A stretch of DNA of 49,491 nt, taken from positions 1-49,491 of IMG/VR virus record IMGVR_UViG_3300026279_000387; one strand, given 5' to 3'. Below the pieces are notes generated by a model, which was not told where the DNA came from, made no database searches, and saw nothing but the letters and a program-made list of their open reading frames with translations. Source of the stretch: a virus (taxonomy: Duplodnaviria > Caudoviricetes). A program made the position numbers and the translations under genes. Of this stretch, positions 1 through 49,491 are shown one piece after another; positions within the stretch are counted from its first letter, which is position 1; every line of letters starts with the position of its first letter.

Positions 1-2
1 CA

Positions 3-626
3 GGCTATGATATTATTGTAACTAACAATATAGTTGTATTAGGTAAAAATGGAGTTGCTGGCGAAATTAATTGGCGTACAGTTTTAGAATCAGAGCTTGG
101 AGAGTATATAGCAGGACTAAGCAAAATTTATTTGAATAGGTTAGATGTTGGAAATGTTATTGGTACATTTGCATTAAACTCTCTAGACGAAACTCAAATA
201 ATTGTAAACTGGGATGTTGATACTATTCCTACAAATTCAATATTTGAAGGACCAGCAGTTACTAAAGGTACAATTGACTATATTATTGATCCAACAAGAA
301 CTAATCCAACAAACCTTAAAGTTAGTGGTACTAGAATTTTATTGTTAGAAGATATTGGTGCATCAACTAATGCTGATGGCCCAGATGCTTGGAAAAGCGT
401 AGCTGGTGTTGATTTTATTGCATCAGCTAATGATATAGTTGAATGGGACGGAAATAGCTGGACTATAGTATTTAATGCTAGTAATAATGACGGTTCAGAC
501 TCTACAATAGATATTAAATATACAACCAACCTTAATACCGGTATCCAATATAGATGGGACGGTTCAGAATGGACATTAAGCTTCGAAGGCACATATCGAA
601 TCGGCACCTGGCGCCTAGCTCTTTAG
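3..626 (+). CDS. 5'-truncated virion/tail-associated protein (C-terminal part)
   Basis: The frame is open from base 3 (GYDIIVTNN...), so the TTG at 132 is probably not the true start. Trp-rich beta motifs (IVEWDGNSW, YRWDGSEW) are typical of phage structural proteins. Confidence 0.6.
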   Translation, partial: GYDIIVTNNIVVLGKNGVAGEINWRTVLESELGEYIAGLSKIYLNRLDVGNVIGTFALNSLDETQIIVNWDVDTIPTNSIFEGPAVTKGTIDYIIDPTRTNPTNLKVSGTRILLLEDIGASTNADGPDAWKSVAGVDFIASANDIVEWDGNSWTIVFNASNNDGSDSTIDIKYTTNLNTGIQYRWDGSEWTLSFEGTYRIGTWRLAL

Positions 627-639
627 CATAATTATTAGT

Positions 640-1080
640 ATGACTGATATAATATGTAGTGGTGCTCTCTTCTATACTTTAGATACTAATAGGTTTTTAT
701 TTTTACATAGAGCCCAAAGTAAACAAAATAATGTTTGGGGACTTGTTGGTGGAACTAACGAGACTAAAGAAATCCCATTTCAAGCATTACAAAGAGAAGT
801 ACAAGAAGAAATAGGAAATACACCTTCTATAATTAAATCTATTCCTTTAGAAACTTTTGTTAGTAGTGACGAAAAGTTTAAGTTCCATACATATCTATGT
901 GTTATAAAAGAAGAATTCATACCAAAATTAAATAAAGAACATAACGGATATGCTTGGGTAGGATTTAATAAGTGGCCAAAACCGTTACATCAAGGCTTAC
1001 GAAATACTTTACAAAATAAATCAAATTTAACAAAATTAGAAACAGTTTTTAAATTAGTATCGCTAATGGAACAAAAATGA
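640..1080 (+). CDS. Nudix hydrolase
   Basis: Nudix box GGTNETKEIPFQALQREVQEEIG (GX5EX7REUXEEXG). Confidence 0.9.
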   Translation: MTDIICSGALFYTLDTNRFLFLHRAQSKQNNVWGLVGGTNETKEIPFQALQREVQEEIGNTPSIIKSIPLETFVSSDEKFKFHTYLCVIKEEFIPKLNKEHNGYAWVGFNKWPKPLHQGLRNTLQNKSNLTKLETVFKLVSLMEQK

Positions 1081-2354
1081 TCAAAGTGTATGGAGATATA
1101 ATGTTAGACCGTTGGATTAACGGTAAAGCTGATAGAGTATCTCCTGAAGCTAATGTTTTAATTTTAAACGAACACCACCAAACATTTAATTTAGGTGGTG
1201 CGGCTAATTTAGCAATTAATTTAAAAAATATAGATGTTAATACAGAATTATATGGAGTAGTAGGAAAAGATACGCAAGGAATTCATGTACTTCACTTATT
1301 AGGAAAGACTGATATAGTTAGTAATTTATCTAGTTTAGATAAGCCATATAGAACAACTATTAAAACAAGACTTGTAGGAGATTCAGGACAACATCTTTTA
1401 CGTTGGGATAGAGAAACAAAATATACCGGTAAAGAAGCATTAAAAAGATTATCAGAAAGTCTGTCTAATAATGATATTGTTGTTATTAGTGATTATAATA
1501 AAGGAACTGTTACTGAAGAAACTGTTGAAGAATTATTAGGTACAGCAGATATAAAATTATTTGTTGATCCTAAACAAGATGCACATTATTATGATGGTGC
1601 CTTTTTAGTAAAACCTAATATAAAAGAATATGAAGAATGGAATGGTAAGTATAATAAAACTCATGCGTTAGAATATATGCGTGATCATAATTGGACTTGG
1701 TTAGTTGTAACTGACGGTTCTAATGGTATTCATGTTTTAAATAAAGATAGTGAATATCATTATTTTAAAGAAGATATAAAAGAAGTCTCAGATGTTACAG
1801 GTGCAGGAGATATAGTTTTAGCAGTTATAGTTTATGCTTATAATAAAGGATTAAGTATTCCTTATGCTTGTGAACTTGCCAGTTATGCCGCAACTCGTAG
1901 TGTAGAAAAACGTGGAGTTGTTCTAGTAACATTAGATGATTTAGATAGGGGTATTGTATGGACTAATGGGGTGTTTGATATACTGCATACTGGTCATTTA
2001 AAGCTACTTAGACACGCACACACGCTAGGTAAACGCCTTGTGGTGGGCATTAATAGTGATAAAAGTGTTAAGCGTCTTAAAGGCGAAACTAGACCCATTA
2101 ACAATGAAATAAAGCGAAAAGAAACATTAGAAGAATTAGGATTTATAGATGAGGTTATAATATTTGATGAAGATACTCCAATAGATACTATTGAAAAAGT
2201 TAAACCAGATATCATTGTAAAAGGCGGAGATTATACTGTAGAAACAACTGTAGGAAATGATATAGCAAAGGTAGTTATATTTCCTAAGGTAGAAGGACAT
2301 TCAACAACAGAACTAATAAAAAAAATTTCTATTACAATGCCGGAGAAAGAATGA
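1077..2354 (+). CDS. hldE: Bifunctional heptose-7-phosphate kinase / heptose-1-phosphate adenylyltransferase (HldE/RfaE)
   Basis: N-terminal GDIMLD..RVSPEA and GGAANLA; PfkB motif DVTGAGD; C-terminal nucleotidyltransferase motifs TNGVFDILHTGH, GINSDKSVKRLKG, VKGGDY and GHSTT. ATGA overlap with the Nudix gene. Confidence 0.93.
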   Translation: MIKVYGDIMLDRWINGKADRVSPEANVLILNEHHQTFNLGGAANLAINLKNIDVNTELYGVVGKDTQGIHVLHLLGKTDIVSNLSSLDKPYRTTIKTRLVGDSGQHLLRWDRETKYTGKEALKRLSESLSNNDIVVISDYNKGTVTEETVEELLGTADIKLFVDPKQDAHYYDGAFLVKPNIKEYEEWNGKYNKTHALEYMRDHNWTWLVVTDGSNGIHVLNKDSEYHYFKEDIKEVSDVTGAGDIVLAVIVYAYNKGLSIPYACELASYAATRSVEKRGVVLVTLDDLDRGIVWTNGVFDILHTGHLKLLRHAHTLGKRLVVGINSDKSVKRLKGETRPINNEIKRKETLEELGFIDEVIIFDEDTPIDTIEKVKPDIIVKGGDYTVETTVGNDIAKVVIFPKVEGHSTTELIKKISITMPEKE

Positions 2355-3163
2355 GAATTTTAATTACAGGAAGTAACGGATTTATAGGTAAAAATTTAGG
2401 CCCTTATCTTGCCCATAAAGGACATGATGTAGAAGGGTATGATTATATTGATGGAAGATTTCCAGATCCAAAAGAATACGATAGAGTAATTCATTTAGGT
2501 GCAATTAGTGATACAACAGAAAAAGATGTTGATAAAATCCTAAAGCAAAATTATGAGTTTAGTATTAAAATGTTAGAATTATGTGATACATTTGGAGTAA
2601 CTTTTATGTATGCTTCAAGTGCCAGTGTATATGGAAGCAATACAGAATTTAAAGAAAACTCGCCTGTAAATCCGCAATCACCATATGCTTGGAGCAAATA
2701 CTTATTTGATAGATACGTTCAGTCAATAACTGAATATCAAGTTAATGTTCAAGGATTTAGATTTTTTAATGTATATGGTCCTGGAGAAGAACATAAAGGT
2801 GATCAAAAAAGTGTATTTCATAAGTTTAAAGCACAAGCAATTGAAACTAAAAAAATAAATGTTTTTGAAAATAGTGAGAATATACATAGAGATTTTATTC
2901 ATGTAGGTGATGTATGTCAAATTTTAGAAAAATTTTTAACAGTTGATGCAACAGATATTTGGAATATTGGTACAGGGCAAACTAGAACTTTCTTACAAAT
3001 AGCAGAACTAATAGCTAAAAAATGGGGAGCTGAAATTAATACAATACCTATGCCCGAAAACTTAGTAAAACAATACCAGTATTATACAAAAGCAGATATA
3101 GAAAAGTTAAGTAATACTATTGGAGAGTACAAATTTAAACCGGTAGAGGATTTTATCATATGA
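2351..3163 (+). CDS. hldD: ADP-L-glycero-D-manno-heptose 6-epimerase (HldD/RfaD)
   Basis: Extended SDR motifs GSNGFIG, HLGAISDTTE, YASSASVYG, YAWSK, FFNVYGPGEEHKG and YQYYTKAD; translationally coupled to hldE. Confidence 0.9.
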   Translation: MRILITGSNGFIGKNLGPYLAHKGHDVEGYDYIDGRFPDPKEYDRVIHLGAISDTTEKDVDKILKQNYEFSIKMLELCDTFGVTFMYASSASVYGSNTEFKENSPVNPQSPYAWSKYLFDRYVQSITEYQVNVQGFRFFNVYGPGEEHKGDQKSVFHKFKAQAIETKKINVFENSENIHRDFIHVGDVCQILEKFLTVDATDIWNIGTGQTRTFLQIAELIAKKWGAEINTIPMPENLVKQYQYYTKADIEKLSNTIGEYKFKPVEDFII

Positions 3164-3561
3164 CACAATTAAATGGAACAGTAGAAAAGGGCTGGGGATA
3201 CGAACTTATTTGGGCAACTAATGACAAATATTGTGGTAAAATTTTAGTGTTCGCTAAAAAAGGTAATAAATTTTCTATGCATTTTCATAAAGATAAAGAC
3301 GAAACTTGGTTTGTAAATAACGGCAAGTTTATGTTAAATTACATTGACACTAATACTGCTCAACTATACCAAAAAGAATTAAAAGAAGGCGACACTTGGC
3401 ATAACCCTCCTTTACAACCCCATCAATTAGTAGCATTAGAAGATGGAAGTAGCATAACCGAAGTTAGTACACCTGATTCAGTAGAAGATAATTATCGGCT
3501 TATGCCTGGCGATAGCCAACCAATAGAAGATAGTCAAGATGCTAAAAATACACAAAAGTAA
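3160..3561 (+). CDS. Cupin, sugar(-phosphate) isomerase-like
   Basis: KGWGYE..., SMHFHKDKDETWFV, a later PH motif and EVST give a cupin metal-binding pattern. Confidence 0.8.
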   Translation: MTQLNGTVEKGWGYELIWATNDKYCGKILVFAKKGNKFSMHFHKDKDETWFVNNGKFMLNYIDTNTAQLYQKELKEGDTWHNPPLQPHQLVALEDGSSITEVSTPDSVEDNYRLMPGDSQPIEDSQDAKNTQK

Positions 3562-3572
3562 TCCGGTATAAT

Positions 3573-4175
3573 ATGTATATAGAAAAGCTCTTCCCAGTTG
3601 GTGTATTAGTACACGATATTGATCCTAAGTTAGCAGATCATGTAGAAAAGGTAGTAGTAAAAAAACTTAAAGATTTGCCGCGACCAGATGCTAACGCTCC
3701 ACATGCCACAGATTACTTTGAACCAAACAAGATTATAGATTTACATGTTCATGATTTAAATGACTTATATAGAGAAATATGTAGGGGGATCGACATGTAT
3801 CAATCACAAAGTAATATGCGATCAGTACAAACAAGAACTTCTAGTTTTAACACTCCAGATATTCATGCATTGTCTTGGTGGACTCAAGACTATATAGAAG
3901 GTGATGTTCATAAAGAACACGACCACGGTGTAGGAAGCATTTCAGGAATATATTGGGTTAGAGCAAATGAAAATGCTGGAGGCTTACAATTTAGAAATCC
4001 TAATCCCCTAGTACAATATCAATCACAACATGATACTAATGCAGAGTTTTCTTGGCAGGAATATGTATACCAACCTGTTAAAGGAAGAATACTATTGTTT
4101 CCAAGTTACTTGAAACATGAAATATTAGAAAGTGGAAAAGACACAATACGTACAACGATTGCGTTTAATACTTAG
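3573..4175 (+). CDS. Putative 2OG-Fe(II) oxygenase (TIGR02466-like)
   Basis: LFP start, HxH (HDH), ISGIYWV, LLFPSYLKH and RTTIAFN. Confidence 0.85.
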   Translation: MYIEKLFPVGVLVHDIDPKLADHVEKVVVKKLKDLPRPDANAPHATDYFEPNKIIDLHVHDLNDLYREICRGIDMYQSQSNMRSVQTRTSSFNTPDIHALSWWTQDYIEGDVHKEHDHGVGSISGIYWVRANENAGGLQFRNPNPLVQYQSQHDTNAEFSWQEYVYQPVKGRILLFPSYLKHEILESGKDTIRTTIAFNT

Positions 4176-7100
4176 GCTTGTGCTTCACCCCATCTTAGAA
4201 TTAAGTTCGCGTTAACAGCCGCACCAGACGTTTTATAAACATTAATTGCTAATACATCAGGTCCATTTGGATATGTTCCTCGTCCACCTAATGTAGTATT
4301 TGTTAGTTCTTTCAATCCTGATAAATCTAAGTTTGCAAGACTACCTGGGTTTGCAATGAATGAAAATACAGTTTCACCTGGCTGTGCATACGGTGGTTGT
4401 CCAAATAAGAATCCTACATTTGCACCTGCCGCCACAGTTGCAATTGATGTTTGTGAAAACGTTACTTTATAATACTCTACTCCACCAAACTCTAATGGTC
4501 CTTGAACATTTGATACCGCAGTACCCGCCGGAAATTTAGAATCGCTTACTTCTGTACCAGAAACTGCGGCAGTTCCTTCCCAACTTGTTTTTGTAAAGTA
4601 CAAGTAGTTAGTATAAGATAACTCGCCACCAATACCAAATGTAACTGATTCACCAGCACTAACATAGCCTGAGTTTCTATTACTCATTCTAACTTGATAT
4701 CTAGGATACCAGGATTGGTAGTAAATATCAGATACTGTTGTTCCTGCTGGAAAGTCTGAAGACCCTGCCGCAGGGTTACCAGTAGCAACAACTTCTACAC
4801 CGGTTTGAACAGTATCATTTAAGGCATCCCATTCAGCTCCTGAAAAGTAATGCCATACAGTATTTGATCTATTATATAATGAATTAGCCGAGTCTGTCAT
4901 TTGTGCCGTTGTAGTTGCATTTCTAACAACCTGTGTAGCACCTGTACTCCATGTAACAGATCCACCTGGTGCCACTTGTGCAAAGCTAGGTTGGCCACCT
5001 TGAGCAAGTCCTGATAATCCAGCCCACCCAACGTTACCTGGATCTGTGGGATAGTTTTGTGGATTTAACACACCCTCAATAACGATACCACCTGTACTTG
5101 TATCTGATGTAACTTCAATACCTTCAAGTAGTAACTGGGCTCTGTTAAGTAGCTCACGTTCACCTAAGTCACCAACAATAGCGTTAGATACACTAGGTGC
5201 TAGTCTAAGCATAAACACCGTGTTTCTTGTTGTAGTAATTTCGTTACCAGTTGATGCGTATGAGAAAATGTAACCACGATCACTATCAAAGCCACCGTCT
5301 GTTAAGAACGCTGATCCCCAGTGTGATATAATCGGTGATATAGTATTACTAATTAGTGGTACACCTGTTTTTGCTGTATGAGCCGCGGCTTCTCCAGCTG
5401 TATATGTTCTGTTGGCTCCTGATGCATAGTTTGACATCGGCGCCGCTCTTGTTGCCCCAGTTAATGTATCTCCAGTAATGCCTGTATAGTTAATCATCTC
5501 ACCATCAATAAAAATTGTTCCTGCATTCGGAAAATATTTTGCATCTACTAATGGAATAGTAGTTTGTGCATAATCAATATCTGCCGCTAGTTTTCCTGAT
5601 GGACCTTCGTTAGTAATTTCATATCTAACTGGCATATTACCAGTACGCATAAATGCTTCTGTGTTTATATTACTATTTCTCATTCTATGGAAGAAGATAA
5701 AGTTACCGTCATCACCACGTAACATATAGTCAATAAATCCTGCTCCGTACCAACTGTATTGGACTCCCATCATCTGCATCTTAGACACATCAATAATATA
5801 TCCACTACTACCAGAACCGTCAAGTTTATCTTTATTAAATTCGTTTTGTTTAGTTTTCTTATCACTAACTAAACATACTTTACAAGCTGACGCTGGAGTT
5901 ACACCACGAAAGTCAGGTGTAAGATACATACTTGTATCACTTGCAATATTAGAAACAACATGGGTCATTCCTTTAATAACAATTCTATCGCCTGCTTTAA
6001 GTTGATCTCTAAATCTTGATCCAACTCCTGTACATAAGTTACTATCAACAGGTACACTTACTGTTCCTGCTAATTGTAGTGTTGCAGTACGTTGTACACA
6101 AGTAAAGTTTTCTCCATCATACTCCATAAAGATACCGTTCTGATCATCAAATGCTCCTGAACGTACAGTTGCACCGTGCCATGTAAGTAACGAAACTTGT
6201 GCTCTTGGACTTAATGTTGGAGTTGTGCTACCTAGTTTGAAATCAGCAACAACTCTAAATTGTCTTTCTGAAACAACAGATGCTACTGTATAATCTCCGT
6301 TATATCCTGGAGTTTCAATTCCAAGTAATCTAATTACTCCACCAATTTGTAGACCGTGGTCTACATCATCTGTAGTAACAGTAATAAATGATCCAATTGT
6401 TACGTCTTCTGCTGTAACGTTAAGCAAATCGTAACTTGGTGCAAATAAGGCACCCGTTGTATACATAATACCTTTACCTGATTGATACCTAATATATTTT
6501 TTACTCTGTCTAATTGCCTGTGCACCGTGTTGTGGTCCACCTGTTCCTAACATAACACCACCATCATATGGTCTATGTACAAAGAACGAATCTGGTCTTG
6601 GATAAATGTCTGCAATTATATCATTAACATCACCAATTGTTCCTGGTGCTCTACATTGATATTTTAGTGTAAGTAATGATGGAACTTGCTGTGCAAAGAA
6701 TGGACCTTCACAAAGTGTATGGTTGTTTGCTCCACTATCACTAGCTACAGTAATAATAAATGAATCTCCTGGAACTAATCCGTGTGCAGTAGCAAATGTA
6801 ATTTTAACAGTAGCCAATGCCGCAAAAGCAATAGTACTCTGTGCTGTTAAGGCCTGTGTTATTGATTCAGATAAAGTAACTGATGAATATGTTTGAACAA
6901 CTGTTCCTGTAATTCCTGATCCTAATCCTGTAACAGTAGTAATACTTCCGTCTGTTGTTACTGAACCAACTGTTACAATAATGTCATTAGTTGCATCTAC
7001 ACCACCAAGTTGTGATCCTGTAATTTTAATTTTGTTTCCTGCAAGATAATTTTCACCATCAGCAACTACTGTCGGCGTACTATATACTCCTGTTGAACGT

Positions 7101-10100
7101 GTTACTGTAAACGTAGCATTAGTACCTATATTATTTAAATTTGTTCCACCAATACCAGTATAACTAGCACTTCCACCCGGTGCTGTACCACTATGACTAA
7201 AAGTAGAAATTGCTCCTGTTGGCGTAACACTATTAATTGTAAGTTCTAAATCATTAGTTGGACTTGCACCACCTAATTGTGGTCCAAGAATTTTAATTGT
7301 TTGTGTTGCATTATAAAGTGTACCACCATTAGCAAGTGACGGTGTATAAGAACCACCACTTAATACTACATCCCAAGTAGCACCTGCACCAACTGTCATA
7401 ATTGCTTGACCATCTGCTTGGCTAATTCCGTAATAACTTGCTTGATCTAATGCTGTACCAGTTACATTAATAGTTAAAATTTCACCACCGCCACCAACTG
7501 TAGCAATTGTAATTGTACAATCATTTGTACCAGTTCCACCACCTAAATTTGCTCCGTCAATTGTAAATGTTTCACCTGCTAAGTAACCTGTTCCTGGGGT
7601 ACTAATAATTGCCGAATACGCTATATCTAATCTAGTTACAGTAAAGTCTGCTGTTGTTCCACTGGCTGTATTTGTAGTATATGCTACTCCAGAATAAGTT
7701 GCTGTTGCATCTGCGGCAGTACCACTAATTGTAAGTCCAGTAATTACACCTGTTCCACTAACTGTGCTAATACTAACTTCTGCATCATTAGTTGTATTAA
7801 TACCACCTAATGTAGGTCCTGCAATTTTTAATAAGTCACCAACAACATATCCAGTTGTTGCATCAGCTGATGTTCCTGCGATTGTAAATGTTTGAATTAA
7901 TCCTATACCATTTACACCAGTAACTGTAATAGTAGCATCATTGGCCGGTGTTGCTCCTCCTAATGATGTTCCTGCAATTACTATTTGTGAATCAACATTA
8001 TATGTATTGCCACCAAGTGCTCCAAGAACTCCTGAATATGTATTATTATAATTTACAGTAACATTAAATTGTGCATTTTCACCTAATTGATTTGTATGGC
8101 TACTTACATTACTAAATGTTTGAACATTAACCGCTGTACCGCCAATAGTTGCTGTTTGAATAGTACCTCCAGCATTAACAGTAGCTATAGTAACAGTTGC
8201 ATCGTTAGTTGGACTTGTACCACCTAAGGCTGTTCCTAAAATGTTTAATGTATCACCTACTCCATAACCTGAACCACCGCCAAATATTGCTACACTATAA
8301 ACTGTACCTACTCTAGTAACATTAATAGATGCTGTAAGACCACCAATACTTGTAGTAGTATATACAACACCTGAATATGTAACGTTTGCGTCGGCTCCAG
8401 TACCAGTAATAGTCATACTAGTTATAGCACCAGCATTAATTCCTGTAACTTTAACTAAAGCATCATTAGTTGACGAAGCTCCGCCTAATTGTAATCCATC
8501 AATTTTAATATAATCATTAACAATATACCCTGTACTAGCATCGCCGGCATTTAGTGCAATAGTATAAACATTATTAGTTAAAGTAACATCAAAAGCCGCT
8601 CCAGTACCAACACCACCTAATGATGTTCCTGAAATATTTGTATAAGTTGGTTGTGCTAAACTAACACTATATGAATTATTAGTATATGTAATATCAAACA
8701 ATGCTCCAGTACCAACACCATTAGCGTTTGTACCTGTTAAGCCTATATAGTTAGCATTTCCATCAAATGCTGTTCCTGTTGTAGTGATAGTAACAATATC
8801 TCCGCTAGTATCTGCTTCTGTAATTTCAATTCTACAATCATGTTCAGGAGTAGTACCACCTAGTGAATTACCTAAAACTATAATAACATCTCCAGTTTCG
8901 TAATCATCTCCGTCGTCGTTAACAGTTACAGTATAAGTTCCGCCTGCTCTACTAATATCAAATGTTGCTCCAAATCCTGCACCTGTAACATTTGTTCCTG
9001 ATAATGCTGTATAAGTAACATTATTACCAATAATTGTGTTCGTTGTATTTCCATCTAAATTAATATTATTTCCAACAATACTACTTACAAATACCGCAGT
9101 TCCGTCACCTCTATCAATTCCCATACCAGTTAATACACCTGCAGTATTTGTAACTGGAATTACGTTAGAACCAATAGCAACATCTGACGATGTTTGAAGT
9201 GTTGCAATTGTTCCACCAGTACCTTGTACTGATGTAACCTGTGCACCAGTTGGAATTCCTACACCATTGTTTATTGTTTGGATCTTAAATGTTAAATTCG
9301 CCGCTCCGCCACTACCTAATTGTGCATCTGTAACTGTAATAGTATCATTAACTGCATTACGTCGTCCACCTGTAACAATAGTTGCTACTGCGGCACCTGT
9401 CCCGTCAATTACAATATTAACTGTTGGAACAATTAAGTCTGCAACTACGCTATCTGATGTACCAACGATATTATTATAAGTTCCTGCTGTTCGTAAAGCA
9501 TCTGCCGCCGAGTATGTATAAATTGCAATAGCCATGCCAGATTCAACTAACATCGGAGAACCAACTTCTGGAAGTGTTCCGTCCCATGTAATCTTATCTG
9601 TCCCATTTAATACCGCTAATGGATTATATAATACTCCTGCGGCACCTTGTGATTCAATAGTAAATGATGGATTACCAATTGACGCTCCTGTATAAAATCC
9701 TGCTTCGCGTAATTGTGTATAAAATGTTGAAAGTACTTCACCGTTAGCTGTACCAACTTTTGATTTTGCAAAATATGTAAATGTACTAATAGTAGGTGTT
9801 GTTGAAATAATAAATGAGCCTTCAGCTCTACTTGCCCCTGCTACTGAATTTTCTAATGCTTTAAGTGTAATTGGAGTTCCTGACTCTAAGTTATGAGCGC
9901 CAATCGTAGTAACAGTAATTAATGACTGACCAATTCCACCAGTTCCACTTGAAGCGTCTGTTACAACTGATTGCACTTGTTTATCTGTACCTGGTACTTC
10001 ATAAATTGATGGATAACCTCTTTGTGTAGCAATCGCTTGCCACTTCGTAGGTTGTAATCCATACTCAAAGTCAGCATCAAGCATAGATACTGGAGCTGAA

Positions 10101-12940
10101 ATTCTCATACGTTCAATTGCATCAGTACCAAAGTCGTATGGTCTAGTTCTTAATTCACCTTGGTCAATAAATATTTGAAGATCATCTGTTTCTGAAAATA
10201 TTTGTCTTTCATCTTTAACAGGCAGTACACTTGTACCATGTGTAATAACATCATTAACAACTTTAAATAGTTCACTTGTTCTATCTGATGTACCTAACTC
10301 TGCCGCAGTATACCATGTAACCTGAGCGACAGCCCCTGGACCTGCTTGTAATGTAGGCCATAAAATGTTTTTAAATACATAATGATTAATTAATCGTAAT
10401 ATAAATTCTTTAGTATATACTTCGTGTGAACGATCACCATCAATTTGCGGTGTTGCTCCATACCAATACTTTTCAGCATTTTTATAAGTTTCAAGATTGC
10501 CGCCATATTTTAAATCATACTTAAGAGCGTCAATTTGATATTTTACATCTCTTTCACATTTTGGTCCATTATAAGTATAGTCAGACCAAGATGGAATAGT
10601 ATTTGGTAACACTGATGTTCCACTTTGTATAACACTAGTAAATATTGCAACTAGATCTGTTACTCTTCCAAGTGTTTTTGTCTCACCATCATTAGCATTA
10701 GTAGATTGTACTGTTACAATAGGACTTTGTACGGTTGTCGCCATTGTATTTGTAAGTACATTATTAATAATTAAATCTCTTAATTTATTATTAACAGCAA
10801 TAGCATATGATATTTCTTGCTCAGTAGTAGCTGTAAATCCTTCACCTGAATTAGTAAGATTAGAAGTTACACCTTCCCAATATCTTTTTGCGTACTCAAT
10901 AGTTTTAGAATTGCTTCCATTTAGGATGTCATATGCAATTGCATCAATGTTATATTTTGTATCACGTTCACATTTTTCATGCTGTACAGTATCATGGACA
11001 CCTGGATATGTTATATCAAACCAAGCCATTACTTCGTCAGCCAACCATTCTTTGTTAGCAACTATCAATGCATTAGCAAAAGGATATGTAGTAGCTGTTG
11101 AAACATTATTACCAATCCATGCAGTAGCTTCTTTTTGTAAGAATTCTTTATTTGCTTCTAATTGAACAAGTGCATTAGGATGATATGTTGGAGTATCTGT
11201 GTTTACATCTAAAAAGATAGTTGTAACTGTACCAGTTCTTTCTAAAAACTTTGGAAAATCATCGTCAGTATTTTTAGTGAGAGCATTCATGTCTGTTTGG
11301 AACTTAACAGTAGCGCCTCTTTCTGGATCTGTAAAGTTAAACAAGACTTCATTAACTGTAGTATCAGTAATTAATAATAAGTCATTTGTTGGTACTCGAG
11401 TTTGTAATCTAATAGAACTAACTCCAGCTTTAATAACAGCTGGAACATTATCTAGACCATTTTCAACTACGTCAGTAATAATGCTAAATCTATCTGTTAT
11501 AATACCAGCCGCGGCACTTTCTGCCACACTAGCTGTATTAAAATATTGAGATGTTGCTGTTTGTAATGGTGTATAACCTGCATTTGTATATCCTGGAGTT
11601 GGAGCAACTCCTGGACCATTTTCAGTAATATTATTAATAATAGTAACAGCATCTGCTATTCTAGAAGTACATCCAACTTCTCCATTATTTGCATTTGTAG
11701 TTTGTGTAGTAACTACTGGAACTTGCTGAGTTGTATATGATGTGTTTGTAAGAATATAATTGTTAATGATATCTTGTACTTTATTATTAACAGCAAGTGC
11801 ATACGCTTGTTCACCGCTACCTAGTAAAGTAGATATTCCGGTAAAGTACCTTTTGCCCATTTTAATGGATTGATGATTACCACCAGTATATAAATCTGAT
11901 CTAATTGCATCAATATTAAATTTAGTATCACGTTCACACTTTGCATGTCTTTCTGGTGTATGAACTCCTGGGTAAGTATTATCAAACCAAGCCATTACTT
12001 CGTCAGCTATAAATTCTTTATTTGCATCAATTAATACTAATGCATACGGAAATGTTGGTGCTGGTGTAGGTTGTGCTAAAATATAATTATTAATTAAATC
12101 ACGTACATAATTTTTAGCAAATATTTCAGGTGTTCTATTACCGTCAATCTGTGGTGTTGAATTAATCCAATATTTACTAGCAGTAAATCTTGTTTGTTCA
12201 TTACCACCATACCTTAAATCAAAAAGTATACCACCTGTACTATCAGTACCTTGTAAGTTATATCTTGTATCTCTTTCACAAAGTACAGGATCATAAGTGT
12301 ATCCTGCCCATGATGGAGTTACTGCCGGTATTGCACTTAATCCGTTTTCAGTAACATCATTAAGAATATCTTTTAATTCTATTACTCTGTATATTGCATA
12401 AGATTCACCAACTGGGTTACTTGAATCTTGTGTAGTAACTATTGGTGATTGTTGTGGTGTATATGCAACATTTTTTAGAATATAATCTTTAAATATTTCT
12501 ACTACTTTATTATTAACAGCAAGTGCATACGTTTGTTCACTTGAGTTAGCAAGGTTTGAATTAGTACCTTCCCAATATTTTTTTGCATATTCAATACATT
12601 TAGAATTACCACCAGTATTTAAATCATATGCAATTGCGTCAATGTTGTATCTTGTATCACGTTCACATTTTTCATGTCTTTCTGCTGTGTGAACTCCTGG
12701 ATATGTAGCATCAAACCAAGCCATTACTTCGTCAGCTACAAATTCTTTATTTGCTATAATTTGTGCATACGCATTTGGATATGTTGGCTCCATTTTAACT
12801 TGTTCAGCAATCCATGCCGCTGTTTCATCACAAATGAATTCAACATTATTCTTAATAAGATCATGCGCCATGCCATAGCGGTTATCTGTAACAGGGATAC
12901 CTGGTTGAAATACATATTGTTCTACTTTTGTTTTTGCCAT
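4172..12940 (-). CDS. Giant (2922 aa) mosaic virion / tail-fibre-like protein
   Basis: Uninterrupted Gly/Thr-rich ORF with five CERD helical repeats, eight LGG..ND beta repeats and HGL..GD-type small beta domains. Confidence 0.8.
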   Translation of the reverse strand: MAKTKVEQYVFQPGIPVTDNRYGMAHDLIKNNVEFICDETAAWIAEQVKMEPTYPNAYAQIIANKEFVADEVMAWFDATYPGVHTAERHEKCERDTRYNIDAIAYDLNTGGNSKCIEYAKKYWEGTNSNLANSSEQTYALAVNNKVVEIFKDYILKNVAYTPQQSPIVTTQDSSNPVGESYAIYRVIELKDILNDVTENGLSAIPAVTPSWAGYTYDPVLCERDTRYNLQGTDSTGGILFDLRYGGNEQTRFTASKYWINSTPQIDGNRTPEIFAKNYVRDLINNYILAQPTPAPTFPYALVLIDANKEFIADEVMAWFDNTYPGVHTPERHAKCERDTKFNIDAIRSDLYTGGNHQSIKMGKRYFTGISTLLGSGEQAYALAVNNKVQDIINNYILTNTSYTTQQVPVVTTQTTNANNGEVGCTSRIADAVTIINNITENGPGVAPTPGYTNAGYTPLQTATSQYFNTASVAESAAAGIITDRFSIITDVVENGLDNVPAVIKAGVSSIRLQTRVPTNDLLLITDTTVNEVLFNFTDPERGATVKFQTDMNALTKNTDDDFPKFLERTGTVTTIFLDVNTDTPTYHPNALVQLEANKEFLQKEATAWIGNNVSTATTYPFANALIVANKEWLADEVMAWFDITYPGVHDTVQHEKCERDTKYNIDAIAYDILNGSNSKTIEYAKRYWEGVTSNLTNSGEGFTATTEQEISYAIAVNNKLRDLIINNVLTNTMATTVQSPIVTVQSTNANDGETKTLGRVTDLVAIFTSVIQSGTSVLPNTIPSWSDYTYNGPKCERDVKYQIDALKYDLKYGGNLETYKNAEKYWYGATPQIDGDRSHEVYTKEFILRLINHYVFKNILWPTLQAGPGAVAQVTWYTAAELGTSDRTSELFKVVNDVITHGTSVLPVKDERQIFSETDDLQIFIDQGELRTRPYDFGTDAIERMRISAPVSMLDADFEYGLQPTKWQAIATQRGYPSIYEVPGTDKQVQSVVTDASSGTGGIGQSLITVTTIGAHNLESGTPITLKALENSVAGASRAEGSFIISTTPTISTFTYFAKSKVGTANGEVLSTFYTQLREAGFYTGASIGNPSFTIESQGAAGVLYNPLAVLNGTDKITWDGTLPEVGSPMLVESGMAIAIYTYSAADALRTAGTYNNIVGTSDSVVADLIVPTVNIVIDGTGAAVATIVTGGRRNAVNDTITVTDAQLGSGGAANLTFKIQTINNGVGIPTGAQVTSVQGTGGTIATLQTSSDVAIGSNVIPVTNTAGVLTGMGIDRGDGTAVFVSSIVGNNINLDGNTTNTIIGNNVTYTALSGTNVTGAGFGATFDISRAGGTYTVTVNDDGDDYETGDVIIVLGNSLGGTTPEHDCRIEITEADTSGDIVTITTTGTAFDGNANYIGLTGTNANGVGTGALFDITYTNNSYSVSLAQPTYTNISGTSLGGVGTGAAFDVTLTNNVYTIALNAGDASTGYIVNDYIKIDGLQLGGASSTNDALVKVTGINAGAITSMTITGTGADANVTYSGVVYTTTSIGGLTASINVTRVGTVYSVAIFGGGSGYGVGDTLNILGTALGGTSPTNDATVTIATVNAGGTIQTATIGGTAVNVQTFSNVSSHTNQLGENAQFNVTVNYNNTYSGVLGALGGNTYNVDSQIVIAGTSLGGATPANDATITVTGVNGIGLIQTFTIAGTSADATTGYVVGDLLKIAGPTLGGINTTNDAEVSISTVSGTGVITGLTISGTAADATATYSGVAYTTNTASGTTADFTVTRLDIAYSAIISTPGTGYLAGETFTIDGANLGGGTGTNDCTITIATVGGGGEILTINVTGTALDQASYYGISQADGQAIMTVGAGATWDVVLSGGSYTPSLANGGTLYNATQTIKILGPQLGGASPTNDLELTINSVTPTGAISTFSHSGTAPGGSASYTGIGGTNLNNIGTNATFTVTRSTGVYSTPTVVADGENYLAGNKIKITGSQLGGVDATNDIIVTVGSVTTDGSITTVTGLGSGITGTVVQTYSSVTLSESITQALTAQSTIAFAALATVKITFATAHGLVPGDSFIITVASDSGANNHTLCEGPFFAQQVPSLLTLKYQCRAPGTIGDVNDIIADIYPRPDSFFVHRPYDGGVMLGTGGPQHGAQAIRQSKKYIRYQSGKGIMYTTGALFAPSYDLLNVTAEDVTIGSFITVTTDDVDHGLQIGGVIRLLGIETPGYNGDYTVASVVSERQFRVVADFKLGSTTPTLSPRAQVSLLTWHGATVRSGAFDDQNGIFMEYDGENFTCVQRTATLQLAGTVSVPVDSNLCTGVGSRFRDQLKAGDRIVIKGMTHVVSNIASDTSMYLTPDFRGVTPASACKVCLVSDKKTKQNEFNKDKLDGSGSSGYIIDVSKMQMMGVQYSWYGAGFIDYMLRGDDGNFIFFHRMRNSNINTEAFMRTGNMPVRYEITNEGPSGKLAADIDYAQTTIPLVDAKYFPNAGTIFIDGEMINYTGITGDTLTGATRAAPMSNYASGANRTYTAGEAAAHTAKTGVPLISNTISPIISHWGSAFLTDGGFDSDRGYIFSYASTGNEITTTRNTVFMLRLAPSVSNAIVGDLGERELLNRAQLLLEGIEVTSDTSTGGIVIEGVLNPQNYPTDPGNVGWAGLSGLAQGGQPSFAQVAPGGSVTWSTGATQVVRNATTTAQMTDSANSLYNRSNTVWHYFSGAEWDALNDTVQTGVEVVATGNPAAGSSDFPAGTTVSDIYYQSWYPRYQVRMSNRNSGYVSAGESVTFGIGGELSYTNYLYFTKTSWEGTAAVSGTEVSDSKFPAGTAVSNVQGPLEFGGVEYYKVTFSQTSIATVAAGANVGFLFGQPPYAQPGETVFSFIANPGSLANLDLSGLKELTNTTLGGRGTYPNGPDVLAINVYKTSGAAVNANLILRWGEAQA
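6900..9000 (-). repeat. Eight tandem ~95-aa beta repeats (G..Y..GD.I.I.G..LGG...ND..I.V..V...G.I)
   Basis: LGGTTPEHD, LGGASSTND, LGGTSPTND, LGGATPAND, LGGINTTND, LGGGTGTND, LGGASPTND and LGGVDATND in the translation; boundaries are approximate. Confidence 0.85.
11015..12736. repeat. Three exact copies of the 27-nt atcaaaccaagccattacttcgtcagc within duplicated domains
   Basis: Copies at 11015-11041, 11981-12007 and 12710-12736; each encodes ADEVMAWFD on the minus strand. Confidence 0.9.
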
Positions 12941-12946
12941 CTTAAG

Positions 12947-13957
12947 TTATACCCCTAGTGCGATCGCTAAAGCCGATGCTGTAGTATCTACATACTTTTT
13001 ATTAGTTATCTGTTTCGGTCCTACTGGTGTTGCTGTCATAGTAGCTACTGTAAAATTTCCTGCTGTAGGAGTAACATCTCCTATCACTGTGTTATTTAAC
13101 GTTCCTGACGTAGATTTTAAGTCTAAAAAGGCTCCGTTTTGAGCTGTAGTTGATCCAATAACAACATTGTCTAACTTACCACTTGTATTAGGATGCACTT
13201 CAACTGTTCCTGTTCCTGTAGGTTTAATTGTTATTATAGAATTTGCTCCAGCTAATGACACATTATCTGATGATGTTAATTTTAATGCATTAACATCCAT
13301 GTTACTTAATGTACCACCATTGGTAGGATTAATAACAACTGTTCCTGAACTACCAGTTGGTGCCAATGTTACTGTAGCATTTTCACCTTGTGCAGTTAAA
13401 TCTCCTGTAGTAAGAATACTACTAAAAGATCCAATACCTGAAATTGTTGGATCTGTAACTGCTATAGAACCTCTTGGACTTCCGTCTCCGTCTCCGTAAT
13501 ATAATATACTTGGCGCATTTGCAGGAACTGTAAAAAGTGTTTTACCAGTACTTTGTCCTTGTGCATTACTTTCAGTTAATGTTGAATTCCCGTCAACTGA
13601 AGTCCATGACACCCCATCATTGTAAGCTATTTTATTTCCTGCAGGATTACCAGGATCATCTTGAAATATATTTAATGTAAGAGATGATGAAGATAATAAA
13701 AGAGTAAATGTATATGCTTGTCCTCTTACTACAGATATATCTGGATTAGTATCTAAAGTGTCAGTACCGTCAATAAAATATTCATCAACAGTAAAGTTTC
13801 CACCATTATCTCTTAGAATAAAGTCACCACTAACTGATGCTTCTTCTTGTGCAGTATATGTTAAAGTACGAACAGTTACATTACCTAGCTCATCTACAGT
13901 AAATCCTGGGCTTTTGTATCCTGCTTGTGCTTCAAAGGGTGATTTAGTTACACTCAT
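12947..13957 (-). CDS. Virion structural / tail fibre-associated protein
   Basis: Gly/Thr-rich, P.G.G.V repeats, fibre-type motif ITNKKYVD and a hydrophobic C-terminus ALAIALGV. Confidence 0.7.
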   Translation of the reverse strand: MSVTKSPFEAQAGYKSPGFTVDELGNVTVRTLTYTAQEEASVSGDFILRDNGGNFTVDEYFIDGTDTLDTNPDISVVRGQAYTFTLLLSSSSLTLNIFQDDPGNPAGNKIAYNDGVSWTSVDGNSTLTESNAQGQSTGKTLFTVPANAPSILYYGDGDGSPRGSIAVTDPTISGIGSFSSILTTGDLTAQGENATVTLAPTGSSGTVVINPTNGGTLSNMDVNALKLTSSDNVSLAGANSIITIKPTGTGTVEVHPNTSGKLDNVVIGSTTAQNGAFLDLKSTSGTLNNTVIGDVTPTAGNFTVATMTATPVGPKQITNKKYVDTTASALAIALGV

Positions 13958-13973
13958 TTATTGGCTCCGTATG

Positions 13974-13981
13974 TATTTATC
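13974..13981 (-). promoter_or_regulatory. Putative late promoter GATAAATA
   Basis: Variant of the T4 late promoter TATAAATA, intergenic, directly upstream of the 336-aa gene. Confidence 0.7.
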
Positions 13982-13985
13982 GACA

Positions 13986-14408
13986 TCATGTAGCAGTGGC
14001 TTCGTTCTGTGTTTTGTAGTAATTCGCACTATAAATTACCTTAGCTCCTGCAATTACTGTGGAGTCATCTTGTTCTCTAGGATATGCAACTAAACTAAAA
14101 TATGAATCTGTAACTACTACTTCTAGTCGGAGTAAATCATGACCTAAATTGCTCCGGCCATAAACCATAATGTTAGCTTTTTCTGGACTTGCTGTACAAA
14201 GCGCCTTTATCACTTCTTTACGTGTTGTAGAAACATCACAAGCTATTGTATATTCAGCACCCATAAATTCGCCCACATACCAACGATCTATTTCTGTACC
14301 ACTTTCAACTAGAGTAGATGATGGTCCAGAATAGCTAAGGTTGGCGCCGTTTTTAAATTCAATTGAATTATTGGCTCCTTTGCGGAAGTATTTGCTAATA
14401 TCGAACAT
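13986..14408 (-). CDS. Hypothetical protein, likely structural
   Basis: ORF with an AGAGGA RBS and an upstream GGTAAATA element (14430-14437). Confidence 0.65.
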   Translation of the reverse strand: MFDISKYFRKGANNSIEFKNGANLSYSGPSSTLVESGTEIDRWYVGEFMGAEYTIACDVSTTRKEVIKALCTASPEKANIMVYGRSNLGHDLLRLEVVVTDSYFSLVAYPREQDDSTVIAGAKVIYSANYYKTQNEATAT

Positions 14409-14471
14409 TCTAATCCTCTTTGTTTTATGTATTTACCTAAAAACACGGGTTCCAAGAATATCTATATTTTG

Positions 14472-16289
14472 TTAATAGTTTGATACGGTGATTAATTTGT
14501 TATATTCAGGCAGGAATAAGTATTCAATATCACTATTTGCAAGGGTCCTAATAGCATCATCTAGTGTTTCAACTAATGGCTCGCCAGCTAAATTAAAGCT
14601 AGTATTAAACACTATAGAAATACCTGTTTTTTCCTTAAAGGCTTTAATAATATTATAATAATGGGGATTTTGTTTTTCATTTACTGTTTGAATTCTACAA
14701 GTTCCATCTACATGAATAATTGCAGGAATTCGTTCAGCAATACCATCCTGACAATTTACAGCATACATCATAGTTGGTGATGATTCCATTCCACGCAAAT
14801 CAAACCATTCATGAACATCTTCTTCTAAAATTGTTCCTGCAAATGGTCTAAAATATTCTCTATGTTTTACTTCATTTACATGGTCCTTACCATTAGGATC
14901 TGACGGGTCATACATAATAGTTCTATTTCCTAATGCTCTTGGACCGTTCTCACTTCTTCCTTGAAATAGTGTTACAATTTTTCTATCTGTTAATAATGTT
15001 ACAGCATCGTCAATTGTTGCTGTTTTTACATCAGCATTATATTTCTTTGCAACTTCATGTATTTGATCTACGGAATAGTTATATTTCGGCCCTTCATATA
15101 ATGTTTCAACTTGTGGGTTAACAGTAGTATCACCAGTTAACTTTCTATGCCATAGTAATGCCGCACCCATTGCCGTGCCAGCATCATTTGAAACTGGTTC
15201 AACATAAATTTCAATATCTTCATCTTTAAGTGCTTCTAAATAATGATAATTTGCAACACAATTTAATCCATACCCACCGCTAATTACAACTTTCTTTTTG
15301 CCACTTAATTTAACAGATTCTTTAATAAGTTTTACAACTTCGTCTTGTGTTTGTGTTTGTATAGAATAAGCAAAGTCTCTACGATTTTGATATTCTGTAA
15401 TATCGATTTTTTCATCTCTTGTAACGTCGCCTTTTGCAAGTTCAGTAAACATATTATAATTAACATGAGCACCATTTGGATAATCAGGTATAATAACTTG
15501 TCTATCTGCTATAGGGTAAATTGTATCATCTCTAAATATTTTCGGACACTTAGGATTTTCTTTTCCATAAGGAAATAGGCCCATTGTTTTTCCTGCTTCA
15601 ATAAATTGAAAGCCACAATATTCTGTAACGGCTTCGTATGCTTTTGTAATGCCGGCATTTTCTGAGACATGTAAAATATGTGTGGAACCTTCAGGCTCAT
15701 CAAACATTTCACTAGAAAAGTTTCCTATTTTACTACCTATTAATGGACCTCTAACGCCCACATGTTTATAAAGTGTTTTAAATGTTACTGGATACTCGCA
15801 ATCAAAAATACTTTCAGTTTCCCAACATGTCATTCCTTCGTTATTAACACGAAAATCAAGAAAGGTTCCAGCACCGTCAACTACAAGTGCAACTGCGGAA
15901 TTAAATCCACTACGATAAAATGCACAAGCGGCATGTAATTTATGATGAATATGACTTAGATCAATAACTTGCGGATGGCTTTCCGCATATGAATTATGTC
16001 CACGTTGAATTAGTCCTAACTTTCTTGCTAATCCAGTATATGGATCGTCACCACTAAAGTCAATTTTTCCTGCAGATGATTGTAATGATTGCGTATGAGC
16101 TACAATCAGATAATCAAGTTTATCTGTATATTCTAAAATTTTCACAATAGCGGCATAAGGAGCACCGTCATATTTTTGTCTTGTTAAACGTTCTTCTTCT
16201 ATGGCAAATACAACTTCACCATCTTTTAATAGACATACTCCAGCATTGTGTCCTCTGGCTATTCCTGCAATCCAAACCGATTTACTCAT
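14472..16289 (-). CDS. O-carbamoyltransferase, NodU/CmcH/TobZ family
   Basis: AIEEERLTRQK, HHKLHAACAF, VVDGAG, GKTMGL, SGGYGLNCVAN, NDAGTAMGAA, ENGPRALGNR, VKHREYFRPFA, HVDGTCRIQTV and NTSFNLAGEPLVET. Confidence 0.95.
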   Translation of the reverse strand: MSKSVWIAGIARGHNAGVCLLKDGEVVFAIEEERLTRQKYDGAPYAAIVKILEYTDKLDYLIVAHTQSLQSSAGKIDFSGDDPYTGLARKLGLIQRGHNSYAESHPQVIDLSHIHHKLHAACAFYRSGFNSAVALVVDGAGTFLDFRVNNEGMTCWETESIFDCEYPVTFKTLYKHVGVRGPLIGSKIGNFSSEMFDEPEGSTHILHVSENAGITKAYEAVTEYCGFQFIEAGKTMGLFPYGKENPKCPKIFRDDTIYPIADRQVIIPDYPNGAHVNYNMFTELAKGDVTRDEKIDITEYQNRRDFAYSIQTQTQDEVVKLIKESVKLSGKKKVVISGGYGLNCVANYHYLEALKDEDIEIYVEPVSNDAGTAMGAALLWHRKLTGDTTVNPQVETLYEGPKYNYSVDQIHEVAKKYNADVKTATIDDAVTLLTDRKIVTLFQGRSENGPRALGNRTIMYDPSDPNGKDHVNEVKHREYFRPFAGTILEEDVHEWFDLRGMESSPTMMYAVNCQDGIAERIPAIIHVDGTCRIQTVNEKQNPHYYNIIKAFKEKTGISIVFNTSFNLAGEPLVETLDDAIRTLANSDIEYLFLPEYNKLITVSNY

Positions 16290-16292
16290 ATT

Positions 16293-17198
16293 TTAAAATC
16301 CTTCATATCCTGTATTAATATCGACTAATTCATCTAATATTCGTTGTTCAAAACCAATAAGATCTTTATGTTCTTTTCTAAATTGACTTAATTGGTTATA
16401 TAAATTTTTTTGTTTATTGCAGTTTTCTTTTTCTAATCCTAAACTAGGACGTACAATATCATTTAAATAATTATAATGGTGTACATGACTAGGATGTGTC
16501 TCTTTCCATGGCTCTTTATCATCAGGGCCTTGGAACCAATATGCATCATCTGGATTATCCCACGTATACAATCCTATAGGAGACATCCAGTTCTCTTTAT
16601 AGTTGTCGAATACAGTTTGATAGCACTTCAACGCAGGCTCACGCTCCCACATAGACAATCTTCCTGGTTTATGGCTTTCTCCGTGGTCGGGATGATAAGG
16701 AAAATCAGTTCCGCATTTGTCTAACTCACCAATTGATGTCATTCTCCAAGTACATCCTGTTGAGTTTAGTAATCCTTGTGTAGCGGCTATATCGTTCATT
16801 GTATACATAAAAAAACTTCGTTCGTCCCAGAATCTGTCAATCCATACATCGTCGTATATTAAATTATTACCTATACTAAAAATACTACCTTGTGTTTTCC
16901 AACCTATTATATCTGTATTTTTAAACCAACTATGTAAAAAACTATTAGGGTCAAAGTTTAATGCTTGGAATGAATGCCAATCATTACGCATATGACTAGA
17001 CCATTGTACTAATATAATATCATCTTTAGTAAAATTATTTTTAATATTACATTCTGCTACACGTTGGGCTATAGCTCTATTCCCAAGTCCAGGGTGAGCC
17101 CAATTAGAAAACGAATCAAATTCATATCCTAAATAGTCAGCATAAGACGGCCAAGCATAATGTGTAAAAGAGCAACCGAATGCAAAGACCCGCTTCAT
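16293..17198 (-). CDS. SGNH/GDSL-like protein
   Basis: N-terminal FGCSFT (GDSL block I-like), G.GN, VQWS and a C-terminal THP motif. Confidence 0.55.
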   Translation of the reverse strand: MKRVFAFGCSFTHYAWPSYADYLGYEFDSFSNWAHPGLGNRAIAQRVAECNIKNNFTKDDIILVQWSSHMRNDWHSFQALNFDPNSFLHSWFKNTDIIGWKTQGSIFSIGNNLIYDDVWIDRFWDERSFFMYTMNDIAATQGLLNSTGCTWRMTSIGELDKCGTDFPYHPDHGESHKPGRLSMWEREPALKCYQTVFDNYKENWMSPIGLYTWDNPDDAYWFQGPDDKEPWKETHPSHVHHYNYLNDIVRPSLGLEKENCNKQKNLYNQLSQFRKEHKDLIGFEQRILDELVDINTGYEGF

Positions 17199-17204
17199 AA
17201 GTTA

Positions 17205-18164
17205 TTAACCCTTCTTTTGTTTTTTACCTTTTATTCCTTTTTCAATAGATTCGATAATGACATCTTCAATTTTGTCATTCATTTGCATGATACCATCATT
17301 AACTCTATCAGACCATTCATCAGTAGTAATACGAATTGGAGAATATACTCTTTTAGTTTCACCCATATCTAAAATATCCATATTCTCATCAGTTGGATAA
17401 GAAACATTAACAGCAAAAGTTGAGCCTATAACAACTGTAGCTTTTTTATCTAGTGCATGAACTATATGTTGACCAGCACTATCACATCCTAAAAAGTAAT
17501 CAGCCGCTAAAATAATACCAGCCCAAGCTCTTAAATCAGCACCCATTGGAGATGCTACAGGTTCTTCAATCTGATGTTTTTGGAATTCCATTTGAAATTC
17601 GGCCATATGTATAACTGCATATTTTTTAGAAAGTTTTCTAACAATATTAACAGCATTATCGGCTTCAAAACTACGTCCACTTCCGTCTGAAACCATTCCA
17701 TTTTCGTTTTGAATCATTCTACCATATGGTTGGAATACTATTGCTTGTTTCTTTTTACATTTTTCTTTAACTTCGTTAACTACTTTTTCACCAAACATCA
17801 TTTCTTGACGATTAAGTCTTAGGACTGGTCTTGGAAGGTCTCTTAATCCTTTATTATTAATGCCAATATCGTATGCTTGAGCAATACTACATTTTTGGTT
17901 ATAATACTCCCAAACCCTATAAGGTTCAGGTGTACATAAATTCATGTTAATTAATTTTTCTTGGAATAGATTTTTGTGCCAGTTATCGTATGCTTTAGCA
18001 TGTAGAACAGGGTGGCCTTTGTAGAAATCAGTGCCGCCTTCACAAACAATAATAAAATCGTCGTCTGGATTTTCTGTTGCAAATAATTCTAAAGCAGGGA
18101 TTGACGCAATTACTCGGCCAGCGCCACCATTTATAAAAATAGCTGTATTTCTGTTATTAGACAT
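17205..18164 (-). CDS. GT-B glycosyltransferase, GT9 (ADP-heptose heptosyltransferase)-like
   Basis: N-terminal GGAGRVIASIPAL resembles the GT9 GD....P motif; C-terminal LRAWAGIILAADYFLGCDSAGQHIVHALDKKATVVIG matches the GT9 L....A.I..A..F.G.DSG..H.A.A....V..FG signature. Confidence 0.7.
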   Translation of the reverse strand: MSNNRNTAIFINGGAGRVIASIPALELFATENPDDDFIIVCEGGTDFYKGHPVLHAKAYDNWHKNLFQEKLINMNLCTPEPYRVWEYYNQKCSIAQAYDIGINNKGLRDLPRPVLRLNRQEMMFGEKVVNEVKEKCKKKQAIVFQPYGRMIQNENGMVSDGSGRSFEADNAVNIVRKLSKKYAVIHMAEFQMEFQKHQIEEPVASPMGADLRAWAGIILAADYFLGCDSAGQHIVHALDKKATVVIGSTFAVNVSYPTDENMDILDMGETKRVYSPIRITTDEWSDRVNDGIMQMNDKIEDVIIESIEKGIKGKKQKKG

Positions 18165-18234
18165 CCTTTATCCTCTTGCATTTATTCGCACTTAATAATA
18201 TAAGTGTTACGCAAGATATTTAAAGAATTTTATA

Positions 18235-19725
18235 TTAAGAGGATTGTTTTCTGGCTGTAACTGTTCCCATTACTCTAGTCTTACCTGCAGGGCTGGCTGG
18301 TGCCGCCGATAACCCATCGTCATCACCGTCATCGAATGCTGTACCGTTAGTACTTAGGTTAAGTCTAGCTAGGTCTTTAGCCATGTAATTTCCACCTAAT
18401 TCTGGCGGAATAAATCTTAATTGAACTGGGTCATAAATTTGATCCATATAATATCCATCTGATGGATCATCACGTTCTTCTTCAGTTAGGTAACGCTTAA
18501 TTTGTTTACCTTCCCATTGTGCTGGTTTATCGTCAGGTGCTAATGGCAGTCTAACTTTCCATGGATCCCAACGTACTACTTTGGATAATTTAAATTTTGC
18601 ACCAGTACCAGCATCAGTAGTTGCTGTATTTGCCACATCTGTATGTGTTTGTGCTTCAAAAATATGTCTAGCATTAAAGGCATTACGTGTTCTTACACCT
18701 GTAATAACACCATCACCATCAACTTCTGTAACAATAATAGTAACATCAAGTGTTGGTTTTTCAGTTAATCCTAACGGTCCAAAAGTACCTTCGTTAATTA
18801 TACCTTCTGGACTTGCTGGATTATCACCTGGTAGTGTTCCTGATGGTCCACCAGTATGCGTATTACTCTCATCATAATGATCAAATCCGGGTCTCCAACC
18901 CATTGGTTGTAGAATATCATCAGGTTGTTCTAAATCTTCATCTTTAAAACCAAATACTGATTTATCAACAACAAATTTGTCGCCTGCTTTATAATCACTA
19001 CCGCCAGCTGTAATTTCAATTTTAAATGCCGCACCGTAAACTTCAGGAATATCTCTTAATTCTTTTCTATAATTTTCCCATTTTGTTTTAAGTGCAGTTG
19101 GTGTATCGTCTTGAATTTTATGATCACTTCCACTTAATTTAGACCAACGTGTATTTTTTAGTGAATACCAACTAACGTGTGGTTTTTTAAATGGTAGTGG
19201 AAATACCCAACTTCCGCCTAATCCTGTTTTAGGATCGTGTCCAGTTGGATTAAATTCTACATCATCTCTTTCGTATGTATGATCAGGTGTTGGTACTTTT
19301 GGTTGTATATGTACAAATGGTTTCCCGTCAACTGAATTAATTACAGGTAATTCTTCAATAGTTTGTTCTCTACCGTCAATTAATACTTGATCAACATCTG
19401 GCTCTAATAATTCACAGATTAATGGATTTTCGTTACAATCAATTAATACTTTATACGTATGTGCTGGTGGCATATAATCATCTTCAATGCCCCAAGGTCC
19501 TGGTGTTGAAGCAAGTTTGTTAGTTATCTTATCCATAAACACCCACATATGATCTGGGCCTCTATAACTATGCTGGCCTACTAAACCTAATTTTGTTGTT
19601 TGGTATAGATATTTGTCAGGCATATCATAACTAAATTGAATATCAATTTGAGGGAACTCTTTTGCATTAGGGTTTTCTGATTTATCTTGGTGTTCAAATC
19701 CGCTTATATCTGTAAATTTAGCCAT
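18235..19725 (-). CDS. Tail-fibre assembly chaperone-like protein with an inserted fibre repeat
   Basis: W..L...R...L..SD...WENYRKELRDIP chaperone-type motif; paralog of 21340..22077 (FSYDMPDKYL vs FTYDIPDEYL, PDHTYER vs PDHAYER). Confidence 0.65.
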   Translation of the reverse strand: MAKFTDISGFEHQDKSENPNAKEFPQIDIQFSYDMPDKYLYQTTKLGLVGQHSYRGPDHMWVFMDKITNKLASTPGPWGIEDDYMPPAHTYKVLIDCNENPLICELLEPDVDQVLIDGREQTIEELPVINSVDGKPFVHIQPKVPTPDHTYERDDVEFNPTGHDPKTGLGGSWVFPLPFKKPHVSWYSLKNTRWSKLSGSDHKIQDDTPTALKTKWENYRKELRDIPEVYGAAFKIEITAGGSDYKAGDKFVVDKSVFGFKDEDLEQPDDILQPMGWRPGFDHYDESNTHTGGPSGTLPGDNPASPEGIINEGTFGPLGLTEKPTLDVTIIVTEVDGDGVITGVRTRNAFNARHIFEAQTHTDVANTATTDAGTGAKFKLSKVVRWDPWKVRLPLAPDDKPAQWEGKQIKRYLTEEERDDPSDGYYMDQIYDPVQLRFIPPELGGNYMAKDLARLNLSTNGTAFDDGDDDGLSAAPASPAGKTRVMGTVTARKQSS

Positions 19726-19735
19726 TTATATTTTC

Positions 19736-20533
19736 CTAGTAATACAACACGTATATCGCGCCGCTTGCCCCTGGTGAACCACAACAACAACTTGCATATG
19801 ATTGTGAACTCGATCCAGCTCCGCCTGGCCATGAGCCAAACATATCGCCGCCTCGTGTACAACAACCATTTGGTCCCATTCTTGGTCCTGATTGTGCCAT
19901 TGGTGCAACTGGTATATATTGTAATCCTCTATCGCCACAATGTTGTGAACGTTGTGATGATCCTTTAATTCCTGAAATTCCAAAGTCAACGTTATTAGGT
20001 TGTTGTGAACAGTTATAACAGTTCATACAACAACTATAACATCCAAAGTATCCGTGACATTGTGAACAGTTAGTACAGATTCCACCACAAGCAGTTGCAC
20101 AAAAACAACTTAATCCTGATGGTGTTCCCATAACAAAAGTATTACAGCCAGTATAATTACTTGCACTAGGTCTGCAACATGTAGCCGCTCCTGCACACAT
20201 TGTAAATGTATCACCTGGTGAAACTGCTGAACTTTTAACAGCATAACTACCTGAGTCTGCTGGATAGCCTTGCATACAACAACATGATCCCATGCCTGAT
20301 GCGCCACCGCCCCACATTTCCCAAACTACATAGTTTGTACCTGCTGGTATTGTCCAGTGACAACATTTTCCGCCGTTACCTGTACAACAATATCTTCCTT
20401 GTGGTGGCATTCCGTGTGCTTGGCGTGGCCAAGCTTCGTTATGATCCCAATTCCATTCATAGGAAACTGTAAAGGCTTTCGGTGGAGCCGTTGTTTGATT
20501 ATATCCTGGTAAGTAATCTGTTAAAGTTGACAT
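19736..20533 (-). CDS. Cys/Gly-rich virion protein (paralog 3)
   Basis: WTIPAG...WEMWGGGASG Gly-rich fibre-type domain; 28 Cys in 265 aa (manual count). Confidence 0.75.
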   Translation of the reverse strand: MSTLTDYLPGYNQTTAPPKAFTVSYEWNWDHNEAWPRQAHGMPPQGRYCCTGNGGKCCHWTIPAGTNYVVWEMWGGGASGMGSCCCMQGYPADSGSYAVKSSAVSPGDTFTMCAGAATCCRPSASNYTGCNTFVMGTPSGLSCFCATACGGICTNCSQCHGYFGCYSCCMNCYNCSQQPNNVDFGISGIKGSSQRSQHCGDRGLQYIPVAPMAQSGPRMGPNGCCTRGGDMFGSWPGGAGSSSQSYASCCCGSPGASGAIYVLYY

Positions 20534-20549
20534 AATTTATAAACTTCCT

Positions 20550-21317
20550 TTAAATATCTGATGTATAGTAAACAACTACTAACCCTCCTGCTCCTGGTCC
20601 GCCACAATAACAAGGTGTATGACTACTTCCTGTTCCGCCACCCCCTCCTGGGAATGTTGCCGGGCCAGCATGTACTCTACCGTGTGTTTGATAGCAGTTA
20701 TCATGACTCATTCTAGCACCTGCTTGTGCCATCGGAGCCGATTGTGTTAATTGAAATGTTGAACTTGCACACATTGATGTTCCAGCGCCGCCGCCGTGGA
20801 ATCCACAAATTGCAAAATCTGCCCCTTGTACACATCCACATGAGTAAGTTGGGCATCCACAATATGTTCCAGAAGCCGCTCCAAAGTGACAATCTGATCT
20901 TCCATATCCGCCGCCTGATGCACATAGACAAAAATATGTTCCATCGCAACAACCAGTTGCCGAACATGCATAACTTCCACATCCTGGACAGCCTGTATTA
21001 GTAGGTCTACAACATCCTGCCGAGCCTGCACATAATATAAAACTAGATCCTGGTTTTACTTCGCCCATTTTACGACCGTAGCTACCTGAACCTCCACTAA
21101 ACCCTTGCATACAACAACAAACTCCGCCACCGTCACCGCCAGCTCCCCATACTTCAAAAGCCGCCCATGTCGTATCTGCTGGGACAGTCCAAGTACAATT
21201 ACAGCCTGGATTGCTATTTCTTGTTGTATCAAAACTACTGTGGAAGATATAAAGAGTTTTTAGGGATTTAGCCCCTTCGTCGCCGCCTAATTCTAGTAAT
21301 GTTCTTAATGCAGACAT
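20550..21317 (-). CDS. Cys/Gly-rich virion protein (paralog 2)
   Basis: WTVPAD...FEVWGAGGDGGGVCCC; 25 Cys in 255 aa (manual count). Confidence 0.75.
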   Translation of the reverse strand: MSALRTLLELGGDEGAKSLKTLYIFHSSFDTTRNSNPGCNCTWTVPADTTWAAFEVWGAGGDGGGVCCCMQGFSGGSGSYGRKMGEVKPGSSFILCAGSAGCCRPTNTGCPGCGSYACSATGCCDGTYFCLCASGGGYGRSDCHFGAASGTYCGCPTYSCGCVQGADFAICGFHGGGAGTSMCASSTFQLTQSAPMAQAGARMSHDNCYQTHGRVHAGPATFPGGGGGTGSSHTPCYCGGPGAGGLVVVYYTSDI

Positions 21318-21339
21318 TTAATTAATTTCTCCGTTAATC

Positions 21340-22077
21340 TTATAATTCATTTGGATCAGTATCTGTTCCTGGTGCTGGCGGATCAGCAAAGCCGCCTCTT
21401 GTTGGCTCTGTTGGAAATTTAACCATATGTGCTGGATATTCGTCTGCTTCGCCGCGTTTCCAAACTGTAGGCATATCTCTCATCTTTTTACGCCAATCAA
21501 TCCAAGGTTGTTTAACTGAATCTGGTTGATCAAATGATACTTTACCATCACTCATTGCTAATAAATCGTTTCTTAATTGAGTCATTGTACCCCAAGTAAC
21601 CCAAGGTTGTTTCCAAGTTAGTTCCCAGTCGCCGTCTCTGTGCATATTATCACCGTTAGTATTATCTACTGTTGCAGTCTCTGGTTTATATTTTATTAAT
21701 TCTCTTTCATAAGCGTGATCTGGATATGGAGGCCATGCATGAACATACGTTCCATAATCTTCTGGTAAATCAACTGATATATCTGTTTGGGTTAATGTAA
21801 CTGAGTGAGGTAAAAAGATTGCACAAATTAAAGTATCTGCACCTTTACAATCTAGTTCACATTTAACTTGCCCATCTGGTGCTGGCATTCCGTTGTCGTC
21901 CCAGTTTTCGTCAATTTGCATTGCGTCACTTTTGTTTTTATTCGACGCTTCGTCTACAAAAACCCATAATTTCTCTGGACCTGTATAAGAAGCTGTCGCG
22001 GTATTCCCATCAGCATTTGTTTGTGCCAAATACTCATCGGGTATATCGTATGTAAAATCTTTAGTAATTTGCTTCAT
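21340..22077 (-). CDS. Tail-fibre assembly chaperone-like protein
   Basis: LRNDLLAMSD...WIDWRKKMRDMP...FP motif; lies between the Cys-rich genes. Confidence 0.7.
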   Translation of the reverse strand: MKQITKDFTYDIPDEYLAQTNADGNTATASYTGPEKLWVFVDEASNKNKSDAMQIDENWDDNGMPAPDGQVKCELDCKGADTLICAIFLPHSVTLTQTDISVDLPEDYGTYVHAWPPYPDHAYERELIKYKPETATVDNTNGDNMHRDGDWELTWKQPWVTWGTMTQLRNDLLAMSDGKVSFDQPDSVKQPWIDWRKKMRDMPTVWKRGEADEYPAHMVKFPTEPTRGGFADPPAPGTDTDPNEL

Positions 22078-22099
22078 AATTTGTATCCTTATACCTTTA

Positions 22100-22107
22100 T
22101 ATTTATC
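22100..22107 (-). promoter_or_regulatory. Putative late promoter GATAAATA
   Basis: Intergenic exact copy upstream of the 245-aa gene. Confidence 0.7.
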
Positions 22108-22129
22108 ATTTCTTAGTTAGGTCCATATA

Positions 22130-22885
22130 TTAACTATATGATATTTTAACCATTCCTCCGGAGCTCCATTGTCCCCAACAACATCCTCCGCCACATGCTG
22201 TTGCACTAAAACTACCACCTGATGGATAATCATCTGAACAACCCCAACCACATCCTGTACAATACATTGGTGGTATACAAGAGTCTTTACCTTTTCTACT
22301 TGAACTAGTCTTAGGTCCTCCTCCTACTTGTTCCCACATTTGATTGTGACAGTAGTGAGTCATCATTGAACCATCACGTCCATGTCCAAAGCGTAAATCT
22401 CCCTGTACACGACTATCAATAACATGGCAACCATGACAACAATTGTAGGCATAAAGTCCGTGACACATTGTTTTGCCTCCGCACCCTGGACCTGCACATG
22501 TTGTAGGAATACTTGAGCCAGTAACGAAAGAAGTATAACCATTATACCCTAAACAATGAGCTTGACAACATGAGCCATTTCCTGCCGCACAAATTGTATA
22601 TACGTTACCTGCCAATGTTGTACCTGCCGCTGAAGTTACTGTACGAATTGCATACGAACCTCCGCCTGCACCTTGAACTGGCCATTGGCAACAACATGCG
22701 CCTGCGCCTGCTCCGCCTCCACCCCATAATTCAAAGGTTGCGTTTCTGATTCCAGCTGGTACCGTCCATCCACAACAACAACCGCCATTAGTTATGCCTC
22801 TGTTGTTATTATATACATAAAATATTTTGGTTGGTACCGAACTACCTCCGGTAACATCGCCTAGTAACGCACTTAAACTTGACAT
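22130..22885 (-). CDS. Cys/Gly-rich virion protein (paralog 1)
   Basis: CCCGWTVPAG...FELWGGGGAGAGACCC; 24 Cys in 251 aa (manual count). Confidence 0.75.
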   Translation of the reverse strand: MSSLSALLGDVTGGSSVPTKIFYVYNNNRGITNGGCCCGWTVPAGIRNATFELWGGGGAGAGACCCQWPVQGAGGGSYAIRTVTSAAGTTLAGNVYTICAAGNGSCCQAHCLGYNGYTSFVTGSSIPTTCAGPGCGGKTMCHGLYAYNCCHGCHVIDSRVQGDLRFGHGRDGSMMTHYCHNQMWEQVGGGPKTSSSRKGKDSCIPPMYCTGCGWGCSDDYPSGGSFSATACGGGCCWGQWSSGGMVKISYS

Positions 22886-22903
22886 TTACAATTTTCCTCT
22901 ATC

Positions 22904-23236
22904 TTAAGTACCAGACATTACCCAACCGTAAGTAGCACCTGTGTATATAAAGGTGATAGCTACGTTGTTAATGTTCATGGTTAAATCTTCATTCAAATTT
23001 TGGATCTTTGAGCCGTTTCTTGCTACAGTTAAATTATTACTTGAATAACTTCCTGTAGGATCGATAACTTGCACAACATCGTTTACCAACAACGATGCAT
23101 TAGCAGGCATAGTTAATGTCCATGCACCACCCGAAGTATTGGCTAAGACCCTTTCATTAACTTTAGCAGTATACGTAGTAGATTTCTCTACTATTACCGC
23201 ACTACTAGTTCCAGTTGTTGATATGTATCTTCCCAT
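22904..23236 (-). CDS. Small tail-fibre domain protein
   Basis: TLTMPA...D.VQVID..G....NNLTVARNGSKI...EDL...YTGATYGW resembles a module seen in T4-like fibre proteins. Confidence 0.65.
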   Translation of the reverse strand: MGRYISTTGTSSAVIVEKSTTYTAKVNERVLANTSGGAWTLTMPANASLLVNDVVQVIDPTGSYSSNNLTVARNGSKIQNLNEDLTMNINNVAITFIYTGATYGWVMSGT

Positions 23237-23268
23237 TGTGTTTTATCCTTTAACTAACTTGTTATATG

Positions 23269-23276
23269 TATTTATC
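23269..23276 (-). promoter_or_regulatory. Putative late promoter GATAAATA
   Basis: Intergenic exact copy. Confidence 0.7.
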
Positions 23277-23277
23277 A

Positions 23278-23598
23278 TTATACAGTCGATGTTTCAATAC
23301 CAAAACATACTGCACTTACACTTACGGCAGACGAATAAACTACAAGTATTTGCCCTGCCGATAATGCAATACCTGTTCTTTCCATGACACCCTTTGACAG
23401 TAACTCTACATCATACTCGATAAACTCACTTGCCAACGGAGTGGCACCGGTAGTTGTTGCAATTCTGATGGTAATTGCTGAATATCCTCTATTAACCATA
23501 TTCACACTAACAATTGCATTTGTGTTAGCAGGTACAGTATATAAAGAAGTGTAAGCACCTGCCGCCAAATCCGCGTGTCCTAATCTTCCTGTGGCCAT
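23278..23598 (-). CDS. Small (~106 aa) beta-rich virion protein
   Basis: LYTVPA...N motif; paralogous to 36300..36629 and 40257..40586. Confidence 0.7.
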   Translation of the reverse strand: MATGRLGHADLAAGAYTSLYTVPANTNAIVSVNMVNRGYSAITIRIATTTGATPLASEFIEYDVELLSKGVMERTGIALSAGQILVVYSSAVSVSAVCFGIETSTV

Positions 23599-23620
23599 TT
23601 TGTTTCTCCTTTAACCTTTC

Positions 23621-26600
23621 TTAACTTAGTAAAAACTGTTGCATTGCAACTGGGGCTCCACTAACTCCCCCAGAGAAGTGCATTACAGCAGTAGTATTTA
23701 TTAAAGCACCTGTCGTTGTAGTAATAGTGTTACCTTGAATATTAATTACTCCAGCTGTTACACTATTTACATTCAATTCAGAAGCACCGCCACCAATTTG
23801 GGACGTGATATATGTCTTAATTGCTCTTTGTGTTGGAACAATACTGTCACTATTTGCAGTAAAAGTACCGTCTGTACTAAATTCATTAATAACAGCGCCT
23901 GTACTACCTAATGCAACACTTCCTAATTGAAGTTCTTGTAAGCCTGATATACTAAATGCATCAGCATTTAGAGTAGCAATACCTGTAGCCTGTTCAACTG
24001 TAAACAAGTCGCCAACTCTAAAGTTACCGTCTTGGTCCGTTGATGTCATAAACACCCTACCGCCACCACTTTCAACAGTTTCATCTGTTTGATCTGATGG
24101 TGTAGCAGGTATTCCAGGATAGTTAGTGCTAGTAAAGTTACCAGTTCCTACATCCAAAAAGTCATGTCCCGTTAATCGAACTTGACTATATCGAATTCTT
24201 ATTTCTAATTTTTCACCGTGTCCAGGCGAATTTGGAATTTCTATATTTGGACTTAATTGTAATAGTGCTGAGTATGGTCCACTACCATTTAAGTTCGTTA
24301 CAGATACAAGTTTATACCAAGTATTTGTATTTGTAGTAAATTGTACATTTGATCCTGCTTGTGGTATTGATAACATACCTTCAACTTGAACATATTTTCC
24401 ATCTTGTTTTTGATCTCTATATCCAGCGCCAGTATTAGCAGTACCGCCTGATATATACGCAGAGAAAGTAGTTCCTACAGCTGGCCATAATAAATCTTTA
24501 TCTACAAACAGCCTTAATGTATCAACATCAACAACATCAACATAATATGAATTAGCATTAAGTTGATTTGTACCTACTATTTCTGTTATTGCAACTTTAT
24601 CTCTAGCATTCATATTATGTCCTGTAACTGTAATATCTACTATACCGTTACTACCGTTAGTTGGAAGAACTGATAGTCCATGTTGTACAACTTGTGTAAT
24701 AATACTAATTAATTCACCTGTTTTAGTAACAGACGCCGCTTCACCGTTATTAGCATTTGTAGTTTGTGATGTAACTGACTGTAGTGAAGAATGTGCAGTA
24801 TTAGTTAAAATATAAGTTACAATAATATCTCTCATTTGCTCGTATGCTTCAACTATTTGAGCTCTTTCACCTCCAACAAATCTTTCACCTATCCAATATG
24901 TTCTAGCTGATCTAATAGTTTCTGAGTTACTACCATATTTTAAATCATGTACAAATGCATCGACCAAGTATCCTACATCTCTTTCACACTTAATTGCATC
25001 ATGAACAAATCCTCCCCACATACTTGGTGAGCCACTTGCTATTTGTTGTGTAATCCATGCATTAACTTCATCTTTAACATACTCTTTATTTGCTTCAAGT
25101 AACACTACTGCATATGGATTAGCTGTGTATGAAACTCCTGCAATAGTTTTGTCAGTACCTGCATCAGCCACTGTAGCTGTTACAGTTGTAAATCCTGTTC
25201 CTGCATCAGTAAAAGTAGGTTGTGTTAAAACACCGTCGCCAATAAAGACTTCATAAAGTGCATCTGCTGTATTATTAGGATCAGTAAATGTTACTGTTGG
25301 AGTTGCTGTATAAGAAGAACCTGGATTAAAAATTCTAACCTCAGTTATTTTTCCATCAACAACTTTTGCTCTTGCTTGGGCTTGAACTGAACTTGTTGAT
25401 CCATCACCGCTTGGTGCTGAAAACGTTACTCTCGGTTCAACTTGATATGTTGTTGTGTTATCTAATAATGTTTCAATAGCTGTACCACTAATCATGTGAT
25501 CCCAACCAGCAGTATCATCGCTTGGTTTTTTAACTGTAGCAATTTTTGTTCCAGCATTATATGTGTCGATGTATGCAATCTGACCTGCACCTTTACCACT
25601 AGTAATAACAATTGCCATTCCTATGTATGCGTTACTCAATGCTGTATCAGTATTTGATAAAGTAATTTGTGTATCAGTTCCAGCTTGAATTGAATTTCCA
25701 GATGTAATATAATCTTTACCACCAAATGTACTTGAGTTACCAGTTAATCTAACTTGCATAACTCCGCCAGTAACTGTTACTGGAGTTATACCTGCTAGTC
25801 CATAACCATCACCTGAGAATGAATACGTTGTTGTTCCTGGAGTATAATCTCGTCCAGCATTAGTATATTCAAGTGCAATAATTTTATTATTATCAACTAT
25901 TATGCCACCAACTGATGCCGCGTAACTTCTGTTGTCAACGTATGCTTCAATGGCATTTTCTGTTAAATCAACTCTTTCAGATACTGATCCAAAATCACCA
26001 TAAGAGTTATTTCCGTTTGTAGCACGGATCTTACCGCCAGCTTCTGTTAAGTATCCTATATGTCCATAATATGTAAAGACCGAAACAAGTTCAGCTCTAC
26101 CTAAGTTAGTAACCCAAATTGCAATTCCATCATCAATAATTTGTGTAAAGTCGTTTGCTACAATTGAGTCATTACCGCCTGCATGTAATTCGCCATCTAC
26201 TTTAGCACCAACACATTTTGTACCTATTGTAGTAACATTTTGTATATAAGGTGATTTTAACGTAATCCAAGTTGATTTATCATTTGTACCCCAACCTGGA
26301 TCTAGTGAAATAAATGCACCTGCTGTTGGGCGTTTAGTTCCATAAGTATTTGTAATTCCAGTTGATACATATTCAAAATCACTTATACTTTTCGATTCTG
26401 ATACAGCGTATGTAATTTTTTGTACAGTACCTCCACTAACATAATTATGTACTAGTGTACTTTTGTCCATACCAACAACAAATGTATTTGCATCCGGAAC
26501 ATCATAAACATAAAATATTCCTGAATCTTGTGTTGCATCTGGAAATACTTTTTCTGATACACCGCCACTTGAAGTACAATTAACTAATATACTTTGAAGT

Positions 26601-29600
26601 TTAACATAATCTCCAACTGCTAATCCGTGTGTACTAGAAGTAACAGTTGTGTATCCAGAAGTATTAATGTAACTAAATGCACTAACGTCTGTTGCACTAC
26701 CTACATTTGTAACAACTGCTTTTTTAACTGTACCGCCACTAACATAAGTATGAACTGTATTACTTGTTGGCAGGAAGAAATTAATTTCGCTATTACTTGG
26801 TTTTCTAGTTACAGGATAAACTCCTGAATATGGCATCTGTGGATAAATTTTAGTTCCATAAGAACAAGTTAATGTAATACCATATAAGTTTACAGTATCT
26901 GATGCTGACAAACTATGTGTTGCTGTAGTAACTGTAGCAATACCGGTTCCTTCATTATAAACAAACCCTGTAATTGCAAGTCTTGAGTTATCAGCTTTTT
27001 TAACTGTACCACCACTAACATAAGTGTGTGCAGTACTGCTTGTTCCTATATTAATTTCAAACGCTGTTCCAGTTAATCCTGATCCAAGTACTGTGAAACT
27101 TGTAGTATTTGAAACAATAGGATATGTTTTATTTCCTGATGGACAACTAACTAATATATCTCTTAATTCTACTAATTCATTTACATCTCTATTATGTGGA
27201 GCCGATGTTGTAACACTTGCTCTGTAAAATGTACCTGTTAATCCTTTAACAGTCATATTTCTTACGCCGGTTCCGTTTTGAACATAGAACATGTCTTCTT
27301 TTTCACAGCCGGTTGTCGCGTTTGCAATCCAACGTCCGTATAGTGTTGATTTATAATTACCGTAATTTTCTAAGTCGTATATAACTGAATCAAGATAATG
27401 TTTTACATCTGTTTTACATTTTGCATCTTTAGTAAAATCATAAGTGCTAGTGTGGTTTGTTTTTAACCATGCTACTACTTCGTCAGCAATAAAATCTTTA
27501 TTTTCAAGAATTCTTAATCTTGCATCAACATATCCTTGTGTTGAATCTCTGCCAGACTTACCAGTTACTTTAGGAAGTGTGCCTACACCAAATACTTTAA
27601 CATTAATTGTATCATGAATATCTTGAATTAATGCTTGTGCTTGTGTACCTGCCGCGGCTGATCCTGCCGGTAATGCTACGTCTTGTGTTTGTGTGTTACC
27701 AGCATCAATTGTTGCAACATTCATTGTGAATGCCGCCGCTCCGCCACTACCTAAGTTAGCATCTGCAATTGTAATTGTGTGTCCTACACTATGTCCTGAT
27801 CCACCAGTAGCAACTGTAACTGTACAAGCACCTGAACCATCAACAACAATGTTAAATGTTCCTACTGTACCAGCTCCACTTGATGTACCTGTTACACCAT
27901 TATAAGTTCCTGCTGTTCTACTTGCATCAGCGGCACCTAATGTACCCATTGTTAAGTGAGCACCTGCTGGTGTTTTTGTAAATGCACTATTAGTACAAAT
28001 ATTATCAATGAGCCCTTTAACGTGTGTTAATCCGTTAAGTGACTGTGTTACATGAGCTGTACTTTGTGTAGCATCTCCTGATTTCAATGCATTGATTTCT
28101 GTTGAACGTAATTCATCTCCAACAACTGCACAATGTTCTGGAACAATCATTGGTAATACTTCTTTATAAATTCCTGTTTTTACAAATAATGTATCATAAG
28201 GTTTTACTTCAGTTGATAAAGCATCAGTATTACCAGCTGTAATAACATCAGTAATTATTTTTGCTAATGCTTGAATAGTTGTATAAACTCCAGCTTCAAC
28301 ATTTTTTGTTGCATCAATTTTTTGTATAACTTGTGATCCACCTGCAACACCGTTTGTTGTTTGATAATTTATTGCTGGTGCTAAGTTTCTAATAGTAGTA
28401 TCAATAATTGATACAGCGTAATTAATTACATCAACTGTTTGTGTTGTTTGTCCTGAAATATAACTTGCGCCAGCCGTTGTAAAGAATGATTTAGCCGCTT
28501 CACGTGTACGTACATTTCCGCCATGTCCAATATCATAAAGCATAGCATCTATGATAATTCCTATATCACGTTCACATTTTGCCGCATCATGTGAATATCC
28601 TGTACTAAATGGTGCTGAGTTATTTGCTATTTTCCAAGCAACATATTGTATACCAGCTTCTTCACTAATAAATGCTTTATTGCGTTTTAATAAAATTGCA
28701 CCGTCTGGATTTCTAGGACCTTTTCTAATTTCGTTTAATGCGTATCTAGTTGACTTCCAAGGTTTGTCAAGAGTTGTACCATCTATAGGAGCAATTCCAT
28801 CGTTACCAGCAGGACCAACATAATAAACATGATCGACAGCACCAAAGTATGCCCATTCTGGAGCGTCACCTGCCGCATTAACTTTTAATACCTGTCCAGC
28901 TGTTCCAACTGGCAATCTAACAGGACCTGATCCACCGTAGTAAACTATATCACCAGCAGTAGTTAGGTTTCCTGATTCAACACCACCTGATAATAATTTC
29001 CAGTAAGTGCCTGTAGCATCTTGATCTGGTCTATTTTGTGTCGTAACTTCATCAGCTGTATGTTCTAGTACACAAATATAAGAGTTAGTTCCTGCCGCGC
29101 CTCTTACAGAATCACCTTGATCATAATAGGCTCCGTTTGCCCAGGCGTCTTTCCATTTAATTCCTGAGTTTAATCTTTCCCAATAAGTTGCGTTAGGTGG
29201 TCTATTACCTGTTGAGTTTGCTTTACAAAGATATGTATAACCACCAACTCTAACAACGTCGCCTGTTTTATAAGCAGTAGCATTATCATAGTCGCCCTGC
29301 ATACTAAAGCCAGTTGTAAATAAATCCCAAGTTCCTGGATTACCAAATGGTACAACGTTTGAGTTGTTTATTGTTGCAATATAAGAGTAACCACCGTATG
29401 TTACAAAGTCACCTGGTTGATAACTAGTTGCATTAGACCAACTGTCTTCAAATTCTAATCCTGGAACAAATTCAGTCCATAATGTAACAGTTGTAATTGT
29501 TGCAACATTAAATGTAAGTACTGCACCTGATCCACCAATTTGTGTAGCTGGAATTGAAATTACATCAGTTGCTACATGACCAAATCCGCCATGTACTAAT

Positions 29601-30565
29601 GTAACTGTACAAGCACCGACACCATCAACTACAACCTTGAATCTCATTTCTGTACCGCTACCACTTGAAGTACCAGTTACATCATTGTATGTTCCTTCTG
29701 TTCTAGTTGCATCAGCGGCACTAATTGTATCAATAGTTGCTATTGCTCCTACTCTCGTTAAGTCTGCGGCAAGATTAGTTGTCGATGTATGATGTATATT
29801 ACAAAGCCATAAGCCTCCACCATACTTAACAACATCATTAGCTTTATATCTTGTTGTTCCTGCATGAACTGATTTATATTCTATACCTTTATGTAAGTAA
29901 TCCCATTTAGTTTGATCTGCTTCTAGGCCTTCTACTAACGTTCCGGAAATATGTCCTTCATTACAAATATAAAGTTGTCCACCATATTTTACTTCGTCGT
30001 GTTTTTTATATCTTGTAGTAATTGACCAGTCAGCTTTCCAATCTTGTCCTTGTGCAAAAGTATCCCATTTAGAAGCATCAGCTTCTAATCCATCAGTATC
30101 ACTATTAAATGTTCCTGATGATGTGTGTGGAGCTGTACATAGATAAAGTGTTCCACCATACTTAACAATATCATTAATCTTGTAAACAGTATTAGTAGTC
30201 CATAAATTTTTCCAGTCAAACCCCTCTGAAAAAAGGTCCCATTTTGCTTGATCAGTTTCTAATTTTCCTGCAACTTCGGCTGTATGAGCTGTGTTACAAA
30301 TATATAAATATCCACCGTATTTTACGATATCATTTGATTTATAAACAGTTCCGGGAGTCCAATCATTTTGCCACTCAGTACCATCTGAAAATTTCTGCCA
30401 TTTAGTTGCTTCGTCTGTATAAAATACGCTTGAAGCTGTGTGGCCAGTTATACAAATATATGTACGTCCGCCACTGCGAACTATATCATCTTTGTAATAA
30501 ACGGTAGAGGCAACCCATGCCCCTTTCCATACAAATCTTATTCTTCCTAGTTTAAATTCAGCCAT
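23621..30565 (-). CDS. Giant (2314 aa) virion protein with CBM5/12-like repeats
   Basis: N-terminal tandem W....Y..(G/N)D.V.YGG..Y.C...H repeats; YYVGPAGND...PWKS beta-helix-type start; three KC(E/K)(R/T)D helical repeats; C-terminus shared with the 1760-aa gene (YSQVRLTGHDFLDVGTG, STDQDGNFRVG). Confidence 0.85.
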   Translation of the reverse strand: MAEFKLGRIRFVWKGAWVASTVYYKDDIVRSGGRTYICITGHTASSVFYTDEATKWQKFSDGTEWQNDWTPGTVYKSNDIVKYGGYLYICNTAHTAEVAGKLETDQAKWDLFSEGFDWKNLWTTNTVYKINDIVKYGGTLYLCTAPHTSSGTFNSDTDGLEADASKWDTFAQGQDWKADWSITTRYKKHDEVKYGGQLYICNEGHISGTLVEGLEADQTKWDYLHKGIEYKSVHAGTTRYKANDVVKYGGGLWLCNIHHTSTTNLAADLTRVGAIATIDTISAADATRTEGTYNDVTGTSSGSGTEMRFKVVVDGVGACTVTLVHGGFGHVATDVISIPATQIGGSGAVLTFNVATITTVTLWTEFVPGLEFEDSWSNATSYQPGDFVTYGGYSYIATINNSNVVPFGNPGTWDLFTTGFSMQGDYDNATAYKTGDVVRVGGYTYLCKANSTGNRPPNATYWERLNSGIKWKDAWANGAYYDQGDSVRGAAGTNSYICVLEHTADEVTTQNRPDQDATGTYWKLLSGGVESGNLTTAGDIVYYGGSGPVRLPVGTAGQVLKVNAAGDAPEWAYFGAVDHVYYVGPAGNDGIAPIDGTTLDKPWKSTRYALNEIRKGPRNPDGAILLKRNKAFISEEAGIQYVAWKIANNSAPFSTGYSHDAAKCERDIGIIIDAMLYDIGHGGNVRTREAAKSFFTTAGASYISGQTTQTVDVINYAVSIIDTTIRNLAPAINYQTTNGVAGGSQVIQKIDATKNVEAGVYTTIQALAKIITDVITAGNTDALSTEVKPYDTLFVKTGIYKEVLPMIVPEHCAVVGDELRSTEINALKSGDATQSTAHVTQSLNGLTHVKGLIDNICTNSAFTKTPAGAHLTMGTLGAADASRTAGTYNGVTGTSSGAGTVGTFNIVVDGSGACTVTVATGGSGHSVGHTITIADANLGSGGAAAFTMNVATIDAGNTQTQDVALPAGSAAAGTQAQALIQDIHDTINVKVFGVGTLPKVTGKSGRDSTQGYVDARLRILENKDFIADEVVAWLKTNHTSTYDFTKDAKCKTDVKHYLDSVIYDLENYGNYKSTLYGRWIANATTGCEKEDMFYVQNGTGVRNMTVKGLTGTFYRASVTTSAPHNRDVNELVELRDILVSCPSGNKTYPIVSNTTSFTVLGSGLTGTAFEINIGTSSTAHTYVSGGTVKKADNSRLAITGFVYNEGTGIATVTTATHSLSASDTVNLYGITLTCSYGTKIYPQMPYSGVYPVTRKPSNSEINFFLPTSNTVHTYVSGGTVKKAVVTNVGSATDVSAFSYINTSGYTTVTSSTHGLAVGDYVKLQSILVNCTSSGGVSEKVFPDATQDSGIFYVYDVPDANTFVVGMDKSTLVHNYVSGGTVQKITYAVSESKSISDFEYVSTGITNTYGTKRPTAGAFISLDPGWGTNDKSTWITLKSPYIQNVTTIGTKCVGAKVDGELHAGGNDSIVANDFTQIIDDGIAIWVTNLGRAELVSVFTYYGHIGYLTEAGGKIRATNGNNSYGDFGSVSERVDLTENAIEAYVDNRSYAASVGGIIVDNNKIIALEYTNAGRDYTPGTTTYSFSGDGYGLAGITPVTVTGGVMQVRLTGNSSTFGGKDYITSGNSIQAGTDTQITLSNTDTALSNAYIGMAIVITSGKGAGQIAYIDTYNAGTKIATVKKPSDDTAGWDHMISGTAIETLLDNTTTYQVEPRVTFSAPSGDGSTSSVQAQARAKVVDGKITEVRIFNPGSSYTATPTVTFTDPNNTADALYEVFIGDGVLTQPTFTDAGTGFTTVTATVADAGTDKTIAGVSYTANPYAVVLLEANKEYVKDEVNAWITQQIASGSPSMWGGFVHDAIKCERDVGYLVDAFVHDLKYGSNSETIRSARTYWIGERFVGGERAQIVEAYEQMRDIIVTYILTNTAHSSLQSVTSQTTNANNGEAASVTKTGELISIITQVVQHGLSVLPTNGSNGIVDITVTGHNMNARDKVAITEIVGTNQLNANSYYVDVVDVDTLRLFVDKDLLWPAVGTTFSAYISGGTANTGAGYRDQKQDGKYVQVEGMLSIPQAGSNVQFTTNTNTWYKLVSVTNLNGSGPYSALLQLSPNIEIPNSPGHGEKLEIRIRYSQVRLTGHDFLDVGTGNFTSTNYPGIPATPSDQTDETVESGGGRVFMTSTDQDGNFRVGDLFTVEQATGIATLNADAFSISGLQELQLGSVALGSTGAVINEFSTDGTFTANSDSIVPTQRAIKTYITSQIGGGASELNVNSVTAGVINIQGNTITTTTGALINTTAVMHFSGGVSGAPVAMQQFLLS

Positions 30566-30592
30566 TTTTTCTTCCTAAATGCATATTGTTAG

Positions 30593-30600
30593 TATTTATC
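30593..30600 (-). promoter_or_regulatory. Putative late promoter GATAAATA
   Basis: Intergenic exact copy upstream of the 2314-aa gene. Confidence 0.7.
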
Positions 30601-30623
30601 ATAAGTGTCATATCCTATACTCC

Positions 30624-33600
30624 CTATCCATGTGGATTTTGATGATCAACATTATCATAGTGTCCTTCTGGATCTTCATATAATTCTTGATTCATTTGCA
30701 TGCCTGCAGATATACCATTGTTAAAGTATGCCGAAGCTAAAATTGAACCACTCACTCCGCCCTTCATGTTTACTAAGACCGGCACGTCAATTACTAATCC
30801 ACCAGTATTTGATATTTGATTTAAGTTGCTTAGTTTAACAGTTCCTGCCAAAACAGCATTAGCAGATACATTTGATCCACCACCGCTAATTCTACTTGTT
30901 ATATAAGATGCTATAGCTCGCTGTGTTGGTACAATGTTATTTGAGTTTGCAACAAATGTACTTTCTTTAGAAAATTCTCTAATAACTGCTTGAGTGCCGC
31001 CAACAATGATTGCTCCTAATCTTAACTCATTTAAACCTTTTAAGTCAAACTGTGAAGCATTAATTGTTACAACACCAGTACTTTGTTCAACTTTAAATAA
31101 CTCACCAACTCTAAAGTTACCATCTTGGTCAGTTGACGTATAAAATACTCGCCCGCCTGCATATTCAATAGTTTCGTTTGGTTGTTCTGGAGGATAAACT
31201 GATGAATATCCTTCAGTATATAATTTTGGATAATCAGTAGTTAATTTACCACCAGTACCAACATCTAAGAAATCGTGTCCTGTTAACCTAACTTGACTAT
31301 AATATTGTCTAATAACTATATCTTCTTCATGTACTGGAGATTCAGCATTACCCATAGTTGGTGCAAGTGAAATCTTTGCAGTAATATTAGGTACTGCTCC
31401 ACTTAATGTTTCAACAGATCCAACTTTGTAAATTAAATCATTAATACTTGTAAACGTTAAGTTATCACCAGGTCCTGGTAATAGTGATAAGTCTTTAACA
31501 ATAAAATGTAGACCTGTTTGGAATTGATCTGCAAATCCGTCGCCAGTAATTTCAACCTGGTTAAATTTTGTATAACCACCTCCTCTATTTTTAAAGATAG
31601 GTTGTCCTAGCACACCGTTATTAACTCTTACACTAATAGTTGGTTCTAATGTTTTTTGTGTATCATAAAAATAAACAATTGGTGGTATAGCAGAGTCGTA
31701 TCCACTTCCGGGTTCAGTTGTTAACACTTGTGAAATTCTACCAGTATCGGTAGTTACTCGCATTTTTGCAGTAGCACCATATCGTAGTAGTGTTATAGTA
31801 GGTTGTGAATTAGTATCTAGTATCCACCATTTTGGACCAACGTCTGTTCTAAATGTTACTATTGGTTTTAATGCCGTTCCTGGAGTAATATTAGCTTGTG
31901 ACATCCATACATGCCCACCATCACTTGTTCTAATTTTACCAGTATTACTATTAGCTACAAACACTCCATCATTATAAGCAACAGACCAATCGTCTGTATC
32001 AAGAATATTACTGTTATCTGATTCATACCATACTGAGCTAGTTGCACCAGTTGAAAAGTCTGTGAAGCTAAAGAAGAACGTTGATGATAATCCAAACGTT
32101 GCACTTGTAGTCGATGTTGCATCACTAATCATTGTAGTTGAAGGATCTACGTTTGCACCTATTGAGAATGTTCCGTTTGGTTTACATGTTGCTACAAATC
32201 TATTGTTACCCCAAGTAAATCCTGTTACATCATAAGTTGATGGACAAACATTATTTCCTGCAACCCAAGTAGTACCGTCATCAATACTTTGCATACAAGA
32301 CCCATCGGCTCTAACTATCATCCATTTACCATTACCATAAGCAATCCATTTCAAGCCTACAGCACCACCAGTAGCTATACCGGTCCATGTTGTTCCGTCT
32401 GCTGTAGTTCTTTGAACTGTTGCAGAATCATCTGCAATCGCAATTACTGTATGACTTGTAGTAGTGTGTGGTCCTTCTACTACAGCAACATAATTTGCTG
32501 ATGTTATAGTATATGGTGTAGTTCCCCAGGCTGTTCCTGTTGTAGATAAGTTAACATATCCGCCATTACCTAAGGCAATGTAATATTTTAATTTACCTTT
32601 ACATTTTATTACACAATTTGGATCAACCCAATTAGCATCTTTTGACCCTGCTGTCCATACTGCTCCGGTTAAGTTAGAATGTAGTATTTTTTCACTAGAG
32701 TCAGTAAATGCAATTAATGTTTCTCCGTGGCCTGTAGCTGTACGCCAAGTACTTGTAACACCAGTATTCATAACTGATGTAGTATATGTTGGAGTAGTGA
32801 CTGTAACTCTAGGTTCAATTCTATAAGTTGTAGTACCATCAAGTACAGTAGCAATTGTCCATCCTGGAACTATATGATCCCAGCCACGTTTTCCATCACT
32901 TTCTCTTAATACGTTAATAAGTTTTGTTGCTGGAAAATATTCATCAACAATACCATACTGACCTCTACCTTTACCTTGTTCTATATAAATTCTTTGCCCT
33001 TCACTAACACTAGCAACTTTAAATGTTAATACTGGTCCACCTTGATTACCTAAGTTAACATCTGAAACTGTAATAGTATCACCAACTCTATGACTATGAC
33101 TTCCTGCTAACGGTATAATTGATGTTGCCGCACCTGTTCCGTCGATAGTAATTGAAAATGCCTGTTGCGGAACATGTCCTCTACCATTTGTAGTTGCTGG
33201 AACAATAGGATACGTTCCAGCGGGCCTTTGTGCCGCGGCAACACTAATATTATCAAATGTTAAGTATGCTCTGCCGGCATAATAACTTGCATCATTAATA
33301 TCAGATTGTGCAATAGTAATGTTAGTAGTTGTTCCTGATTGTGCAGAGTTTCTTATACCAGTAAGGAATCCTCTACCGCCAGGTAGTGTTGAGTCACCTG
33401 AATCTTTTAATCTAATTTCACTAATTCCGCCGTTTCTTGTTTCTGTAAATGTATTATCAGTAGATACGTTAGTACCTGATCCGCTTACAGTAAATTGTGC
33501 ATTAACATAGCCTTGCCCTGAATGTGTATAAGCTATAGCAAAAATATTATCAGCATTATTATAAACCTCTGGAGCACTTGCACCATAATATTGATTATGT

Positions 33601-35906
33601 ACTTTTGCAGTTATAGGAGTTTCAGTTGCTAAAGTACCAATTGCCGCTGAACCAAATGTTCCGTAAGAGTTATTTCCGTTAGTTCCTCTTATTTTTCCAC
33701 CGTCTGTACATAAGTATCCTATGTGACAAAAATATGTAAACACTGAAACAAGTTCAGCTCTTGCGTCGCCACTTAACCATACACTAATTCCGTCATCTAA
33801 AAAGTTAGTAACATCATTAGCAACCATTGATTTAAGTCCGCCATTATGTAAGTTACCGTTAAGTCTTAATCCTGTAACACCAGTACCAAACGAACTAATA
33901 TTTTGACAATATGGAGATTTTGTTGTAATCCATACGCTTTGATCATCTGGGCCTGATCCTGGATCAAAAGATGCATAAGCACCACCTTGTGGACGTTTAG
34001 TTCCATAAACATCAGCCGGACCTAAGTTTCCTGACAGGCCCATAAACGTCATGTTTTTAATACCAGTACCGTTTCTTAAAAGCCACATATTTAAACCTTC
34101 TGATCCTGGGGCAGGTTTAATTGTTACTGAACGTCTTTCATCCCCCCAAACAGTAATTCCTGCTGGAATAATAATAGGAAGAATTTCTTCGTAAACTCCT
34201 GTTGAAACAAAAATTGTTCCTGGGGCTCTATTTGCCTCGTCTGCTAAAATATATTGACAAGCATATTTCATTGATTTAAATGGAGCACTAATGCTTAATC
34301 CGTTACCTGGTGCATCTTTTCCTGATGTAGATACAAAGTAAACTTTAGCAACTTCGCCTAATCCTTCCCAGGCTGGGTTAACACTAGCATTAACTTTTAA
34401 TGCACTACCTGGAGAACCAATAGCAAGTCTAGTATGATTACTACCATCATGAGTTCTTAAGTCACCTTTATATTGTAATACGTTTCCTGGAGAACCTTGA
34501 ATATGTTTTTCCCAATAACTATTAGTGCTATCTAAATCTGGTTCAACTAATGTTGAATCATCTGCTTCGTGTCGTTGTTTACAAACCCAAGCAGTACTTT
34601 TATGTACAACAATATCACCTAAAGAATAAATTGTTCCTGCGGAATCAACCCACTCGCCTGTATAATAATCACCTGTAGTAACTACTTGCCAATATGTTGG
34701 CGTACTATCTGGTGAAGTAGTAGATCCTGGATCATAATAAGAACGAAGTTCTGGATCTAGTGCATCTGGTTCTTGACCTACTGAATCTTTAACAGCAATA
34801 TACACCCATCCTCTTCGTCTAACAACGTCACCAGTTCTATACGAAAGACCAATTTCCCATTCTGATTTCATACTATAACCAGTAGTTAATAACTCCCAGT
34901 CATATGTTCCTTGTAAACTTTCTCCGTCATAAAATACACCAGTCACACTTGGTGCTGATGCTGTATTATTTGTCATTGATGTATAAGTGTAACCACCATA
35001 CTGTACAATGTCACCTGGTTGGTATGCAACAGAAGTGTCCCATAAACCTTCAAATCCTAATCCAGGCATCCATATATCAAAATTAGCTTCAATAAATGTA
35101 TTTGTAGTAGTATGTGCAGTTTTACAACGCCATAATGTTGGACCATATGTTATAATGTCGCCAACTTTATATCTAGTACCGCTTGAATCATCTGATGATT
35201 GCCAAGTACCTTTATATACAATACCACTAATTACAATTTCCCACTTAGCTTGATCATTTTCTAATCCTAATACAGTTGTTCCGGCAGATGAGTGTCCAGC
35301 TATACAACGATAAACAATTCCACCATAGCGTACAATATCATCTTTAAAATATCTTGTATTAACGCTCCAATCTTTGTTCCAAGAGTCGCCACGCCATTTA
35401 ATTTCCCATTTAGCTTGGTCAACTTCTAAACCACCTAGTGTTGTTGAAGATGTATGTTCAGTTATACATTTATAAACATAACCACTATAACGAATAACGT
35501 CATCAATTGTATATGTTGTTAAAGGTAACCATTCATTACGCCAATTTGGGGTTTTGTAATATACAATAAGTTTTGATTCATCACCAGCAATACTACTATT
35601 ACCTGAAGTATGTTCAGTTAGTACTCTATAAATTACAGCGCCATATTTTACTAAATCGTTTTTATTATATATTGTAGCGGCCTGCCATTCATTACGCCAT
35701 GTATAACCTTCAGTATGTAGTAACCATCTAGACTTTGGACTATAATTTAAATCAGTTGGAAAATCAGTTGAGTCTGAAGTGTGGCCGATCATACAAATAT
35801 AAGTATTACCACCTACGCGAACTACATCATCTTTAGTGTAAACTGTAGCACCAGTCCAGTAATTCTTCCATGTATATCGTATTCTTGCAATATTAAATTC
35901 AGCCAT
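30624..35906 (-). CDS. Giant (1760 aa) virion protein, paralog of the 2314-aa protein
   Basis: MAEF...RIR..WK start, CBM5/12-like repeats, BNR/Asp-box-like S.D.G.TW repeats and a shared C-terminal domain. Confidence 0.85.
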   Translation of the reverse strand: MAEFNIARIRYTWKNYWTGATVYTKDDVVRVGGNTYICMIGHTSDSTDFPTDLNYSPKSRWLLHTEGYTWRNEWQAATIYNKNDLVKYGAVIYRVLTEHTSGNSSIAGDESKLIVYYKTPNWRNEWLPLTTYTIDDVIRYSGYVYKCITEHTSSTTLGGLEVDQAKWEIKWRGDSWNKDWSVNTRYFKDDIVRYGGIVYRCIAGHSSAGTTVLGLENDQAKWEIVISGIVYKGTWQSSDDSSGTRYKVGDIITYGPTLWRCKTAHTTTNTFIEANFDIWMPGLGFEGLWDTSVAYQPGDIVQYGGYTYTSMTNNTASAPSVTGVFYDGESLQGTYDWELLTTGYSMKSEWEIGLSYRTGDVVRRRGWVYIAVKDSVGQEPDALDPELRSYYDPGSTTSPDSTPTYWQVVTTGDYYTGEWVDSAGTIYSLGDIVVHKSTAWVCKQRHEADDSTLVEPDLDSTNSYWEKHIQGSPGNVLQYKGDLRTHDGSNHTRLAIGSPGSALKVNASVNPAWEGLGEVAKVYFVSTSGKDAPGNGLSISAPFKSMKYACQYILADEANRAPGTIFVSTGVYEEILPIIIPAGITVWGDERRSVTIKPAPGSEGLNMWLLRNGTGIKNMTFMGLSGNLGPADVYGTKRPQGGAYASFDPGSGPDDQSVWITTKSPYCQNISSFGTGVTGLRLNGNLHNGGLKSMVANDVTNFLDDGISVWLSGDARAELVSVFTYFCHIGYLCTDGGKIRGTNGNNSYGTFGSAAIGTLATETPITAKVHNQYYGASAPEVYNNADNIFAIAYTHSGQGYVNAQFTVSGSGTNVSTDNTFTETRNGGISEIRLKDSGDSTLPGGRGFLTGIRNSAQSGTTTNITIAQSDINDASYYAGRAYLTFDNISVAAAQRPAGTYPIVPATTNGRGHVPQQAFSITIDGTGAATSIIPLAGSHSHRVGDTITVSDVNLGNQGGPVLTFKVASVSEGQRIYIEQGKGRGQYGIVDEYFPATKLINVLRESDGKRGWDHIVPGWTIATVLDGTTTYRIEPRVTVTTPTYTTSVMNTGVTSTWRTATGHGETLIAFTDSSEKILHSNLTGAVWTAGSKDANWVDPNCVIKCKGKLKYYIALGNGGYVNLSTTGTAWGTTPYTITSANYVAVVEGPHTTTSHTVIAIADDSATVQRTTADGTTWTGIATGGAVGLKWIAYGNGKWMIVRADGSCMQSIDDGTTWVAGNNVCPSTYDVTGFTWGNNRFVATCKPNGTFSIGANVDPSTTMISDATSTTSATFGLSSTFFFSFTDFSTGATSSVWYESDNSNILDTDDWSVAYNDGVFVANSNTGKIRTSDGGHVWMSQANITPGTALKPIVTFRTDVGPKWWILDTNSQPTITLLRYGATAKMRVTTDTGRISQVLTTEPGSGYDSAIPPIVYFYDTQKTLEPTISVRVNNGVLGQPIFKNRGGGYTKFNQVEITGDGFADQFQTGLHFIVKDLSLLPGPGDNLTFTSINDLIYKVGSVETLSGAVPNITAKISLAPTMGNAESPVHEEDIVIRQYYSQVRLTGHDFLDVGTGGKLTTDYPKLYTEGYSSVYPPEQPNETIEYAGGRVFYTSTDQDGNFRVGELFKVEQSTGVVTINASQFDLKGLNELRLGAIIVGGTQAVIREFSKESTFVANSNNIVPTQRAIASYITSRISGGGSNVSANAVLAGTVKLSNLNQISNTGGLVIDVPVLVNMKGGVSGSILASAYFNNGISAGMQMNQELYEDPEGHYDNVDHQNPHG

Positions 35907-35907
35907 C

Positions 35908-36300
35908 TTAGTATCCTGTTATAAAATCCTTATCTGTAAATTCTGATGAGTTACCTGTTGCATAAGTGTAAGGTGTATTAATTCTTAAAACAAATTCACC
36001 TTCATCATTTATAAAATAATAAATATTTTTATCATCCCAACGCATTTGTTCAAAGTTTAAGTTTTCATAAACTAAATTATGATTAGGATTTCTGCCTTCA
36101 AAAAAGTCTGCTCCGTCTTGGAAATCTGGATAGTTATCGCTAGTTCCGCCTGGCTTGTTAATCTGTATATTGTCTGTTGGTGAAGCTACATCAACTTTAG
36201 CTATAAATATTTGCCCGTCATCATCTCTACGTAACGCATAAAAATAACGTTCGCCAGTTTGTCTTGCTAAAGGTGAATCACCTACATAATTAAAACTCAT
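35908..36300 (-). CDS. Hypothetical phage protein
   Basis: ORF tightly packed in the operon (TAATG coupling with the upstream gene). Confidence 0.7.
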   Translation of the reverse strand: MSFNYVGDSPLARQTGERYFYALRRDDDGQIFIAKVDVASPTDNIQINKPGGTSDNYPDFQDGADFFEGRNPNHNLVYENLNFEQMRWDDKNIYYFINDEGEFVLRINTPYTYATGNSSEFTDKDFITGY

Positions 36301-36629
36301 TATACAATCTCCACAAAACTAAAGATAACATCAACTGCATCATCTTGATCTGCCTGTACAGCTAAAACATTCTGTGTGGGCATTATTAACTTTTCACCAC
36401 CATTAATTGCTCGCAAACTTGCATTCGGGGCAATCATAACATCTTTAACGTAATATCCTGTAATACTAGTATCGTCTTTAATTGTAATACTAACTCTTGT
36501 GTTTCCGTCTAATAAGTTAGCAATACTTAAACCAATGCCAGTAGCTTTTGCGCCTGCTGGTGTAGTGTAAATATCTACAGGTACTGTTCCTACGTTTTTT
36601 ACTATTCTATTTTTAAAAAAAGTTGCCAT
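36300..36629 (-). CDS. Small (~109 aa) beta-rich virion protein
   Basis: IYTTPAG...IAN...GEKLI; member of the small paralog family. Confidence 0.7.
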   Translation of the reverse strand: MATFFKNRIVKNVGTVPVDIYTTPAGAKATGIGLSIANLLDGNTRVSITIKDDTSITGYYVKDVMIAPNASLRAINGGEKLIMPTQNVLAVQADQDDAVDVIFSFVEIV

Positions 36630-36634
36630 CTATT

Positions 36635-38113
36635 TTATCCTAAACTCAATACAATTTCTAATGCTATATTTTCAGCGTCTGTTGTTGATACTGATCCAGA
36701 TGTTCCTGCAACTGAATCCCAACTTGTTCCATCATGTATCTCTAACCTACCATCTGTAGTGTTCCATCTAGTCATTCCTAATGGAGGACTTGGATGTCTT
36801 TCAGCGGAAGTTCCTACTGGAAGTACAACGCCTTGAGTACCTACAATTTCTACATAACCAGTGCCTGTATTAGTGAATCTAGTTGCCGCACCGCTTACTG
36901 TGTTATTTATTTCACTTCCGCTTATCTTAATATTGTCAATATTAACACCACCTGTACCATTAGGTATTAGGTTTAAATCAGTATTTAAAGTAGTTGTACT
37001 AATAGTATTACCATCAATTTGAATATCATCTACGTTAAGTTTTGATACATTAAATTCTGTTTGTGTAATACTTGCAATTTCAGAGCCTGCTGAATAAAAT
37101 CTAATAATATTATCGTTTGCACCCGGTGTTAATTCTGCTGTAATATACGTATCAGCATCTAAATCATAAACTCCTGTTAAAACAATCCAGTTGCCATCAT
37201 ACCCTTCAAATTTACTTGTAGTTGTATTATAACGTATCATTCCTACTGCTGGTACACTTGGACGTTGTGCAGTTGTTCCTGAAGGAATTCTAACACTTCC
37301 TGTACTATTAATATCAACAACACCGCTTCCGGGTGTTAATGTAATATTACTAGTTGCTGTTTGTAGAACGTTACTTTTTATAATAAAATCGTCAATAAGG
37401 ATAGAACCTGAACCGTTAGTGCGTAATTCTAAATTTGCGTTTGAAACTGTATTTTCAATTACTCCAGCATCAATATGAATATCATCAATATATGCACTTG
37501 TAGTATGTAAGTTATTCCAACGCTTTCCAGCAGTTCCTAAATTATAAGTTGCGGTTGTTGCCGGCTTAATATCACTAGTAATTCCAGCTACAATGTTGAT
37601 CGTATCAGTAGCTTCATCACCTAGTTGTACATTTCCGCCTACAGTAATATCGCCATCTGCTGTAACATTACCTGTAACGTCTAAATTACCAGTAATATTA
37701 GTATTTGCTTGGATATCAACTATACCTGTACCATTTGGTATAAAGTCAAGGTTGGAATTTGATACTGTAGTTGAAATTACATTAGTATCGAATCTTAAAT
37801 CGTCTAGTTCAAATGTTTTTAATGAAACAACTTTGTCTGTGCCGACAGTTGTAAGGTTTAATACAGTAGAAACTGTATCAATAGTGTTACCAGAAATTCT
37901 AACATCACCAATAAATGCTGTTCCTGTTGTAACTAAATCAGTTGATCTTGTAGTTCCGTTGATGTCTAATTCGTATTGAGGAGATGCAGTTTTTATACCG
38001 ACTCTGCTGTTATTAACATCCAAATAAAGTAAATCCGTCTCAAAGGCTAAATCCACACCATTCCTGATGAGATTACTCTTTAAAAGCGGACCCGAAATAC
38101 GACCTACAGCCAC
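36635..38113 (-). CDS. Virion structural / fibre-like protein
   Basis: GTG start with an AGGAGAG RBS; repeated I.T..N.NL...PNG.G units and two P.GT.A.RP...G..R.NT motifs. Confidence 0.75.
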   Translation of the reverse strand: MAVGRISGPLLKSNLIRNGVDLAFETDLLYLDVNNSRVGIKTASPQYELDINGTTRSTDLVTTGTAFIGDVRISGNTIDTVSTVLNLTTVGTDKVVSLKTFELDDLRFDTNVISTTVSNSNLDFIPNGTGIVDIQANTNITGNLDVTGNVTADGDITVGGNVQLGDEATDTINIVAGITSDIKPATTATYNLGTAGKRWNNLHTTSAYIDDIHIDAGVIENTVSNANLELRTNGSGSILIDDFIIKSNVLQTATSNITLTPGSGVVDINSTGSVRIPSGTTAQRPSVPAVGMIRYNTTTSKFEGYDGNWIVLTGVYDLDADTYITAELTPGANDNIIRFYSAGSEIASITQTEFNVSKLNVDDIQIDGNTISTTTLNTDLNLIPNGTGGVNIDNIKISGSEINNTVSGAATRFTNTGTGYVEIVGTQGVVLPVGTSAERHPSPPLGMTRWNTTDGRLEIHDGTSWDSVAGTSGSVSTTDAENIALEIVLSLG

Positions 38114-38248
38114 TTTGCTCTCCTAATACGGGGATCCTGTCCCTCTAGCCAAATTTTCATCTTTATAAGATCTTTGCCGGCTAACCACAGTATGTCCCAT
38201 AGTACATAAAAGGTATCTCTCCTTTTATTGGTCTTGTACTATGACAAT
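38114..38248 (-). ncRNA. Candidate structured 5' leader RNA (cis-regulatory)
   Basis: Stems CAUAGUACA/UGUACUAUG, AUAAAAGG/CCUUUUAU, UUAGCC/GGCUAG and GGGA/UCCC lie between the late promoter and the RBS. Confidence 0.55.
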
Positions 38249-38250
38249 TG

Positions 38251-38258
38251 TATTTATC
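38251..38258 (-). promoter_or_regulatory. Putative late promoter GATAAATA
   Basis: Intergenic exact copy just upstream of the structured leader. Confidence 0.7.
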
Positions 38259-38269
38259 GTTTTTGGAAA

Positions 38270-39718
38270 TTATGCGAGTGCAATGGTGTAGATATTAACT
38301 AGTTCGTCCATGTAGTCAAGGGTAATTCCGCCGCCGGCGCCAGCAATATTAGTCCAATTAGTTCCGTCCCAAGTTTCTACGTATGCTAACTGCGTATTAA
38401 ATCTTGTTTGTCCTATAACACCTGCTGGACGTTGGGCTGTTGAACCTGCGGGTATAACTGCACCAAGGGTAGTATCAAAGTGAATATATCCTTGAGCACC
38501 TGTTTTACTAATTTTAAATGCTTGAGCAATTGTATTATGTATTGTACTTCCTTCAAGTTTAAAATTAGCTATATTAACAACTCCTGTTCCGTTAGCTGTT
38601 AATTGTATGTCAGCGTTTGTTGATGCTGAAGAAATAGTATTACCATCTAATGATACATTGTCTTGTGATACTAGCTTAATAGCTGATAGTTCAGTACTAT
38701 TAAGTGTAGCAGTTGTACTACCGTTAGTAACAAAGCTAAAATCATTCCCAGCATTTGCTAATACATAAGTTTGTCTGTCTTCACTCCATATACCTCTTAA
38801 AGGTGTATATGCAGTTGAAAACAATTCAAAGAAATTAGTATCTGTATTGTACCTAACATCACGGTTTAAACTGGGCCTTTGTGCTTCTGTACCATCTGGA
38901 ACTCTTAAGGCTTGTACAGAACTTATTGTTAGATTTTCACTACCTGGTGTAATTTGTAAATCAGCTGGTGTTACAAGGGTATTTCCGTTAAATGCTAAAT
39001 CTTCAAGAACTATGCTTCCTGAACCACTAGTTCTAAGGAACATATTATTATTAAATGTTGAAGTTGATATATAATCGTTATCAATCTCAATATCACCTAT
39101 AATTGCTTTAGCTGTGTTTACATTGTTCCAAATTTGTGTTGCACTTCCTAAATTATGTAATCCTTGTGTAGTGTTTGGCACTAAATCTTGTGTAAAATCT
39201 AAAAAGTCAAAGTCAATAGTATCAGTAGCTTGATCACCTAAATTAATTGTTCCACCAACACTTATGTTTCCTGGGATAGTTATATTTCCTGTAGCATTAA
39301 CATTACCTTGTACTTGTGTATTTGTTTTAAATTCAACAGTTCCTGCACCATTAGGACTTAGTACAATGTTAGAATTACTTAAACTACTAATATTATTATC
39401 GTTAAATTCTAAATTTTCAGTACGTAATTTACCTGTTTTAATTATACCTTGAGAATTTAAAATAATATTACCAACTACACTTGAAGCTCCAGTAGTATCG
39501 ATTTTAATATTGCCACCGGTAAGTCGATCAGCATAATAATGAGTAGCTCTATGTTGTCCTGAAACATTTAATTCTGTACTTGGAGTAGAAGTTCGAACAC
39601 CTATCTTACCTGTTAAATGACCTACATATAATAAGTCATTATCAAAGGCTAGATTAGCTTGTGTTCTTTTTAGATTTGCCGCTAATAGCGGACCTGAGAT
39701 TCTTGCAACTTGTGCCAT
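38270..39718 (-). CDS. Virion structural / fibre-like protein, paralog of 36635..38113
   Basis: RISGPLL..NL.R....LAF..DLLY N-terminus, LGD.ATDTI and P.G..AQRP motifs are shared with the paralog. Confidence 0.75.
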   Translation of the reverse strand: MAQVARISGPLLAANLKRTQANLAFDNDLLYVGHLTGKIGVRTSTPSTELNVSGQHRATHYYADRLTGGNIKIDTTGASSVVGNIILNSQGIIKTGKLRTENLEFNDNNISSLSNSNIVLSPNGAGTVEFKTNTQVQGNVNATGNITIPGNISVGGTINLGDQATDTIDFDFLDFTQDLVPNTTQGLHNLGSATQIWNNVNTAKAIIGDIEIDNDYISTSTFNNNMFLRTSGSGSIVLEDLAFNGNTLVTPADLQITPGSENLTISSVQALRVPDGTEAQRPSLNRDVRYNTDTNFFELFSTAYTPLRGIWSEDRQTYVLANAGNDFSFVTNGSTTATLNSTELSAIKLVSQDNVSLDGNTISSASTNADIQLTANGTGVVNIANFKLEGSTIHNTIAQAFKISKTGAQGYIHFDTTLGAVIPAGSTAQRPAGVIGQTRFNTQLAYVETWDGTNWTNIAGAGGGITLDYMDELVNIYTIALA

Positions 39719-39740
39719 AATATAACTTCCCTCTATGTTA

Positions 39741-39748
39741 TATTTATC
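39741..39748 (-). promoter_or_regulatory. Putative late promoter GATAAATA
   Basis: Intergenic exact copy. Confidence 0.7.
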
Positions 39749-39753
39749 GTAAG

Positions 39754-40257
39754 TTACTTATCGTAGTTATGAAGGACTGTTACGGGTTTACCTGTTGGAA
39801 CTGCTGTTCCGAATACTACATACCATCCAGCGGCATAACCACCTGGATTTTGTTCTAATACATAGTTTGTAGTTGCTAGTTGAAATACGTTTTCAATAAG
39901 AACTATAATATTCTGTGCCGCCAATGGTGCTGGATTATATGTGTCACCATTAACTAATGGTCCAAACTTTGTTTCAACGTCGTCACCATTACCTAATGCT
40001 TGTTGAACAATACTTGCTGGTTCAAATCTTCTTAGGGGTGCCCAAGATCCATTTTGGTAAACTTCAAATACATTACTATCAGTATTATAACGAAGATGAC
40101 CATTTGATGCTGTAGTTGTTCTTTGTGCCAAAGTTCCTTTTGGAACCATCATCATATCTGTACTATCAAGGACAATCTGACCATTAACATCTCTACGGAT
40201 ATCGTCTTTGCCATAAATGCCACGGGCATTAGTTGATTGTGCTTTTATATATCGCAT
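39754..40257 (-). CDS. Virion structural protein
   Basis: PKGTLAQR...GHLRYNTD...FEVY motif, then a GNGD..T.F...V.IENV.Q beta domain. Confidence 0.7.
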   Translation of the reverse strand: MRYIKAQSTNARGIYGKDDIRRDVNGQIVLDSTDMMMVPKGTLAQRTTTASNGHLRYNTDSNVFEVYQNGSWAPLRRFEPASIVQQALGNGDDVETKFGPLVNGDTYNPAPLAAQNIIVLIENVFQLATTNYVLEQNPGGYAAGWYVVFGTAVPTGKPVTVLHNYDK

Positions 40258-40586
40258 TATACTTCCAAGTAACTAACAGTAACAGATAAATTAAAAGGTG
40301 CTTGTGCTTGTAGCTGAACAGTATCACCTGCATCTAAAATAATTTTTTCAGAGTCAAAAGTAAATGTTTCGCCACCTGGTACTGGTAGGTCTTTTACAAT
40401 TTGATTTAGTGTGGATAAAGCCGCACCGTTTTGTACAAAGTGTAAATCAAATTGTGAGTTGTTTGCAGGGACACCAGCCGCCGCAAAATTACACACCATA
40501 AGAGTTGTAATAGCGTATTGTTTTCCTGCTGGTACTGTTAAAAGTACTGTTGGTGTTCCTGATAAAGTTGCTTGTGCTATTGCCAT
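40257..40586 (-). CDS. Small (~109 aa) beta-rich virion protein
   Basis: LLTVPAG..AI....CN...EKIILDAGD; member of the small paralog family. Confidence 0.7.
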   Translation of the reverse strand: MAIAQATLSGTPTVLLTVPAGKQYAITTLMVCNFAAAGVPANNSQFDLHFVQNGAALSTLNQIVKDLPVPGGETFTFDSEKIILDAGDTVQLQAQAPFNLSVTVSYLEV

Positions 40587-40598
40587 TGTTTTCTATCC

Positions 40599-41579
40599 TT
40601 AAAAGATCATACTCAAAAGTAATGATCTATTTTTACTTATAATTTCATCTCGAACGCTACTACTATTTACATAAAATAAGCCAGTTTTGCCTATTCCTGG
40701 CGTTTTAACGTATAATACAAGTCCATCAGTTGGTGCGGCTGGATCTATTGTAGCATCGTCTGGTCCTGGTGTTGCTTTAATTTGTAATTGGTCGTCAATT
40801 ACAACTGAACCAGTTCCTGGTGCTGAAAGAACTAAATCGCTTGAACTAACTGTTGTTTCTATTGTAGTTCCTGTTATTCTTATATCTTTTATCTCTGCTC
40901 TATCTTCGTAGAATATAGCACCTGTAGTCCCGTCAACCCTTACTGTTACAGTACTTGTACTTACTCCATCGTCATCAAATGTAACAACATCAGTAAAAGA
41001 AGAAGGTATATTTGGATCGCCTGATCTAATTCTATTAATATTGTAAGTAGCAAGTGCCGTTGCAATATCATCTGTAACTTTTTTCAAGTTAGGTATATGG
41101 TCATCATCTGTAACTTGATTTTCGTAATTGTTAGTACCACTAACACTAATTACACCTGCGCCACTATTAATTAAAAATAAATCTCCGCCACCTGTACTAA
41201 TACTTCTACATTCTAATCCTATGTTACCACCGGATTCATCTTTAAGAACAAAAGCACCTGTCTTAGTTGTATTACTTACTGGATCATTCCAAACAATAGA
41301 TTCATTAAATAAAAATTGTACGTCGGCTAAACTACCACGTTCAATTCTAATTCCTGCTTCACCTAACGTAATACCTGTTCCTGATTCGTTTGAATTAATA
41401 ACAATAATATTGTCATTAATAGTCATCTCAGTTGTGTTTACTGTAGTTTGTTGTCCAGATACAACAAGGTCGCCAGTAATTCTAACTTGTCCTATTTTTA
41501 ATCCTGTATCAAGAGTTATAACTCCGTCATCGGCTGTTCTAATAGTATAATTATCAGATGTTTGTATTGTTTTTGCCAT
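40599..41579 (-). CDS. Virion structural / fibre-like protein
   Basis: GDLVVSG..TTVNT....I.DNII..N...AGI.IERG motif common in T4-like fibre proteins; hydrophobic C-terminus. Confidence 0.7.
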   Translation of the reverse strand: MAKTIQTSDNYTIRTADDGVITLDTGLKIGQVRITGDLVVSGQQTTVNTTEMTINDNIIVINSNESGTGITLGEAGIRIERGSLADVQFLFNESIVWNDPVSNTTKTGAFVLKDESGGNIGLECRSISTGGGDLFLINSGAGVISVSGTNNYENQVTDDDHIPNLKKVTDDIATALATYNINRIRSGDPNIPSSFTDVVTFDDDGVSTSTVTVRVDGTTGAIFYEDRAEIKDIRITGTTIETTVSSSDLVLSAPGTGSVVIDDQLQIKATPGPDDATIDPAAPTDGLVLYVKTPGIGKTGLFYVNSSSVRDEIISKNRSLLLSMIF

Positions 41580-41583
41580 TTAT

Positions 41584-41964
41584 CTATTGCCCATCAACTG
41601 TTACTGTATTTGTTACAGCATCATCTTCACCGCCAGCATCACTGCCACCGATAACCATTTTTCCTCTTGTAGTACCTTCGTACTGACAATTGTTATTCCA
41701 AATTTTTGTAATTTGTACAACGGTAGAGTCATCTAACACGCCGTCAATTACCATATCGCCTGCTACTAATGTACCAGCGGCTTTATTAACTAAAGTTAAT
41801 ATTTCAGTAGTTGTACCATCTGATACTTTAAATTTGTTTGTAGATCGTTGTGACACAATCCATGCTTTAGTATTTGATTCAGATGCACTAGTAAAGAAAT
41901 ATCGGGTAACTTGAATTTTTCCATTACCTTCCCCGAAATTTCTTTTATTTACTGGTCTACCCAT
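41584..41964 (-). CDS. Hypothetical structural protein (MGRP.NKR family)
   Basis: Paralog of 42040..42501; has its own late promoter. Confidence 0.65.
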   Translation of the reverse strand: MGRPVNKRNFGEGNGKIQVTRYFFTSASESNTKAWIVSQRSTNKFKVSDGTTTEILTLVNKAAGTLVAGDMVIDGVLDDSTVVQITKIWNNNCQYEGTTRGKMVIGGSDAGGEDDAVTNTVTVDGQ

Positions 41965-41985
41965 AATCTTTGCTCCGCTTCCTAG

Positions 41986-41993
41986 TATTTATC
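41986..41993 (-). promoter_or_regulatory. Putative late promoter GATAAATA
   Basis: Intergenic exact copy just downstream of a terminator. Confidence 0.7.
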
Positions 41994-41995
41994 AT

Positions 41996-42028
41996 TAAAA
42001 TAAGAAGCCCGAAATTACTCGGGCTCCT
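41996..42028 (-). terminator. Intrinsic terminator
   Basis: GAGCCCGA-loop-UCGGGCUU hairpin followed by CUUAUUUU, after the 153-aa gene. Confidence 0.75.
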
Positions 42029-42039
42029 TATAATTTTAA

Positions 42040-42501
42040 TTATGCGTCATCAGTAAAGTCGTCGTCATCAGCATTATCAACGTCATCATCACCTGCTTCT
42101 TCAATTCTAACTATGCCTGAAGATGCGGCTGACCCCATTTGCCATGTTTGTGCGAGTCCGTCTAATGCATTAGATCCAGTTGCACTTGGTTGTGCAAGTG
42201 TAACTTTATGGCCGGCAATCTTTGCTACACCATAAGTTTCTGAATCGCTACCTAAAGCTGTAATTGACATTTCGCCAGCACTTAAAGCCGCTGGTAATAC
42301 GCCAGTTTTTAATGTACAAGTGAACTCAGTGTCCGCGGCACCTGTTTCAGCAACTACGAATTTTTTAGATCCTTTTTGTCTGATAATAGTACCTTCTTTT
42401 ACTGCTGTTCCGTTATGAAAATTTACTTTGATTTCATTAGCACCTGCAGTTGCGCCTGTTGTCGCATCTGTAAAGTACCTTTTGTTTAGTGGTCTTCCCA
42501 T
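42040..42501 (-). CDS. Hypothetical structural protein (MGRP.NKR family), possible head decoration protein
   Basis: First protein gene after gp23; AAGGAG RBS; acidic C-terminal tail. Confidence 0.65.
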   Translation of the reverse strand: MGRPLNKRYFTDATTGATAGANEIKVNFHNGTAVKEGTIIRQKGSKKFVVAETGAADTEFTCTLKTGVLPAALSAGEMSITALGSDSETYGVAKIAGHKVTLAQPSATGSNALDGLAQTWQMGSAASSGIVRIEEAGDDDVDNADDDDFTDDA

Positions 42502-42580
42502 TTTTTTTCTCCTTTGTCAACGTTCTAAGTCTACGGGGTTGTGTCCCCATAAAACGCAAAATTGCGTCCTTATACTGTTA

Positions 42581-42588
42581 TATTTATC
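42581..42588 (-). promoter_or_regulatory. Putative late promoter GATAAATA
   Basis: Intergenic exact copy. Confidence 0.7.
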
Positions 42589-42604
42589 AATATGAGTGTA
42601 TAGT

Positions 42605-42637
42605 CAAAAGAAAACCCCACATATGAATATGTAGGGC
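42605..42637 (-). terminator. Intrinsic terminator of the candidate ncRNA
   Basis: CCCUACAUAU-UC-AUAUGUGGG hairpin followed by GUUUUCUUUU. Confidence 0.75.
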
Positions 42638-42645
42638 GTATAAAA

Positions 42646-42860
42646 TAAGCAAAATAGGTAGGACTTGGGTACACCTACAAGCACGGACCGAAATACCATT
42701 TCTAAACCGTACAACCTATCCCCGCGGGTTAATGCGATGTGAGCCTGCGTATTTCTACTACAAACCCTGGGTACCACCCCTGGACAGTCAAGTTCGACTC
42801 TTTTGGTAGGAGCCTCTTCCTTGCACTATAATTAGAAGTTAATTACTCTTCTAATGCTTA
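42646..42860 (-). ncRNA. Candidate ~215-nt structured non-coding RNA
   Basis: No ORF; higher GC than other intergenic DNA; ends pair (UAAGCA/UGCUUA); several hairpins; flanked by a promoter and a terminator. Confidence 0.65.
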
Positions 42861-42867
42861 TATTACT

Positions 42868-42896
42868 AATATAACACCGTTTATATTAAAAGTCAA
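42868..42896 (-). promoter_or_regulatory. sigma70-type promoter TTGACT-N17-TATATT with extended -10 TG
   Basis: The -35 is at 42896-42891 and the -10 at 42873-42868, with an exact 17-bp spacer. Confidence 0.75.
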
Positions 42897-42938
42897 TCGG
42901 AAAGTGTAAAAAGGTTATCCAAAATAGGAAAAAATGTC

Positions 42939-42970
42939 AAAAAGAAAGGGCGACATAAAGCCGCCCTTCC
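42939..42970 (-). terminator. Intrinsic terminator after the major capsid gene
   Basis: GAAGGGCGGC-UUUAU-GUCGCCCUUU hairpin followed by CUUUUU. Confidence 0.85.
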
Positions 42971-42993
42971 AAAATGTAATAATCTCTTAAGAC

Positions 42994-44157
42994 TTAAGAG
43001 AATGTTACGTTCGCGATAGATACTCTACCCAAGTAGTCAGCCGCATTACCAAGAGATGATGCTGTGTTGTTTAACTCAACATATCCATATCTTGACATGA
43101 AACTTACAACTGGCTCAAAGCTAGATGGATCCAACACAACACCGCTTGACATTAAAGGAATGTATGGGCAGTAGAACGCTGGAGCGTCTGCTTCTGAAGT
43201 ACCTTTGTAACCAACAAGTACGTCCGTACTATCAGCCGCATATGAATCAACATATACTTTCATTGCACCGTTTAGTGTTCCTACAAATTTAGTATTTGTT
43301 GGAGCTTCAAATGTGCCTTCAGTTGTTCTTGCGAACGCTGAAGTTGTAGCTGATTGTAGTACAGTAAGAGCGTGTGGTGAAACCACAGCCCAGTTACCAG
43401 CACCACGACGTGTACGCTGAGCAATAGTATTTGCAACGCGGTTAACCATTACAGCCAAAGCCGCATGTTCGTCACCGACGAAAGTTGCAGTACCACTTAC
43501 AGCATTTTGATCGTATGCTTGTTGTGCCGATCCTGCTAAAGCACGTAATGATGCAAGAACTTCTTGATCAATTTCAGCAGTAATTTCTTGGGCTAATGCC
43601 GCCATAATTTCTGCTTCGATATCAATACCTTGCTGTGCTTGAGCATCTTGAGCCGCTTCAAAAGTCCAGCGAGCTGATAGCTTTCTGGTTTTTGCTTCGA
43701 CTGTTTGCTTTAAGATTTGGATGCTTAACTTCTTGCCAGCTTCCCCTTCAAGTGCCGCTGTTGCGCCACCTTTTGGAGTTGCGTCTGTGGCATTACCGGA
43801 ATAAGCCGCCGCAATCTTAAATGGTGAAAGTGCTTCTTCACCTACTTCGTTACCGTCACTCGCGTCACTGTAACGTACTCTTAGTGTGTGGATTTGACCC
43901 ACTGGACCTGTCATCGGCTGTACACCAACTAATTCGTTGGCTATTACAGTCGGCATAACACGTCTGATTACTGGTAGGATAACTCTATTTAGAGTTGCAA
44001 CATTACCGGCTGACGTAGCGCCAGCTCCTGCAGTCTCATTCAACCACTTGCGTGTGTTTTCAAGAGTACTTGCCATTACTGCTTTCTTATTGCCCTGAAG
44101 GCCTTCTAAAAGAGCGGTTTTGGTATCCTGCCAGCGATTTTCTAGTAGTTCTGACAT
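42994..44157 (-). CDS. gp23: Major capsid protein (T4 gp23-like)
   Basis: RRVMPTVIANELVGVQPMTGPVGQI, VEAKTRKLSARWTFEAAQD, EITAEIDQE, AFYCPYIPL and SRYG. Confidence 0.97.
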   Translation of the reverse strand: MSELLENRWQDTKTALLEGLQGNKKAVMASTLENTRKWLNETAGAGATSAGNVATLNRVILPVIRRVMPTVIANELVGVQPMTGPVGQIHTLRVRYSDASDGNEVGEEALSPFKIAAAYSGNATDATPKGGATAALEGEAGKKLSIQILKQTVEAKTRKLSARWTFEAAQDAQAQQGIDIEAEIMAALAQEITAEIDQEVLASLRALAGSAQQAYDQNAVSGTATFVGDEHAALAVMVNRVANTIAQRTRRGAGNWAVVSPHALTVLQSATTSAFARTTEGTFEAPTNTKFVGTLNGAMKVYVDSYAADSTDVLVGYKGTSEADAPAFYCPYIPLMSSGVVLDPSSFEPVVSFMSRYGYVELNNTASSLGNAADYLGRVSIANVTFS

Positions 44158-44167
44158 TGTTTTCTCC

Positions 44168-45274
44168 TTAATTCAATCCTGCAAGTCTTCGAATATCAAC
44201 AATATTTTTGTTGGCTTCCGAGCTTACACTACTAACGTTAGATTCTTCTTTATTGCCTGTGATTGATTTTGCCTCTGCTTCGGTTAATGTCGCCTTTTTC
44301 TTCTCTGGAGTCTTCCCGTCAATAACTGCCGGCATGTACTTGTCAAATTGTTTTACTAATCTGTCAGTTTGTACACTTTCCAGTAAGTCTTTCATAATTT
44401 CACGTTGATCTTTGCTCAAAGGAGCAGTTAGTTCATCCATGATATCTTTTCTTTTAGCCGCATCAGAAATTTTATTAATTTCTGCGTTTTTACTTTCAAC
44501 AATTTTCTTGCTTTCTTCAGCTTCTGCTTTAACTTCTTCAATTTGCTTATCTTTAAGATCAACAACTTTCAATAGTTTAGCAGTTTCTGATTTTTCATTC
44601 AAGTAGCTGTTAGCATACTCGTTTGAAAAAGTTTCGAAAATCTTACGACCAAAGTCATTCTTACGAGCTGAATCAATATCTTCTTTAAGTTGACTAATTT
44701 CTTTTGTAAGTCCTTTGCCAACAACGTCTGATACTAATTTAGCACTTTTTTCAACAAAAGTTGATTTAACTTTATTGAGATGTTTCTTAGCTTCACGTAC
44801 TAATCGTACTTTCGTTTCAGCTAAGTCTTTCTTATCTTCTTGGAACTCTGCAATTTCTTTAGACAAAGCTTCTACAACAAATTCCTCAAGGTTGCCAAAC
44901 TTATCTGACATTACCTTTTGGTCATCATGTAATTCAGTGACTTCCTTTTTCAAAGACTGCATAACAAACTCTTTTAGCAAGTTTGCGTTTTCACGCATAG
45001 CAATGGCATATTTTGCTCTTGCTTCTGCTAACTGTTTGCGATCGTCAGTGAACTCGGAAATTTCTTCTGCTAATTTATCGCTCACCATAGAATCGATAGC
45101 TTCAACCATTTGTGCTTTATCGTGTTCATACTTAGATGCGAACTCTTCGCGAAGTTCAGCTGTTACAGAAAGGCGCTCTTCAGCAATCTTTTTGTCCCAT
45201 GCTTCTTGAATTTCAACTCTGATCTCTTCGGAAATTACATTGTTTTCAAAGAGTGATTTCAGTGCGTCCAACAT
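44168..45274 (-). CDS. Prohead scaffold/core protein (gp22-like)
   Basis: E/K-rich coiled-coil composition; position between the protease and capsid genes. Confidence 0.8.
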   Translation of the reverse strand: MLDALKSLFENNVISEEIRVEIQEAWDKKIAEERLSVTAELREEFASKYEHDKAQMVEAIDSMVSDKLAEEISEFTDDRKQLAEARAKYAIAMRENANLLKEFVMQSLKKEVTELHDDQKVMSDKFGNLEEFVVEALSKEIAEFQEDKKDLAETKVRLVREAKKHLNKVKSTFVEKSAKLVSDVVGKGLTKEISQLKEDIDSARKNDFGRKIFETFSNEYANSYLNEKSETAKLLKVVDLKDKQIEEVKAEAEESKKIVESKNAEINKISDAAKRKDIMDELTAPLSKDQREIMKDLLESVQTDRLVKQFDKYMPAVIDGKTPEKKKATLTEAEAKSITGNKEESNVSSVSSEANKNIVDIRRLAGLN

Positions 45275-45287
45275 TATATTCTCCTTA

Positions 45288-45938
45288 TTACTGGAGCCCT
45301 TTGATGATATTCATCAAAGAATTCTTTAAGTAGTCTTGTGCCTTTTTATCGCCTTGTACTTCGCGAGCCAAGTTCATAGCCTTATACCCCCCACGAGTAT
45401 TCAGTAAATGCTCGTATATTGGGGTTGGGTATGCCCCTGGAGCACTGGGTTGAGCTACTACGTCTACTGTGATTATTTCGTAGTCGCTTACTTGTCCGGA
45501 TCCGTCTTCTGTAACATTTCCGCTACCACGTGATGAGACGCCTAGTTTAACACCGCTTTCCAGCATTGTTGAAACTAATTGCCCCATCGGCGTTGGTAAT
45601 ACTTTAAGTTTTCCGTAACCGTTTGGGCCATCCATCCACATCTCTGCGATCATATGGCTTACGCGGTCTAAGTTAATGTTAAGGCCTTCTGGATGATCAA
45701 CTTCGCCAAGAACTGAATATCCACCTGTAATTTGATCATTGAGAGTGTTGACAGCTCTACCTATCTCGGTAACAGGGTAAACACGTTGGTTGGCGTTTTT
45801 AACCCCGCCTTGGATGCAAATACCTTTTAAAAAAAGATCTTTACCACCCTTAGCGTTCTCGGTAGTCTCAATAACCATTTTAGCTTGGTCGAATGTTAAG
45901 TTCTCACGTAAATTGTGCAACACATTATTCCTTATCAT
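45288..45938 (-). CDS. gp21: Prohead core protease (T4 gp21-like)
   Basis: NANQRVYP, GEVDHP, RVSH, TPMG, GVSSRGSG and DVVAQPSAPGAY. Confidence 0.95.
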   Translation of the reverse strand: MIRNNVLHNLRENLTFDQAKMVIETTENAKGGKDLFLKGICIQGGVKNANQRVYPVTEIGRAVNTLNDQITGGYSVLGEVDHPEGLNINLDRVSHMIAEMWMDGPNGYGKLKVLPTPMGQLVSTMLESGVKLGVSSRGSGNVTEDGSGQVSDYEIITVDVVAQPSAPGAYPTPIYEHLLNTRGGYKAMNLAREVQGDKKAQDYLKNSLMNIIKGLQ

Positions 45939-46945
45939 TAGGAACCAATTACTGAATCAGTATTAGTTCCGCCTTCTTCGCCTTTTCCCTTTTTCTCGGT
46001 ACCGTGGCCTTTTGAGTTAGATTTTAATGACTTGCTTGCCTTTCCACCTGGAACGTTTACGTTACCAGCTGAATCTTCTTTAGCATCGTTGCCAGTTAGT
46101 CCAGAATTTGAACCACCACCTTCTCCGCCTTTGGCAATGTTAGCGGCTGTGCCGCCCATGTCATTTTTATTTGCTACTGGTGATTTTGTGTTAGCGCCGT
46201 TGTCACCTTTTTTAGGTTCATCAGCTATTTTATTCACATACTCACGCATTAGCTCGGTCTGATCTTTAGGAGCAGTAGCTTTCGCTTCTTTTCCTTCAAA
46301 TGCAGGTTTTTCTGACTCAAGATCGGATCCAGCTTCAACAGCCTCGTCCTCTGCTTCATCATCACCTTCTTCGTCGTCTCCAGCGTCCATATCCATTTCT
46401 GGACCTTCTTCGCCGTCATCGTCGTCACCGTCTTTATCATCCATCATAGAATCAAATTCAGATTTAAGGTCATCAAGTGCATCTTCTAAATCAACAACAC
46501 GGTCTTCTAAATCTTCATCGTCGCCCGCATCGCCTTCATCATCACCTTCTTCGTCGCCTGCGTCTTCAATGTCGCCGATCATAGCATCTGTTGGATCGCC
46601 GCCCATTTCGTCGCCTGCTTCAGTAGGAACGTCTTCTACTGGTGTAATGTCAACAAGTTCTTCTTTAACTTCTTGTTCGTCATTTTCATCAGTTTTTTCG
46701 TCTTCGTCAGCTTTTTCGTCGACTTTATCGTCTTCTTTAGCTTCCGTATCTTCTTTTTCATCAACTTCAGCATCTTTTTTGTCTGCTTCGTCGACTTCAA
46801 CTTCTGGCATATCTTCGTCCAAAAGTTTTTCGTAAATTGTTCTAGATTTTTCAACAACTATTTCATGAAATAGTTCTTCCGCTCCAGTGCGGTCTTCCGC
46901 GATTAACTTTTCAAGCATCGCTTCAAATTTATTTTTCTCAGCCAT
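45938..46945 (-). CDS. Highly acidic prohead core / internal scaffold-like protein
   Basis: D/E-rich low-complexity body and G/K-rich tail; A.ELFH.I...KS helix; AGGAGG RBS; position between portal and protease. Confidence 0.65.
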   Translation of the reverse strand: MAEKNKFEAMLEKLIAEDRTGAEELFHEIVVEKSRTIYEKLLDEDMPEVEVDEADKKDAEVDEKEDTEAKEDDKVDEKADEDEKTDENDEQEVKEELVDITPVEDVPTEAGDEMGGDPTDAMIGDIEDAGDEEGDDEGDAGDDEDLEDRVVDLEDALDDLKSEFDSMMDDKDGDDDDGEEGPEMDMDAGDDEEGDDEAEDEAVEAGSDLESEKPAFEGKEAKATAPKDQTELMREYVNKIADEPKKGDNGANTKSPVANKNDMGGTAANIAKGGEGGGSNSGLTGNDAKEDSAGNVNVPGGKASKSLKSNSKGHGTEKKGKGEEGGTNTDSVIGS

Positions 46946-47055
46946 TTTTTCTCTCCTCCTGTTGTTTTAGATGTGGTATTGCTGTCTAATATATTTACAC
47001 TATATGGGAAAAAGTACGTGGTTATCGGCCTAAAACGGGCCGTTTTACATTAAGA

Positions 47056-47661
47056 TTATAGGATCTTGAAAAAATCCTGGAATTCTTCAATTGACATGTG
47101 ATGCAGGTTCCCCCACACTTTTAAGTTGTCTGGCAAGTAGGGTTCTTCTTTACTTGCTACACGTATATATCTCTTATTTGGATTTTTTTGAATTACAATA
47201 CCTGTTTGTCTAGCCCAATTACCATGATATGTTGCTGTATCTTCAGATGTTTTATAATTTTTTGTGTTTGCATATATGTTATTAATCTTATTATTAACCT
47301 TAGTACCTTTATAATCAAAGCCTAAAATATAGATTTCATTATGATTACGCTCTTCTTCACTAGCTAAATGTAGTGCCGTAGGTCCACTACTCCAACCTAA
47401 ACTTGGGTCAAAGTAGTTAAATTTATTAAAATCTTTATAAACTCTATTAGGATTTGTCCATACCTCGTGTGTAAGTTGCCACCCTACAGCATTAATTTCG
47501 TTAACCATCTTAGTATCAACAGCTACTAGATAATCAGGGTCAAACTCTCTATATAAAGCATTACAGCCATATATTTGACCAAATGGTTTTAATTTATGTA
47601 AGTTGATAGGTTTACGACTTGTGCCATTTCCAATAACAAATGCCACAGTAGATCTGGGCAT
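47056..47661 (-). CDS. Putative glycosyltransferase-like protein (Maf/DUF115 or CstII-like)
   Basis: AFVIGNGTSR, YGCNALYR..PDYLVAVD, SSGPTAL and IYILGFDY. Confidence 0.55.
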   Translation of the reverse strand: MPRSTVAFVIGNGTSRKPINLHKLKPFGQIYGCNALYREFDPDYLVAVDTKMVNEINAVGWQLTHEVWTNPNRVYKDFNKFNYFDPSLGWSSGPTALHLASEEERNHNEIYILGFDYKGTKVNNKINNIYANTKNYKTSEDTATYHGNWARQTGIVIQKNPNKRYIRVASKEEPYLPDNLKVWGNLHHMSIEEFQDFFKIL

Positions 47662-47665
47662 AGTA

Positions 47666-47914
47666 TTAAACTGCCTGTTCGGCGTTCGCGGCTATTCCGT
47701 ACATTTGGCGTACGAAGTCAAGTTCTTTTATTTGTTCTTCAGAATGTAACTCTGCCGCTTTGCGGGTTTTATTAATTTGACGCAAGGTTAATCTTGTTTT
47801 GCGAGTATCGTCACGTTGAACAATAGACTCGTCGTCAATAGGATCATATTGTTTATTATCCACTGGCTCGAGTGTTTCTTTATCGAAGTAAAATATTTCT
47901 CGCAACATTGTCAT
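47666..47914 (-). CDS. Small hypothetical head-module protein
   Basis: ORF directly after the portal gene; RKTRLTL.QIN..R basic helix; CATAAATA element upstream. Confidence 0.65.
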   Translation of the reverse strand: MTMLREIFYFDKETLEPVDNKQYDPIDDESIVQRDDTRKTRLTLRQINKTRKAAELHSEEQIKELDFVRQMYGIAANAEQAV

Positions 47915-47922
47915 ACTACTAT

Positions 47923-49491
47923 TTATGCGGGAGGTGGTGTAGCACCGCCATCGTCCGCTCCTCCAGTTGCTGTTTCTGGTGCAGGAGCTGTTCCACCATC
48001 TTCAGGTGGTACTTCAGCTTCAGGATCAACGTCTTCCATTCCGCCCATATCAGCACCTATACCTGCTCCACTAATTCCAGCAGTTCTCATTTCTCCTGCC
48101 GCGTCAGTTGGTAATGGTGTTAAGTTCTCGTCGTTTTCTTCTTTCCATAAACGTTCATTCTCAGCAAGTTCTTCTTCTGTCATTCCTAAGAAACGTTTTA
48201 ATGCAAATCTATTTGAAATATAAGGTATAGCACTCATTTGTGTATACGTTGGTACACGAGCATTATCAAGTTCACTTTGTCTATAACTTGCAAAGTTTTG
48301 TGGTGGTTGCATTCTAAGATCAAACATTGCAGTATCAATGTTTACACCTTTTTCTATCAAATAACGTTTAAATTCTTGGTTAAATTCTTCTGTAAGTAAG
48401 TTTTGTAATCTCTCACAGTAATTATTAAAACGTAATTCTTGAATATATGCTGTGCCAACTCTACCGTCTTGGTAATTACTTTGTCCATCATCTGGACCAG
48501 TTGGTAAGTAAGAACTTGGAATACGTAATCCACGTACAAGTTTATTAGTAAAATATTTTAAGTCGTCAATCTCACCTAAGTTAGTACCACCTGGTAATGT
48601 TTCAACTTTTGATCCTCTTCCTTCTGCTGTTTGTGGGAAAAAGTAATCTTCGTTTATAGATAATGGATTGTATGCACTATCAATAACATTTTGTCCTCCA
48701 CCACTTGACGAAGGTATTCTTCGTTGATGGATATCAGTTTTTACTCTTTCAACAAACTGCATAGCTAAGTGACTTGGCATGTTACCTACGTCAACATAAA
48801 ATACTCTACGTTCTGGTGCTCGTTGTACTCTGTAAATTATAATTGCATCTTCTAATAATTCTTTTTGTTTGTAAACTTTAAAAATACTTTCTAGTAATGA
48901 ATTACCAAATGGAAAATTATTATCTAATCCTTCTGACAAACTAAGGTGTACTATATTCTTAGCATCAACTGTAACTTCTTTAAGGTCTTTAGTAAATCTT
49001 CCTGCACTTGTATGTTGGTTTGGTGCACCAACTTGTCCTCTAACGCCGCCTGTTAAATAACCGTCACCTCCACCAGTAACGTTACCGCTAGTCTGATGTG
49101 GAGTTGTAGCTACCATATGTGTAAAGTTTAAGTTTACATCTCTAATAACATATTGTTCTGGTTTCTTACCTTCTGATTCATTTACAATAATACGTGATAC
49201 TTTTGCAGGATCAACATGAAACAATTTTTTAGTTTCTGGATCTCTAATAAAAAATGCATCACCATATTTAAAAGTGTTACGAATGATTTTAAACATTCTA
49301 GTTTCAAACTTTTGTAACTTAGACCATTGCTGTAAGTATTGTGAAAGTACTGTAATTTCTGAATTTGTAGCTTTTTGTTTAAAGTCCATTTTAAATGGAG
49401 TTTTGTTTTGCTTGTTTTGTTGTGTACAAAATTCTCCAAGAATATCTAATGCGGCATTTACTTCCGAATCCATATCCATAGTATTATATTG
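47923..49491 (-). CDS. gp20: Portal vertex protein (T4 gp20-like), 5'-truncated
   Basis: LLEDAIIIYRVQRAPERRVFYVDVGNMP, EDYFFP, GSKVETLPGG.NLGEIDD..YF..KL..GLRIP; the frame is open to the window edge (QYNTMDM...). Confidence 0.96.
   Translation of the reverse strand, partial: QYNTMDMDSEVNAALDILGEFCTQQNKQNKTPFKMDFKQKATNSEITVLSQYLQQWSKLQKFETRMFKIIRNTFKYGDAFFIRDPETKKLFHVDPAKVSRIIVNESEGKKPEQYVIRDVNLNFTHMVATTPHQTSGNVTGGGDGYLTGGVRGQVGAPNQHTSAGRFTKDLKEVTVDAKNIVHLSLSEGLDNNFPFGNSLLESIFKVYKQKELLEDAIIIYRVQRAPERRVFYVDVGNMPSHLAMQFVERVKTDIHQRRIPSSSGGGQNVIDSAYNPLSINEDYFFPQTAEGRGSKVETLPGGTNLGEIDDLKYFTNKLVRGLRIPSSYLPTGPDDGQSNYQDGRVGTAYIQELRFNNYCERLQNLLTEEFNQEFKRYLIEKGVNIDTAMFDLRMQPPQNFASYRQSELDNARVPTYTQMSAIPYISNRFALKRFLGMTEEELAENERLWKEENDENLTPLPTDAAGEMRTAGISGAGIGADMGGMEDVDPEAEVPPEDGGTAPAPETATGGADDGGATPPPA

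What the first reader, a model, noticed from the sequence alone, without database searches (positions are those of the whole stretch)
42605..42896. Stand-alone structured ncRNA gene with a host-type promoter inside the late capsid region
Seen: after the gp23 terminator come a near-consensus TTGACT-N17-TATATT promoter, about 215 nt without an ORF, and a second terminator. Manual folding gives a terminal helix UAAGCA/UGCUUA and hairpins AUUAGAAG/CUUCUAAU, GUCGA/UUGAC, GGGU/ACCC, GGGUUUGU..GUA-GAAA-UAC..GCAGGCUC (GNRA loop), GUACGG/CCGUGC with GAAAU/AUUUC, and GUAGG/CCUAC. GUACC/GGUAC could form a pseudoknot. It lacks the hallmarks of tRNA, tmRNA or RNase P that I can recognise. Inference: an early-expressed multi-helix phage RNA (ribozyme, protein sponge or decoy, anti-defence, or packaging-associated RNA).
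Basis: partly seen in the sequence, partly recalled or inferred. Interest (0 to 1): 0.8.

Follow-up and report, generated by a model that had tools for sequence, protein, structure and literature searches.

The report
Free-standing manA-type phage RNA gene
Behind its capsid gene, an uncultured marine phage carries a real, folded RNA of about 215 bases of the known but unexplained "manA" kind, set between its own promoter-like and terminator-like signals rather than leading into a protein gene, with loops that change in step across relatives and likely clip copies of the RNA into small rings or cages.

Summary
The feature is real but not a new kind of RNA. The stretch 42853-42648 (minus) matches all 192 positions of Rfam manA (RF01745): E 1.4e-11, 48.9 bits, under the 55.2 cut-off. 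Of 20 homologous loci, 19 match manA and 7 pass. Across 49 homologs, 48 of 62 helix pairs show compensatory change. Loops L5-L7 and L8-L9 covary; these are the intermolecular contacts of manA pentamers and cages in a 2026 cryo-EM preprint. A sigma-70-type promoter precedes 48 of 50 homologs and a terminator follows 17 of 49; downstream genes are unrelated. RNA contigs confined to the element occur in 3 of 8 metatranscriptomes laid (a weak hint). This argues against Rfam's cis-regulator label here. The RNA is optional cargo (5 of 21 spanned slots). It likely acts in trans as a self-assembling RNA; its partner is unknown. This scan reported the same RNA on other DNA before.

The parts
42994..44157 (-). 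Major capsid protein gene (upstream neighbour, not part of the RNA)
   Evidence: phrog_138 E 2.9e-101; best cultured matches 67-70% to GAP32/CBB-like and Phosso jumbo phages
42936..42970 (-). Intrinsic terminator of the capsid operon (stem 42970-42944, then U run)
   Evidence: capsid RNA contigs stop at 42941 (X10), 42960 (X18) and 42962 (X6)
42868..42896 (-). Sigma-70-type promoter: -35 TTGACT 42896-42891, 17 nt, extended -10 TATATT 42873-42868; +1 predicted near 42861
   Evidence: same position in 48 of 50 homologs, background 0.4%
42646..42860 (-). manA-type RNA body, 215 nt, closed by an extra terminal helix P0 (42860-42855 with 42651-42646) that the Rfam model lacks
   Evidence: Rfam match 42853-42648; P0 has changes on both sides at 5 of 5 pairs; coordinates
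42832..42854 (-). P1 hairpin, followed by P2 (42829-42826 with 42657-42654)
42789..42823 (-). P3: basal helix 42823-42820/42792-42789, apical helix 42814-42810/42800-42796, loop L3 42809-42802 with invariant ACC
42716..42787 (-). P4 four-way junction: P5 with loop L5 (42777-42772), long P6 with GAAA tetraloop (42755-42752), P7 with loop L7 (42733-42726)
   Evidence: L5-L7 complementarity covaries (0 of 5000 permutations)
42658..42712 (-). P8 with loop L8 (42698-42694) and P9 with loop L9 (42673-42663)
   Evidence: L8-L9 covaries (1 of 5000 permutations)
42604..42637 (-). Intrinsic terminator of the RNA gene, wholly downstream of P0
   Evidence: 9.7 expected pairs inside the hairpin and 0.0 from its 5' arm to the RNA body
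42581..42588 (-). GATAAATA, resembling a T4-type late promoter (consensus recalled) for the next gene
   Evidence: downstream RNA contigs begin at 42548 (X1, X2) and 42562 (X6)
42500..42569 (-). freshwater-2-like leader (RF02980) of the next gene; separate from the finding
   Evidence: 41.5 bits against cut-off 49.9, E 4.9e-5, match cut at the end of the stretch searched
42040..42501 (-). Downstream 153-aa gene of unknown function
   Evidence: no PHROG or Pfam family

Best explanation
This is a divergent manA-type structured RNA encoded as its own small gene between a sigma-70-type promoter and a terminator; its covarying loops likely pair between copies to build pentamer-based particles that would act in trans during infection as a multivalent scaffold or decoy for a host or phage factor. 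Shown here: the manA fold, conservation of promoter and helices, loop-loop covariation (L5-L7, L8-L9), no conserved ORF, patchy occurrence. Weakly indicated: a separate transcript of about 200 nt. Inferred: host-polymerase (early) transcription; pairing between molecules rather than within one (by analogy to solved manA RNAs); a decamer of the long-P6 type rather than the 60-mer; and the decoy or scaffold role, whose partner is not identified.
For: Full-length Rfam manA match; 19 of 20 homologous loci match manA and 7 pass the cut-off. 48 of 62 pairs compensated. L5-L7: 0 of 5000 permutations reach the observed complementarity, also over 15 distinct loop types; L8-L9: 1 of 5000 (5 of 5000 over 19 types). 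Among the 37 homologs outside the subgroup with the window's enlarged L7, 36 keep three Watson-Crick pairs through four sequence types: GGU/ACC 18, UGU/ACA 12, UGC/GCA 4, UAU/AUA 2; UAU/AUA sits on two separate branches of a tree built without the loop columns. One L8-L9 pair is U-A in 37, A-U in 7 and broken in 5 of 49. Preprint 10.64898/2026.07.01.735769 reports L5-L7' with L8-L9', or L5-L7' with L3-L8' and a GNRA contact, as intermolecular contacts of manA pentamers. Promoter in 48 of 50, terminator in 17 of 49 (shuffles 1%), no predicted antiterminator. Next genes include gp32, rubrerythrin, redoxin, cold-shock protein and unknowns. Contigs confined to 42668-42846 (X1), 42658-42853 (X2) and 42658-42846 (X8, a variant), none bridging to either neighbour. 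The canonical manA of P-SSM7 also lies between a TTGACA-17-TATAAT promoter and a terminator-like hairpin (read by eye).
Against: The window copy is under the Rfam cut-off (48.9 against 55.2). Covariation cannot tell intra- from intermolecular pairing. The window's own L5-L7 match is only 3 bp, among the weakest in the set. The cages were made in vitro at about 3 mg/mL RNA with 10 mM Mg2+, and the preprint passages I read report no in vivo role. L3-L8 is complementary (5 bp in the window) but shows no significant covariation (493 of 5000; 47 of 500), and it competes with L8-L9 for the same bases, so the assignment to one assembly type is unresolved. 5 of 8 runs laid showed no contig on the RNA although they cover the capsid gene. 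Contigs cannot show ends, strand or level, and no DNA run was laid as a control. 5 of 50 homologs, and the canonical P-SSM2 copy, run straight into a gene within 30 nt, which is leader-like. No binding partner was tested.
Confidence: 0.45

Rival explanations
1. A stand-alone RNA that works as a monomer: the same loop pairs form intramolecular pseudoknots that build a compact ligand-binding or catalytic core, and the cages are a product of high in vitro concentration.
For: The covariation fits intramolecular pairing equally well. The invariant unpaired GGAAGA and GAAC strands of the P3 internal loop look like a conserved functional site. The Weinberg figure legend marks a 'pseudoknot?' in manA.
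Against: The five manA RNAs named in the preprint section all formed defined oligomers, and the loop contacts described for two of them are intermolecular. No ribozyme family matched in Rfam.
Confidence: 0.2
2. A cis-regulatory leader or riboswitch that controls the next gene, as Rfam and the discovery paper propose for manA.
For: PMC2864571 calls manA cis-regulatory and a riboswitch candidate. 5 of 50 homologs (including Mosig, before rubrerythrin) and the P-SSM2 copy (16 nt before purL) have a gene right behind.
Against: In the window the terminator lies outside the fold with no predicted alternative pairing. The next gene has its own late-promoter-like motif and freshwater-2-like leader. 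No RNA contig bridges 42564-42657. Downstream genes share no pathway. Two homologs sit directly behind tRNA or tmRNA genes without a promoter.
Confidence: 0.12
3. A mobile promoter-RNA cassette kept mainly as a strong promoter, transcript stabiliser or passenger, with no target of its own.
For: Present in 5 of 21 relatives in which the slot between the capsid gene and the next gene is spanned; slot length varies from 139 to 1137 nt. It occurs at unrelated loci in different phage groups.
Against: Compensatory change in loop-loop pairs and 43 invariant columns indicate selection on a tertiary fold. In terminated copies there is no mRNA to stabilise.
Confidence: 0.1
4. A prohead-RNA analogue: a five-membered ring joined by kissing loops that sits on the five-fold portal vertex and helps head assembly or DNA packaging.
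For: manA RNAs form pentamers through intermolecular loops. phi29 pRNA self-associates by intermolecular loop pairing, with pentamer models on the prohead (PMC5066667). The window copy lies right behind the capsid gene, and its 5' and 3' ends pair.
Against: The same review says only phi29-like phages are known to need such an RNA. Absent from 16 of 21 spanned slots. No match in 5 large related contigs, one 92% complete (the same model did find Mosig; fragments may miss it). Other copies lie by gp32 or tRNAs, not head genes.
Confidence: 0.05
5. A tRNA 3'-end decoy: UGGU loops would bind the ACCA ends of uncharged tRNAs, as T-box antiterminators do (T-box feature recalled, not from a call).
For: L5 and L8 of the window both contain UGGU; some homologs lie in tRNA or tmRNA arrays.
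Against: L5 loses GG in 19 of 49 homologs, and L7 changes in step in 18 of them, so its partner is L7. L8 changes with L9. No T-box family hit.
Confidence: 0.04

Closest known systems
manA RNA motif, Rfam RF01745 (Weinberg et al. 2010, PMC2864571; cryo-EM preprint 10.64898/2026.07.01.735769)
   Same: Same order of helices P1-P9 over the whole model, L5 GUGGU loop with ACC in L7, the same P9 end, marine phage origin; covarying L5-L7 and L8-L9 loops match the solved intermolecular contacts. By eye it is closest to the two NZ_ rows of the original alignment (taken to be the gamma-proteobacterial or Photobacterium copies): long P6 and complementary L3 and L8.
   Different: Scores 48.9 bits, under the 55.2 cut-off; has an extra terminal helix P0; J2/3, L3, L8 and L9 differ from the cyanophage consensus; is followed by a terminator rather than a gene; lies in a GAP32/CBB-related jumbo-type phage rather than a cyanophage.
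GOLLD and ROOL RNAs (10.1101/2024.12.08.627333)
   Same: Phage-borne structured RNAs of unknown function, often near tRNA genes, that form RNA-only nanocages with kissing loops whose contacts are conserved.
   Different: Several times longer (659 nt; over 800 nt) and separate families; neither matched in the Rfam searches.
phi29 prohead RNA (pRNA; PMC5066667)
   Same: Similar size, paired 5' and 3' ends, self-association by intermolecular loop pairing, pentamer models.
   Different: Essential and confined to phi29-like phages; no Rfam match here; this RNA is optional and mobile in a portal/protease/MCP system of T4-like layout.

Membership tests
manA RNA (RF01745) | Covariance-model score at or above the gathering cut-off of 55.2 bits | tested here: not met
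   Window 48.9 bits, E 1.4e-11; none at gathering level in the whole window. 7 of 20 homologous loci pass, so the subfamily straddles the cut-off.
manA RNA (RF01745) | Full-length match with helices P1-P9 in the model's order | tested here: met
   Model positions 1-192 of 192 matched; helices supported by compensatory change
manA RNA (RF01745) | Complementary L5 and L7 loops (kissing contact of the solved structures) | tested here: met
   0 of 5000 permutations; only 3 bp in the window copy. Loop numbering inferred from the model order, figures not seen.
manA RNA (RF01745) | Second loop contact, L8-L9 (A0F1 type) or L3-L8 (pho34 type) | tested here: inconclusive
   L8-L9 covaries; L3-L8 is complementary but too conserved to test; both are possible in the window copy
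manA RNA (RF01745) | Position in a 5' UTR (cis-regulatory annotation) | tested here: not met
   Terminator right after the RNA, separate late-promoter-like motif and leader for the next gene; the canonical P-SSM7 copy also has a terminator-like hairpin
manA RNA (RF01745) | Self-assembly into pentamer-based oligomers | not testable with these tools
   Needs SEC, mass photometry or cryo-EM
phi29-type prohead RNA | Present in all members of the phage group and needed for packaging | tested here: not met
   5 of 21 spanned slots; 0 of 5 large related contigs, one 92% complete
phi29-type prohead RNA | Binds the prohead and the packaging ATPase | not testable with these tools
   Needs biochemistry
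Riboswitch | Expression platform that overlaps or can pair with the aptamer | tested here: not met
   The terminator 5' arm has 0.0 expected pairs with the RNA body in the window and at most 0.85 (of 8 bases) in the 17 terminated copies (equilibrium folding only)
tRNA / tmRNA | ARAGORN or Rfam detection | tested here: not met
   0 genes in the window
Small protein-coding gene | Conserved open frame across homologs | tested here: not met
   Start codon kept in 30 of 49, frame of 50 codons or more in 4 of 49

The most novel reading that the evidence does not exclude
Marine phages transcribe manA-type RNA as an independent early gene whose product assembles inside the infected cell into an RNA-only pentamer or decamer cage that sequesters a host defence or stress factor. 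That would make the manA family a class of trans-acting phage RNA particles misfiled as riboswitch candidates, and the loop covariation shown here would be evidence that the cage contacts are under selection.
Probability: 0.2. Interest if true: 0.8.

Novelty: new variant of a known kind. Interest (0 to 1): 0.4.

Why it matters
manA has been listed as a cis-regulatory riboswitch candidate since 2010, and a 2026 preprint showed that it builds RNA-only cages in vitro while still describing it as a putative 5' UTR element. This locus and its relatives suggest that many copies are separate genes and that the loop contacts seen in the structures are kept by compensatory change. That shifts the question from 'which ligand' to 'what does the particle bind'. 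A homolog above the Rfam cut-off lies in a cultured phage (Pelagibacter phage Mosig, host HTCC1062), and canonical copies lie in P-SSM2 and P-SSM7, so the question can be tested. The RNA class itself is not new, and this scan has reported it on other DNA.

Tried and rejected
Rfam at gathering level found nothing in the window; only the E-value search showed manA. Single-sequence folding gave no signal (z -1.38). L5-L3 and L8-L7 pairings showed no cognate excess over distinct loop types. The 57-codon frame was rejected. A terminator-antiterminator switch was looked for and not found. My first terminator script was too strict and was replaced, which still misses hairpins visible by eye in L082 and L004. 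Contig depths (X2: 63.7 on the RNA, 7.5 on the capsid gene, 5 downstream; X1: 279.6, 279.3, 17) are not used to rank expression, as the tool advises. In genome contigs 3 of 14 pattern hits were real copies, all in metagenome bins and probably phage contigs, so no host-chromosome copy was shown. BLAST of cultured phages found only Mosig as a substantial match; its second place was not confirmed by the model (1 match). In one search the L7 label 'CACT' was wrongly given to L088, L109 and L110 by my pattern; I took their loops and left the 12-row enlarged-L7 subgroup out of the 36 of 37 count. The host of the window's phage was not identified. No paper giving an in vivo function or a stand-alone transcript for manA turned up in searches (open-licence PMC and bioRxiv only).

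Full report
Setting. The window is a 49.5-kb virus record. The minus strand carries portal, head protease, a probable scaffold and major capsid genes. The capsid protein is 67-70% identical to those of Sinorhizobium phage Phosso, Vibrio phage 2.275.O and the GAP32/CBB jumbo phages, so this is an uncultured jumbo-type phage of T4-like layout. The 20 RNA runs that hold the region are labelled marine or seawater metagenome in 16 cases and plain metagenome in 4. The host is not known.

Observation. Between the capsid stop codon (42994) and the next start codon (42501) lie a terminator (42970-42944), TTGACT-17-TATATT with an upstream TG (42896-42868), about 215 nt, a second terminator (42637-42614), a GATAAATA motif (42588-42581) and a structured leader. 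On their own the signals are weak: promoter-like sites are no commoner than chance in this region (13 against 16.0) and the fold has z -1.38. The comparative evidence is what makes the feature real.

Identity. Rfam gives nothing at gathering level. At E-value level the stretch 42853-42648 matches all 192 positions of manA (RF01745) with 48.9 bits, E 1.4e-11, against a cut-off of 55.2. From these, the capsid-neighbour loci and Mosig I kept 110 full-length matches, 80 distinct, 50 after clustering at 95%; 49 were aligned, leaving out L105 with its long insert. Of 20 chosen loci, 19 match manA and 7 pass the cut-off, among them Pelagibacter phage Mosig at 64 bits. Of 12 more, two canonical cyanophage copies score 182 and 176, one homolog 63, and nine score 44-50. 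The RNA is therefore a divergent branch of the manA family that straddles the threshold. Because the window copy fails the cut-off and the 5' UTR criterion, I file it as a variant.

Structure. A 62-pair structure set by hand on the MAFFT alignment has 93.2% of cells paired and 48 pairs with changes on both sides; 0 of 500 shuffles reach this, and slid controls give 35-50% paired. RNAalifold independently predicts 41 pairs, 32 compensated, covariation term -10.3 kcal/mol. Related sequences can beat such shuffles without structure, but compensation occurs in all 12 helices. GUCGA/UUGAC does not (2-nt loop, no compensation, clash with P3), nor does the GGUAC/GUACC pseudoknot (62.3% paired). A terminal helix P0 joins the predicted +1 region to the 3' end, varies on both sides at 5 of 5 pairs, and is not in the Rfam model. 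A 57-codon frame overlapping the RNA is not conserved (4 of 49 reach 50 codons).

Loop contacts. I numbered loops by the order of helices in the Rfam model, which is my inference for the preprint's numbering; its figures were not seen. Cognate L5 and L7 loops are more complementary than shuffled pairs (0 of 5000; also 0 of 5000 over 15 distinct types), as are L8 and L9 (1 of 5000; 5 of 5000 over 19 types). L5-L9 falls below its null and L3-L8 is not significant (493 of 5000). Leaving out the 12 rows with the window's enlarged L7, 36 of 37 homologs keep three Watson-Crick pairs through four sequence types, and the rarest type lies on two separate branches of a quick tree built without the loop columns. 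One L8-L9 pair is U-A in 37 rows, A-U in 7 and broken in 5. L3-L8 has two invariant G-C pairs and one compensated cell, too little variation to test. The window copy itself has 3 bp for L5-L7, 4-5 for L8-L9 and 5 for L3-L8. The preprint 10.64898/2026.07.01.735769 (abstract, search passages, sections 8 and 13 read; figures and supplement not seen, and the supplement may bear on numbering and type) reports that manA RNAs form pentamers, decamers, an octamer and a 60-mer, held by intermolecular L5-L7' and L8-L9' kissing loops in one type and by L5-L7', L3-L8' and an L6-P6' GNRA contact in the other. The window RNA has a long P6 with a GAAA loop and complementary L3 and L8, like the two NZ_ rows in the original alignment (PMC2864571, supplementary file 5, part 120 of 282, compared by eye). 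A decamer of that type is the simplest prediction, but L8-L9 is the contact that covaries in my set, so the type is open.

Stand-alone gene or leader. A promoter of the form TTG-16/18-TAnAnT ends 38-44 nt upstream of the core anchor in 48 of 50 homologs, against 0.4% elsewhere in the same loci. The two exceptions lie directly behind tRNA or tmRNA genes. A terminator follows in 17 of 49 (1% in shuffles), and its 5' arm is not predicted to pair back into the RNA (0.0 pairs in the window, at most 0.85). In 17 of 50 an ATAAATA motif overlaps the 3' end; in those whose next gene lies within the locus it is of the gp32 type. Next genes also include rubrerythrin, redoxin, a cold-shock protein and unknowns (13 selected downstream proteins scanned). 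Against a purely stand-alone reading, 5 of 50 homologs have a start codon within 30 nt and neither signal, as does the canonical P-SSM2 copy before purL. The canonical P-SSM7 copy has a promoter and a terminator-like hairpin. Weinberg et al. (passages read) classed manA as cis-regulatory from its position before varied genes; S-CREM1 lists it the same way (PMC9964418, passages). Two further papers (10.1101/2020.02.04.933952 and PMC7779021, passages) concern only its alignment.

Expression. Of 22 listed RNA runs, 8 were laid. Three, from three studies, have a contig confined to the RNA: 42668-42846 and 42658-42853 with no differences, and a variant at 42658-42846. No contig covers 42893-42939 or 42564-42657, while separate contigs cover the capsid gene and the downstream gene. 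Five runs cover the capsid gene but not the RNA. Contigs cannot show ends, strand or level, and no DNA run was laid, so this is a weak hint of a discrete transcript of about 200 nt.

Distribution. The model R1 finds the RNA in 7 of 80 capsid-neighbour loci, and in 5 of the 21 in which the slot up to the next conserved gene is spanned. It finds none in five large related contigs, one 92% complete (positive control Mosig). The RNA is optional cargo.

Mechanism. The most likely reading (0.45): host sigma-70 polymerase makes an RNA of about 250 nt (inferred) that folds into the manA core (shown by covariation). Loops L5-L7 and L8-L9 or L3-L8 pair (shown as covariation, or complementarity for L3-L8), probably between molecules as in the solved relatives (inferred). 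The resulting ring or cage works in trans as a multivalent scaffold or decoy (inferred from the lack of a regulated gene, optional presence and conserved unpaired strands; no partner known). Rivals are a monomeric binding or catalytic RNA (0.2), a cis-regulator (0.12), a passenger cassette (0.1), a pRNA-like packaging ring (0.05; PMC5066667 passages) and a tRNA-end decoy (0.04). GOLLD and ROOL are the nearest functional analogues: phage RNAs of unknown function that form cages (10.1101/2024.12.08.627333, passages).

Novelty. The family, its fold and its self-assembly are in print. Searches found no paper with an in vivo function or a stand-alone transcript for manA; subscription journals were not searched. 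Earlier notes of this scan describe the same RNA as a stand-alone manA gene in other genomes; I had reached the manA assignment, the promoter and terminator counts and the loop tests before reading them, and took from them the lead to the long-P6 type, the tRNA-trap rival and the cargo-slot idea. What this locus adds is the family-wide promoter and terminator census, quantified loop covariation and a hint of expression. Verdict: new variant of a known kind, interest 0.4.

Noticed in passing
window 42500-42569 (-); L003, L005, L007, L083, L110, L119, L121, L145, L159, L214: A freshwater-2 RNA (RF02980) leader follows in these loci, in front of the conserved unknown gene starting MGRP where that gene was identified; several copies pass the Rfam cut-off.
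   Followed up: partly
L003 3754-3803; L083 1847-1896; L153 1119-1168; L160 1864-1914; L119, L121, L145: Glutamine riboswitch aptamers (RF01739, above cut-off) lie a few hundred bases upstream of the manA-type RNA in relatives; the window has none at gathering level.
   Followed up: no
L085 1577-1902; L105 1651-2026; L207 2076-2487; L081 588-891: Alphaproteobacterial-type permuted tmRNA genes lie on the same contigs as manA-type RNAs; in L085 and L207 directly upstream, with a long insert in the tmRNA of L207.
   Followed up: no
L008 3412-3634; L119, L121, L145, L183: A more divergent subgroup (53-68 bits with model R1; 44-45 bits with Rfam manA for the four scanned) with different L5, L7, L8 and L9 sequences but the same promoter-RNA-terminator layout where read.
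   Followed up: partly
gp32-adjacent homologs, e.g. L086, L095, L102, L130, L136, L141: The L6 GNRA tetraloop is replaced by a UUACCA-type loop, giving a further ACC loop with no assigned partner.
   Followed up: no
L214, L216 (Neomarinimicrobiota bin), L207 (Verrucomicrobiales bin): Full-length copies occur in bacterial metagenome bins; L214 has the phage-type promoter, terminator and freshwater-2 layout, so these are probably binned phage contigs.
   Followed up: partly
window 42040-42501 and 41584-41964 (-): Two tandem genes with similar N-termini (MGRP...) and no PHROG or Pfam family; the first follows the capsid gene in at least 21 of 80 relatives.
   Followed up: no
window 640-4175 (+) and 14472-16289 (-): Auxiliary genes: NUDIX hydrolase, heptose kinase/adenylyltransferase-like protein, nucleotide-sugar epimerase, cysteine dioxygenase, 2OG-Fe(II) oxygenase and a NolO-like carbamoyltransferase.
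   Followed up: no
window 4172-12940, 23621-30565, 30624-35906 (-): Three very long ORFs (2922, 2314 and 1760 aa) among virion genes, not examined.
   Followed up: no
L217 1402-1599 (P-SSM2); L218 1406-1599 (P-SSM7): Both canonical cyanophage manA copies have a TTGACA-17-TATAAT promoter immediately upstream, and neither is annotated in the GenBank record.
   Followed up: partly
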